DNA from: Macrostomum lignano
Lineage: Eukaryota
Direction of reading: 5' to 3'
Assembly (NCBI GenBank): GCA_002269645.1
Contig: NIVC01002874.1
Span: 1 to 64,000, forward strand
Length of the DNA: 64,000 nucleotides
Shown here piece by piece: positions 1 through 64,000 of this stretch (positions are counted from its first letter, which is position 1; each line of letters begins with the position of its first letter). The position numbers were made by a program, and so were the translations under genes. The notes under the pieces were generated by a model. That model did not search any database and was not told the origin of the DNA. It saw only the letters and a list, made by a program, of their open reading frames with translations.

Positions 1-20
1 ACTTTTTGAATGGATGACAC

Positions 21-776
21 CTCCCCTACCCCCGATCAGGGCGCCTTCCTATCCCCGATTAGGGCGCCTTCCTATCCCCGATTAGGGCGCCTTCCTATCC
101 CCGATTAGGGCGCCTTCCTATCCCCGATTAGGGCGCCTCCCTACCCCCGATTAGGGCGCCTCCCTACCCCCGATTAGGGCGCCTTCCTATCCCCGATTAG
201 GGCGCCTTCCTATCCCCGATTAGGGCGCCTCCCTATCCCCGATTAGGGCGCCTCCCTACCCCCGATTAGGGCGCCTTCCTATCCCCGATTAGGGCGCCTC
301 CCTATCCCCGATTAGGGCGCCTCCCTACCCCCGATTAGGGCGCCTCCTACCCCGATTAGGGCGCCTTCCTATCCCCGATTAGGGCGCCTTCCTATCCCCG
401 ATTAGGGCGCCTTCCTATCCCCGATTAGGGCGCCTTCCTATCCCAGATTAGGGCGCCTCCCTATCCCCGATTAGGCGCCTCCCTACCCCCGATTAGGGCG
501 CCTTCCTATCCCAGATTAGGGCGCCTTCCTATCCCCGATTAGGGCGCCTTCCTATCCCCGATTAGGGCGCCTTCCTATCCCCGATTAGGGCGCCTTCCTA
601 TCCCCGATTAGGGCGCCTTCCTATCCCCGATTAGGGCGCCTTCCTATCCCCGATTAGGGCGCCTTCCTATCCCCGATTAGGGCGCCTTCCTATCCCCGAT
701 TAGGGCGCCTTCCTATCCCCGATTAGGGCGCCTTCCTATCCCCGATTAGGGCGCCTCCCTATCCCCGATTAGGGCG
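21..776. repeat. 23-bp minisatellite (CCCCGATTAGGGCGCCTTCCTAT), ~32 copies, probably inside a sim intron
   Basis: GATT recurs at 57 and 80 (period 23). The array is near-homogeneous and ends ~110 bp before the splice acceptor at 885-886. Confidence 0.97.
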
Positions 777-886
777 TGCCCAGAATTGCCGATCTTGGCA
801 CTCCTAAATCATTCCTGATAGCTAAATGTACATAAATTCTATACCAAACAACATTCCATTTCCAACAACCACTTTTTTATTTACAG

Positions 887-3444
887 TGCTCAGCAAAGGC
901 CAAGTCACAACCAAATACTACAGGCTGCTAACCAAGAACGGCGGCTGGGTTTGGCTGCAGAGCTACATGACCATCGTGCACAATACCCGGTCTTCCAGGC
1001 CGCACTGCATCGTTAGCGTCAACTACGTGTTATCGTGAGTGGCCCCGGGACATTATGCCAGCAATATTTTTTATTAATTTAAGATGACCCAAAAATAATT
1101 ACACACGTTTATTGGATTCAAAGTTTAAAAATGAAGACGCCAAAAATTCACTTCTGAACGAATTTTTGTGACTCGCATATCTTGGAATTGTCACTAATAT
1201 CTAAATCGGCCTTCAAATATCTTGGAATTGTCACTAATACCTAAATCGGCCTTCAAATATCTTGGAATTGTCACTAGTAACCAAACTCGGCCTTCAAATA
1301 TCTTGGAATTGTCACGAGTACCAAAATCGGCCTTCAAATATCTTGGAATTGTCACGAGTACCAAAATCAGCATTCAAATATCTTGGAATTGTCAAGAGTA
1401 CCAAAATCGGCCTTCAAATATCTTGGAATTGTCACGAGTACCAAAATCGGCATTCAAATATCTTGGAATTGTCAAGAGTACCAAAATCGGCCTTCAAATA
1501 TCTTGGAATTGTCACGAGTACCAAAATCGGCCTTCAAATATCTTGGAATTGTCACGAGTACCAAAATCGGCCTTCAAATATCTTGGAATTGTCACGAGTA
1601 CCAAACTCGGCCTTCAAATATCTTGGAATTGTCACGAGTACCAAACTCGGCCTTCAAAAATCTTGGAATTGTCACGAGTACCAAACTCGGCCTTCAAAAA
1701 TCTTGGAATTGTCACGAGTACCAAACTCGGCCTTCAAAAATCTTGGAATTGTCACGAGTACCAAACTCGGCCTTCAAATATCTTGGAATTGTCACGAGTA
1801 CCCAAATCGACATTCAAGCATTTTACCGTCAATCGCAAGAGCTGTACTAATTAAGAAAAATTCAAAACATCCGAACCCCGCAGGGAGCTCGAGCACCAGA
1901 ATCTGCAGCTGCAGGCCGACCTGCCGCAGTCGCAGCAGCTGCACCTTCAGTCGACGCCGTCCAGTTGTTCGCAGAGTTCAACAGTTGTTGGCGGCAAAGA
2001 GCCGGCGGCCGAGCCCAGCCTTGCCGGCACCCCGCTGTCAGCCGTGTTCGGCGCTGGCGACTCCAGCGACGCTCCGGTGACTCCGGCGAAGGCGGCCCCG
2101 ACAGCGGCCGGTGCTGGCGGCCGGAGCGGCGGCGGCGGCGGCGGCGGCACAAAGGCGCGCGGCGCGTCGAAAGCCGCAAGAAGCCGCACCGCGCCCTACG
2201 TGGCGCCAGCTGCGTCGACAAGATCAGCCGCCACAGGTGCCGGCGCCGCCGCTGCCACCGCGGCAGCCTCAGCAGCGGGAGCGGCAACTGCTGTTGCCAC
2301 ATCGCAGAAGCAGCAACAGCAGCAGGCAGTCGCTCCGCCAGAACCTGCAGCAGCCGCTGTCGCTTCGTCACCTCTGGTGTCTCCCGGCTCGGTCTACAGC
2401 GGCAGCGGCGGGTTCGCCGCCAGTCAACAGCATCAGCACCAGCTGCTCCAGCATCAGCATCAACAGCACCAGCACCAGCACCAGCAGCCGCAATACCTGT
2501 CAAACTACTATTCAGGAATGATGGAGGATCCAGCAGCCGCCTACGCCGCCGCCGATGCGGCCGCTTATTCATCGTCGTCGTGCGGATCGTCAGTGGTGAT
2601 GAAGCAGCAAGCCCAGCATCCGGGATATTACCAGCCAACACCTGCAGGCCGATATGGTCTCGGGCAGCATCATCAGTACCAGCAGCACATTCAGCATCAT
2701 CAATCATTGATGCAGCACCAGCAGTCTGCCGTGATGCACTATAGCGACCATCAGCAGCATCATCAGCATCATCAGCAGCATCATCAGCAGCAGCAGTTCT
2801 CCGCCTCAGCCTACAGTCCGCATCCTTCCAGCGGAGCCAGTTCAGCTTCATCAGTCTCGTCCGCCTCACCCCAGCATCCCAATCTACATCATCATCAGCA
2901 GCAGCAGCAGCAGTTGGCAGCAGTTTATCCCGGATACCCGGCGCACCAGCATCAGCAGGATGGCAACGCCAACACGCTGTCGGCGGCGGCCCTGCTGCAG
3001 ATTTCGTCCAAGTGCGTCAGCCCGCCGCCGCAGCAGCCGCCGCAGCCGGTGATTGGCTGCGCCCCGCCCGCGATAGACGCTGCGGACCCGGCCAACAGTC
3101 CGATTGCCGGTTACCATGGCTACGGCTCGATTGGGTACGACTATGCCGCATGTATGACCGCGATCGATGGTGGTCATGAGTTCGCGCACGCATATCCCCA
3201 GCATCCAGGCCAGCTGCAGCATCACCAGCAGCTTCATCAGCAGCATCAGCATCAGCAGTTCCACAGCCCGCTGCCAGCGGCGGCACAGCAGCAGGTGTAC
3301 AAAGACCTGTCACTGCCCACCAGTGTGATCGTGGAGCCGCACAAGTACCAGCAGCAGCAGCAACAGCATCTTCATCAGCAGCATCTTCATCACCTCCAGC
3401 ATCCCGTACAGCCTCCGCTCGCCGCGAACAGTTACGTTCATTGA
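887..3444 (+). CDS. sim: Single-minded bHLH-PAS transcription factor, last two exons (887-1034, 1884-3444); 5' exons lie upstream of the window
   Basis: Exon ttacag|887..1034|gtgagt encodes [49 protein letters not shown], which closely matches the SIM PAS-B/PAC C-terminus (GQVTTKYYR...[13 protein letters not shown]). The phase-2 join to cgcag|1884 gives ELEHQNLQL and later RSRTAPY (SIM-like KSRTSPY), then a Q/H-rich tail ending at TGA 3442-3444. Confidence 0.9.
1178..1818. repeat. 40-bp minisatellite (ATCTTGGAATTGTCACGAGTACCAAAATCGGCCTTCAAAT) in sim intron 1035-1883
   Basis: About 16 tandem copies. It accounts for the spurious ORFs at 1222, 1262 and 1383. Confidence 0.97.
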
Positions 3445-4119
3445 CCAAATCGGCGGCCTGTTTCTGATAATGTCAAGGACACCTGAAGCTAGAACTCTGG
3501 ACACGAAAGCAAAACTCCGACTATCGAGGGCTCCAATCCAGATTTCGAGCTTACAAGCGTCCATGTATTGTGCAGTCCAGTCAATATTCTACTTGTAAAT
3601 AATTCTATATTGCTAACACAATACATCCTTGTCGTTCTGTTTTCAATCTGTAAATCAATCAGTTTTTAATGTCAATCAATTTGTCGAATTTTAGTTGCAA
3701 AAATCTTTGAGAATGTTTACCTGCGCCCCTGACCGAAACAGTCGCGACCTGGACTGATCTCGATGACCTTGAACAATGACCTTTGCACACACGTGTGCAT
3801 ACTAAATTATAATCTACTCTCTTCTATTGTTGTAGTTGGCAGACCCGATCAGCCGCTGTTCTCCGTACGCGTTAAAAATGTTTCGCCAAACAGTCTGATA
3901 GATATGATCGATATATTTAAATATAAATGCATCCAAAAATTAACTTTTAATTGTCTTGTCTAGCGCTTGCCTTGTGGTCCTGTGTCGTTTAAGTGATTCA
4001 GACATTGTCTCTGAAGCTTCTATTTTATGCGTTTATTTATTTCTGAGTTTATACTTTTTCAGAAGCACCCGATTTATATAGAGATATTCAGAAGTAGACA
4101 TCTATGAGCGCATTCTGAT

Positions 4120-4710
4120 TTCAGAGATCTATAGATACTTAGTGTAAGAGATCTATAGGCAGATTCGGGTGCAGAGATCTATAGGCACATTCAGGTGCAG
4201 AGATCTATAGGCAGATTCAGGTCCAGATATCTATAGGCACATTCAGGTGCAGAGATCTATAGGCACATTCAGGTGCAGATATCTATAGGCAGATTCAGGT
4301 CCAGATATCTATAGGCACATTCAAGTGCAGAGATCTATAGGCACATTCATGTGCAGAGATCTATAGGCACATTCAAGTGCAGAGATCTATAGACACATTT
4401 ATGTGCAGAGATCTATAGGCACATTCAGGTGCAGATATCTATAGGCAGATTCAGGTCCAGATATCTATAGGCACATTCAGGTGCAGAGATCTATAGGCAC
4501 ATTCAGGTGCAGATATCTATAGGCAGATTCAGGTCCAGATATCTATAGGCACATTCAAGTGCAGAGATCTATAGGCACATTCATGTGCAGAGATCTATAG
4601 GCACATTCAAGTGCAGAGATCTATAGACACATTTATGTGCAGAGATCTATAGGCACATTCAGGTGCAGAGATCTATGGACAGATTCAGGTGCAGAGATCT
4701 ATAGGCAGAT
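4120..4710. repeat. 26-bp minisatellite (GCAGAGATCTATAGGCACATTCAGGT) with a 234-bp (9-mer) higher-order duplication
   Basis: The variant AGACACATTTAT occurs at 4391 and 4625, 234 bp (9x26) apart. Confidence 0.93.
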
Positions 4711-5259
4711 TATTACTTGTCAGGTAAAGTAAAATACAAAGCCCATACTTTTTCAACTTGAAGACAAAAACTGCTAACAGAAATGAAGGCCTCTGTAGCA
4801 GAGGCTCCTCTTGTGGATATGAAAAATCAGCAAGCAAAAATCTAACTGTATGCCTTACACACACCCGAGAGCAAACACCTCATTCCTGTCTCACTTCTCA
4901 CCCCTCATAGCAGCAGTTCCGCAGCAGCTCGTGCAGGGTTGCGGGGCGGGGGTTACGAATAAAGAAGAGGGACCTTTTTATATCCCGACCTAGGGGAGAT
5001 AAGACACGGCTTGTGTATGCTATAGTAAAGATGCTTTGCGATCCTAGCTATACTCGTAGTGTAATAGAGAGGCCGTGGAAAGAAGATCCTTATAAATAGA
5101 GGCACCAACCAACGTGTCTTTTTAAAAGGGATTAATAAAGAGACTGAAATCCTCTATCCATGTGTGGCACTGACACTCCCAATCTCGAGGAATAATCCTG
5201 TAGCTAGCAATATCAATCAAAGAGATATAATAATAATAATAATAATAATAATACTCGCA

Positions 5260-5402
5260 GGGGCTGTAGCCCAGTGGTTGGAGCGTCGCACTCACGACTG
5301 ATGGGTCGGGGGTTCGATTCTTGACTCACTCGGAACAATTTGTGTCCTTGAGCAAGACACTTAACTCTGCATTGCTTCAGTTCACCCAGCTGTAAAATGG
5401 GT
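5260..5402 (+). mobile_element. tRNA-derived CORE-type SINE (head plus CORE domain; the body may extend to ~5690), preceded by (TAA)n at 5227-5252
   Basis: A box TAGCCCAGTGG (5267) and B box GGTTCGATTC (5311) are followed by GTCCTTGAGCAAGACACTTAAC...CAGTT...CTGTAAAATGGG, resembling the MIR/CORE consensus. The acceptor and anticodon stems do not fold as an intact tRNA. Confidence 0.75.
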
Positions 5403-7644
5403 GCCAGCATTAGCTGGGGTAATTGAGGCTGTGTGTGGCGACCCCCCAGTCCTTGGACTGAACAGCCGCACGCAGCCTTCAGATGCGCCGCGCAATAGCT
5501 GCGGCTGAGCTGTCGGTTGCACATCTGGCCATTGTCGGCATTGTCGGAGGGCTGCGGACCCCTGGCGCAACGCCTTCGGGGACATTATCCCACAATCATC
5601 GCTGAGGCAATTCCGCAGACTTCTGAGCACACTCATGCACACGCTCACGCAGGATGTACAGCGACCCGTGCACTCTCTGTACATGCCTTCAAACCTGGAG
5701 GTCGTAGCTTACAGAATGCATTTAGTTTCTCATAAAGCTTACAAGAATTTTATCTACTAAAACAGAAAAAAGTTATTTCATAACTAATTTAAGTCATAAA
5801 GTCCGAAAAATTCTGACTCTTTTAATCACAGAGCAAAAACGGATGGTGGTGATGATTAAACACAACTTGTTTCTATTCATAGCTCGTATATAAGGAACAA
5901 ATCATCACTTTTTAAATTCGTTGTCACTTTTACTGTAAGACTATCAATGTGACATTGTGATGCTTTTTAAACGATAATTTTTGACCAGCAAACACCAAAG
6001 CTGCGCTTGCAGCTGCCTCCTATATTTTGTTCTGGGATTAAAAGTAGTAGCATATAATTGTCAGCAGAGCCATTAAAGAGACTCAAAATCTTCTTAGCTG
6101 AAAAAAACGCGAACAAGCTCCAACCTGATCTAAACTGTTCGCGCCTCATCAATGCCATTCTCAAAGAAGGGGGATATTTCTAGCTTCGCCAGAAGCAACA
6201 ATATATGATTATTAATTTGCACCGAATGACCCCATCCCCTTCACACACCTCTGGGGCCCGCAATCATAAAACAGGTTGCCGACAAAAGAGGCGAGCTCGC
6301 ATTGTTAAACATAAAAAATGATGACTAATGGATTAGATATTAGCTTAGGTGAATTAATCCGTTTCAATTAGCTAAACGTTCTGTTTTCTCATTTGAATGA
6401 TTTGCAGGCTAAAAAACTGCAAACTGCCTACCTGGTTAAAATGCAGTTTTTAAAGCGATATTGAAATTTAAAAGTAATAAAAATTAGCAAAATTAGAGGC
6501 TAAAACTGAATCCAGGCATACTGAATGAACTCGCACAGCGCAGGGTGCCAACACAGAAATCGAGACCCCCCACTCCACCGAAAACACGCGGGCCAAAAAA
6601 CCTGCTCTCTAAAAGAAGATTAATGACCTCGGAGCGTGATTTTAATACCGAAAATATTCGCTAAAACACGAAGGGCAGAGGGGAGAGAGAGAGTGAGTGG
6701 GAGAGAACCGAGCGCCCGCACAGATCTCACATATTCCCCCAGCCATAGATCCCAGCTGCTGCTCAGAAACTGCTCACACTCCTATATCCTGTCCCGGATA
6801 AACCTCTCTTTATCTTGGCGAACCAAGTCCTCGAATATGCCAATAATACCTCATGCTCCAATGGCATAGAGCCCTCAGAGCATCACTGTATTGAATTTGT
6901 CAGCCAAATTGATAATTCAAATCTTCACTGCATAGAAGTCTATGTAAAAGCTCAAAAATTCAATAGAGAGTCTATGAGAGAGGTTGCTGCTAGGATCCTT
7001 ATTTATTTATTTATGCTGATGTCTATGACCGCTTGGCCATAGACAGAAGCTGTTTAGAATCTATAGTAAAGATGCTTGAATGGGATTTTAGGCATTTAGG
7101 CAACTTAGACTTCGATTTTTTTCTGTGTAGCTAGCGTCATACTACTCCCAAGTATGAGTAGAAAAAGTAACATATTGTTTAGCTTTTTTGGAAAAAGTCT
7201 GATAAAAAATGTACAAAAGAACTTATTGAAGACTTCAGATAATTTTTTGAACGATACGTGCAAAGTCTCCAGCCCTTTGCAGCAGGTGACAAACATATAT
7301 ATTATCATTGGTACATTATTGTCGAGGTCGATTATTAAAGGTATCGCAGTTTAGTTTGAGAGTTCAACAAGAAGCATGAATAAACAATTGATATTGGAAA
7401 AGCTTATGAAAAAAATAAAGCATAGAAAATATAAGAATAGAGGTGCACAATGACGGTACTGCTACTAAGAATCCTTAAAAAATGAACCGATACAATTTGG
7501 ATTAAGGTGCTAAACTACGTAAAGCCTTCACAGTTTACATGCAAGAAAAATTATGCTTTTTTTTCAAGAAAACGAGCAGAAACAAGAATATTTAAGAAAT
7601 CTGCATTTAGAAATTTTAGGTCACTGAGGCACGATGGGAAACTT

Positions 7645-8560
7645 AGTGTACACTGAGGCCCGATGGTGAGTGGGTGCTTGCTTGGCCTGGGGGGGAGTGT
7701 ACACTGAGGCCTGATGGTGAGTGGGTGCTTGGCCTGGGGGGGGGGCGAGTGTACACTGAGGCCCGATGGGTGAGTGGGGTGCTTGACCTGGGGGGGAGTG
7801 TACACTGAGACCCGATGGGTGAGTGGGGTGCTTGGCCTGGGGGGGGCAAGTGTACACTGAGACCCGATGGGTGAGTGGGGTGCTTGGCCTGGGGGGGAGT
7901 GTACACTGACCCGATGGGTGAGTGGGGTGCTTGGCCTGGGGGGGGCAAGTGTACACTGAGACCCGATGGGTGAGTGGGTGCTTGGCCTGGGGGGTCGAGT
8001 GTACACTGAGACCCGATGGGTGAGTGGGTGCTTGGCCTGGGGGGGGGCAAGTGTACACTGAGACCCGATGGGTGAGTGGGGTGCTTGGCCTGGGGGGGGG
8101 CAAGTGTACACTGAGGCCCGATGGGTGAGTGGGGTGCTTGGCCTGGGGGGGAGTGTACACTGAGACCCGATGGGTGAGTGGGGTGCTTGGCCTGGGGGGG
8201 GCAAGTGTACACTGAGACCCGATGGGTGAGTGGGTGCTTGGCCTGGGGGGGCAAGTGTACACTGAGACCCGATGGTGAGTGGGTGCTTGGCCTGGGGGGT
8301 CGAGTGTACAATGAGACCCGATGGTGAGTGGGGTGCTTGGCCTGGGGGGTCGAGTGTACACTGAGACCCGATGGGTGAGTGGGTGCTTGGCCTGGGGGGG
8401 GGGCAAGTGTACACTGAGACCCGATGGTGAGTGGGTGCTTGGCCTGGGGGGTCGAGTGTACACTGAGGCCCGATGGTGAGTGGGGTGCTTGGTCGGGGGT
8501 GGGGGCGAATGTACATAGAGGCCCGTGCTTGGCCTAGGGAGCGAGTGTACACTGAGGACT
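7645..8560. repeat. ~50-bp G-rich minisatellite (GTGTACACTGAGACCCGATGGGTGAGTGGGGTGCTTGGCCT(G)n) with variable poly-G tract
   Basis: About 18 tandem copies. It accounts for the Pro-rich minus-strand ORFs at 7551, 7621 and 7643. Confidence 0.96.
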
Positions 8561-9289
8561 GATTTGTATGGGTCCAGCGCAGGGTAATAATCATTAAACC
8601 GACTGAGCTAAGCCTGGATACAATAGCAGGGCAAGATAGAAGATTTCGCTTAATGTCGTATTAAAAATAAGAAATATATTAATTACACGATGGGGAGTAT
8701 ATAATATAATATTTTCAAAAGAAAGAATAGCGATAAGAAAATGCATACGAGATGAAGAATATAGGAGAAAAACGACTGACTGAAGAGCAATGTTTTATCC
8801 AGGGCTAGCAATTATTATTTTTAATAAAAGAAAATTTAAAGTGTAAGTGATACCAATAGTATTCTAGTGGAGTTCACAAATAACTAGTCTACGACTCTAC
8901 TCAGTAGTTTACTGGTGGCAACTTTATTTTTCTAGACTAATATATTAAAACAAACGAACTAATCATTGTCTTTTGGTATAACTATAAAGCAGTATAAACG
9001 AGAGAAGTACGAGAGAAGTGCATGAAAAATATGGATAAGGGAGTTTCGCAGAAAATAAATTGTGGGCGCTTGGAATTTCCCTAATGGCTAACAACGAATA
9101 AAGAATACCCCTAGCAGCTTAACAACTATAGACAGTTCTATTTAACAGAACAGCCATGCGGAATTCTCCTTAGCAGCGCAACGATAAGAAGTTCCCATTA
9201 GCAACGCAACTAATTACCTTGAAAACACAGCCGTAACAAATTCTTCTTAGAAATAACTATCAGAAACCCACCTAAGCAACACAACCATT

Positions 9290-9620
9290 CGGGATTCTCC
9301 TAGGCAACTCGACAATATTGGATTCCTCTTAGCAGCTCGACCATTTGGAATTTCCCTTAGCAACTCGACCACATGGGATTCCCCTTAGCAACTCGACCAT
9401 ACGGGATTCCCCTTAGCAACTCGACCATATGGGATTCCCCTTAGCAACTCGACCATACGGGATTCCCCTTAGCAACTCGACCATACGGGATTCCCCTTAG
9501 CAACTCGACCATATGGGATTTCCCTTAGCAACTCGACCATATGGGATTCCCCTTAGCAACGCAACCATATGGGATTCCTCTTAGCAACTCGACCATATGG
9601 GATTCCCCTGAGCAATTCAA
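9290..9620. repeat. 28-bp minisatellite (CCCCTTAGCAACTCGACCATATGGGATT) with degenerate flanks
   Basis: About 10 tandem copies, with decayed copies back to ~9100. Confidence 0.92.
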
Positions 9621-10118
9621 CCATAAGGAATACCTTTAGAAACACAACTATAGAGAATTCCCCTTTGTATCAAAACTATAAGGAATTAAAATTAGCAGGG
9701 GAAGACAGGATTTTGTCCAGGGATTCCGTGCAGAAACACAAATAGTAGTCTAAGTTAAAAGATGAATAGAAGCAAAACTTTGCATACAGGTTTATGAAAT
9801 TCATGAACCATAGAGAAAAACAACACTATATGACACAATCAGCAATTTCTTGAATTTTGTTCGTTGTTTGAAAAGAATAGAAAGGTTTACAGTGATTAAA
9901 CCATCGAATGAAATAATCAACGCCAATAAGTAGAAATTGTCTGAATAGAATAGATATAAAAATATATTATTTGTGTTTTAAGAGCGCGCCCTATAAACAA
10001 ACAGCAAACTATTCAGTATAAATTTTCATACACTAATGTAAAATTTGAATAGTCAGATCACGACAACAGGCTACAGGTTGCTCAGATTGCAAATCGAAGA
10101 CAAAAAAAAACAAGACAA

Positions 10119-11445
10119 CTAAAGCAAAAACTTGCCAACCACAAGGCCCAGCACCATGGCCAGGACTAGGAACAGAGCCGGCGGCACCAGCGGGCCTCTG
10201 GCCGTGGCCACGGCAGTTGAACCTGACGCCGACGAGACATTGGCAGATCCCGACGGAGAGCTGGGCGGCGACGGCCGCATGGCCAGCTTGCGCAGACGGA
10301 GATCCTGCAAGAGAGATGGTTGTTAATTTTAACTGGCCAGTTATGCACACCTCGTAATGCTTATGACTAATTAGGGGTAAGCGTCATAGAAAGTACGCGA
10401 TGCACTTTTGGAGATTGTAGCCTAGACGAGGGGCCCAGCCAAGGTAAGTCGCAAAAATGCCTATCCGAAAAAATACAGACGTAGTACTAATTAGATGACG
10501 AGGCATTTAGTCTTAATAGGACAGTCATTGATACTCCTGCTGTTTACCAAAATTTGCGTTAATTTTGCTTTTAAGTTTTTCACAGGTAAGTCGAATTTTT
10601 GGTAAAAAATTAAGTCGCACGGCCAGTGTAAATCTGGGAGGCTGTGCATGTATGGGTAGGAGCTTTGAACTCATTATTGAAAGCATCTCGCATTTATAAC
10701 AACTCTGGTTAGTCTACTTGAGTGGGTAGAAAGTTAAACGATAACAAAACGACTCTTGGACGACTTTATCATGTACGTTCAAACGTACTTTAGAAGTACG
10801 CGAGGTACTTTTTAAAGTACGGAAAGTTTTTCAATTACACAAAGCACTTTTCAAGACTTTGTACTTTTGCAAACAAAAACAGGGTCTCACTTGTTCCGCT
10901 AGCCGAGAGTTTTCATCGCGCAGTCGCTGCAACTCCTGCTGCATTTCGTGCGCGTTTTTCGGCAAATCCGAAGGCGCCGAATTGGCCGCCGCTGGCCCCG
11001 GTTGATTGGGCGACGGCGCAGAAGCGTTGGCGACTCCGTCGGCTTCAATTTGTACAACGCGCAGCTTGGAGTCCATCAGCTTGTCGGACGAAGCCGAACG
11101 CCAGGCCTCGTCAAGAGCGGCGCCAGCCAGATTAGGAGGCGTACTGGCTGGCATTAGCAGGCTCTGCACCATGAATTTGTGCCGGGAGCGCTGCTCGGCT
11201 GTGTCGGACTGATCGCCAGCGCTTGGCTGCAGCATGACGGCGACTTCGACCTCGCCGCCGGCCTGAATCAGGCCGCTATTTGGCCGGACGCAGTACCGTT
11301 TCGGAGCGGTTGTCTTCACTTTAAAGGCCACGGGCTGGTCGGCAACGGGATTGCTAAGTCGCAGAGTGGTGGTGACCACCCGGTCGAATGGGCCGCGGAA
11401 CACCAACTCGGAATCTGGCTTCAGGCTTAGGATCTGGCTAGGCAT
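10119..11445 (-). CDS. VAP: VAMP-associated protein (VAP-A/B family): MSP domain, coiled coil, C-terminal TM; exons 11445-10891 and 10304-10119 (246 aa)
   Basis: MPSQILSLKP...FRGPF..VVTTTLRLSNP and the signature FKVKTTAPKRYCVRPNSG. Donor CAA|gtgaga and acceptor ttgcag|GAT are in phase 0. The terminal TM is LFLVLAMVLGLVVGKFLL. Confidence 0.95.
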
Positions 11446-11679
11446 AGCGGCTGGCTAAGGCTGGGTGAAGCAATATAATTACACACTTTTCAGGTGAGAA
11501 GAGATGGAACAGCTAATTGGCTGAAACGGATTCATTAACACAATTGTCAGCAGGTTAGTAGTGACCGCCCTAGCGTCGCTGGAGTTGGGAGTTCCTCATT
11601 TCTCAATGACATCGGATTTCTAAGCCCAACACTGCAAGTACTTAACAAGCTTCAGATCCTAAAAGGACAGATCCCAGCT

Positions 11680-12525
11680 TCAGATCCTAAAAGGACAGAT
11701 CCCCAGCTTCAGACCCGAAAACTCCAGATTCAAAGAAGAGTCTAGATTCTCAAATGAAAGATCCTCAAAATCCCCAAACTTAAAATACTACAAGTTCAGA
11801 TCCCTAAAGTTCAGATCCTCTAAGCTCAGATCCTCATCTTCAGGCCCTATAAGCTCAGATCCCTTAAATTTCAGACCCTAAAGTTTAGATAATTAACTTC
11901 AGATCCTTAAGTTGGAATCCCCAAACTTTAGATCCTTTAAAGACAGATCCCTAAATTCCAGATCCTAAATCTAAAGACCCTTAAAGTTTCAGATCCCTAA
12001 AGTTCAGACCCTCAAGTTCAGATCCCCAAAGTTCAGATCCTCAAGTTCAGATTAAAGTTCAGACCCTAAAGTTCAGACCCTAAAGTTCAGATCCCCAAAG
12101 TTCAGACCCTCAAGTTCAGATTAAAGTTCAGACCCTAAAGTTCAGATCCCCAAAGTTCAGACCCTCAAGTTCAGATTAAAGTTCAGACCCTAAAGTTCAG
12201 ATCCCCAAAGTTCAGATCCTCAAGTTCAGATTAAAGTTCAGACCCTAAAGTTCAGATCCCCAAAGTTCAGACCCTCAAGTTCAGATTAAAGTTCAGACCC
12301 TAAAGTTCAGATCCCCAAAGTTCAGATCCTCAAGTTCAGATTAAAGTTCAGACCCTAAAGTTCAGACCCTAAAGTTCAGATCCCCAAAGTTCAGACCCTC
12401 AAGTTCAGATTAAAGTTCAGACCCTAAAGTTCAGACCCTAAAGTTCAGATCCCCAAAGTTCAGACCCTCAAGTTCAGATTAAAGTTCAGACCCTAAAGTT
12501 TAGATCCCCAAAGTCCAGATCCCTA
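11680..12525. repeat. Composite satellite of 12-15-bp AAGTTCAGA-core monomers forming a 55/69-bp higher-order unit
   Basis: The order [TTAAAGTTCAGA][CCCTAAAGTTCAGA]1-2[TCCCCAAAGTTCAGA][CCCTCAAGTTCAGA] repeats from ~12040. Monomers are degenerate toward 11680. Confidence 0.93.
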
Positions 12526-13330
12526 AACTATTTCATTATCTTACCACTTTAGTAGAGAAACTGAGCCAGTCAAAACAAACACCAACACGTACTCAAAAGA
12601 TGGTCATAAAAGTAGAAATATTTGAATTTCTTATAAAGCCTTAATAAATTCCAGGTAAAACAGAGTACCGGGTTGCAGAGATGAGTTCAAGTATTATGAA
12701 GGTAGTTTGAAGATAGCTAGCATTACATCATATCCTATTCTATTAGAGTCATAATTTAAGTTTACGACAAAGTAATTCCTGTACTTTATATCCGCGTGGC
12801 CATAGACAACTTTTAAAACTTGAGGATACGACGACAGATTACAATTACAATATGATTATTATACAGATATTGCTATGAAAACCATGTTCTCTAATAAGAC
12901 TAAATGCCATATTTGGAAGCTTCGAGGATTACGCAAGCTACTATTAATTCCACAAAAAATGATTTCGCATCGCATTCTAATTGAATGCCGGAAAACATTA
13001 AGGTACATTATGTAAAAAAAGATTAGTTTTGCGAGAACCAACTTTTGAAACTTAAACTTAAGACAAAAACTTTACAGCCAACGATTAAAACAGACAGACA
13101 AACAGTTTAAGAGGAAATTAACTTTTCACACCGGAAATCTTATCTACTCTTTTTCAGTAGAAAAATTAGCGCTCTCATTTTACTTTATAATAGTAAATAA
13201 TCTATTTAACTGTACAAGAATTAGCATTTTCCCTGTTTGAAGCTGCAAAAGAAAAGGGATGGCGCCCCAACCCCCAGCAAGGCCGATAAACAGTTGACTT
13301 TCCTCTTGCCCGCTTGTGTCTGACTTTGGC

Positions 13331-13624
13331 CTCTCTCCTTACTGCTCTCTAATTGGCTGAGCTAGATTGGGCCTGCACCCTAGACTTGGTTTCGTCCGTC
13401 TGAATTCGACCTCTCTCCTTACTGCTCTCTGATTGGCTGAGCCAGATTGGGCCTGTCCTCTAGACTGGGTTTCGTCCGTCTGAATTCGACCTCTCTCCTT
13501 ACTGCTCTCTGATTGGCTGAGCTAGATTGGACCTGCCCCCCTAGACTTGGTTTCGTCCGTCTGAATTCGACCTCTCTCCTTACTGCTCTCTGATTGGCTG
13601 AGCTAGATTGGACCTGCACCCTAG
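13331..13624. repeat. 80-bp tandem repeat (~3.7 copies), each copy with two ATTGG/CCAAT motifs
   Basis: CTCTCTCCTTAC recurs at 13331, 13411, 13491 and 13572. Confidence 0.95.
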
Positions 13625-16600
13625 GCTGAGTTTCGTCTGTGTAGTTTCGAGTGCAGTTCTGTGGCAGGGGCTGTGCAGCTGCAGCGAACGGGGAGTCTCC
13701 ACTTGATGGATTTGATCTTCAACTTGACTGAAAAAGCAATACGCTCGTAAGTTTTCTTTCATACATTGGCTTTAACCTTTTTAAACTTTTTTGTTGGCAA
13801 TTGAGATACTATTCGATCAAGTCGTCCTATATGGTCAAGAGAAGCAATAAAACTGCTACCTCGGGTTTAAATTTAACAATTAAAGTAATTATGAATAAAA
13901 ACCGTTAACTAAAATGTTTGCAAAGGGTAGCAAAATACGCAAACATAATCGGCGACTTTAGCATCTCTTTACGTGTCAGCCAAATGGAAGTCGCTGGGGT
14001 CCATCTCGCCATTCTTGCTAGCCCAATGGCCACGATTACAAGAGGCCAGCTCGTCGAACACGACCCGCTTACACTGGGCATAGTCGGCGCATTTCAATGC
14101 TCGCAAGCTGACACTGTTCAAGTCTAAATATTCACCATCGGCTAATAATCTGCTTTGGATTCGAGCATTAATCCGTTTGGCAACCGGCACCGAGGCTGAT
14201 TTGTTGGCAATCTCTTCAGCCAGTTTGACTATTCGCGACAAAGCGGCTCGCTTCGACAGTCTGGAGACTCCGCCACCGTCTAGACTGTCGGTGTCGGGCA
14301 GCTGGCGCTCAGCCGGGGTGACATTCTGCGATCGGCGAATATTTTTCTTACCCTGCGGCCCGTCAATCACTTCGGCTGTGCCGGCACTGCCGTCTACTGG
14401 CCGATACCAATTGATTGACAGCACGGCGGTGTCGGGATCGGTCGAGCCGAGGCGCAGAGGGTCGCTGGTGCGGCCCAGCCAGGGATCGGCCACGAGCTGG
14501 TAGGCTGGGGAGGCCAAGCGATGCCGGAGACGGGGCAGGCGGCAGAGGAAGCCGCGGGCCATGTTGGCGTGACTGTAGCGACCGGCCACGTCTACGGACT
14601 GGGGTCGGGGCGGGTGACAGACGTTTGTGAATGGACTGTAAAATTGGTGAATCTATTTGTGAACAGATTTGTGACCACTTGTGAACAGAATGGATATTTA
14701 GATGGTGAACAGAAGGGCTATTTGGTGAACAGAATGACTAGTTGGTGAACAGAATGGCTGCTTGGTGAACAGAATGGCTGCTTGGTGAACAGAATGGCTG
14801 CTTGGTGAACGGAGTGACTACTTGGTGAACAGAATGGCGGCTTGGTGAACGGATTGGCTACTTGGTGAACAGAATGGCGGCTTGGTGAACAGAATGGCTG
14901 CTTGGTGAACAGAATGGCTATTTGGTGAACACAATAGCTACTTGGTGAACATAATAATAGCTAGTTGGTGAACCAATTGGTGAGTTTGCGAGTTGAAAAC
15001 CTATGCAACCAACAAGGCAAAAGCAAACCAACTGACCTGCAGAAACACTGGCTCAATGAAATTTGCAAGCAGGCCGCCCTGCAGGCCAACATAGTTGCAT
15101 AGCAGCAGCTTGTCGGAGCCGCAGTGCACAGCCAGACTGTTAGGATCTTCAGCCTCCTCTAAGCCGAATGTGCGCACCATTGAGCAATCGTACTTTTCGT
15201 AGCAGGCCAGCGAACCGTAACGAGACAGGTCCGGCTCCAGGACGCCGCATCTAAGGAGCGAATTATGAGGAGTGTGGTACTGTACTGAATAGGGATTTGT
15301 AAACAGCGGGATACTGAAATAGGGATTTTTACAGAGTGGGAACTGAAATAGATTTTAAGAGGATGGGATACTGAAGTGGGAATTTCTAAGACTAAAACAC
15401 TGAAATGGGATTTTAAGAGAGTGGGATACTGAGAGGGGATTTAAGAGAGTAGGATACTGAAATGGGATTATAAGAGAGTGGGATATTGAGATGGGATGTT
15501 GAGAGAGTGGGATACTGAAATGGGAATTTTAGAGAGTGCGATACTGACATACGGATTTCAAAGAATGGAAAACAATTTTTGATTTCAAAGATTTGGAGTA
15601 AAATTGAGCATAGAAAGACGCCCTACTCACTTATCGCGAAGTAGTTCCTCTTGCGAGTGCCGTCCAAGCGGGTCGCCGCCAATCGCTCCGGCGGAGTCGC
15701 CGCCGCTGTCACCTGCGGAACAGTCGCCATCAGGCGGCGAGCTGAGCAGCAGGTGCAAAGCCAGGCCGGGTTTCAAGCGCAGCCGGTCGTCGCGATTATT
15801 TGGCTCCAACCAGCGGCCCTGGCCGGAGAAGTAGGCCGACACCTCCTGGGCTAAGCGAATGCGAAAGGCCCGCTTGGCGCACACAAAAGCGGTGCTGTCA
15901 ATCACGAGCTCGCCGTAGGAGTTGTATATGTGCTCCAGCCAGTGATCGTTGACGCTGGAGCCCGTGCCCAGGGCGACCAGCTGCACTGCTGAGGATTTTT
16001 CAGGGTTTCAGTTCTACTGCACTTTGCTTTTATCTGGGATGTTTAGTCTGCGGATTTGGGATAGCGTGGCCCAGCAACTGAGGATCTGGGAGGCTGGTCC
16101 AGCAAATAAGGATCTGGGAGGCTGGCCCAGAAACTGAGGATCTGGGAGGCTGGCCCAGAAACTGTGGATCTGGGAGGCTGGCCCAGCAAATGAGGATCTG
16201 GGAGGCTGGCCCAGCAACTGAGGATCTGAGAGGCTGGCCCAGAAACTGTGGATCTGGGAGGCTGGCCCAGCAAATGAGGATCTAGGCTGGCCCAGCAACT
16301 GGGGATCTGGGAGGGTGGCCCAGCAACTGGGGATCTGGGAGGCTGGCCCAGCAACTAAGGATCTGGGAGGCTGGCCCAGCAACTAAGGATCTGGGAGGCT
16401 GGCACAGCAACTGAGGATCTGGGAGGCTGGCCCAGCAACTAAGGATCTGGGAGGCTGGCCCAGCAACTGAGGATCTGGGAGGCTGGCCCAGCAACTGAGA
16501 ATCTGGGAGGCTGGCCCAGCAACTAAGGATCTGGGAGGCTGGCCCAGCAACTAAGGATCTGGGAGGCTGGCCAAGCAACTGAGGATCTGGGAGGCTGGCC

Positions 16601-19406
16601 AAGCAACTGAGGATCTGGGAGGCTAACCCAGCAACTGTGGATCTGGGAGGCTGGCCAAGCAACTGAGGATCTGGGAGGCTGGCCCAGCAACTGAGGATCT
16701 TGGAGGCTGGCCAAGCAACTGAGGATCTGGGAGGCTAACCTAGCAACTGTGGATCTGGGAGGCTGGCCCAGCAACTGGGGATCTGGGAGGCTAACCCAGC
16801 AACTGTGGATCTGGGAGGCTGGCCCAGCAACTGAGGATCTGGGAGGCTGGCCCAGCAACTGAGGATCTTGGAGGCTGGCCAAGCAACTGAGGATCTGGGA
16901 GGCTAACCTAGCAACTGTGGATCTGGGAGGCTGGCCCAGCAACTGAGGATCTGGGAGGCTGGCCAAGCAACTGAGGATCTGGGAGGCTAACCCAGCAACT
17001 GGGGATCTGAGAGGCAGGCCCAGCAACTGGGGATCTGGGAGGCTGGCCCAGCAACTGAGGATTTAGGTTGGCTCAGCAACTGGGCATCTGGGAGGCTGGC
17101 CCAGCAACTAAGGATCTGGGAGGCTGGCCCAGCAACTGTGGATCTGGGAGGCTGGCCCAGCAACTGAGGATCTGGGAGGCTGGCCCAGCAACTGAGGATC
17201 TGGAAGACTGGCCCAGCAACTGAGGATCTGGGAGGCTGGCCCAGCAACTGAGGATCTGGGAGGCTGGCCCAGCAACTGAGGATCTGGAAGACTGGCAGTG
17301 GTGGCCTTGCAAGTAGGAATCTGAGAGGGTTCTAAGAAGGCATCTGGTAAACAGACTCTATAAGCATGGCAATACCCACGGTAAAAGTGGAACCTTAAAC
17401 TAAAAAGCGACTCACTAGGCTCCGACTGTGGCAATCGCGAATCGGACAAGAATATCGCGGCCACTTTGTCGACGCCGCCAATTTTGACATCACGAAGCAG
17501 AGCGTCCAGCTGCTTCTTGCACTGATCGGCGTAGCGATCGCCAGGGAGAGCGCCAGAGGCGGCCTGCGCGGTCATTGAGACCAAGGACGCGGCCGGAGAG
17601 GCCGAGCGATCCGCGTAGCCGCCGCCGCCGCCGCCGCCGCCGCCGCTGCCACGGGCGATGACATTCAAAGCTAGCCTGGCTGCCTCCTCCTTGGCCTTCT
17701 GCTTGGACTTGGCCTCGCCCGCTTCGTACTCGCTTGGCACTCCGTCAATTGTTAAAATAGCTAAATAGGCAAAATTTCCGCCCACCTGAACAGTTGTAGG
17801 GTTTGGGTAGGCCAGTGTGAAGGAACGCGGAGAGCTGCGAGATATGCGGGAATTCGGGGAAAGGAATGCGGGACTTCAGGGAAAAGGAATGCGGGACTTC
17901 AGGGAAAAGAAATGTAGGACTTCGGGGGAAAAGAATGTGGGACTTCAGGGAAAAGGAATGTAGGACTTCGGGGGAAAAGAATGTGGGACTTCAGGGAAAA
18001 GGAATGTAGGACTTCGGGGAAAAGAATGTGGGACTTCAGGGAAAAGGAATGTAGGACTTCGGGGAAAAGAATGTGGGACTTCAGGGAAAAGAATGTGGGA
18101 CTTCAGGGAAAAGGAATGTAGGACTTCGGGGAAAAGAATGTGGGACTTCAGGTTAAAGAATGTGGGACTTCAGGGAAAAGGAATGTAGGACTTCGGGGAA
18201 AAGAATGTGGGACTTCAGGGAAAAGAATGTGGGACTTCAGGGAAAAGGAATGTAGGACTTCGGGGAAAAGAATGTGGGACTTCAGGGAAAAGAATGTGGG
18301 ACTTCAGGGAAAAGGAATGTAGGACTTCGGGGAAAAGAATGTGGGACTTCAGGTTAAAGAATGTGGGACTTCAGGGAAAAGGAATGTAGGACTTCGGGGA
18401 AAAGAATGTGGGACTTCAGGGAAAAGAATGTGGGACTTCAGGGAAAAGGAATGTAGGACTTCGGGGAAAAGAATGTGGGACTTCAGGTTAAAGAATGTGG
18501 GACTTTAGGGAAAAGGAATGTACGACTTCAAGCTTGGGGAAAAGGAGATCCTAAACTTTGGGGAAAGGGGGATGCGGAACTTCGGGGAAATGGGGGGCGG
18601 CGGAACTTCGGGAAAAGGGGATTGCGGGACTTCGGGGAAAACGGGGATGTGGGACTTCAGGGAAAACGAGGATGTGGAACTTCAGGGAAATGGGAAACGG
18701 GCCTAGAATTGGGAATGGGAAGCGCAGCAGAAATACATTAATTAAACAAAGAATTAAAACAGCATACCCTAGGCGCCGTAGGCCTATACTCAATGCTGCC
18801 TCGCATGGCAACCGTATACTCATTAAGAATCTGATGCGGCAATTTCTGCGATCTGCCATTAATAAAGGTGCGTAGCATCTCTTGAGCAGAATCCGATTTG
18901 GACACATTGGCGTACCGAGGCATGCCATGGGCCCGGTCGGTGGCATCCAGGCTCGGCATTAGGCGCACATTTCCTGACCGCTCCGATTGGGTGCGGCGAT
19001 CGATGTACGGCTCCTGACTAGCGGCAGCGGGGCCAGGAGCAGCGGCAAACCCAGATGGAGCCGGGGTGACCTGACTATACTGCACCGGTTGCGGCTGCCT
19101 CTGCTGGCTAGCCAGTCTGTCTTCAGCCTCGCCGCCAAGCGCAGGAAAATCGGCATCGTCAGCTTGAAACTCTTGAGCCGGTTGGTTCGGCGCCAATAAG
19201 CCGAGGCTCTGCATCCGACTGCTCAGCGTCACGTGCGAATTCATTGGCAAGTTGAACACTTTTTTAATATGATTTTTTGATACCAAATGCGCCTCGTACT
19301 GCGGCCAGGCCGGTATCTGGCCGGATCGGCATACCTGGCACATGTAGGGCGGACCCTCGGATTGCAGCATGTCCTGGGTAGGCATTTCTTTATGCTGGTA
19401 ATTGAT
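13580..19406 (-). CDS. ADAR/ADAD-like protein: matrin/JAZ-type C2H2 finger + dsRBD + catalytically degenerate adenosine-deaminase domain. Exons 19406(ATG 19385)-18768, 17785-17416, 15988-15631, 15250-15037, 14598-13973 (or stop at 13969 if unspliced) and optional 13727-13580
   Basis: All junctions are GT-AG and phase-compatible. Motifs: CQVC-x13-HLVSKNH; dsRBD KLPHQILNEY...GEAKSKQKAKEEAARLAL; deaminase-fold LVALGTG, LHLLLSSPPDGD, SDK...VGLQGGLLANFIEPVFL, SINW, SRLSK, DYAQCK, GHWASK. The true start codon is uncertain. Confidence 0.88.
14660..14975. repeat. 20-bp minisatellite (CTTGGTGAACAGAATGGCTG) in ADAR-like intron 14599-15036
   Basis: About 14 tandem copies. Confidence 0.93.
15290..15570. 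repeat. Degenerate ~29-bp minisatellite (GGGATACTGAAATGGGATTTTAAGAGAGT) in ADAR-like intron 15251-15630
   Basis: About 9 diverged copies. Confidence 0.85.
16052..17296. repeat. 28-bp minisatellite (GGATCTGGGAGGCTGGCCCAGCAACTGA) in ADAR-like intron 15989-17415
   Basis: About 44 copies. It accounts for the repetitive minus-strand ORFs at 16014-17312. Confidence 0.97.
17845..18715. repeat. 22/23-bp minisatellite (GGGAAAAGAATGTGGGACTTCA) in ADAR-like intron 17786-18767
   Basis: Tandem copies with alternating variants, degenerate at the right end. Confidence 0.96.
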
Positions 19407-21550
19407 CTGCCGATACAAATACAATAATATTACTGTAAGTAGTGCGATTTCAACCGAAACTGATCAGTGGCAGAAAAATTAAAATTAATTCACTTATGCA
19501 AAATTTTAATAGAGAAAATTGATACACGTTATAAGCAAAGCCATTGCAATCGCCCTAGAATGGAAAGAAAGCATTTTTCATAAATTCAACTTGACAGTTG
19601 AAGTGTATGACTAGCTATAAAACTCAGTCTCACCCACAGAGAATAAGGCAACCACTGTTTAAAGCTTATGGTTTTATAAACTCTAAATTCAAAAAAATGA
19701 TTAACTAAAAATACAAAAATTATAATAGATAGGAAAATATGTAAAATTTATATTACCAAAATATAATAACCAATTAGAATTTAATATCCTAGACCCTATT
19801 TAATAAAGAGTATAAAAAGATACTTACTTATGGTTTTCTATTAGCTTTCATTTTTCTTAATTTCCATAATTGAAATCAACTTGTAATAATATTCAATGAC
19901 ATTTATCAGCCTGTTATTCACTAAATACAGCTAATAAAATGATACAATTAATGAGCATTAAAAGCCTCAAATTTTTAATAAGTTTTAATATGAGTATTTT
20001 CACTTTCATTGCAGGGGGCTAAAGCTCTAAAGTCCCTAGCATTGGGGATTTAAATAACAGAGTTTCAACTTTCAACACCATGTGCACATTGGGGTTGGGT
20101 GGTGGGGCTTAAGTTAAAATGAATGTTATTGCTTTCAATGTGAAGGGAGCTCTTAAGTCCCTAGAATTGGGAACTCAAGCAACAAAGACAGAAATGTTTG
20201 ACACTACATTTAGAGATTGCTAGATTGCAAATGAGGCTTCTTGGAAATCAACTGTTGAGTAGGCTATCAGCCTCAAAGAAGATCTTGCATGGTAATAATT
20301 GGATACTTTTTTACTTTAGTTACTTAAACAATGAGAAAATATGTCAGGAGAGAGAAGAGAGAAGGAAGAGAGGAGAGGGAGAAAGAAGACAGAGAAAGAA
20401 GAGAGAAAGGGAAATAAGAGAGGATTAGAGGGGATAGAAGGAAAGAGAGAGAGAAGAGAAAATGAGGCAGAAAAGGAGAATCTCACCATTAGCCTGTGCA
20501 ATCTCTGCAGCTTGAGCAGCAGCATTTTGTATAGCAGCTCAGGGTAGAAGGCCTCCAACTCCAGCCAGATGACATGGCTAACTAGTCAAAGTTGTCGCCC
20601 ATACAGTAGGTCAAAGACTGCATCAAGTGTGGCCTTGTATAGAGTCCTACTCTCAAATTTTACATATACATAAAAATTTTGACCTGAAAATATGCTTGGC
20701 ATATAATATTTGGCATGCCACAATTGCTGCGCCACACTAAATTTGGGTGCCACTGTGCCAATTCATGGCATAGCCATAGTTGCAAACAAAAAATTACTTT
20801 TTAAAATACACTTCTTGTAATTTTTAAAAAAACTAACCAAAAACAAGAAGCACTATACAATGATTACTTTATTCACTTACTATACTATAGGTTTGATATT
20901 GGCAATCCTCTACTTATGCACATTTAATTATTTTTGGAATTTTTAACTAATTTTGAACAAAGTTTTAAGTTGAACAAAGTCAATGTGGTCAAAGTTTGAA
21001 CAAAGTTGTAGTCTAAAAAGTTTCACAATTTAGGGTTAAGGTTAGGGTTAGGATTAGCAATCTCTTAGAATGCCAGTCCTTCCTACCTTAGTCCCTTTTT
21101 AAAAAATGGAGCAATTGCAGAACATTGTTATTTTTTTTAAAAATAGCCCCCTAATTAAATGTGCAAAACATAGGCATAGGAATGTTTCAAAAAGCACAAG
21201 GCACACACCCCTGTCAAGTTAGATTTTTTATATGGAAAATGCACATTATCATATACCAATTATTTTCAGAATCCTTGTTAGTACCCATTTTATAAAGTGC
21301 CACAAGCACTCATTTTGGCGCTGCAGGCACTTATTTTAGTGCTGCAGGCATTCATTTTGGTGCTGCAGGCGCTACGTTTTGTTGCCCTAAAGCAAAATAC
21401 ATTTATGCAAAGTAGCAAAAACCAAAAAAGGAAGAAGTCTATATTTTACATTTAAAATATAGAGGGGCCAGCCTTGGCCAGATACCATTACTGGCCCCCT
21501 CATTTTAAAAAGTGAAAGGGCTGTGGCCCCATTGGCCCCTGTTCCTACAC

Positions 21551-22802
21551 TGGCATTCTTTCATTTTATAATCACCTAGCACTGACCCTATGGGAGTCGG
21601 GACTTTTGTTATACGATCCCAGCCCATAGAGAACAGAAAATTGCTTTTAAAATCAAATTTCAAAATGGGACCACTTTTAAGCATATCATTTTTAAAACAT
21701 AAAATCTTGTGTCTTATAGAAGTTAGAAGCCAGTCACTTTCACTTTCGTTATATGATCATTTAAATGGTAAATTTATATATAGGCCTAGATGATTGCAAG
21801 ACAAAACTAAAAGAGCTTGTAGGTTTTGAATTATGATCACACCAGTAGTAGATTTGTATTTGAGAGATTGTATAACAAAATTGACTGGATTACTGTCCTA
21901 AATTGAAATTGTCATTGTAGAGCACTGAAATGTAGGCATACCTAGTATATTTATGGAAGGGTGTAGCTTATATCCACTTTTGTCATATGATCATTTAAAT
22001 GGTGAAATTATAAGTACATGATTGCAAGATGAAACCAAAAGAGCTTATAGATTTTGACTTACAACAATCACACTAATAGTAAAATTGTATTAGAGAGATT
22101 GTATGACAAAATGGTAAGAAATTGTTGCTATAATAGATATTTCAATCAAACAATCAATCGTAGCCTCTAATATGTCTGCAGACATTAAATTATAAGATTC
22201 ATTATAAGATTCGCAAGCATTGCCCCCTTCCCTCACTTTTGTCATACAATCATCCCTTGGTATAACACATAGGTCCAATGAACTAGGGGGATCATATAAT
22301 GAAAGTGAGTGGGGGCTAGGGGCAGCATTTGCAAATCTTATAATGAATACAATTTCATTCTTGAACTGCTCCAAGGACTGGCTGTTAAATGTGGACTGGG
22401 ACTCTATGTCTACAGAGTGACAATGATCACTTAATACAGCAATTTAGGAAATAGTAATCCATTCACTTTTGTCATATGATCCTTCTAATGCAATTCTACT
22501 AATTCAGTGATCATAATTCAAAACCTACAAGCTCTTTCAGTTTTGTCTTGTGATCATCTACATATAATTTCACCATTTAAATGATTGTATGACAAAAGTG
22601 AATATAAGCTACATGCTTTCACAACTCTGCTATGCCCACAATCCTTAAGTTGACTGAAAAGTGAGTTGCAATGATTTTTTCTTGAAAAATAAATGTGAAA
22701 CAGACTTTTTTGATAAACTAGAGTGTCTTTTCGACTCTTTTATAATGGGGATCATAAGACAAAACTTGACCTGCTTAGGGATTGTAAAATGAAAGAATGC
22801 CC
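21551..22802. mobile_element. Degenerate foldback element / ~1.25-kb imperfect palindrome with internal sub-repeats, centred near 22270
   Basis: Reverse-complement pairs: GGCATTCTTTCATTTTATAATC (~21552) with GATTGTAAAATGAAAGAATGCC (~22780); GCAAGACAAAAC...TTATGATCAC (~21796) with GTGATCATAA...TTTTGTCTTG (~22507); ATTATAAGATTCGCAAGCATTGCCCC (~22201) with GGGGCAGCATTTGCAAATCTTATAAT (~22318). No TSD was identified. Confidence 0.7.
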
Positions 22803-24100
22803 TTACACCTATGGCTATGGTGTTGGTGCGAAACTAGATTGCCTAAATAAGATATTCTATAAATAAAGTAAAACAGTAAGTTGGTCCTACTTTTACTTGC
22901 ATACACACTAACAATAATATACATTTACCAAAGGAACATGCCAGGCCCAGGCCTTCTAGACTTGCGGCTTACAGCTAATTCTACATATAGGCAAATGACA
23001 ATTATGACACATAGTCATAATGGTTAGGCCTACCAAGATGTGGCCATGGGCAACATTTTAGACATCTTGCTTATTCAATTTTCTGAGTATATGGACACCA
23101 AACTTGGTTACAAGGCTATGTACTTAACTTAATATATAGCATAAGTGTGTAGCCTATAAAACGGCTGCCTGTGCTGTGCACACAACTAACAAAGTAGGCC
23201 TGGGTTGGTACTGGTACTGGTACGTCATAAAACTGTTTAAAATGACAAAAAATGGTGGCATTTGTCGCACCCCAGAAAATAAGACTAACACAGGAATGCT
23301 TGTCAAGGTGCTGGACCAGGTATACTAGAAAAGTAAAATCTATTTAGTATTTAAGTTCAACAGTTTTTTGCTTGGCTGCAGTGAACTGTGAGTGGGAGAG
23401 TGTGACGTTGAACAAGTTAGAAAGATAGTTAGAGGTCCGGGTTGGAGGGTTAGAGTAGTACTATTTTACAGAACTATTTTACTGTTCGCGCCGGGTTAGA
23501 GAGCTCCGCGGTGCTAATTCGTCGTCATTGTGCAAATCAAATTGTGAATTACACATAGGAAATTAATCCAATCAGTAATAAAATACAGCTCAAAAGGATT
23601 AATTTTAATGAGTTTTAGACACAATTGAAAATCTTGCGATTAACACACAAAGTACATTTGTTTATTTGTAAATTGTACCTTCAGCATAACTACTGGCGGA
23701 AGGCTAACTCGCAGTAAAAGAAAAGAATTAGGTCTAATTTGCATATTTATTTACTCAATTCATTTCATTATACTCACCCATTGAATAGAGCACATCGCAT
23801 TCCAGCAATTATGTGTCCTTGCTTTTTTATCAAACTCGAATTAAAACCAATGTCTTATTGGTCATGCAGCTATATATTTTGCAGCTAGCATTGACTGATT
23901 TGCAGTGACAAAATTTAACGTCCACCTAATACCCAACAATGCCAGCAATTTTAGTCTCAGACGAAGGTCGACTTTGAAATCTGCATTTAAGTACTTAGCC
24001 ATGTATATTGTCTTTTATTCCTTAAATTCCTTAAATCAAACAAGGATATGCAGCTAAGGTGGATAATCTGATCTCTGATCGATCATGAGCTGTGACCATG

Positions 24101-24302
24101 CAGGCGCCGCGGAACAGAGGGGGGGGGGCAGGGGGGCAGCTGCCCCCTGACATTGAGTTGGGGGGGCATTGCCCTCCCTCAAATACCGTTCAACAGCATA
24201 ATTTTGCTCAAATTTTTGGTTACTGTCCAAGACAGGGTCTGGGCTTGAGTTTCGGAAACTTGGTCCTGCCCCCCCTGGCAAAAACTCGTTCCGCGGCGCC
24301 TG
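24101..24302. mobile_element. 202-bp hAT-type MITE
   Basis: Perfect 15-bp TIR CAGGCGCCGCGGAAC / GTTCCGCGGCGCCTG and an exact 8-bp TSD TGACCATG (24093-24100, 24303-24310). Confidence 0.9.
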
Positions 24303-26010
24303 TGACCATGCAAAGGCCAGGCCTGCTAATGGCGGGGCTCATTTTCTAATAAGCCCCGCAGCTATTAATATACTCTCCAATCCACGAGTTATAATAAATT
24401 GGTACTTTTTACGCATGCAAGAACGGAACAAGTACTTGATGTTGCATATGAATCGATATATTACGATCCAAATCTGAAACGTGTCACCATATCAATGTGC
24501 TCGATCATGCATTAAACTCCAAAGGCGCGCGTTTTGTCTTGTTTTAGTGTGTAGTGCTACTATAAAAACAAGTGTTTTGGAATACGCGTATCTGTGTTTG
24601 AGCTGACCATTTTCATATATTTTATTACATGTACATCAATCTCATTAACAAAAAACCAAGGAATATACAGTGGTCCTTAAAAATGGATCTTCACTGTTTT
24701 CAGGCTTAGTATACATCATACTTTTAAATTAAAAATGTTGATAAATTTTACATTAGACGTGCAGCTCAAAAGTTAGCCTTTTATAGTTTAGCCCAGCTGC
24801 CAGCTGTGCGTACGATACATGCGCATGTACAGGTAGCTTTACTAACGCAGAAAAAAGCAGACTGGCTCCCTTTGGAAAAATCTATCAAAAAGTCAGCGGA
24901 CATTAAAACTCGTACACATTTTACCTTGGAATTCATCATTGATTGCTCGATCAATCCTTACTGTAGAAATTAGTTACATGTATGATGTACCAATGAAATG
25001 ATTTACATGTACATGGTTGTTGTGTACATGTATGAAACAGTTCTATATACACAGACAGCGAAATCGACTGAAGTTTCCGGCGTTTGTTTGACGTTTCTGG
25101 CAAATGGGTACTTTTTACAGTAACGCCGACGTTTCGGCCGACAATGTCGTTTTGCTTCGGTGAACTGTAAAGATACCCTGCACCTGGCATCTGCCACCGG
25201 ACGTTGGCGGATGATGAATTTTTCACGGGGATACATGTAAACGTACTTATTTAGGCTTATACAGATACTACTTCAACTCTTCAAGTGGGTGAATGTGAGT
25301 AGTAGTGTTGTATAGTCAGTCTACAAAATTTTTATTCTTCAAACTCATGCAATTTAGTATTTAATTAACCATCTATTCGCTTTGCTCAATGTGCGCACTT
25401 ACTGTTTCTTAGTCAAAAATAGCTCAGTTTGAGAGCTGTGCAGCACTTTTTTAAAACGCTGCATAGAGCCCACCCACACTATGCATTTAAAAAAGTAAGC
25501 GTGCACACACACAATGAAACTGGGCAAATAACAATGCTCCGTCTTGGATAGTTGGAACAGAAATTAGAAATACGAAAGGCGTAGCTGCTTGCTGTTTCGA
25601 GTGGGGGCGAAAAAGAATATAAGAAGTAGAATGGCATGCTATGTATGGCTTGCAGAGGTCCAGATTGAGCCTTAACCTAGCCAACACACGAACAGGCCAA
25701 AGTATGCGGCTATGCAAATTAATACGCGAATGCAGCTCATAACTATAGAACAATGCAGTTCGCATCGGATGCCTGTGTGAGCCAGCTGCAGGGGTGCAGC
25801 CAGGATTCTTCAACTCTCTGTGCATCTATACTCGTGTTGGACAGGGCCGCGGTAAAGAGTAAATAAAAGTTGTAAAGCCTTAGTTCGGAAAGGGCCGCAT
25901 CGACGTAAAAAAACCCGACTCGATTTGAATAATCAAAGATTAGCAAAATAAAATTATCTTTGGTGCCGATCGTGGCGCACTCACCAATTAAGTTGAGCAT
26001 CTGAGCGGCA

Positions 26011-27447
26011 ATGGAATTTGTAACTAACTTTCGTACTCTTTCGTACGTCAATTACATCGGCGTTGACGATTTCTCCGATCGTCTGAGCTACCAGATTAGC
26101 AGCAGCATCCTGACCATGCTGGGCATACTGGTGACAGCGCGCACCTACGCTATGATGCCGATCGCCTGCTACATACCGCAGGGATTTGGCTTTGAGAACG
26201 GCCAGCTGGACTTTGTGGATCAATACTGCTTGACAGAGGGCACTTACGCTGTTGACGTCAGGCATTTCCATCTTCATAGCGAACGAAACGATGGCGGGCT
26301 GAGCGCCTACGCGGAGCATAAAATCTACTACTACCAGTGGGTGCCGCTTGTGCTCGGCTTCCAGGCTGTGCTGTGCTGCCTGCCCCGCCTGGTCTGGCGC
26401 ATGGTCAGCTTCGACCGGGCCGGCACTGACGTCGGGCGAATCGTCAAGCTGGCCAAGGACGCCTCGGAGGACTCTAGCGGCGGCCTGACGCGCAGGCGGA
26501 TGGTCACGCATATTGCCAGGTTAATCCAGAGGATGATCAAACGACGCCTGCCACCGAAGAAAGAAGAAAGTGGACAGTTAGACGCCCGGGCGCGCCTAAT
26601 TGTGGCCTGGCGCACGTTCAGTCGCATGAAGCCATCGCAGCTTAGTGGAAACTACCTGATTATTACCTATCTGCTAATCAAGTTTGCCTACCTGTTGAAC
26701 GCCGTAGGCCAGTTGCTTACAATGAAAGAGTTTCTACAATTGAACTCCACGCGCTACACGATGCCTGGAATTGATCTACTCAGAGAGGTGCTGGCCGACA
26801 TCGACTGGCAGAACACCATGGTGTTCCCTCGAGTGGGCGCCTGCGCCGTGAAGATGCGCTCCGCCGTTGGAGTGAACTGGCTGTACGCCCAGTGCGCCCT
26901 GCCGGTCAACATGATCAACGAGAAGATTTACGTATTTCTGTGGTTCTGGTTCTTCGTGGTCGCCGTGGTAACAATAGTGAGCGCATTCGGTTGGCTCTAC
27001 CGTCTGGCCTGGCGCTTCAGCCTGATCAACTTTGTCAAGGACTACCTGCGTCTTGCGGACAACTATAGCGAACTAAAATCTAAAAAGCATCTGATGCACA
27101 AGTTTGTTAAGCGGTATTTGAGTCGCGACGGTGCCTTCTTAATGAAAATGATTGCGCTCAACTGCGGTGATATGGTCTGCGCAGACGTGGTCAACGCTAT
27201 GTGGGAGAGCTTTCTGTTGCGCGAGAAACTTGGCGACGCCTCGAATTCACCAGAGTTGCCCGGACTGCTGGCTCTGAACTGCCACGGGCTGCCCGCTTCC
27301 AACTGCGTGAATAGGCGCAGAAAAATGCTGAGGTGGCAGAAGAGCGCACCGGAGTCAAATCAACCACCAGTGGACTTGGACGAGCTGACTGAGCACGCCG
27401 CGGAGCTGGAGCAGTGCCGGAAGGAGGGCCGCGAGATCGACCCCTGA
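26011..27447 (+). CDS. inx: Innexin (gap-junction/hemichannel protein), intronless, 478 aa
   Basis: DDFSDRLSY at the N-terminus, EL1 cysteines (IACY, QYCL), the YYQWVP signature, EL2 FPRVGAC...CALPVNMINEKIYVFLWFW and four hydrophobic segments. Confidence 0.96.
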   Translation: MEFVTNFRTLSYVNYIGVDDFSDRLSYQISSSILTMLGILVTARTYAMMPIACYIPQGFGFENGQLDFVDQYCLTEGTYAVDVRHFHLHSERNDGGLSAYAEHKIYYYQWVPLVLGFQAVLCCLPRLVWRMVSFDRAGTDVGRIVKLAKDASEDSSGGLTRRRMVTHIARLIQRMIKRRLPPKKEESGQLDARARLIVAWRTFSRMKPSQLSGNYLIITYLLIKFAYLLNAVGQLLTMKEFLQLNSTRYTMPGIDLLREVLADIDWQNTMVFPRVGACAVKMRSAVGVNWLYAQCALPVNMINEKIYVFLWFWFFVVAVVTIVSAFGWLYRLAWRFSLINFVKDYLRLADNYSELKSKKHLMHKFVKRYLSRDGAFLMKMIALNCGDMVCADVVNAMWESFLLREKLGDASNSPELPGLLALNCHGLPASNCVNRRRKMLRWQKSAPESNQPPVDLDELTEHAAELEQCRKEGREIDP

Positions 27448-29297
27448 TACCTGGGTCGCTGTTGCCACGCCGAATCCTGTGTGCTTTGATATGAGTCAGG
27501 TTTCAGTTCTATTGACTTTTGACCAAGCAACTTTAAAACTCTTCGTGTCTTTTCGTTGCACATTTAACCGTTTTTCTATGTAATTTTCCCATACTTGGGT
27601 TTCACTAATTACCAAGCGCCAAACCAGCACGCAACTGACCCTGTCTGTCTTTCAACTTGACAGCTTAAATTATTATTCTCGTTTTATCCTTGTGATCTAT
27701 TTAGGCATGGATGATCCTCGTTTTTACTTTTATTATGTTTCTCGTATATATTTCAAGTTTTTTTTTCATTTTTAAACCAGAAATCGCATTCCAATTGGTA
27801 ATGACGACAATTATAAAAATAATTGTACCAATCAATACTTCAAATACTATTTACCTAAAATAACGTCCTTTTGAATCGCGGTCATCAAATGAACTTTAAT
27901 TTCGTAGAATCACACGATTTTTACATTAATTTCATTCCTTTATACATCAATCGTGTGATTTGATAGCGATGTGAAGACTCTAAACAAACAATGTGACCAT
28001 CGTTTAGGTTGTGCAGTGACCATTGTTTAGGTTGTGACCGTTTTTTTAGTTTGTGACCATTTGTTACGAGCTACAGCCTCCAATACTGCGTTTCCATTGT
28101 ATTACGATTGAAGTTATGAAAGAAGTATGAATATATGTTTCAAATATCCTTTGCTAAATAAATGTTATAGTAGCGATTGTACATTCCAATTGCTAGCCAC
28201 TATAAAGATTAATATAACACCTATAACAGAAAGTTTAACACAAAATATCTGTTAAACACTGTGGTTCATGCTTACACACCTATATGCACTTTATAAAATG
28301 GCATAAATTGCTGCGACCCATTTTCTGTGCAAGCCATGTTAATATAGAAAAATTCAGAATCGAAACATTTCCTCGTCAGGTAGATACATGTAGTAGCACT
28401 TTGTTCTGTGTTCTAAAAGAATGCTTCAGTGTTCCAATGTTTACTGTTGGGCTATAGTACGCGGTCGTCCCGGTTGCGTACGATATTGGGTGGCGTTGGA
28501 ATGTGCGATGTGCGCGCAACGCATGCAGCAACTGCCAGCTGCAGCATCAACAAAAATCTCATTCGCTGCAGACGTTACGAGCTTATAGACAACCGCCTTG
28601 ACAACCTTGAAAGCGCGCTCGAATCGCTCCCACCCCCTACCCTTCTGGACTAGAGCGTAGATTCCCTCTGGCACACTTTCTTCCCCAGTCGCATCCCATT
28701 CCTGTGTTTCGAATAAGGCCGTTTTGCTAAACCCGATCAATAATTTTGCAGATGGAGCGTATAGGGGCGATGGGGGCCAGAGAAAGGAACGAGCTAAACA
28801 GTGTTTGTCCGTGGTCTGCAGGAGAGGTACCGATTGGCGTGAAGGCTACGCCATTGTCTACTAGTTCGGGGGAAGAATCCCCTTCAGCCTTTGGTCCTGC
28901 CTCCGACTTTTGCCGCTACCCCCAAGCCATTCTAGGATCGGAAATAAAAGGAGGGGTTTGAGGGGCGAACCGTTCCCTCGGTGGTTGCAGTGCCACTGGT
29001 TTATCTTTTGTACACGATTTCTGATTCTCGGCTTGAAAACAGGGTGAGTATTAAGTATTGTATATTCGACTAGATAAATAAAAATGTGGGTTACTCTCTA
29101 GCAAATATAAATATAAAAGGGCCACTGTACATGTACATACAAGACCGTGTTAAACGTATTAATCCAGAACTTGCCCTTACACAAATCATTCCTGGATAGT
29201 CGTTTGTCCACGTGACCTACGCTCGTATTATTCTTATAGATTTCTCAGTTTGTCTAATAAAACTTGCACCAATCCAAAATTCCATTGGAGGGAGCAG

Positions 29298-30705
29298 ATG
29301 GAGGACGTGCGGAACGACCAGGGCGGCAATTTCAGCTGCACCAGCTGCAGCAAGGCGCTCACCGGGCAGCGCTACATCCTGCGCGAGGAGAAGCCGCACT
29401 GCATTCAGTGCTACGAGCAGGTGTTCGCTAACAGCTGCGAACAATGCAAGGAGAAGATTGGCTGCGATTCCAAGGTAAGCTGGATGGTAACATGTAATAT
29501 TGACTTATCAAAAAACAGTAAACGCAAATTGCATGTACCCGTATGAGTTCGGAGCGACGTTTTTTTAGTAAAGGTTCTTCTTTAGAAGCTTTTCAAAAGG
29601 ACCGTACTACTTTAGTATAACAGTACGTGAAACTCAAAGATCGTGTAATGTTTTACACCTTCTTTACACCTTTGACACTGGAATGGAGATTAGTAGGCTA
29701 TTGTGTCCGTTAAGTTTCGGCTTAGTTCCCATTGCTAAGTATATAATGGTACAAGCGGATTCCCGTCCTCTCCAGGACCTGTCGTACAAGGACCGGCACT
29801 GGCACGAGCGCTGCTTCAAGTGCTCCTCCTGCCAGGGCAGCCTGGTTGACAAGCCCTTCGCCACTAAAGACGACGCGTTGTTCTGTTCAAATTGTCACGA
29901 CGAAAAATACGCCGCCCGTTGCGACGGCTGCGGCAAGCCGTTCAACGCCGGGATTCGCAAGTACGAATACCACGGCAAGCAGTGGCATGAGGACTGCTTC
30001 CTGTGCAAGGAGTGCCGAGAGCCAATTGGCAGCCGTTCGTTCATCCCGCGCGACCAAGAGGTCTGCTGCGTGCCCTGCTACGAGCAGAAGTACGCGCAGA
30101 AGTGCCGCAAATGCGAGCAGGCTATTAAACGCGGCGGAGTCACGTACAAAGGCGAGCCCTACCACAAGGAGTGCCTGGTGTGCGGCAACTGCAACGGGCA
30201 GCTGGCTGGAGTGAAGTTCACCAGCAAGGAGAACAAGCCCTACTGTGCCGAATGCTACGGCCAACTATTTGCTAAGAAGTGCTGTCGCTGCACCCAGCCA
30301 ATCACGGGTCAGTCAGTGCGCTAACCTGGGGTTACGACCAGTAGTATTATTAGGACATTGAAGCTTGAGAAAGGAAATGACGAGACCAATCTTGCCTTTA
30401 ACTTTTGTTTTCCATAGTAAATTGCATCGAATAAGGTTTTATTATAATACGGAAAGTAAAGGGCAGAGAAGCTCAGCGGAAAAATTTATTCTTTTAAGTT
30501 TGGGGCAGAATTTCTTTTGATAATAAATAGAAAAATTCTCTGAACACATTCAAACCTAGGCTTCGGTGGCTGCAAGTTCATCTCGTTCGAGGACAGGCAC
30601 TGGCACTCGGACTGCTTCGTGTGCTACAAGTGCTCAGTGAACCTGGTCGGCCGCGGCTTCCTAACAGACGGCGATGAAATTCTGTGTCCGGAGTGCGGCC
30701 GCTGA
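29298..30705 (+). CDS. FHL2: Four-and-a-half-LIM protein (FHL2/Limpet-like); exons 29298-29474, 29776-30307, 30560-30705
   Basis: A half-LIM CTSC...CIQC followed by four LIM domains (DLSYKDRHWHERCF, QWHEDCF, GGVTYKGEPYHKEC, FISFEDRHWHSDCF). Junctions AAG|gtaagc..tccag|GAC and ACGG|gtcagt..cctag|GC keep frame. A possible 5'UTR donor lies at 29043. Confidence 0.93.
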
Positions 30706-31968
30706 GTCTCGTATTTAGGATACGGGGAGGAAGCCAGAAAGCACACGATGGCGAATGTCCTAATTCAACTACTTACTCACAGCTGCAGTAGTATAGCTTG
30801 GTTATTTATGAACGCACAGTCGCCAATAGGCTTCAACAGCAGCAGTAGAATTACACAGAGTTTTTGTTAGAAAATTTCAACTTTGAAACATCAATTGATG
30901 CACAAAAGAAACGAAAAAGACGCAAGATTTTATATGCTACTAATGCATCAATAGTTGGCTTAAACGCATTGATCCATTCGATTGATAATCATTATTTTCT
31001 TTTTTAGCCACTTTCCCTTTATATATAAAATATTTATGCTTAACTTTAACAGCTAAACAAAGCTTATATAGCCTTTATAAAAACCCATCTAATAACTTAA
31101 CAAATACACATAATATATTCTATTGTTATAAATTCACTCATTGGACAAAACGATAATTTGCGAATCAATTATTTATAAACGCAAACGAAACACTTCAGAC
31201 GCAGTTATTTAACTTTTTTTTCATTAAAAGCGATTTATATATTTTTTATAATGAAATAAAATAATATAAGTACAGCGCAAATAATGAACAGAAATAGCCA
31301 ATGTAAAAAACATTATATTTACAATTCAGAAAAGAAATCATAACACAATTATCACTGATATAATAATAATAACAATATTAGTTTTAAATAAAAACAAAAT
31401 TAAAATTAATTCAGCCACGCACCAATCCTACTAATAGTAGAGGAAAAGCGTGTAAACAAATCCTATTTATATCTGTTATAAAATAAAAGCAGCGTTATTA
31501 AGATGAGAAGTTTAAATCGAAATCAATTATTTCTACATAACAGACAAAAAAACAAATTTGATACATCGATTTTCATAACTTTTGTTGAGACATCTGGACA
31601 CCAAATTTGGATATAGGGACTGAATAGGAATGGAGCAGCTTACTAGTTTATAAGCCTATTAATTTATCTTATTAGGATTTCTATTGAAAATATATAATGG
31701 GATTTTAATTCAGACTATATAATGGGATTTCAATTCAGATTACATCAACGGGGTTTTAATTCAGAATATTGGGTGGGGATCTCTATAAGGATATTTTCTA
31801 CGTAATTGTAGGACTATATATATATATATACTATAATATAATTACTAACTGAAAAACATTACGAGTATACCTTTGGCCTCTGATAAATTAGGCGCGCTAC
31901 TAATGTACTAAGGAAACAAATGTACTTTTATCCTTATAATCAATTTCCTCTTCTCCTTTGTTGACGCG

Positions 31969-33316
31969 CTAAAAGTCGTCCTGGGCTTTCGCATTTTTAT
32001 AATAGGTCGTTAGTTCCATATTAAGCGCAGAGCCCTCTTCTCGCATGATGGCGTCAAGATCCCTGTCCAGCCTGGCCTTCTCCTCCGCCGGCTTCTCCTC
32101 GATGATGTAATCGGGCACTGCGCTGGCGGCTCTCGCTGCACCGCCGGCCGGCCGGTTGAAGCCTCTTCCGCCGCGGCCTCGGCGAGATGGGCCGCCTTGC
32201 CGAACGCCGCGGCTGACACCGTAACGGCGCTGGGGTGAGTAGCCGCCGACGTTGCCAGGGTAACCCGCTGGTTGGTTTCTATACTGTCGGTTAAGTCGAT
32301 TACTGTTGACAAACTCAACTGTGTTTCTGCAAATCCAATTATTAATTTGAGGCATAAGTAAACTGAATCTAGCTAGTACAAGTACTAGCATCCCATGGCT
32401 CTAAGGTCCTCACTCAGATCTATGGCTCTGAGATCCTCACTCACCGATCCCATCGCTCTCAGATCCTCACTCACCGATCCCATCGCTCTCAGATCCTCAC
32501 TCACCGATCCCATCGCTCTCAGATCCTCACTCACCGATCCCATCGCTCTCAGATCCTCACTCACCGATCCCATCGCTCTCAGATCCTCACCCACCGATCC
32601 CATCGCTCTCAGATCCTCACTCACCGATCCCATCGCTCTCAGATCCTCACTCACCGATCCCATCGCTCTCAGATCCTCACTCACCGATCCCATCGCTCTC
32701 AGATCCTCACTCCAAGATCCCGCAGCTCTGAGATCCCATATTCCCAGACTCGGCCTGAGATCCCATATTCCCAGACTCGGCCTGAGATCCCATATTCCCA
32801 GACTCGGCCTGAGATCCCATATTCCCACAGTCGGCCTGAGATCCCATATTCCCAGACTCGGCCTGAGATCCCATATTCCCAGACTCGGCCTGAGATCCCA
32901 TATTCCCACAGTCGGCCTGAGATCCCATATTCCCAGACTCGGCCTGAGATCCCATATTCCCACAGTCGGCCTGAGATCCCATATTCCCAGACTCGGCCTG
33001 AGATCCCATATTCCCACAGTCGCTCACCTGCCAACTCGGAATGCATGGCTTCGCCGGTTCGGGCCTCCCCTGCCAACAGCGCCGGCAGGGCTGCTAGCAG
33101 GAAACTGTGCTGCCATCGCCGGAGGCACGACCACTACCTCTCGCTCTCGAAACGGCCGTTCAATTCGACCCTGAAGGACCCCCCGCAGTCGGTCATTCAT
33201 CGCACCTTCGTACCGATTGCCACCGCCACCTCTATTACGGCCGGATGGAGCGCCTCTGCGCATGTCGTAAGGCCGACGTCTGGGCAGATGACCGCCACCT
33301 CTCTGGTACTGCAGGC
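31969..33316 (-). CDS. RGG-rich RNA-binding protein with a CHTOP/FOP-like C-terminal motif; exons 33316-33028 and 32302-31969 (5' end uncertain, internal ATG near 33263)
   Basis: GGC AG|gtgagc joins caacag|T AAT in phase 2. The product has RGG/GR tracts and the tail EEKARLDRDLDAIM...LNMELTTYY, resembling the duplicated LDxxLDAYM motif of CHTOP/ALYREF-type proteins. Confidence 0.62.
32395..33020. repeat. Two abutting minisatellites in one intron: 30-bp (GATCCCATCGCTCTCAGATCCTCACTCACC, ~32395-32720) and 27-bp (GAGATCCCATATTCCCAGACTCGGCCT, ~32725-33020)
   Basis: About 10-11 copies each, with a sharp junction near 32720. Confidence 0.96.
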
Positions 33317-34029
33317 CTGTGAATCTGGGCAAACAGCATGACAATTTTTTAAAATGCTTCTAAGCGCGTGTATTAGGGTATAGTTTTTTTCATATTTAGA
33401 AAAGCAACAGACCCAAATAGACTAACCAATGGAACAGAACGATAAGTTTCGGCGGGAAACGATGCAGCTTTGTATCATACCATACTACTACCAGTAGTTT
33501 TTCGTAAGTAGAAATGTTGAACAACGATAAAAGAAAATGAAATGCTTCGTTAGGAGACATGAAAGAGCCCATTTCTTGCTTCTCAAAGCCTAAAATAATT
33601 CCCTTTTTATGTCTCTAAAAGTAGTTATTTGCAAATTATACATGGCACCACTATTAAAATCACCTGTCATTCAGAGTAATTGGCGTTGCATCACGAATGT
33701 GAATTTTCGCTGGAAGTTTCATATCTTCTTTATAACCTGGAAAAGAGTGTTGAAAATTTGAACCTGAAGAACTGCTTATAATGAAGCAATATCGAAATAA
33801 TATAAAAACATTTTCTATGAGTCAAGAAAGCAGTGACAATGACATAGCTGAGAAGGTAATGAATGGCTTGAATAGGAATTAGAAGTTGACAAATTGCAGA
33901 TAACCATTTAATTGTATTTTCAGACTTTTAGACAGGGGAGCTTATTAAGTTCCTGAACTAATCAACAGTTAGAGTTCAAGGATGTTCTACCAGATCGCTC
34001 TTAAAATTTCAGCTCAATAGGTCGCAATG

Positions 34030-34445
34030 GATGCCACGCAGTGGCCGAAAGCTCTGCGGTGCCATCCCAGTTGATGGTGTACAAGTTCTTTGTGCATCTT
34101 TGCTGCAGCTCAAACACTCAGTACTCGAGGGCAAACTGAGTTTGGCCATTTCTGAAGGATTTTTTGCTGCTGCTCAAAGCCACGTGGACAAAGATTGGCA
34201 AGTGAAAAATTGCTAGTTAGTTAGCACAGCAGCTTGTCAGGATGTCGGATTCTACCATTGTCAAGATTCTGCACCAGCACCTCGGCATGAGGAAGCTGTC
34301 CACTTGTTGGGTTCCCCATCAGTTCAGTGCTAACCAGATACGAGCCAGGTTTGACGGAGGCTACTCAAAGTTAGTGGACAAAATCCTCATTGGCAATGAA
34401 AACCTGGGTCGACTTCTATGGCCCAGAGACCAAGGAGTCGATCTC
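34030..34445 (+). pseudogene. Degenerate mariner (Tc1/mariner) transposase fragment
   Basis: STIVKILHQHLGMRKLSTCWVPHQF resembles the mariner ILHxxLGMRK..RWVPHxL motif. After a frameshift, IGNE/WVDFYGPETKES resembles TGDETWV..YDPETKxQS. An in-frame stop lies at ~34214 and there are internal deletions. Confidence 0.8.
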
Positions 34446-34959
34446 AGATCTCAGGACGGGGGGTGCTTTAGCGCATGATTCAAGCACCTGCAAGAGTGCT
34501 TTGATTTGAATTGGAAATTATGTTGAGAAGTGATATGCACTGCATTTTCTGATTGTAGATTTTGGCACAGATGCAACCAAAAGATATGAAAATTTCTAGG
34601 AACTTAAAAGTATAGTAGCACATACAGTCTTGGGCATAACAGGGAATATGCTTCATATTATATGTGTATAAAAACAAATTACCTTTTGAGGACCTGGCAT
34701 TATGTATACTATTATAAGTACTACTCATGATTATATAGCATATTTTGTATCCCGTCGAACTTTTCACCCGGAATTTCGCCCGGAATTTTTTGCGTTCACC
34801 CGGAATTTTTTCCTATTCCAGTAATGCAATCTGATCCGGGTGGAAATTCCGGATCTGTAACGAAAGTTTACAGAATCCGGGCGAAATTTCCGGATCAAAA
34901 AGAAAAATTCCGGAAAATAGACCCGGATCGCTAAAAAAAATCCGGTGACTGTTCCGGGT

Positions 34960-35445
34960 GCGATCCGGGCGAGTGGAACGGATCAGCACACAAATCCGGG
35001 CTAAATTCCGGGCGACGAAAACCGGATCAACACACAATTCCGGGCGAGTGAACCGGAACAGCACACAAATCCGGGCTAATTCCGGGCGAGTGAACCGGAT
35101 CAGCACACAAATCCGGGCTAATTCTGGGCGAGTGAACCGGATCAGCACACAATTCCGGGCGAGTGAACCGGATCAGCACACAATTCCGGGCGAGTGAACC
35201 GGATCAGCACACAATTCCGGGCGAGTGAACCGGATCAGCACACAAATCCGGGCTAATTCCGGGCGAGTGAACCGGATCAGCACACAAATCCGGGCTAATT
35301 CCGGGCGAGTGAACCGGATCAGCACACAAATCCGGGCTAATTCCGGGCGAGTGAACCGGATCAGCACACAAATCCGGGCGAATTCCGGGAGAGTGAACCG
35401 GATTAGCACACGAATCCAGGTGAATTCTGGATGATTGAACCGGAT
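34960..35445. repeat. 42-bp (and 30-bp deletion variant) subterminal tandem repeat (CCGGGCGAGTGAACCGGATCAGCACACAAATCCGGGCTAATT)
   Basis: Tandem copies that account for the ORFs at 34813-35455. Confidence 0.93.
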
Positions 35446-36043
35446 TTGCAGCCAAACCTTAGGCTTATCACAGTAGCAGAAAATTAAATAAAGAACGGGT
35501 CATTGTTCCATACATTTTCCACGACTACGAATTGAATCGAATTCGATTTAGCCGTCCACGAACAGAAATACTGAATTCAGTTGTGCACAACTGCAAATCG
35601 TATATTTCTATGCACTTCTACGTACTTTCAGAAACAAAAAATGCTGACCTTCTGAATGTCACTCGGATGGGCAGCTGGACTTCGATGCTACCATCAACTT
35701 TTTTTGAAGCCGTATACGGTTTTATATACCTTATCGCGACATTGGCTGCTCTTCAGGGATCCCCATCGCCTACCTCTGATTGCATCTGTCAGGTGGGTCA
35801 CTCGCTATACAGCTAATTAGCTAGTTAACTCAAGTCAGCTGACTTGTCTATTCACTTGCTTAAGAATTGTAAAGATCTCCGCAAAAATTAAGGAACGACT
35901 TTTGTCTCATTTTCCAGGACCTATCAGGGCTCATAAATGTAGACAGCCAATGTCTCGAAGAGCGTTTCTAATGAAATCGAATCCAGCAAATTTGGCCTTA
36001 ACAAAAAGCTAGAAATTAATTGCAAATAAATGCGGTGGTGGTG

Positions 36044-36660
36044 TTATGCACTCGATCTTGGACATCGCCCGCATTTCACTCCTCGAGTAGCTCGTGGTCT
36101 GGAAATATATGTTTCCAGAAGTCGGCCCTCATTTTCGGCAGCACTGGCGATTCGTCGCGCCTTCACCTGGTCCGCCTTCTTTTGCCGCTCTGCGGCTGGC
36201 CGAGATTGAAAGAGCACTGCCTGGCTTCTCGCCACGGTCGTGTCGGATTCCGACGAGCTCGTAGCGGAGATAGCTTCCAATCGAAGAACTTCAGCTTTCA
36301 TCTGACGATTTTCGGCTTGAGCCTCCGACAGCTTTTCACGAACTCCGCTCAATTGATGGCCTATTAAGTACATAAAAATGAGGAGAGTGGCGAAGCAGAT
36401 TCAAACTTAAGAATCAACAACACTTATATATATACGAGGCTGCTAACGTCTTCTAGTATATGCATAAAAAACATACACAGTTCGTCCTCGGCTTCGCCTT
36501 GGGCCCGAATCTGATCCATCATTGTGGTGCATGACGGGCATCGTGACGGCTGCGGTTGCTGCGATGGCACACGCGCCAAAGCAGTCGCTTCAATCGCTTG
36601 GGCCTTTCTATCCAAAGGCCCCTTCCAGAGAGTGGCGGAATACCGGGATCCGGTACTCTT
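36044..36660 (-). CDS. Possible spliced cargo gene fragment inside the CMC-like element (CxxC + coiled coil); exons ~36660-36477 and 36360-36044
   Basis: CTG T|gtatgt and taatag|GC are phase-compatible, giving ...RCPSCTTMMDQIRAQGEAEDEL-C-HQLSGVREKLSEAQAENRQMKAEVLRLE... No family was recognised, and the 5' end runs into the duplicated segment. Confidence 0.4.
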
Positions 36661-36678
36661 GTTAGCAGCCGTGACAAC

Positions 36679-37720
36679 GTGATCTGCTCACGGCTGGTGC
36701 AACTGCAAACGCCTTAGACAAACCAATGGAGCATGTACCGACAAAAATCGGATTAGCGTCTATCTTAATAGGAAAGCTGCTTTGCATACTGGGCCAGTTA
36801 GAGCTATTTGGAACCATGCCACAGTCTCCGTCTAGACACCCAGCTGTGCCAAACAATATGGTTGGCTGATTTTATGCTTCTAAGCGTCAAATATGACGAT
36901 AGAATCATTCAGCCCGTTGACACACTAAGCAGCTGTGATAGACTACATGCCAGTGGAAGTCAAACCTCTCGCACACAAACAGGGCGCAACAATTTTTCAA
37001 TTGTCACCTGTACGGAGGATGGGCTCAGCCTCACATTACGGACGCTACAGAGCCGCCGAAAAGCAGATAAGTTGTCTCATCAAAGCGAGGCTTTATTACC
37101 CCTCGCAGGTCAGCTTATCAGCTGCCTTGAGCCACAACAGAAGCGAGGATTAATTATCCATCGCAGGTCAGCTTATCAGCTGCCTTGAGCCACAACAGAA
37201 GCGAGGATTAATTATCCATCGCAGGTCAGCTTATCAGCTGCCTTGAGCCACACGATATGGTTACCGACCATAGTAGTCCGTATAGACTACTCTAGACGTG
37301 ATCTGCTCACGGCTGGTGCAACTGCAAACGCCTTAGACAAACCACTGGAAGCATGTACCGACAAAAATCGGATTAGCGTCTATCTTAATAGGAAAGCTGC
37401 TTTGCATACTGGGCCAGTTAGAGCTATTTGGAACCATGCCACAGTCTCCGTCTAGACACCCAGCTGTGCCAAACAATATGGTTGGCTGATTTTATGCTTC
37501 TAAGCGTCAAATATGACGATAGAATCATTCAGCCCGTTGACACACTAAGCAGCTGTGATAGACTACATGCCAGTGGAAGTCAAACCTCTCGCACACAAAC
37601 AGGGCGCAACAATTTTTCAATTGTCACCTGTACGGAGGATGGGCTCAGCCTCACATTACGGACGCTACAGTGCCGCCGAAAAGCAGATCAATTCACATTG
37701 CAATTTCGAGGCTTTATTAC
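36679..37720. repeat. ~400-bp direct duplication (36679-37070 vs 37299-37690, offset 620) separated by ~2.5 copies of a 58-bp repeat (37103-37250)
   Basis: Near-identical ORFs at 36808 and 37428. TCGCAGGTCAGC recurs at 37103, 37161 and 37219. Confidence 0.92.
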
Positions 37721-37878
37721 CCCTCGCTTTCCAAGAGGAATTAGCGCCGTTGACCAAATGGATGCCAGGGATTGCCTGATGGGATAGCCATTTGCTGGGG
37801 TCTGTATTCAGCGGTTTTCCATCGGAGGCTTCCTCTCAAAATCCCCATGGAACTTATATAATGGATGCCGGATTGATT

Positions 37879-38610
37879 CCGACTCAAGTCCCAAAATTTT
37901 CCCGGATCAGCTTCGCCCGGAACTTGGCTGAAATTCGGGTCAAGGGAGCTGATCCGGGTGAATTTTCCGGATCAGTTGGTCCGGATCACTAGGGAATTCC
38001 GACTCAAGTCCCGAAATGTTCCCGGATCAGCTTCGCCCGGAACTTGGCTGAAATTCGGGTCAAGGGAGCTGATCCGGGTGAATTTTCCGGATTATTTGGT
38101 CCGGATTGCTAGGGAATTCCGACTCAAGTCCCGAAATTTTCCCGGATCAGCTTCGCCCGGAACTTGGCTGAAATTCGGGTCAAGGGAGCTGATCCGGGTG
38201 AATTTTCCGGATTATTTGGTCCGGATCGCTAGGAATTCCGACTCAAGTCCCGAAATTTTCCCGGATCAGCTTCGCCCGGAACTTGGCTGAAATTCGGGTC
38301 AAGGGAGCTGATCCGGGTGAATTTTCCGGATCAGTTGGTCCGGATCACTAGGGAATTCCGACTCAAGTCCCGAAATGTTCCCGGATCAGCTTTGCCCGGA
38401 ACTTGGCTGAAATTCGGGTCAAGGGAGCTGATCCGGGTGAATTTTCCGGATCAGTTGGTCCGGATCAATGGAGAATTCCGACTCAAGTCCCGAAATGTTC
38501 CCGGATCAGCTTTGCCCGGAACTTGGCTGAAATTCGGGTCAAGGGAGCTGATCCGGGTGAATTTTCCGGATCAGTTGGTCCGGATCAATGGAGAATTCCG
38601 ACTCAATTCC
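37879..38610. repeat. 120-bp subterminal tandem repeat, ~6 copies
   Basis: CCGACTCAA recurs at 37879, 37999, 38119, 38238, 38358, 38478 and 38598. Confidence 0.96.
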
Positions 38611-40858
38611 CGAAATCTCACCCGGAACATTTTCACCCGGAACACTACTGAAATTCGGGTCTACACCCAGAATTCCATAGTGTTCCGGGTGAAAAATTCC
38701 GGAAAATCAGACCGGAACAGCTTTCCTTTTCCCGAAAATTTTCCGGATCATATTTCCGGATTTTTTTCCGGAACAAGGGGCTGTTCCGGGCCAAAAAAGC
38801 TGATCCGGGCCTTCACCCGGAAATCAATTAAAAATCGGGCCCGGATCACAAAATTCCGGAAAAAATTCCGGGTGAAACGTTCGACGGGATATTTGAAACT
38901 AGAGTTCTCAAGAGTACTCAACTTAATATCCAAAAGTAGAATAATCACACTTATTTTTTAATACTTGAAATCAATAAAATTTTATCATATTTATCTATAT
39001 TTAAATAGTTGATTAAAGTCAAATAGTTTATAAGATTAAGTAACTTATTTGATAATAACTAGTAAATGTATAAATATGCATTACTATAATCCAAGAAACA
39101 AGAATTAAAATGTACTGTTAATATAAATTTAACAAAATGCATTATTTAATCATCAATATCCATTACAATGAGTCCCTAATATACTAAGCACCAGATGTCC
39201 CAATATACATCAGATAAGCTCCACATTTATCATTATGACTAGTCTAAGACATTGCAATAAGATGAGAGCAAAGCAAACATTCTTTTTCATCTTTAGCAGC
39301 TTTGAATGCAGTGGTGACCCAATATATACTATATTAGAGTAATAGTATGGTCACTTTTGGGATTCCTATAAATTTAGCAATAATGGTAAGCATGTACCTA
39401 TTAAAAAGGCATATAATGATTGCAATATAGCACTTTTGTATGATTGAAATTCTAAAAACTGAATGCTTCATTGTGTTTATTAAAGACCATCCCCTTATAT
39501 ACAAGTTTGTGTCACTAGCTTATATTTGAAAGTAGCATTATTCATTTAAATTTTGTTTCATTTCTTTTAAGACATCCAATTTACAATTATAATATATACC
39601 AAGGTCCTTACTTGGATCTTTCTATTGACTTTCACAATAGTTGCCATTATAGTAATAAATATTTTATTAATTTAATATTCATTATCTATATAGTAATACT
39701 AACCTATAAAGATATGTTTTGCAATACAATGTGTCCAACAAAAAATAAACTTCAAAATTTACCTAGTATTTGACAATGTATGACAGAAATAATTATATAG
39801 AAATATAATATAATATAATATACAATATAGCTAATGCAATAATCCTTGGTTTATCAAGTGCAATAATCCTTGGCTTATTAAGTACAATAACCCTTAATTT
39901 ATCAAGTAGAATAATCTGTCTTTCTAATTAGTCCATCAATAATAGCTTTCAATAAAAAATACATTACTAAGATTTGAACCTAGGTTGCTACATTAGCAGT
40001 TTAGTCTATTCATATCTAGGCTAGCTCTCATTGATTAATTGATTTTATAAATGAATTTATAGGATTTATAATTCAATACTCATATCAAGTCAGTTATGAC
40101 ATAATCAATTTCTCAGGCAAGTCAGTACCAATTGCTATTAAAGTTAGCAATATTGGTTATATAATATAACTTAAGAAGTCTTATACTATGCTTCTATACT
40201 ATGTTTTCAACACTGTGATAATTCAATCCAAATGTCAAAATTCAGCTAAGTACATATTAGCCATAGTTAAGACCATGGCATGCCTTCACTGCAACAAATC
40301 CTATCAAAAAATTTGCTTACGCAATATGCTAGAACTATTCCTAACAAAAAAGTCTATTTGTGGCAACTTTTTGAAAAAAAAACTGCAAAAATCAATAATT
40401 TTCTATTTGAAAAACACTAGTAAAACTTATATTTGAGTCTGTTTCATAGAAACTGCAATGTTAAAGTATGTTAATTAAAAAAGCCATCAATACACTAGCA
40501 AAAAAGTGCTAATAAAAGGAAATAAAATGCTAATATTCTATTAAAGAAAATATTGTCTTTTTAGAAGTTTTTGTCTTGCACCAAATTGTGCAAATTTTGT
40601 CTTGTACCATATTGTGCTAGATGTTTTAGTCTATTATTGCACTAGAATGCATTGGTATATGGGGTGTAGTACACATCCAATCCCCTTTTGTGCCAAAATT
40701 TTCTGTAAAGAAGGCAATCTTCCTGATTATAATATAGGTACATAGACAATAAATAAAAAACCTACTATATTGCAATCTATTTTAGAATCAGAATTCAACT
40801 AGTCAGTTTTTTCTTTAGCATTTTTACTATGCATTTTAAGTCAAAAGAGCTGCTCGAC

Positions 40859-41416
40859 CCAGGATAGAATTCTTGCACAAAAGTTGTTATATGTTTGTAT
40901 GAGCTTGTCAAATTCATACGCACTTGCACGCTGAAAAGGAGCCTACTTGCATGCTCTTAAAGAAGGTGTGTATGTGCTCCATTGTATACGCTTGCGAGGA
41001 AGCTGTTTGCAGCAGAATCACAGACAAGATTTGACTTTTACATGCATTCAACATGGTTATGTGCCATGTAGTATGTGTGCGCTCAAGTTCTCTTACTTTT
41101 CATAGTCCAGAAGGTTGTTTTTATGCCAGAAAATTTAAACAAAAGTAAAACAAAGAATAATAGTTTTTAGCAAAAACAGTTACTTTAAAGTTTAGTGAAA
41201 GTTTAGTGTTTAGTGTTCAAGCTACTTTACATTTAAAGTACAACTTTTTCATTTACATTGGCATAAGAATTGAAAAACTAGAAATTTCATTTTTTAGCAC
41301 ATGGGCCTGCCATGATCTGCATTATGACTTTTTTTACAGCTAGCGTGTGTGCTTGCGCGCTGCTCCAAAAATGTGCGCACGCGTTTTCTTACCCCCGAGC
41401 AAGAATTCTATCCTAG
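40859..41416. mobile_element. 558-bp hAT-type MITE
   Basis: TIR CCAGGATAGAATTCTTGC / GCAAGAATTCTATCCTAG (1 mismatch) and 8-bp TSD TGCTCGAC / TGCTCAAC (1 mismatch). Confidence 0.8.
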
Positions 41417-41908
41417 TGCTCAACCTTTGAAAAAAGCATGTTTTTTAAATATTTAATCCATTTAGCATTCAGCAATTTCTTAATCTTAGCCATGATGCAT
41501 AGTACTGTCATAGCAAAATTTCTGATCATACAGTACAAGTGTACAAGTACAGTGTAAGTAATATAACAAATTTAAGAATAATTGAGGTCTATTATGATGT
41601 CTATACAAATTAACATCTAGTCTTACTACTTTTACATAGAATATACTATAGATTAGGAAAGCAAATGATCCTAGGCTATACTATAAATTAGCTTTAGGTA
41701 TGATAGGATTATCCTATATTAGTCAACTGTTTTCATGCATACCAAGCATGCCAAAATTTTAATGACCCTTTTTATTATGCATGTCAAATATACACTAGGC
41801 CTACTTAGCTGCAGGGTGGTCCGAAGATGCAGTGGGGAGACAAGTGTTGCCCCATCAGCTATATACTAGGCCTAATGTTTAGGCATTTTTAAACAAGCCA
41901 AATGAATT

Positions 41909-42010
41909 CCTATATACTAAAAATGAGTTGTTTGTTTGTACGCAATCGATTAGAGAAAAAATGGCTGGACCGATTTTCTTCGAACTTGCACTGTTCGATC
42001 AGAAATTTTC
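41909..42010 (+). mobile_element. 5' part of a Lep1-like non-autonomous Helitron-type element (copy A)
   Basis: CTATATACTAAAAATG - (TGTT)n - ...GGCTGGACCGATTTT resembles the Lep1-type layout. A second copy lies in opposite orientation at 44271-44380. The 3' end was not defined. Confidence 0.5.
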
Positions 42011-43508
42011 CTGGGACGGTACATGCATCTTGGCTAAGAAATTGCTCCATGTTAAAGCGATTAAATATTCGAAAAACATGCTTTTTTGCAAAGGTCAAGC
42101 AAACTTTTCGACTTGAAATGCATTGTAAGAATGCTAGAGAAAAAACTGACTGGTTGAATTCTGATTCTGAAATAGATTACATCATAACTGAATTGTAACT
42201 CCGACTTGAATTGTGTCACAGTATTGAAAATGCAGTGTGGAAGCGTAGCACTGCAGACTTGATTTAGATTGCGCAACAATATTGTTAACTGATACTGACT
42301 GACTGAGAAATTGATTATGTAATAACTGCCTCGTGTGATTTACTCTATGCTTGGAGTTTTGAAACTTATAATTATAAGTGCTGAATTCATGTTATCAAAA
42401 CGATGAGAGCTAGCCTAGAGGTAAACAGACTGAACTGCTAAATGCAGAAACGATGGTTCGAATTTTTAGAGAGTAGAGTTTTTTTAATTAAAGCTTTTTA
42501 ACGCCAAGAAAACTAAAAAAATCATAAAAGCGTCATGTAAAAAATCATAGAAGCGTCATGTAAAAAAATCGTAGAAGTGTCATGTAAAAAATCGTGGAAG
42601 CATCATGTAAAAAGCATAGAAGTGTCATGTAAAAAATCATAGAAGCGTCATGTAAACAATCATAGAAGCGTCATGTAAACAATCATAGAAGCGTCATGTA
42701 AACAATCATAGAAGCTTCATGTAAAAAATCGTAGAAGCGTCATGAAAAAATCATTAAAGCGTCATGTAAAAATCATAGAAGAGTCATGTAAAAAATCATA
42801 GAAGCATCGTGTAAACAATCATAGAAGCGTCATGTAAAAAATCGTAAGAGCGTAATATAAAAATCATAGTAAGCGTCATTTAAAAAATCATAGAGGCGTC
42901 ATATAAAAATCAAAAAAACGTCATTTAAAAAATCATAGAAGCGTCATGTAAACAATCATAGAAGCGTCATGTAAACAATCATAGAAGCGTCATGTAAACA
43001 ATCATAGAAGTGTCATGTAAAAAGCATAGAAGCGTCATATAAACAATCATAGAAGCGTCATATAAAAAATCATAGAAGCGTCATGTAAAAATCATAGAAG
43101 CGTCATGTAAACAATCATGGAAGCGTCATGTAAACAATCATAGAAGAGTCATGTAAAAAATCATAGAAACGTCATGTAAAAAGCATAGAAGCGTCATATA
43201 AACAATCATAGAAGCGTCATATAAAAAATCATAGAAGCGTCATGTAAAAATCATAGAAGCGTCATGTAAAAATCATAGAGGTGTCATGTAAAAATCATTG
43301 AAGCGTCCTGCAGAAATCGTAGAAGCGTCATGAAATAATCATAGAAGCGTCATGTAAAAAATCATAGAAGCGTCATGTAAAAAATCATAGAAGCGTCATG
43401 TAAAAAATCATAGAAGCATCGTGTAAACAATCATAGAAGCGTCATGTAAAAAATCATAGAAGCGTCATGTAAAAAATCATAGAAGCGTCATATAAACAAT
43501 CATAGAAG

Positions 43509-46141
43509 CTTGGTTTTTTTTCGCCAGAGACAAGGTGCGAAATCGCACCTTGTGCCAAATTTCAAGGTGCGATTTTAAGGCTCAGAGTGCAATTTCTCTT
43601 GAGTCTTGTTTCAGACAACTGGGAATGTATAGACATGTCTTATGTCTATATATCTTTGTACAAAGAATGCCTTGACCTCTTGTCTGTTATCTCGTCTTCA
43701 GATCGCTGCTTTGATAAATAGTAACATGATGAAAAATACTATAACAAAGAAGTTGCTACTTTGTATCAATTCTCCCATTTTTTCATTTCAGAATAAGCCT
43801 TCAGCTTGGAAAGCTTTGTGTTCAAGAGTTCTGGAGACAGGCTTCAACAGGCTGGCTTACCTACATCCATTCTTCTTGGATAACATGGAAGTGGGCCTGG
43901 TGGGACCAGAATTGGATTCAGCATAGCATAGATAAACAGCATATCATTATCAATTGGATTGACACAGCTCAAGCTGATTGAGTGGCAGATCTACTGTTAC
44001 ATTTTACATGCAATGCTGTGTTGCACAGTGCACTATTGAAAATATACTCTTACGCATTAAAAGAATGTTTTCCAGCTACATTTGCAAAGGAAAAGAAATA
44101 AAAAATGTAGAATTTACCATCTAACAATTTTAACAGTCAATATTATTCCTGCTATTCTGCCTTTTTATTTACCTAATGGATGTTGAATTTAATAAAAATT
44201 CTACTATACGTCTATGCAGTTTAAGGCGCTAGTAAATTATGTACGCAGCAAAACTCTAGCTAGCTATAGAGTAAATTCTAATCGAACAGTGCAAGTTCGA
44301 ACAAAATCGGTCCAGCCATTTTTTCTCTAATCGATCACATAGATAGATAGATAGATAGACACAGACAGACCATTTTTAGTATATACATGTAGGATATGTA
44401 GTCGTGGATGATAGATAGTTCCAATCCAACTACCAACACTGTGACAACTAGACTAAAAATGAAAGTTAAAGGTAAAAAGTCAAAGCATTCAAGAGATGGA
44501 TGATGCTTTAATTTGCAAACCTCGAGTTGGAGTTAGAACTCTTGAAGATAATCGAAGAAATCAAAGCAAAAAGACTACTTTTCAAGGAATACATGATCAT
44601 TGAGCAGAGTCACTGACTCACTGCGTAGACAATTAGGGAGACACTAGCAATCTAGTGCCCACTTCGGTGCGCCCAATAAGTAAGGGACAAAATTATTTAC
44701 GTAAATCCTATTTGCCTTGACTCCGATGCAATTCTCCCCGAAAGCCTTGACATAGCCTTGACTTGCTTTTGCTGAATACTAATTTAGCTTTTGTATTATT
44801 GTTTTTGTTTGCATTTAAATAAACATATGTATTGGGTATGTATTATATATTATGTGAATTATTGATTACATATTAAATATCACTTAAAAAACAATCTAAA
44901 AATTAAAATAAAAATATTATAGACTAAACAAGGCTATATGTATATCAAATCTGGCATTAAAACAATTAAAGACATTATTATTAATACATAAAGACATTCT
45001 ATGTCTAGTTTAATAAAAGGTTTTTAGATTATAACAATATAAGATAGATTAGTTTGTAGTTGATTTGTTATATTATTATTATTATATTAAAATATACTAA
45101 AAATACTAATACTTTTTTGTCCAAGTCTACTTTAATTTACTTTAAGCCATATCCCATAACTATACTATATACATACTCAAAGTATATAATATATAATAAT
45201 ATTAGTATAAATATTAGTATGTATGTATACTATTAGTATTATAATATTATTGTACATACATAGGCCTAGCATAGACATAATATAGTACAGTTAAATAGTA
45301 ATTTAAATATAATTTTTTAATTTTACTGTTACAATTATTTTACAATAATTTTATATAATATAATTATAAATAATTACTTCTACTAAAAATAAAAAAAATA
45401 AAGTAAATGTAATTTGGCCCTATTGCCTACTCAAACATTTTTGCAATAGAAGCTCACTCGCCTCACTGATTATGTTATCTAGACTCTAACAGCCTTTTTG
45501 ACTTATAATTTATCATTGATAACTTTAACTTATAACTACCTACTACACAAACAATAGAAATTGGCATTAGTCCTTATAGATAGTCTATATCTATTGATTT
45601 TATATATCTATTCTAGGCCTATTGATTATCTATGAGTCTATGACTATGATTTAATTGTATATATAAGCCTTAGGGCTTAGGCTATTAGATTATGAATATG
45701 ATAAATTTATGAACTTAAATTTAATACTTTACTTCAGTAGAGCTTATGATTAGATAGACCTTTAGATTCTTATAATTTGCATTTGTGTTATATCTATAGA
45801 TTATATATACAAGTACAACTAAATAAACACAAGGCTACCGCTTAACTCATACTTAACATTCTAAGAAAGAGTGAAGACTCCAAAGAGTCAAGAGTGAAGA
45901 TGTCAAAATAAAAAAGTTGAAGTTTATACTAATATACTAGATAAATTAAAATTATCATCATTCATCATTGATTAAAAAGGCCAAATTTAATGTGATCAAA
46001 GATCAAATGATTTTTATATAACTTTTCATATATTATAATATCTTACAGACCGCACCTAAACCGCACCTACTTTTTTAATTTCAGGGTGCGATTTTAAAAT
46101 TTAGGGTGCATACGCACACTCTGCGCACAAAAAAAACCCTG
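43509..46141. mobile_element. ~2.6-kb hAT-like non-autonomous element inserted into the satellite
   Basis: CATAGAAG is duplicated at 43501-43508 and 46142-46149. Imperfect TIRs are CTTGGTTTTTTTTCGCCAGAG and the reverse complement CAGGGTTTTTTTTGTGCGCAGAG, and both subterminal regions carry GGTGCGATTTT motifs. Confidence 0.75.
44271..44380 (-). mobile_element. Lep1-like Helitron-type fragment (copy B), nested in the hAT-like element
   Basis: 44272-44334 is the reverse complement of ~41946-42008 with about 3 differences. It shares the TATATACTAAAAATG 5' end but carries a (TCTG/TCTA)n microsatellite instead of (TGTT)n. Confidence 0.55.
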
Positions 46142-48039
46142 CATAGAAGCGTCATGTAAACAATCATAGAAGCGTCATGTAAACAATCATAGAAGCGTCA
46201 TGTAAAAAATCATAGAAGCGTCATGTAAAAATCATAGAAGCGTCATGTAAAAAATCATACAAGCATCATCTAAAACATCATAAAAGCGTCATGTAAAAAA
46301 TCGTAGAAGCGTCATTTAAAAAATCATAGAAGCGTCATATAAACAATCATAGAAGCGTCATGTAAACAATCATAGAAGCGCCATGTAAACAATCATAGAA
46401 GCGTCATGTAAACAATCATAGAAGCGTCATATAAAAATCATAGAAGCGTCATTTAAAAATCATAGAAGCGTCATGTAAACAATCATAGAAGCGTCATGTA
46501 AACAATCATAGAAGCGTCATGTAAAAAATCATAGAAGCGTCATGTAAACAATCATGGAAGCGTCATGTAAAAAATTATAGAAGCGTCATGCAAACAATCA
46601 TAGAAGCGTCATGTAAACAATCATAGAAGCTTCATGTAAAAAATCATAGAAGCGTCATGTAAAAAATCATAGAAGCGTCATCTAAAACATCATAAAAGCG
46701 TCATGTAAAAAATCGTAGAAGCGTCATTTAAAAAATCATAGAAGCGTCATATAAACAATCATAGAAGCGTCATGTAAACAATCATAGAAGCGCCATGTAA
46801 ACAATCATAGAAGCGTCATGTAAACAATCATAGAAGCGTCATATAAAAATCATAGAAGCGTCATTTAAAAAATCATAGAAGCGTCATGTAAACAATCATA
46901 GAAGCGTCATGTAAACAATCATAGAAGCGTCATGTAAAAAATCATAGAAGCGTCATGTAAACAATCATGGAAGCGTCATGTAAAAATCATAGAAGAGTCA
47001 TGTAAAAAATCATAGAAGCATCGTGTAAACAATCATAGAAGCGTCATGTAAAAAATCGTAAGAGCGTAATATAAAAATCATAGAAGCGTCATTTAAAAAA
47101 TCATAGAGGCGTCATATAAAAATCAAAAAACGTCATTTAAAAAATCATAGAAGCGTCATGTAAACAATCATAGAAGCGTCATGTAAACAATCATAGAAGC
47201 GTCATGTAAAAAATCATAGAAGCGTCATGTAAACAATCATAGAAGCGTCATGTAAAAAATCATAGAAGCGTCATGTAAAAATCATAGAAGCGTCATGTAA
47301 AAATCATAGAAGCGTCATGTAAAAAATCATAGAAGCGTCATGTAAAAAATCATAGAAGCATCGTGTAAACAATCATAGAAGCGTCATGTAAAAAATCATA
47401 GAAGCGTCATGTAAAAAATCATAGAAGCGTCATCTAAAACATCATAAAAGCGTCATGTAAAAAATCGTAGAAGCGTCATTTAAAAAAATCATAGAAGCGT
47501 CATATAAACAATCATAGAAGCGCCATGTAAACAATCATAGAAGTGCCATGTAAAAATCATAGAAGCATCGTGTAAACAATCATAGAAGCGTCATGTAAAA
47601 AATCGTAAGAGCGTAATATAAAAATCATAGAAGCGTCATTTAAAAAATCATAGAAGCGTCATGTAAACAATCATAGAAGCGTCATGTAAACAATCATAGA
47701 AGCGTCATGTTAAAAATCATAGAAGCGTCATGTAAAAAATCATAGAAGCGTCATGTAAACAATCATAGAAGCGTCATTTTAAAAATCATAGAAGCGTCAT
47801 GTTAAAAATCATATAAGCGTCATGTAAACAATCATCGAAGCGTCATCTAAAAATCATAGAAGCGTCATGTAAAAAATCATAGAATCGTCATGAAAAAATC
47901 ATAGAAGCGTCATTTAAAAACTAATGAAAGTGTCATTTAAAAAATTAAGAAGCATCATAGTAGAATAAAAGAAGCGTCATGTCAGACATGAAAGGTGTCA
48001 TGGAAAAATTAAATGCAGCTATAATGCTGTGCTGGGGAG

Positions 48040-49060
48040 AAAAACTGAGACGTCAAGGCTCTCAGAGAATAACTGAGATTACGGGGGGGGGGGGTTTCTG
48101 AGATGTCAAAGCAAAAGTCAGAAGCTAATTCAAAGTTCATGTACTTTACTCAATTTTTTTTATTGCATTCTTTGTTGGCTCGCCACGGGAGGCGCTGATA
48201 GAAGAAGAGTCATGTAAAAAATAAAAGTAGCACTATGTATACATAAAAGAAAAGTCATGTCGAAGTTAAAAGATTCATTTGGGAATTGCTACGATGTCAA
48301 AGCTAGGTGGAAATCGTTATAGTGCTGTGATTCTTAAAGAAGGAATCACTAAAATGTCAAGGCTTAGGGGAGAAGAATTGCTGAGATTTCAAGGCTTTAT
48401 GTTGGGTTAAAGTTAGGTTTAGGTCAGGTGTGGGTTGAGGGTTATATTTTATCGAGTTTCAAGGTTAGCAGGGGATTTTTCAGATTTCAAGGTTTATGGG
48501 CGCTATCGCTGACATGTTAAGGCTTACGGGGGGAATAGCTGACATGTCAAGGCTCACGGGGGTATAAATGAGATTTCAAGGCTAAAGTCAGAAGCTACAT
48601 GTAGTTTATTGAAAACTTTTTATTACATTATTTGATGCCTCCTCAGGGGAGGGATCGCTGATTAAAAAAGCGTAATGTAAAAAATAAAAGAAGCTTCATG
48701 TCGAAGTTAAGATATTCATTTGGGAATCCCTACGATGTCAAGGCTTGCAGGGAATTGCTATAATGCTGTAGTAGTGCTATAATGACTCTTAAAGAGAATT
48801 ACTGAAATTTCAATGCTTTAGGGTTAGGTTAGGCCTAGGGTTAGGGTTAGAAGGTTGACAGATATTTTTAGATTTCCAAGGCTTATTGGGGGCATGGCTG
48901 AGATGTCAAGGGGGGAAGTTGATATGTTAAAGCTTGTGGGGGGGAATTACTGACATGTCAAGGCTTACAAGGTTTGATAGGAGATTTTTTAAGATTTCAA
49001 GGATACATGTAGCTTATTAAAAAAACATGTATTGCATTTCTTTGGCTCCCCAACGGGGGG
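48040..49060. repeat. Degenerate repeat region rich in GA(G/C)AT(G/T)TCAAGGCT motifs with a ~470-bp diverged duplication
   Basis: GTCAGAAGCTA occurs at ~48117 and ~48587 with similar downstream sequence, plus decayed copies of the 22-bp satellite. Confidence 0.65.
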
Positions 49061-49519
49061 CGTAGATTGCTAGTGCCATGCTGAAATGTAAAGCTGCAAT
49101 TGCAACTATAAGATGATCCAATTGGCTTGATTGCCATTTTTATTCTTTGTGCTAATGTTAATATATTCTAAGAAAATAAATTTTCAAAAATCATTCAGTA
49201 TGTTTTACAAAAAATAACAGTTTTAACTAAACTTTTTACTAGACTATAAGTATAACCACGTGCACAATGACAACCACAACCAAAATATAAAACTTCAAAA
49301 TTCAAAGTTTTGATGCATGCCATCATTCATGCCATATTTTTACCATTTCCTTGAGAATGCCAATTGCGCCAGATTTTTAGCATTGCCTTGAGCACGCCAA
49401 TTGCGTCATATTTTTTATCATTGCTTTGAGCACGCCAAAAAAGCACGCCAAAAAAATCTGGCGTACCATATGCAGGCCAGAAAATTCCGGCGTATCTGCC
49501 GCCTTCCTGACTATGGGGC

Positions 49520-49776
49520 CTGTTGTATTGTAGCAGGAAGGATTAAATAGTTGTAGAATACTTTTAGGCGAATTCGCTTTTAACTAGCTGCTTTAAATTT
49601 AGAAGTGATGAAAAATCTGTTGCTAACATACTCCTCTTTTCTTATGAAAAGAATTTCGTTGCTGTCATTCAATCATTCTGGGGATAGGATGATTCGCCTA
49701 AAAGCGAAAGCAAATTCGCCTAAAAGTATTCTACAACTATTTAATCCTTCCTGCTTGATCTGCTACAATACAACAG
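49520..49776. mobile_element. 257-bp long-TIR hairpin element (MITE-like)
   Basis: A perfect 42-bp inverted match GCAGGAAGG...TAGGCGAATT / AATTCGCC...CCTTCCTGC, plus the outer CTGTTGTATTGTAGC / GCTACAATACAACAG. No TSD was found. Confidence 0.7.
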
Positions 49777-51532
49777 CAAACGAAACGAAACGATAGCGAA
49801 AATAATTTTCCTGGAAAAAAGAAAAATCAAAATGAAGATTAAAATTATTAGAACTAAAAAACAAATTTGCAATAAACTGTACGTTATAAAGTTACAATAC
49901 TTTTTGAATTCCTTCAATTACTTTTAACCATTAATATTTACATGAAATAGTATTGAAGGCTAGAATTTTTTGAATATAAAGTGTTGTGCAATTAGTACAA
50001 ATGATTTGAAGATTATTATTGTAAAAAAAACTTTCATCAATCGGTTGCTTTTTCGTTGTGTTGACGACGAATTTTCAATGTTTTTTTCCTGGCTTGGTTT
50101 CCAAAATTTAAAGTCATAATAAATTGTTAGTTTGGAATCATTAACATTGTATAATTAATGACGTAAAACAAATTCATTTCCACAAAATTGTCTAATCTAT
50201 GCGTGCACTTTTGTAGTGTGCCCTTATATACATTGTACTATGCACTAAAAATTGTCTTTAGATATATACCTACCTTTCTTTCTCATATACAAATCTTCTT
50301 CTCATATCCTTATTGTCCAATAGATATAAATAGAATCTATGCATGCGTATCGTCAAGTAGTGCAGTCTGAATAAGTGCAGTGTGGTACATGTATTATTTT
50401 AGTGGTACGTAAATTTGTTTTCGTTGATTACTGGAACTAACATGAAATTACTGTATTTGAAACAGCAGATTAAAAACTAACAACAGGACAGGGGTCGCTT
50501 TCAGAAGCTCGAAATTCCACAACGTCGAAGTTTTGAGCTTTAGGGTATTTCGATCTTACAAAGTTTTCGAGGTTTTGAAGGGAGCTCTGATGTGAAATAT
50601 CGAGCTTATCCCACGCCCCGGATCTGCAGGTATAATATACTCTAACACTGTAAACTTGCACGTACATTTTTACATGCTCATGTAGATTTTTACGGATAAA
50701 AATACGGTTCATATTTATTCCGAGCCCCTAGATCGTGGATGTCCACGCTGAAACATACAGTATGTGTGGTACACTGTACGGGCATTTACAATTACTGAAA
50801 TTAACTGCATTAGATCTGTTAAACCGAATTGAACGCAGGGTTAACCTAAAAGCATGTTTAACATTGAAGATCAAGAAAATCCATTCGATACAATTATGTC
50901 TGTCTCGCAATAAAAAGAATTACTACTGAGATTGAATTAGTGGGAAGTGTCAGAGTTCAGTGCAGTTTTATTATAATTGTATGCCAATATAAACTGTGCA
51001 ATACGCGCGCCAACTCAATGTATTTGCTTTTTACATTTCTAACTGCAAATAGCTGCAAATTTTGCCTAATAAATAAATCTTAATGCATTATCGATTAGAA
51101 ATATCTGCAATTAATTACTAATAAATAATCAGTAAATAGACTATTATATGTTAACAAGTGCAAGGCCATATAATAGAAAAACTTTTAAGCTAACCGACAG
51201 AGAGTGAGATGAAGGGGTGTTCAGTTTTAAAAGTACATAATTAATATCGAAATTAAACTATAATGGGCAGCAGAGGTAGTACAGCTGTAGCTTGCAATGC
51301 TCAGACAGTGCAAGCACAATAGAAGATTGTATGGACCAGAGCTTGTGGGGAATGCAATTTGATTGCTGCTGTACCGTTTAGTGCAAATTTTCCTAGCTTA
51401 CTACAATCTACACTGTGAAATGATGACATTGTAAACACGAATGATTCATTTTATAATTCTGCTGCTATAAATTGTTTGAAGACTTGACAAATCAAACTAC
51501 TTCAGTACATGTAGTGCCCTTCATACAGCCTA

Positions 51533-52020
51533 ATTGGCGCCCACTGGCACAGATTTCAGCGCTCCCTGAGACCCATTTTGGCGCCCCTGACACCGATTTT
51601 GGCGCCTTCTGACCCCATTTTGGCTCCCTGATGATTTTGGCGCCCCTGACACCGATGTTGGCGCCTCGACGATGTTAGCGCTCGCTGACACCGAATTTGG
51701 CGCCCCCTGACACCCCATTTTGGCGCCCTTCGACACCGATTTTGGCGCCCCCCGATACAGACTTTTGGCGTCTCCTGACGCCTCCATTTTGGCGCCCCTG
51801 ACACCGATTTTGGCGCTCCCTGACACCGATTTTGGCGCCCCTGACACCCCATTTTGGCGCCCTCCGACACTGATTTTGGCGCCCCCCCCGACACAGACTT
51901 TTGGCGTCACCTGACGCCTTAATTTTGGCTCCCCTGACAGTCTGACACTGATGTGTGGCGCACCCTGACACCTATTTTGGCGACCCGACGATTTTCGCGC
52001 TCTCAGACATAGAATTTGGC
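51533..52020. repeat. Degenerate ~21-bp GC-rich minisatellite (TTTTGGCGCCCCTGACACCGA)
   Basis: About 22 diverged copies just downstream of the EGF-like gene. Confidence 0.9.
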
Positions 52021-52186
52021 GAGGGTTTAGGGATGAGTTTAACTTGTCAGAATTCTGTGTCTATCCAATAAGCTAAAGTTTCTGCATGCAAAATCAAAAC
52101 AAAATCATCTAAAGTACATGTGCACCTTTGCTGAGCGAGGATAGAGAGAGGATAAATGCTGCGCCGCTGCAGTCGCACCTGTCAGC

Positions 52187-52831
52187 TCAGCCTCGCCAAT
52201 CGTCCCCATTGATGTCGTCCTCATCGTCGCTGCTGACTTCGGCGTCGATGAACTCCAGCACGGCTGCCGGGTCGAATGGCTTCAACGAGGAGGCGACTCC
52301 GTCCGGTCGTTCTTCGCCGCCGACGCTGTAGTCGGTGAGCATAGCAACGGTTGCTAGGGGCTCGTCGCCAGGCGCCGGCTGACGAACGGCGAGTCTCCGG
52401 TGACGCAGGCGGGCGCAGCAGAGGTAGCCGAGCACCAGCAGCAGCAGCAGCAGCAGGGCTACAAAAAGGAACACCGATACGAATGCCGCAGTGCTGAGGT
52501 CGAGAGTCGACGGCAGCAGCGGGATGTCGCAGTTGTAGCCGGTGTAGCCGCTCGGACACTCGCAGCTCGGCTGGTCCAGCCGCTCCTCAATCCGGCTGTG
52601 CGCCACCGACCATTTCACCGCCACGGTGCAGCGGCCGCCGTTGGCGCAGTAGATCTGCTCGTGCGGCTCGCATGGCACCTTGCGGAATACAAACGGGCGA
52701 AGGTATTCAGCTGGCGGCAGCTGCACCCGGGCTGGCTGGCGGCCGCAGGCGTCCACAACTAGCGGCGTAGACGCCAGCAACAGCGGCAACAGTGATGGAA
52801 GTAGCGACTTGGCGAATGAGTACTGTCGCAT
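52187..52831 (-). CDS. Single-EGF type-I membrane protein (TGF-alpha/Spitz-like EGF-family ligand precursor), intronless, 214 aa
   Basis: Signal peptide (LLPSLLPLLLASTPLVVDA), EGF C-x7-C-x5-C-x21-C-x-C-x8-[28 protein letters not shown], a basic stop-transfer RLRHRR and an acidic tail. A (GCN)n tract lies in the 5' leader at 52835-52910. Confidence 0.85.
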   Translation of the reverse strand: MRQYSFAKSLLPSLLPLLLASTPLVVDACGRQPARVQLPPAEYLRPFVFRKVPCEPHEQIYCANGGRCTVAVKWSVAHSRIEERLDQPSCECPSGYTGYNCDIPLLPSTLDLSTAAFVSVFLFVALLLLLLLVLGYLCCARLRHRRLAVRQPAPGDEPLATVAMLTDYSVGGEERPDGVASSLKPFDPAAVLEFIDAEVSSDDEDDINGDDWRG

Positions 52832-53441
52832 GTCGCTCTGCCGCTGCTGCTGCCGCTGCCACCGCCGCTGCCACCGCCGCTGCCGCCGCCGCAGCCGCAG
52901 CTGCCGCCGTCACGAGAAAGTAGATACCGTGACTACTGCAGCATAACTATACTGATGATTGTTGACGCGGCAATTTTGCTAGCACTCTATGCTGCCTTAA
53001 TATTGTAGCAATTTGCTACTTATTGGCATTGGATTTGCTAGAACTTCAAATTCAACTGCTCAGAAGAGAAACAAAACATATCGGTAGCAGGTATTATACA
53101 GCTGATGATGGGAAGGCGAGGGGAATCTATTGGATGCGGGAAAACGGTGGTTTTTTTTCTGTTGCAGACAGCCACGCAGCAGGGCAGCAAGTGTTGGAAA
53201 TGGGAGGTCGGCTTGGCTTCCCCGTATTTTAGGGCCAAAGTTGGCCCCACCTCCACCCAGGGTGCGCTGGCCCGCTGCAATCTCTCTCTTCCCTACCCCA
53301 CCCACCCTATGCAGCCATGAAGAATAGACGAGAAAGGCCTACTTACTGCCGCGCCAACCCCCCCCCACCGCTGGCATAGGCCGATTGCGTACATGGCCTG
53401 AATCGCCCCCACCCAAGCAGCTGGGCTCCGTATGGTACGCA

Positions 53442-53476
<35 letters not shown>
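53442..53476. repeat. (CA)n microsatellite
   Basis: Direct inspection. Confidence 0.9.
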
Positions 53477-54265
53477 TGGAGCTCTAACGCCCTTCACATT
53501 CACCATTCTGCGGCTTCACACAACGGCTGGGCTGAGGTGGTGGTAGGGGTGGGGAGAGAAGGGATTGAAGTGGGCGAGATAGAGGGGCAGAGAGGCGATA
53601 AAGGGAAGGGATTAATTTAAGAACTAAACGTGGAATAAATGCTTCTTGACGTCGATGTTGCTCATTGGGTTTGGAGGTTTGGCAGTTGACTACAGCTTGC
53701 TGTTTGTGTGTTAGAGTCGGGGATGAATGGAGGAGGGGGAGATGAAGGGAGACTCATGAGAGACACGGGTGAGATGAAGGGATTACTGAAATGAAGGGAA
53801 GAGAGGGAGACTCAAGAAAGACACCAGTGAGATGAAGGAAGACTCAGAAGCAACCACAAGATTGGAATGGTAGGAGATTCAGCTGGGGAAGTGAGAAGTG
53901 CGAGCCTCAACGAGTTCGTAAGCCCACTTGCCCCGAGAGTCCCGTTATCTACACAAATATTCGCCCACGAAGTCCCCCAAACTCCGTGCATAGCTGGCCT
54001 TTTCCTGCGCGTTATACTCGCAGCTATTTTTGGGCAAATATTGTTTGTTCCACAAGTCGCCAAATTAGTAGAACAATGTCAGCCTTACGTCCACCACATG
54101 CATGCAGACTTATCACTCAGAGCGTGAAAATGAGCAGACTTTGGACTAAATCTTCTACGTGCTCGCTGTCTAATTCGCCTTCGTATCTGAAAAACAGAAT
54201 TACTAATGCAGCACGATAACTCTATTAATAGGACATCACAAAGGCTATTATAGTAGATAAATGGG

Positions 54266-56034
<1,769 letters not shown>

Positions 56035-56504
56035 GGTAGCAGCTGAAGCAAAACCGCATTCTTCGCAGCGAGTTCCCATGAAGCCAGTGGCCGAGAGTGT
56101 GGTCTCTCCAGTCTGCAGTTTCTCGATTAATTATTTTTGCGTGTATCAAACATTTTCTTGTTGCTCGCGTGGCTGCATGCACAGACTATACTAGCTGTAA
56201 CTAGCTGTAAGCAAGGGTTATTGTGTACACTTGCAAGGAACTTATACAGCCTTGTTCGAGTCAAACCGTGCTATGCATGCAATAAAGACGCCCAACCGCT
56301 GTGTGAATAGCAAGGCCAATTCCAGATCAAGTTGCAATTCAAGGCTTAGAGCCCCTTGTGTAGCGGCATTGAAATGCGAAGGCAGCTGCTGTGCGCAATA
56401 CAGAACAACGACCTCTGCCATTTTCGGAACCACCATTATGCCACACAGTTTATTTTATCTTGTTAGAATGGGGATGCTGATGTTCTTTGTAGCTAGGAGA
56501 TGTG

Positions 56505-59194
56505 GATTTAATGGTGTCTTATCCCCAATATGAGACTGCATGGGATTTTAGTGTGTCTCATCCCCAATATGAGACTGCATGGGATTTTAGTGTGTCTCAT
56601 ATGATATGAGACAGCATGGGATTTTAGTGGTGTCTCGATCATCCCCAATATGAGACTGCATGGGATTTTAGTGTGTCTCATCCCCAATATGAGACTGCAT
56701 GGGATTTTAGTGTGTCTCATATGATATGAGACAGCATGGGATTTTAGTGGTGTCTCGATCATCCCCAATATGAGACTGCATGGGATTTTAGTGGTGTCTC
56801 GATCATCCCCAATATGAGACTGCATGGGATTTTAGCGGTGTCTCATCCCCAATATGAGACTGCATGGGATTTTAGTGGTGTCTCGATCATCCCCAATATG
56901 AGACTGCATGGGATTTTAGTGGTGTCTCGATCATCCCCAATATGAGACTGCATGGGATTTTAGTGGTGTCTCGATCATCCCCAATATGAGACTGCATGGG
57001 ATTTTAGTGGGGGTGTCTCGATCATCCCCAATATGAGACTGCATGGGATTTTAGTGTGTCTCATATGATATGAGACAGCATGGGATTTTAGTGGTGTCTC
57101 GATCATCCCCAATATAAGACTGCATGGGATTTTAGTGGTGTCTCGATCATCCCCAATATGAGACTGCATGGGATTTTAGTGTGTCTCATATGATATGAGA
57201 CTGCATGGGATTTTAGCGGTGTCTCATCCCCAATATGAGACTGCATGGGATTTTAGCGGTGTCTCATCCCCAATATGAGACAGCATGGGATTTTAGTGGT
57301 GTCTCGATCATCCCCAAATGAGACTGCATGGGATTTTAGTGGTGTCTCGATCATCCCCAATATGAGACTGCATGGGATTTTAGTGGGGGTGTCTCGATCA
57401 TCCCCAATATGAGACTGCATGGGATTTTAGTGGTGTCTCGATCATCCCCAATATGACTCTGCATGGGATTTTAGCGGTGTCTCATCCCCAATATGAGACT
57501 GCATGGGATTTTAGTGGTGTCTCGATCATCCCCAATATGAGACTGCATGGGATTTTAGTGGTGTCTCGATCATCCCCAATATGAGACTGCATGGGATTTT
57601 AGTGGTGTCTCGATCATCCCCAATATGAGACTGCATGGGATTTTAGTGTGTCTCATCCCCAATATGAGACTGCATGGGATTTAAGTGTGTCTCATCCCCA
57701 ATATGAGACTGCATGGGATTTTAGTGGTGTCTCGATCATCCCCAATATGAGACTGCATGGGATTTTAGTGTGTCTCATATGATATGAGACAGCATGGGAT
57801 TTTAGTGGTGTCTCGATCATCCCCAATATGAGACTGCATGGGATTTTAGTGGTGTCTCGATCATCCCCAATATGAGACTGCATGGGATTTTAGTGGTGTC
57901 TCGATCATCCCCAATATGAGACTGCATGGGATTTTAGTGGTGTCTCGATCATCCCCAACATGAGACTGCATGGGATTTTAGCAGTGTCTCATCCCCAATA
58001 TGAGACAGCATGGGATTTTAGTGGTGTCTCGATCATCCCCAATATGAGACTGCATGGGATTTTAGTGGTGTCTCATCCCCAATATGAGACTGAATGGGAT
58101 TTTAGTGGTGTCTCATCCCCAATATGAGACTGCATGGGATTTTAGCGGTGTCTCATCCCCAATATGAGACAGCATGGGATTTTAGCGGTGTCTCGATCAT
58201 CCCCAATATGAGACTGCATGGGATTTTAGTGGTGTCTCATCCCCAATATGAGACTGCATGGGATTTTAGTGGTGTCTCGATCATCCCCAATATGAGACTG
58301 CATGGGATTTTAGTGGTGTCTCGATCATCCCCAATATGAGACTGCATGGGATTTTAGCGGTGTCTCATCCCCAATATGAGACAGCATGGGATTTTAGTGG
58401 TGTCTCGATCATCCCCAATATGAGACTGCATGGGATTTTAGTAGTGTCTCATCCCCAATATGAGACTGCATGGGATTTTAGTGGTGTCTCGATCATCCCC
58501 AATATGAGACTGCATGGGATTTTAGTGGTGTCTCATCCCCAATATGAGACTGCATGGGATTTTAGCGGTGTCTCGATCATCCCCAATATGAGACTGCATG
58601 GGATTTTAGTGGTGTCTCATCCCCAATATGAGACTGCATGGGATTTTAGCGGTGTCTCATCCCCAACATGAGACTGCATGGGATTTTAGTGGTGTCTCGA
58701 TCATCCCCAATATGAGACTGCATGGGATTTCAGTGGTGTCTCGATCATCCCCAATATGAGACTGCATGGGATTTTAGCGGTGTCTCATCCCCAATATGAG
58801 ACTGCAAGGGATTTCAGCGGTGTCTCGATCATCCCCAATATGAGACTGCATGGGATTTTAGTGGTGTCTCATCCCCAATATGAGACTGCATGGGATTTTA
58901 GCGGTGTCTCATCCCCAATATGAGACTGCAAGGGATTTTAGTGGTGTCTCGATCATCCCCAATATGAGACTGCATGGGATTTTAGCGGTGTCTCATCCCC
59001 AATATGAGACTGCAAGGGATTTTAGCGGTGTCTCGATCATCCCCAATATGAGACTGCAAGGGATTTCAGCGGTGTCTCATCCCCAACATGAGACTGCATG
59101 GGATTTTAGTGGTGTCTCATCCCCAATATGAGACTGCATGGGATTTTAGTGGTGTCTCATCCCCAATATGAGACTGCATGGGATTTTAGTGGTG
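56505..59194 (+). repeat. 39/44-bp satellite (ATGAGACTGCATGGGATTTTAGTGGTGTCT[CGATC]CATCCCCAAT), ~2.7 kb
   Basis: Interspersed long and short variants, about 65 copies. Confidence 0.97.
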
Positions 59195-59718
59195 TTAGTA
59201 CGAGACTAGGATTTCAGGCATTTGAATACCCAGCAGTGCAGTTTATAAATCAGAAAAGTTCTCTCAAAACATTCGTTTTCCAGTTTTATTGTATTTTGTC
59301 ATTGCAGCGAATCCAGAGCTGCAGCCACACGCATGCGGGTAGCCCAGAATCTGGACGGGAAATTCAGTTGCACAGGAAGAGAGGAAAACTTGATACAGAG
59401 AAATCCAATTCCATGCATTGAGAGAAGTTTCGGTATGCTTGAAAATAAAAGGCATATACACATATGTATACTTTGTTTAAACATTATTTTATCCTGGTTG
59501 TAGTCCAATATGCAGGAGATACACTTTATAGCTTAAATATCACATACCTCAGATAGAGACTCACTTTTAGTGTATGGGACTGCGTACCGTAATGCATTAA
59601 ATGATTTTTAGGGAACTACCGCAGGCTCGAGACACTATACATGTAATATAATACCAACCCTGGAGATCCAGGCCCCGCGAATCGAATCGTATGTACGCAA
59701 CTGGCTGAGCCAAATCAA

Positions 59719-60222
59719 ATGGCACCCCGATACCGAATGCTATTAACGGTTCAAGTTGAAGACTTCATTTTGCTCGGCCTCGCCTGCCAGTTCGTGGAGC
59801 CGCCTGCCGCCACCAAGTCGGCTGGCTACTGGACTCCGGCTGAGCTCACGAGAACCTGGACCGACACGTACTGCTGCTGCGATGAGCTGCAGCCAGTGGC
59901 CTCGCTGCAGGCCTGCCTGGTCAGAGCTTCCCTGTGTGGCAGCAGGTGCCGCAGCGCTCTGTACAACAGCCGGCTGGCCGCCTGCCGCCTGCTGCAGTTC
60001 GCCGACATCGAGAGCAGCCCGAACTGGGTCAAGTTGGTTCAGGGGCTGAGTGGGTCAAGCTGGTCAGGGTCTGAGTGGGTCAAGTTGGTTCAGGGGCTGA
60101 GTGGGTCAAGCTGGTCGGGGGCAGAGTTTTGTAAGAAAAGCGTTGCTAAAATTTCTGCTTCTCAAGCAATTATGGTTGCTGCAGGACATGAACATTGCAC
60201 CATGTTTAATATATATTTCTAA
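59719..60222 (+). CDS. PAN/Apple-like domain ORF whose C-terminal part runs through a 25/26-bp repeat
   Basis: VASLQACLVRASLCGSRCRSALYNSRLAACRLL fits the PAN C-x6-8-C...C-x-S-x2-Y-x6-C-x-L pattern, and 59770-60025 is GC-rich and coding-like. The ends are uncertain: possible acceptor ttcaag|59757 and donor TGG|gtcaag ~60027. Confidence 0.5.
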   Translation: MAPRYRMLLTVQVEDFILLGLACQFVEPPAATKSAGYWTPAELTRTWTDTYCCCDELQPVASLQACLVRASLCGSRCRSALYNSRLAACRLLQFADIESSPNWVKLVQGLSGSSWSGSEWVKLVQGLSGSSWSGAEFCKKSVAKISASQAIMVAAGHEHCTMFNIYF

Positions 60223-60670
60223 CGAATGCGCGAACGGATATAAATTAGTAGTTGTAAGAAAAACTCTTTAATAAGAAATATACTAGCAGAAATGTGGAAG
60301 GCATACATACAATACGGCAATCCAGTTAAGCTTCGTTGATTGGCTGGCTAACTGATTGCGGAGGTGAGGTGGGTGTATGAAGGGTTTCTTTTCTTTCACT
60401 CCATACCCCCGGCCCACCTCACCTTCAAAATCTCTCAACCAGCCAATCACGGGTCGTGAAGCAGAGGGGGAGGGGATTTTTCCTTTTGAATAAAAATTAT
60501 CGCCACTAAAAATTCTCAGTTAAAATACGGTTTGTAATTTCTGGTAAATAATTGTAAACTTAACTGTGTAAAAAATCGCAATAACCTATAAAATATTAAT
60601 GCATAAAAATTGTTAATCAAAACTTTTTAATGCTTGAAAAAATTTCTCCATAGGTGGCCGAAAGAAAAAA

Positions 60671-61327
60671 TTACACAAAAAAGTCTTCGAAGAAAGGTTC
60701 ATATTCTTCTTCCTGACAAACTGCGCAAACTTTGGACCTCGTGACCGGGTCTAGCTGTTTATATGCCTCTAGAGAAGTTATTTTATGCAAGTGGAATGTG
60801 AAACTGCAGGCGACAACTTCGCAAAAAATTAGAAACTCGACTTCATCAATACGCATTTCAATTGCCTGCCTTAAGTAGTACAGGAGGGACTCCATGTCTT
60901 GCTTTAAAGATGGATGCTTGAGATCCTGATGAAATCGCTGGCACTCGGACCGAATAAATTTCACCACCTTAGCCAGTGGAGAGACCATCTGGTACTCCTT
61001 GAAGAAAGCCATTGCCGGCATAACATTGCTGCTATTAAAAGCAACAGTCTCATTAGAAAACTCCGCAGAGAATGTAGACAGAAATTTAACTACAAAGCGA
61101 ACTGTGGAAGCCAACTTGCCAGGCAATTCAATGCGAGCTTCGGCCGCCTCTTTGAAGTTGGAATTCTTGTTGAGCATCACTCGGAACACCGGAGAGTGTA
61201 CGCACAGGACATAAGAGTTGGTCAATATCTCAACTTTAGGACCCGCTGTATCCGGAATGCCATCACCATCAGGCTCATCATCATAATCAACGAGCAGAAC
61301 AACAGGTCCGCATGTCAGCTTAGCCAT
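60671..61327 (-). CDS. BTB/POZ-domain protein, intronless, ~218 aa from ATG 61327
   Basis: VLLVD...VEILTNSYVLCVHSPVFRVML...FKEAAEARIELP...VVKFL...NSSNVMPAMAFFKEYQM fits the BTB consensus (H/N..VL...SPVF..M, F.E....I.L, A..Y.M), followed by a helical BACK-like region. Confidence 0.8.
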   Translation of the reverse strand: MAKLTCGPVVLLVDYDDEPDGDGIPDTAGPKVEILTNSYVLCVHSPVFRVMLNKNSNFKEAAEARIELPGKLASTVRFVVKFLSTFSAEFSNETVAFNSSNVMPAMAFFKEYQMVSPLAKVVKFIRSECQRFHQDLKHPSLKQDMESLLYYLRQAIEMRIDEVEFLIFCEVVACSFTFHLHKITSLEAYKQLDPVTRSKVCAVCQEEEYEPFFEDFFV

Positions 61328-61599
61328 ATCCTTGACTCCTCCTTGGCATCCGAAACAGACTGGGGCGGTTTGTAATAGCGCCACGCCCAATAGGGAAATT
61401 CGAACGGTATTAAAGACATCTTTTACGGTGATAAGATTAAATACTGCAACAGGAGAGACGTATATTTCAGTTCTAGATAATATAGAACAAGGGGATGAGA
61501 CACCACTAAACTCCCATGCAGTGGTGTCTCATCGCCAATATGTGACTAGAATTTTATTGGTGTCTTATCCCCACAAAGTACAAAGTATGACACACCGCT

Positions 61600-63058
61600 A
61601 AAATCCTAGTCTTATAATGAGGATGAGACTGTTGAGACACCGCTAAAATCCTAGTCTTATAATGGGGATGAGACACCACTAAAATCCTAGTCTTATATTG
61701 GGGATGAGACACCACTAAAATCCTAGTCTTATATTGAGGATGAGACACCACTAAAATCCTAGTCTTATATTGGGGATGAGACACCACTAAAATCCTAGTC
61801 TTATATTGAGGATGAGACACCACTAAAATCCTAGTCTTATATTGGGGATGAGACACCACTAAAATCCTAGTCTTATATTGGGGATGAGACACCACTAAAA
61901 TCCTAGTCTTATATTGGGGATGAGACACCACTAAAATCCTAGTCTTATATTGAGGATGAGACACCACTAAAATCCTAGTCTTATATTGAGGATGAGACAC
62001 CACTAAAATCCTAGTCTTATATTGGGGATGAGACACCACTAAAATCCTAGTCTTATAATGAGGATGAGACACCACTAAAATCCTAGTCTTATATTGAGGA
62101 TGAGACACCACTAAAATCCTAGTCTTATATTGGGGATGAGACACCACTAAAATCCTAGTCTTATATTGAGGATGAGACACCACTAAAATCCTAGTCTTAT
62201 ATTGGGGATGAGACACCACTAAAATCCTAGTCTTATATTGAGGATGAGACACCACTAAAATCCTAGTCTTATATTGGGGATGAGACACCACTAAAATCCT
62301 AGTCTTATAATGGGGATGAGACACCACTAAAATCCTAGTCTTATATTGGGGATGAGACACCACTAAAATCCTAGTCTTATATTGAGGATGAGACACCACT
62401 AAAATCCTAGTCTTATATTGAGGATGAGACACCACTAAAATCCTAGTCTTATATTGGGGATGAGACACCACTAAAATCCTAGTCTTATATTGAGGATGAG
62501 ACACCACTAAAATCCTAGTCTTATATTGAGGATGAGACACCACTAAAATCCTAGTCTTATAATGAGGATGAGACACCACTAAAATCCTAGTCTTATATTG
62601 GGGATGAGACACCACTAAAATCCTAGTCTTATAATGAGGATGAGACACCACTAAAATCCTAGTCTTATATTGGGGATGAGACACCACTAAAATCCTAGTC
62701 TTATATTGAGGATGAGACACCACTAAAATCCTAGTCTTATATTGGGGATGAGACACCACTAAAATCCTAGTCTTATATTGAGGATGAGACACCACTAAAA
62801 TCCTAGTCTTATAATGGGGATGAGACACCACTAAAATCCTAGTCTTATATTGAGGATGAGACACCACTAAAATCCTAGTCTTATAATGGGGATGAGACAC
62901 CACTAAAATCCTAGTCTTATATTGAGGATGAGACACCACTAAAATCCTAGTCTTATAATGAGGATGAGACACCACTAAAATCCTAGTCTTATATTGGGGA
63001 TGAGACACCACTAAAATCCTAGTCTTATATTGGGGATGAGACACCACTAAAATCCCTT
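61600..63058 (-). repeat. 36-bp satellite (ATGAGACACCACTAAAATCCTAGTCTTATATTGGGG), the reverse-complement relative of the 56.5-59.2 kb satellite
   Basis: The reverse complement CCCCAATATAAGACTAGGATTTTAGTGGTGTCTCAT aligns to the 39-bp unit with a 3-bp deletion. About 40 copies; it accounts for the (KTRILVVSHPQY)n ORF. Confidence 0.97.
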
Positions 63059-63094
63059 ACAGTTCATAATGAGGATGAGACAGGGGATAGGACA

Positions 63095-63520
63095 GCTGAG
63101 TGGGTCAAGTTGGTCAGGAGCTGATGGGTCAAGCTGGTCAGGAGCTGAGTGGGTCAAGCTGGTCAGGGTCTGAGTGGGTCAAGCTGGTCAGGAGCTGAGT
63201 GGGTCAAGCTGGTCAGGAGCTGAGTGGGTCAAGCTGGTCAGGAGCTGAGTGGGTCAAGCTGGTCAGGAGCTGGGTGGGTCGAGCTGGTCAGGAGCTGAGT
63301 GGGTCAAGCTGGTCAGGGTCTGAGTGGGTCAAGCTGGTCAGGAGCTGAGTGGGTCAAGCTGGTCAGGGTCTGAGTGGGTCAAGCTGGTCAGGAGCTGAGT
63401 GGGTCAAGTTGGTTAGGGTCTGGGTGGGTCGAGCTGGTCAGGAGCTGAGTGGGTCAAGTTGGTTAGGGTCTGGGTGGGTCGAGCTGGTCAGGAGCTGAGT
63501 GGGTCAATATAGTCAGGGCA
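63095..63520. repeat. 25-bp minisatellite (GGGTCAAGCTGGTCAGGAGCTGAGT), ~17 copies; start of a diverged duplicate of 60026-60470
   Basis: The same unit occurs in ~4 copies at 60026-60122, and the downstream flanks align (GCAGAGTTTT...GTTGCTAAAA...AAGCAATTATG). Confidence 0.95.
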
Positions 63521-64000
63521 GAGTTTTTGTCACAAAAGAGTTGCTAAAAACTCTGCTTTTGAAGCAATTATGTTCACTGTAAGACTTGAGCATTGCCAAG
63601 TTGAATATATTTTTGTACTAACGGATATAAATCTCAGTTGGAAGAAAAACCTTTAGTAAGAAATAAAGAAGCAGAAATATACAATTATCCAGCTTAAGAT
63701 AAAAACAGCTTTGCTTCGTCAGTCATCACAATATAAAAATAATACCTAATATGCTTGATCATTGTCCTTGTGTGTTTCTCAAAATGTAAAGTTGTACATT
63801 TTAAAACGTACAGAATACTCGCTAGAATATCTTGAAAAAATTGGCCAAGCGTTACTTTATGCTCCGCCACCTCCCTGATTGGCTGGCTAATTGATTGCGG
63901 AGGTGAGGTGGATGCAGGAGGGGTTTCGTATCTCTCACTCTATACGCCCACCCCACCTCCCAATCAGTCAACCAGCCAATCGCAGGTCATGAGGCAGATG

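Follow-up and report, generated by a model that had tools for sequence, protein, structure and literature searches.

An ADAD-like member of the ADAR family with a candidate N-terminal zinc finger in Macrostomum lignano

Introduction

A five-exon gene on the minus strand of the window (the whole 64-kb stretch of Macrostomum lignano DNA that was analysed) very probably encodes an ADAD-like member of the ADAR family. It combines one dsRBD with a deaminase-fold domain that is unable to deaminate. The protein is divergent and new, but its kind has been described before, from molluscs and vertebrates. The sole unusual feature is a species-specific N-terminal tail with one candidate, lineage-specific zinc finger.

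A growing view holds that inactive relatives of ADARs (ADAD1/2, ADAR3, ADR-1, and the squid ADAR/D-like protein among them) regulate dsRNA biology, although how they do so is poorly understood. The ADAD-like type is now extended to flatworms; a planarian study reports ADAR1 and ADAR2 only (PMC8797187). Literature searches for Macrostomum together with ADAR, and for the gene identifiers, returned nothing relevant. Macrostomum lignano is an experimentally tractable species, so tests by RNAi and in situ methods look feasible.

Gene structure

The coding sequence (19385-13969) consists of five exons joined in phase, with GT...AG borders at all introns (Table 1). It comprises 2190 nt, contains no internal stops, and translates into 729 aa that are 100% identical over their whole length to UniRef A0A1I8H8C9, an uncharacterised 'DRBM domain-containing protein' of M. 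lignano. The clean, phase-consistent multi-exon reading frame reported in a first-pass annotation of this DNA is therefore borne out.

Upstream, an in-frame TGA lies 26 codons 5' of the first ATG. The donor of exon 1 reads AGG/GTATGC, and exon 3 has an alternative NAGNAG acceptor 3 nt downstream, both acceptor forms being included among the deposited protein models. For exon 5, a TACAG near 14640 was ruled out as the acceptor because it breaks the frame. CCCCAG at 14599-14604 was taken instead; with it the reading frame is restored, and the protein aligns to ADAR2 over the junction without gaps.

Table 1. Features of the ADAD-like gene, with positions in the window.
Feature	Positions	Strand	Content	Basis
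Exon 1, residues 1-206	18768..19385	-	start codon, candidate C2H2 finger, ~120-aa low-complexity linker, N-terminal half of dsRBD	first ATG after in-frame TGA; tblastn 100% identity
Candidate finger, C16-x2-C19-x13-H33-x5-H39	19269..19340	-	CQVCRSGQIPAWPQYEAHLVSKNH	ligand pattern
Intron 1	17786..18767	-	87% a 22/45/67-bp minisatellite (17844-18694)	
Exon 2, residues 207-330	17416..17785	-	C-terminal half of dsRBD with KQKAKEEAA motif, poly-Gly tract, start of deaminase-like domain	gene model
Intron 2	15989..17415	-	86% a 28-bp unit x44 (16067-17296)	
Exon 3, residues 330-449	15631..15988	-	deaminase-like domain; DSTAF and PPDGD	
DSTAF, residues 360-364	15885-15899	-	H394->T362, E396->F364	
PPDGD, residues 414-418	15723-15737	-	C451->D416	
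Intron 3	15251..15630	-	73% a 29-bp minisatellite (15283-15558)	
Exon 4, residues 449-520	15037..15250	-	CGSDK; K519=K496, R522->L499, W523->C500	
CGSDK, residues 492-496	15109-15123	-	C516 region	
Intron 4	14599..15036	-	58% a 20-bp unit x12.6 (14703-14955)	
Exon 5, residues 521-729 and TAA	13969..14598	-	C-terminal half of deaminase-like domain; IP6 positions K636, Y677, Y693, K697, W712, K715; several lineage-specific insertions	

Architecture and predicted fold

The deaminase-like domain matches the Pfam profile A_deamin (PF02137) with 91.8 bits against a cut-off of 27, and residues 335-713 align to profile positions 1-326 of 329. The single dsrm match is borderline, at 23.7 bits for the isolated region and 18.9 bits in the whole protein, against a cut-off of 23.

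Fold prediction relied on an alignment-based AF2 model built from 116 homologues, a single-sequence AlphaFold model having been discarded at a pLDDT of 34. Confidence is mostly 80-97 across the dsRBD and the deaminase domain, with values of 80-96 for the dsRBD itself (residues 163-253). When the model was submitted to Foldseek, it matched ADAR1, ADAR2, Hydra ADAR, and ADR-2 (E values of 1e-21 to 1e-15, target TM 0.75-0.84), and also dsRBD structures. Structure prediction was among the checks proposed in the first-pass annotation, whose central suggestion was that the protein folds, belongs with the ADARs, carries a dsRBD, and does not edit. That suggestion is upheld, with an ADAR fold predicted confidently and with two of the three zinc ligands and the catalytic Glu lost.

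One dsRBD followed by one A_deamin domain is the architecture by which ADADs are recognised (PMC4323055, PMC6651903), here accompanied by an N-terminal extension that is foreign to the family. The two-dsRBD architecture of ADR-1 and ADAR3 is not found, as only one dsRBD is present.

The deaminase centre

Motif positions were derived from HMMER pairwise alignments to ADAR1 and ADAR2 chains and from a MAFFT alignment of 146 sequences, the latter numbered according to the hADAR2 chain of 1zy7. Both methods agree on the replacements H394->T, E396->F, and C451->D, and the earlier readings of DSTAF, PPDGD, and CGSDK against ADAR2 were confirmed by both. The position of C516 is ambiguous because a cysteine, C492, lies one residue upstream: HMMER pairs C492 and makes G493 an insertion of one residue, while MAFFT pairs G493. 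The H394, C451, C516, and E396 of active ADARs correspond to T362, D416, G493 (or, one residue off, C492), and F364 in this protein. The claim that all three zinc ligands and the catalytic Glu are replaced holds for H394, C451, and E396, and is uncertain for C516.

The residue at the E396 position is hydrophobic, a state shared with the majority of the other inactive relatives in the comparison. Judged by these residues, the deaminase domain is catalytically inactive in the sense that is used to define ADADs.

Twelve residues of hADAR2 make direct contact with inositol hexakisphosphate (IP6), namely R400, R401, K519, R522, S531, K629, Y658, K662, Y668, K672, W687, and K690 (Table 1 of PMC10278661). 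Eight are identical here (R401, K519, K629, Y658, Y668, K672, W687, and K690), one is conservatively exchanged (R400K), and three are lost (R522L, S531G, and K662N/A). The water-mediated positions W523 (C500) and Q669 (Ala) are lost as well. Most of the contacts first listed as retained could be mapped: KR corresponds to K368/R369, SRLSK supplies K636, DYAQCK supplies Y693/K697, GHWASK supplies W712/K715, and K519 is also kept. The exception is K662. Its counterpart is N681, or A687 when no gap is allowed, and it falls in a lineage-specific insertion for which the model's pLDDT stays under 50. The losses of R522 and W523 had been read correctly, as L499 and C500.

Keeping most of the pocket is not the special property that it had been taken for. 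The 30 other inactive relatives have these IP6 residues almost completely, and erosion is greatest in the present protein. On the aligned residues, IP6 contacts are retained by inactive ADAR relatives throughout the family. That the IP6 core is conserved across these proteins after loss of the zinc site argues that IP6 is structural, not catalytic. The residues that remain suggest that the core of the present domain probably still folds around IP6; because its pocket is more eroded than that of any other inactive relative compared, IP6 binding is not assured.

Relatives and placement within the ADAR family

The nearest named relatives are 'ADAD1-like' proteins of molluscs, echinoderms, and hemichordates, at approximately 30% identity. 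Among 1.84 billion 50%-cluster representatives, the query alone scored at or below 1e-30 and orthologues outside M. lignano were not found, although orthologues of 50-90% identity in other Macrostomum species may sit inside the query's own 50% cluster.

The lophotrochozoan ADADs, or 'ADAD1-like' proteins, form a clade that has been described previously (PMC6651903, PMC9989829). Its members (Aplysia XP_005110992, Physella, Littorina, Haliotis, Potamilus, and Tegillarca) likewise have one dsRBD and one A_deamin domain, with a hydrophobic residue where the catalytic Glu would be and the zinc ligands partly or wholly lost. Several share the DST (392-394) and PPDGD (449-453) strings, one or both of which are found in the ADAD1-like proteins of Aplysia, Physella, and Littorina. 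However, they are only about 25-31% identical to the M. lignano protein, keep their IP6-contact residues, including the W523, K662, and Q669 that it has lost, and lack both its candidate N-terminal Cys/His finger and its extra insertions.

The sequence data fit a position in the ADAD clade best, although support for it is weak. Among clade-specific HMMs, that of the lophotrochozoan ADADs scores highest at 135.4 bits, followed by lophotrochozoan ADAR1-like at 122.6 bits; the ADAR2-like HMM, at 108.2 bits, falls 27 below the ADAD HMM. In a control, a caecilian ADAD2-like protein was assigned to the ADAD clade, and the tardigrade and nematode dead proteins to ADAR2-like. Neighbour-joining on the full data, with the other long branches pruned, makes the query sister to the lophotrochozoan ADADs. 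This grouping recurs in 28 of 100 bootstraps, while 52 of 100 place the query deep, beside a large mixed group dominated by ADAR1. The phylogenetic check suggested at the outset leans towards the ADAD clade by both HMM and pruned tree, with low bootstrap support. A neighbour-joining tree of all 146 domains set the query beside the tardigrade and nematode dead proteins, a position judged to be long-branch attraction.

The deep bootstrap placements and the ADAR1-like HMM in second place would also be expected if the gene were no ADAD orthologue but a flatworm ADAR1-type (or ADAR2-type) copy, inactivated independently and with dsRBDs or Z-domains lost, comparable to C. elegans ADR-1. The ADADs themselves have clearly lost zinc ligands independently of one another: bivalve ADADs keep C451 and C516, and the 'ADAD1-like' proteins of Lingula and amphioxus keep the full HAE/C/C set, so that shared DST and PPDGD could be convergent. 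Nevertheless, such an origin is unlikely. ADAD-like proteins provide the top-scoring HMM, the best neighbour-joining position on the full data, and the closest pairwise matches. The single dsRBD fits an ADAD (PMC4323055, PMC6651903), and the ADAR2-like HMM, to which the tardigrade and nematode dead proteins go, reaches only 108 bits with this protein.

The N-terminal extension and its candidate finger

The ADAD-like core is preceded by an extension of approximately 160 residues that is seen in M. lignano only. It is predicted to be mostly disordered, with AF2 pLDDT below 50 and an alignment depth of nil over residues 1-161. Near its start lies a C-x2-C-x13-H-x5-H pattern, present as first described, with C16, C19, H33, and H39 as potential ligands. 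Its sequence suggests that this C2H2 motif probably forms a U1/matrin-like finger, which would bind zinc.

Fingers of the U1/matrin/JAZ class, as in ZNF346/JAZ and ZFR, are likewise C2H2 units with H-x5-H and a basic K-x-H-x-K-K tail. The class binds dsRNA, and Pfam calls zf-C2H2_jaz 'double-stranded RNA-binding'. JAZ and ZFR use several fingers, whereas this protein has one candidate only.

Taken together with the domains downstream, the motif raises the possibility that Macrostomum has fused a dsRNA-binding finger of the U1/matrin type to an ADAD-type dead deaminase. The product would be a three-module dsRNA reader, in which a translated, zinc-binding finger shapes the choice of RNA targets, for example in germline RNA granules or in regulating the editing done by ADARs. 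We advance this full reading tentatively, as one that somewhat less than even chances attach to. Also conceivable, though less likely than not, is a plain ADAD-like protein, whose 'zinc finger' is a fortuitous or decaying pattern in a disordered, fast-evolving tail, or is left untranslated through an internal start (such as M144 or M158).

Several observations fit a fortuitous pattern. The only sub-threshold zinc-finger matches, zf-met (PF12874; 12.6 bits against a cut-off of 21.2, E 0.18) and zf-C2H2_jaz (PF12171; 11.6 bits against 22.6, E 0.33), score approximately half of their gathering thresholds, and their alignments are confined to residues 29-39, the C-terminal half of the finger. Assignment to the matrin/JAZ class, as proposed in the first-pass annotation, is thus not sustained at Pfam thresholds. 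The finger of a second genomic copy, at 11.2 bits, is likewise under the cut-offs. The spacer of 13 residues lacks the usual Phe and is one longer than the x12 usual between Cys and His in zf-met. The extension is poorly modelled, its pN/pS of 0.30 between the two copies is not significantly under 1, and the deposited model P0158 begins downstream of the finger. No such motif occurs in any of the 149 relatives listed, and none of 31 inactive relatives carries a Pfam zinc-finger family.

Other observations speak against chance. In 200,000 shuffles of the protein, the pattern arose in just 0.03% under a strict definition and 0.46% under a broad one, and six-frame translation of the window yields no other such motif except in a LIM gene. 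The flanks fit the class, in that an aromatic residue precedes the first Cys and the last His is set in K-N-H-I-K-K, and both families matched below threshold are dsRNA-binding. M1 is the first ATG after the in-frame stop, and all four ligands are intact in the second copy, whose finger differs by V35G. The finger also shares its exon with the first half of the dsRBD; the separate 'zinc-finger exon' assumed earlier does not exist.

Two further searches concern the same region. A PDB sequence search returned classical C2H2 fingers at a best E value of ~1, and a stronger sub-threshold Pfam match, to RWP-RK (E 0.033), belongs to an unrelated family and was taken as noise.

Among the other ADAR-family proteins retrieved, the combination of candidate finger, dsRBD, and pseudo-deaminase is unmatched, and the architecture is not routine among relatives. 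The new domain combination claimed in the first-pass annotation holds in part: the dsRBD with a dead deaminase is the lophotrochozoan ADAD type already described (PMC6651903, PMC9989829), and the finger alone would be new. If real, it would be a natural case of a second dsRNA-binding module added to a dead deaminase scaffold. As an evolutionary novelty this would be a modest one, short of a new kind of system.

Possible function and known inactive relatives

With its zinc and water-activating site dismantled (His->Thr, Glu->Phe, and Cys->Asp), the ADAD-like protein is most likely an RNA binder rather than an enzyme. Double-stranded RNA would be held by the dsRBD, in which the KxKAK motif is intact, together with the RNA-facing surface of the dead deaminase domain, and the N-terminal C2H2 finger could add contacts to RNA or protein. 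By analogy with better-known relatives, dsRNA substrates might be sequestered or escorted, so that editing by true ADARs is modulated, or the protein might act in RNA granules of germ cells. Both the binding of dsRNA and any biological role are inferred.

C. elegans ADR-1 is a non-catalytic regulator of editing. Like vertebrate ADAR3, it is a non-editing dsRNA binder with two dsRBDs and an ADAR2-type deaminase domain, whereas the present protein has one dsRBD. ADAR3 has been reported to inhibit ADAR2 (PMC10278661). The squid sqADAR/D-like protein has no deaminase activity, inhibits editing by ADAR2 in vitro, and combines mutated C451, C516, and E396 with most IP6 contacts kept (PMC10278661). 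As an inactive lophotrochozoan ADAR relative that inhibits ADAR2, it is the best experimental analogue, although by its published description it differs in having two dsRBDs, a retained H394, and no zinc finger.

Vertebrate ADAD1 (TENR) and ADAD2 are RNA-binding proteins needed for spermatogenesis (PMC10278661; for ADAD2, see also PMC10040813 and PMC10359003). They likewise have one dsRBD and an inactive deaminase domain, but lack an N-terminal finger, and their testis-specific expression and roles in granules and piRNA biology are known in mammals only. The caecilian ADAD2-like protein, the sole vertebrate ADAD checked, keeps H394 and has lost E396, C451, and C516.

Selection on two copies and the content of introns

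The second copy of the gene, at a locus (L001) reached via the paralogue P0156, has the same five exons, an intact reading frame, and canonical splice sites. The two copies differ by 15 synonymous and 7 non-synonymous changes, giving an overall pN/pS (dN/dS) of 0.15 (p = 1.8e-5). This ratio falls to 0.066 in the dsRBD and deaminase part, the N-terminus being the faster evolving region. Purifying selection acts on the gene.

A decaying pseudogene, or an annotation artefact without a protein product, might account for the high divergence, the long branch, the insertions, the eroded IP6 pocket, and the poly-Gly tract, as well as for introns filled with minisatellites. This explanation is very improbable, given intact reading frames and canonical splice sites in both copies and a confidently predicted AF2 fold; the low pN/pS between copies in particular argues that the gene is no pseudogene. 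Minisatellites are spread across the whole window, and are therefore no peculiarity of this gene. The array in intron 1 recurs at the same intron in the second copy.

Gene structure and predicted fold

Macrostomum lignano is a free-living flatworm, and the ADAD-like gene found in its genome comprises five exons whose splice sites were located explicitly, with GT...AG borders in all four introns. The coding sequence runs for 2190 nt without an internal stop to a TAA at 13971-13969. An in-frame TGA lies 26 codons upstream of the first ATG. The exon 5 acceptor must be CCCCAG (14599-14604). TACAG near 14640, though more conspicuous, was rejected because it breaks the frame, whereas CCCCAG gives a gap-free match to ADAR2 over the junction (VFLQ/SVDVAGRYSHANMARGF versus IYFS/SIILGSLYHGDHLSRAMYQR). 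The exon 3 acceptor is a NAGNAG tandem (cagCAG, 15985-15994) that yields ...SEPTVQL... or ...SEPMQL..., each present among the deposited M. lignano models (P0001, P0157 and P0158 versus P0155 and P0156). UniRef A0A1I8H8C9, an M. lignano entry titled 'DRBM domain-containing protein', matches the 729-aa product from end to end at 100% identity. The open reading frame built by hand in the first-pass annotation therefore corresponds to an existing, uncharacterised gene prediction.

A paralogous or homeologous copy, Mlig013792g1 (protein P0156), is located on GenBank contig NIVC01001971.1 (locus L001), with five matching exons at 98-99.7% identity and identical splice sites. The two coding sequences show 15 synonymous and 7 non-synonymous differences (pN/pS 0.15; synonymous excess, binomial p = 1.8e-5). 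For the dsRBD and deaminase part, pN/pS is 0.066 (p = 3e-5), and for the N-terminal 162 residues it is 0.30 (p = 0.06). Purifying selection on the folded domains is clear, and the N-terminal extension is less constrained. Synteny is also conserved between the copies, since a gene with a major sperm protein (MSP) domain holds the equivalent downstream position in each.

Pfam profiles recovered both domains that had been read by eye: A_deamin at 91.8 bits (cut-off 27; residues 335-713) and a single dsrm match at threshold (18.9 bits in the whole protein, 23.7 in the isolated region; cut-off 23). The K-x-K-A-K region-3 motif of the dsRBD is kept. A usable AlphaFold model was obtained from an alignment of 116 homologues (mean pLDDT 70, versus 34 from the single sequence). 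In this model, the dsRBD (163-253) has pLDDT 80-97, as does most of the deaminase-like domain (285-720), whereas residues 1-161 fall below 50. Foldseek matched the model to PDB structures of human ADAR1, ADAR2, Hydra ADAR and C. elegans ADR-2 (E 1e-21 to 1e-15; target TM 0.75-0.84), as well as to a series of dsRBD structures.

Active site and IP6 pocket

Active-site residues were assigned from HMMER pairwise alignments to ADAR1 and ADAR2 chains and from a 146-sequence MAFFT alignment, anchored on the human ADAR2 (hADAR2) sequence of PDB 1zy7 with its numbering checked; overall, the two approaches agree. The D392-C-H394-A-E396 string of hADAR2 reads D360-S-T362-A-F364, and S-P-C451-G-D reads P-P-D416-G-D. 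Going by these alignments, replacement is unambiguous for the His ligand, for one Cys ligand and for the catalytic Glu, as the first-pass annotation had claimed. Its further claim that the third zinc ligand is lost is ambiguous: S-C516-S-D-K corresponds to C492-G493-S-D-K, where MAFFT places G493 at C516, but HMMER places C492 there, with G493 as an insertion. Neither alignment allows an ADAR-type site for zinc and water to form.

The IP6 pocket was assessed at the 12 direct hADAR2 contacts in Table 1 of PMC10278661 (after Macbeth 2005). Eight are identical (R401, K519, K629, Y658, Y668, K672, W687 and K690), one is conservative (R400 to K) and three are lost (R522 to L, S531 to G and K662 to N681). 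The region around K662 is an insertion of six residues, modelled at pLDDT below 50, and an ungapped alignment gives A687 instead. The water-mediated contacts W523 (C) and Q669 (A) are both lost. Thus, the retained contacts listed earlier hold with the exception of K662, and the reported losses of R522 and W523 are confirmed.

As far as the aligned residues indicate, keeping the IP6 core when the zinc site has gone is a trait of the whole family, because the other dead-site sequences show it too. In the 30 other aligned sequences lacking the full catalytic set, R401, K519, W523, K629, K662, Y668, K672 and W687 are almost always kept, and squid ADAR/D-like, inactive by experiment, likewise combines a mutated zinc site with most of the IP6 contacts (PMC10278661). 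A dead ADAR relative that keeps IP6 residues would not surprise a specialist; among the dead-site sequences compared, the flatworm pocket is the most eroded.

Relatives and family placement

Searching 1.84 billion cluster representatives exhaustively with HMMER returned 389 matches at E ≤ 1e-3, only the protein itself at E ≤ 1e-30, a runner-up at E 2e-21 (31% identity), and no orthologue outside M. lignano. By this measure, the protein is a very divergent family member. The closest named dead-site matches are annotated ADAD1-like or similar, and come from molluscs (Tegillarca, Potamilus, Littorina, Aplysia, Physella and Haliotis), a sea star (Acanthaster) and an acorn worm (Ptychodera). The gastropod proteins have derived strings like those of the flatworm (LDSTCL/PPDGD in Aplysia, IDSTAV in Littorina).

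An all-sequence neighbour-joining tree placed the protein beside tardigrade and nematode dead proteins, a grouping rejected as a long-branch artefact. Because of this artefact, the domain was instead scored against HMMs from 13 clades. Lophotrochozoan ADAD scored best (135.4 bits), followed by lophotrochozoan ADAR1-like (122.6) and ADAR2-like (108.2). The test is not merely drawn to dead sequences, as control proteins go to different clades: the tardigrade and nematode dead proteins score highest on ADAR2-like, and a caecilian ADAD2-like protein on ADAD. With other long branches pruned, neighbour-joining placed the protein as sister to all 14 lophotrochozoan ADADs (28/100 bootstraps), with a deeper position in 52/100. 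On these sequence comparisons, an ADAD-like assignment is best supported, with strict clade membership unproven. The assignment agrees with the single-dsRBD architecture used as the ADAD criterion (PMC4323055, PMC6651903) and with the position of ADADs as sister group to ADAR1 (PMC9989829).

The database name ADAD1-like does not alone imply inactivity, since P0008 (Lingula) and P0015 (Branchiostoma), named 'ADAD1' or 'ADAD1-like' by NCBI, keep the complete HAE/C/C catalytic set. Within the ADAD1-like branch, the zinc site has been lost repeatedly.

The one-dsRBD pseudo-deaminase is already known, as the ADAD-like type of lophotrochozoans and deuterostomes. No publication on this gene or on any flatworm ADAD turned up in a literature search; a planarian study reports ADAR1 and ADAR2 only (PMC8797187). 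The protein differs from every relative examined in its N-terminal extension of about 160 aa, which carries a candidate zinc finger, in its unusually eroded IP6 pocket, and in several insertions.

Candidate zinc finger

Residues 16-39 read CQVC-x13-H-LVSKN-H. Among 200,000 shuffles of the protein, the strict pattern arose in 0.03% and a broad C2H2 pattern in 0.46%, and the six-frame translation of the 64-kb window holds the motif once, apart from the LIM-domain gene. The motif lies beyond the first ATG, in the exon that also encodes the first half of the dsRBD. Both copies retain its four ligands and are distinguished by V35G, which falls between the two His. The deposited model P0158 begins downstream of the motif.

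The matrin/JAZ class proposed earlier does supply the sole Pfam zinc-finger matches in the N-terminal 60 residues (zf-met, E 0.18; zf-C2H2_jaz, E 0.33), but these are sub-threshold, at about half the gathering cut-offs, with alignments reaching residues 29-39 only. The second allele scores no better. The unrelated RWP-RK family gave a stronger match (E 0.033), likewise sub-threshold, which was taken as noise. Comparison of the region with PDB sequences gave E ~1, and AF2 gave no confident structure there because the alignment lacks depth.

The architecture did not prove routine in relatives: C-x2-C-x11-14-H-x4-6-H occurs in none of the other 149 best relatives listed, and a scan of 31 inactive relatives found no Pfam zinc-finger family (with the flatworm protein included, A_deamin was present in 32/32 and dsrm in 24/32). 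The candidate finger, if real, is lineage-specific. On balance it is probably a translated, zinc-binding module, though it is unproven and has been seen in one species only.

Proposed function

The protein is most likely a non-catalytic dsRNA-binding protein. Its dsRBD, which keeps the K-x-K-A-K motif, would hold dsRNA, and the dead deaminase fold would offer another surface for binding RNA, with IP6 probably stabilising it. It may sequester or escort dsRNA substrates, modulating ADAR editing, or take part in germ-granule RNA metabolism. Such a role is likely by analogy with characterised relatives. C. elegans ADR-1 regulates editing without catalysis. Squid ADAR/D-like, itself inactive, inhibits editing by ADAR2, and vertebrate ADAR3 has been reported as an ADAR2 inhibitor (PMC10278661). 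In the mouse, ADAD1 and ADAD2 are described as RNA-binding proteins of the testis that spermatogenesis requires, with ADAD2 acting together with RNF17 in germ granules (PMC10040813, PMC10359003).

Repeats and neighbouring genes

Minisatellite arrays, one per intron and seemingly unrelated to each other, make up 58-87% of each of the four introns. Introns 1-4 measure 982, 1427, 380 and 438 bp, versus 1079, 2249, 169 and 386 bp in L001, where the intron 1 and 2 arrays were matched directly at different copy number.

Features of the window and of the second copy (locus L001)
Feature	Coordinates	Strand	Remarks
ADAD-like exon 1	19385-18768	minus	
ADAD-like intron 1	17786-18767	minus	minisatellite, 22/45/67-bp units
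ADAD-like exon 2	17785-17416	minus	
ADAD-like intron 2	15989-17415	minus	minisatellite, 28-bp unit
ADAD-like exon 3	15988-15631	minus	
ADAD-like intron 3	15251-15630	minus	minisatellite, 29-bp unit
ADAD-like exon 4	15250-15037	minus	
ADAD-like intron 4	14599-15036	minus	minisatellite, 20-bp unit
ADAD-like exon 5	14598-13969	minus	
MSP domain, VAP-like gene	10831-11445	minus	directly downstream of ADAD-like gene
Innexin	26011-27447	plus	single-exon ORF; Pfam 272 bits
Three-LIM FHL-like gene	29683-30324	plus	single-exon ORF; Pfam
EGF/TM protein	52187-52831	minus	single-exon ORF; Pfam
BTB/POZ protein	60671-61390	minus	single-exon ORF; Pfam
Example tandem arrays	25-776, 1177-1817, 7645-8499, 42516-43509		
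Further tandem arrays	46142-47982, 54250-56039, 56604-59195, 61633-63055		
L001 introns	3619-4697, 5065-7313, 7672-7840, 8055-8440		second copy
L001 MSP-domain gene	11204-12070		downstream of second copy

Tandem repeats saturate the whole window, with more than 20 arrays scoring at least 400 (units of 4-120 bp), including (ATAG)n x447 and a 44-mer x62, and many long mechanical 'ORFs' are translated repeats. A 466-aa ORF at 2044-3444 (plus strand), extremely rich in Gln, His and Ala, with poly-Q/H tracts in a stretch of 57% GC, may have arisen by chance, or else may belong as an exon to a low-complexity, transcription-factor-like gene. An 80-bp unit is repeated four times (13318-13637) some 330 bp past the ADAD-like stop codon, each unit holding CTGATTGGCTGAG with a CCAAT-box-like ATTGG.
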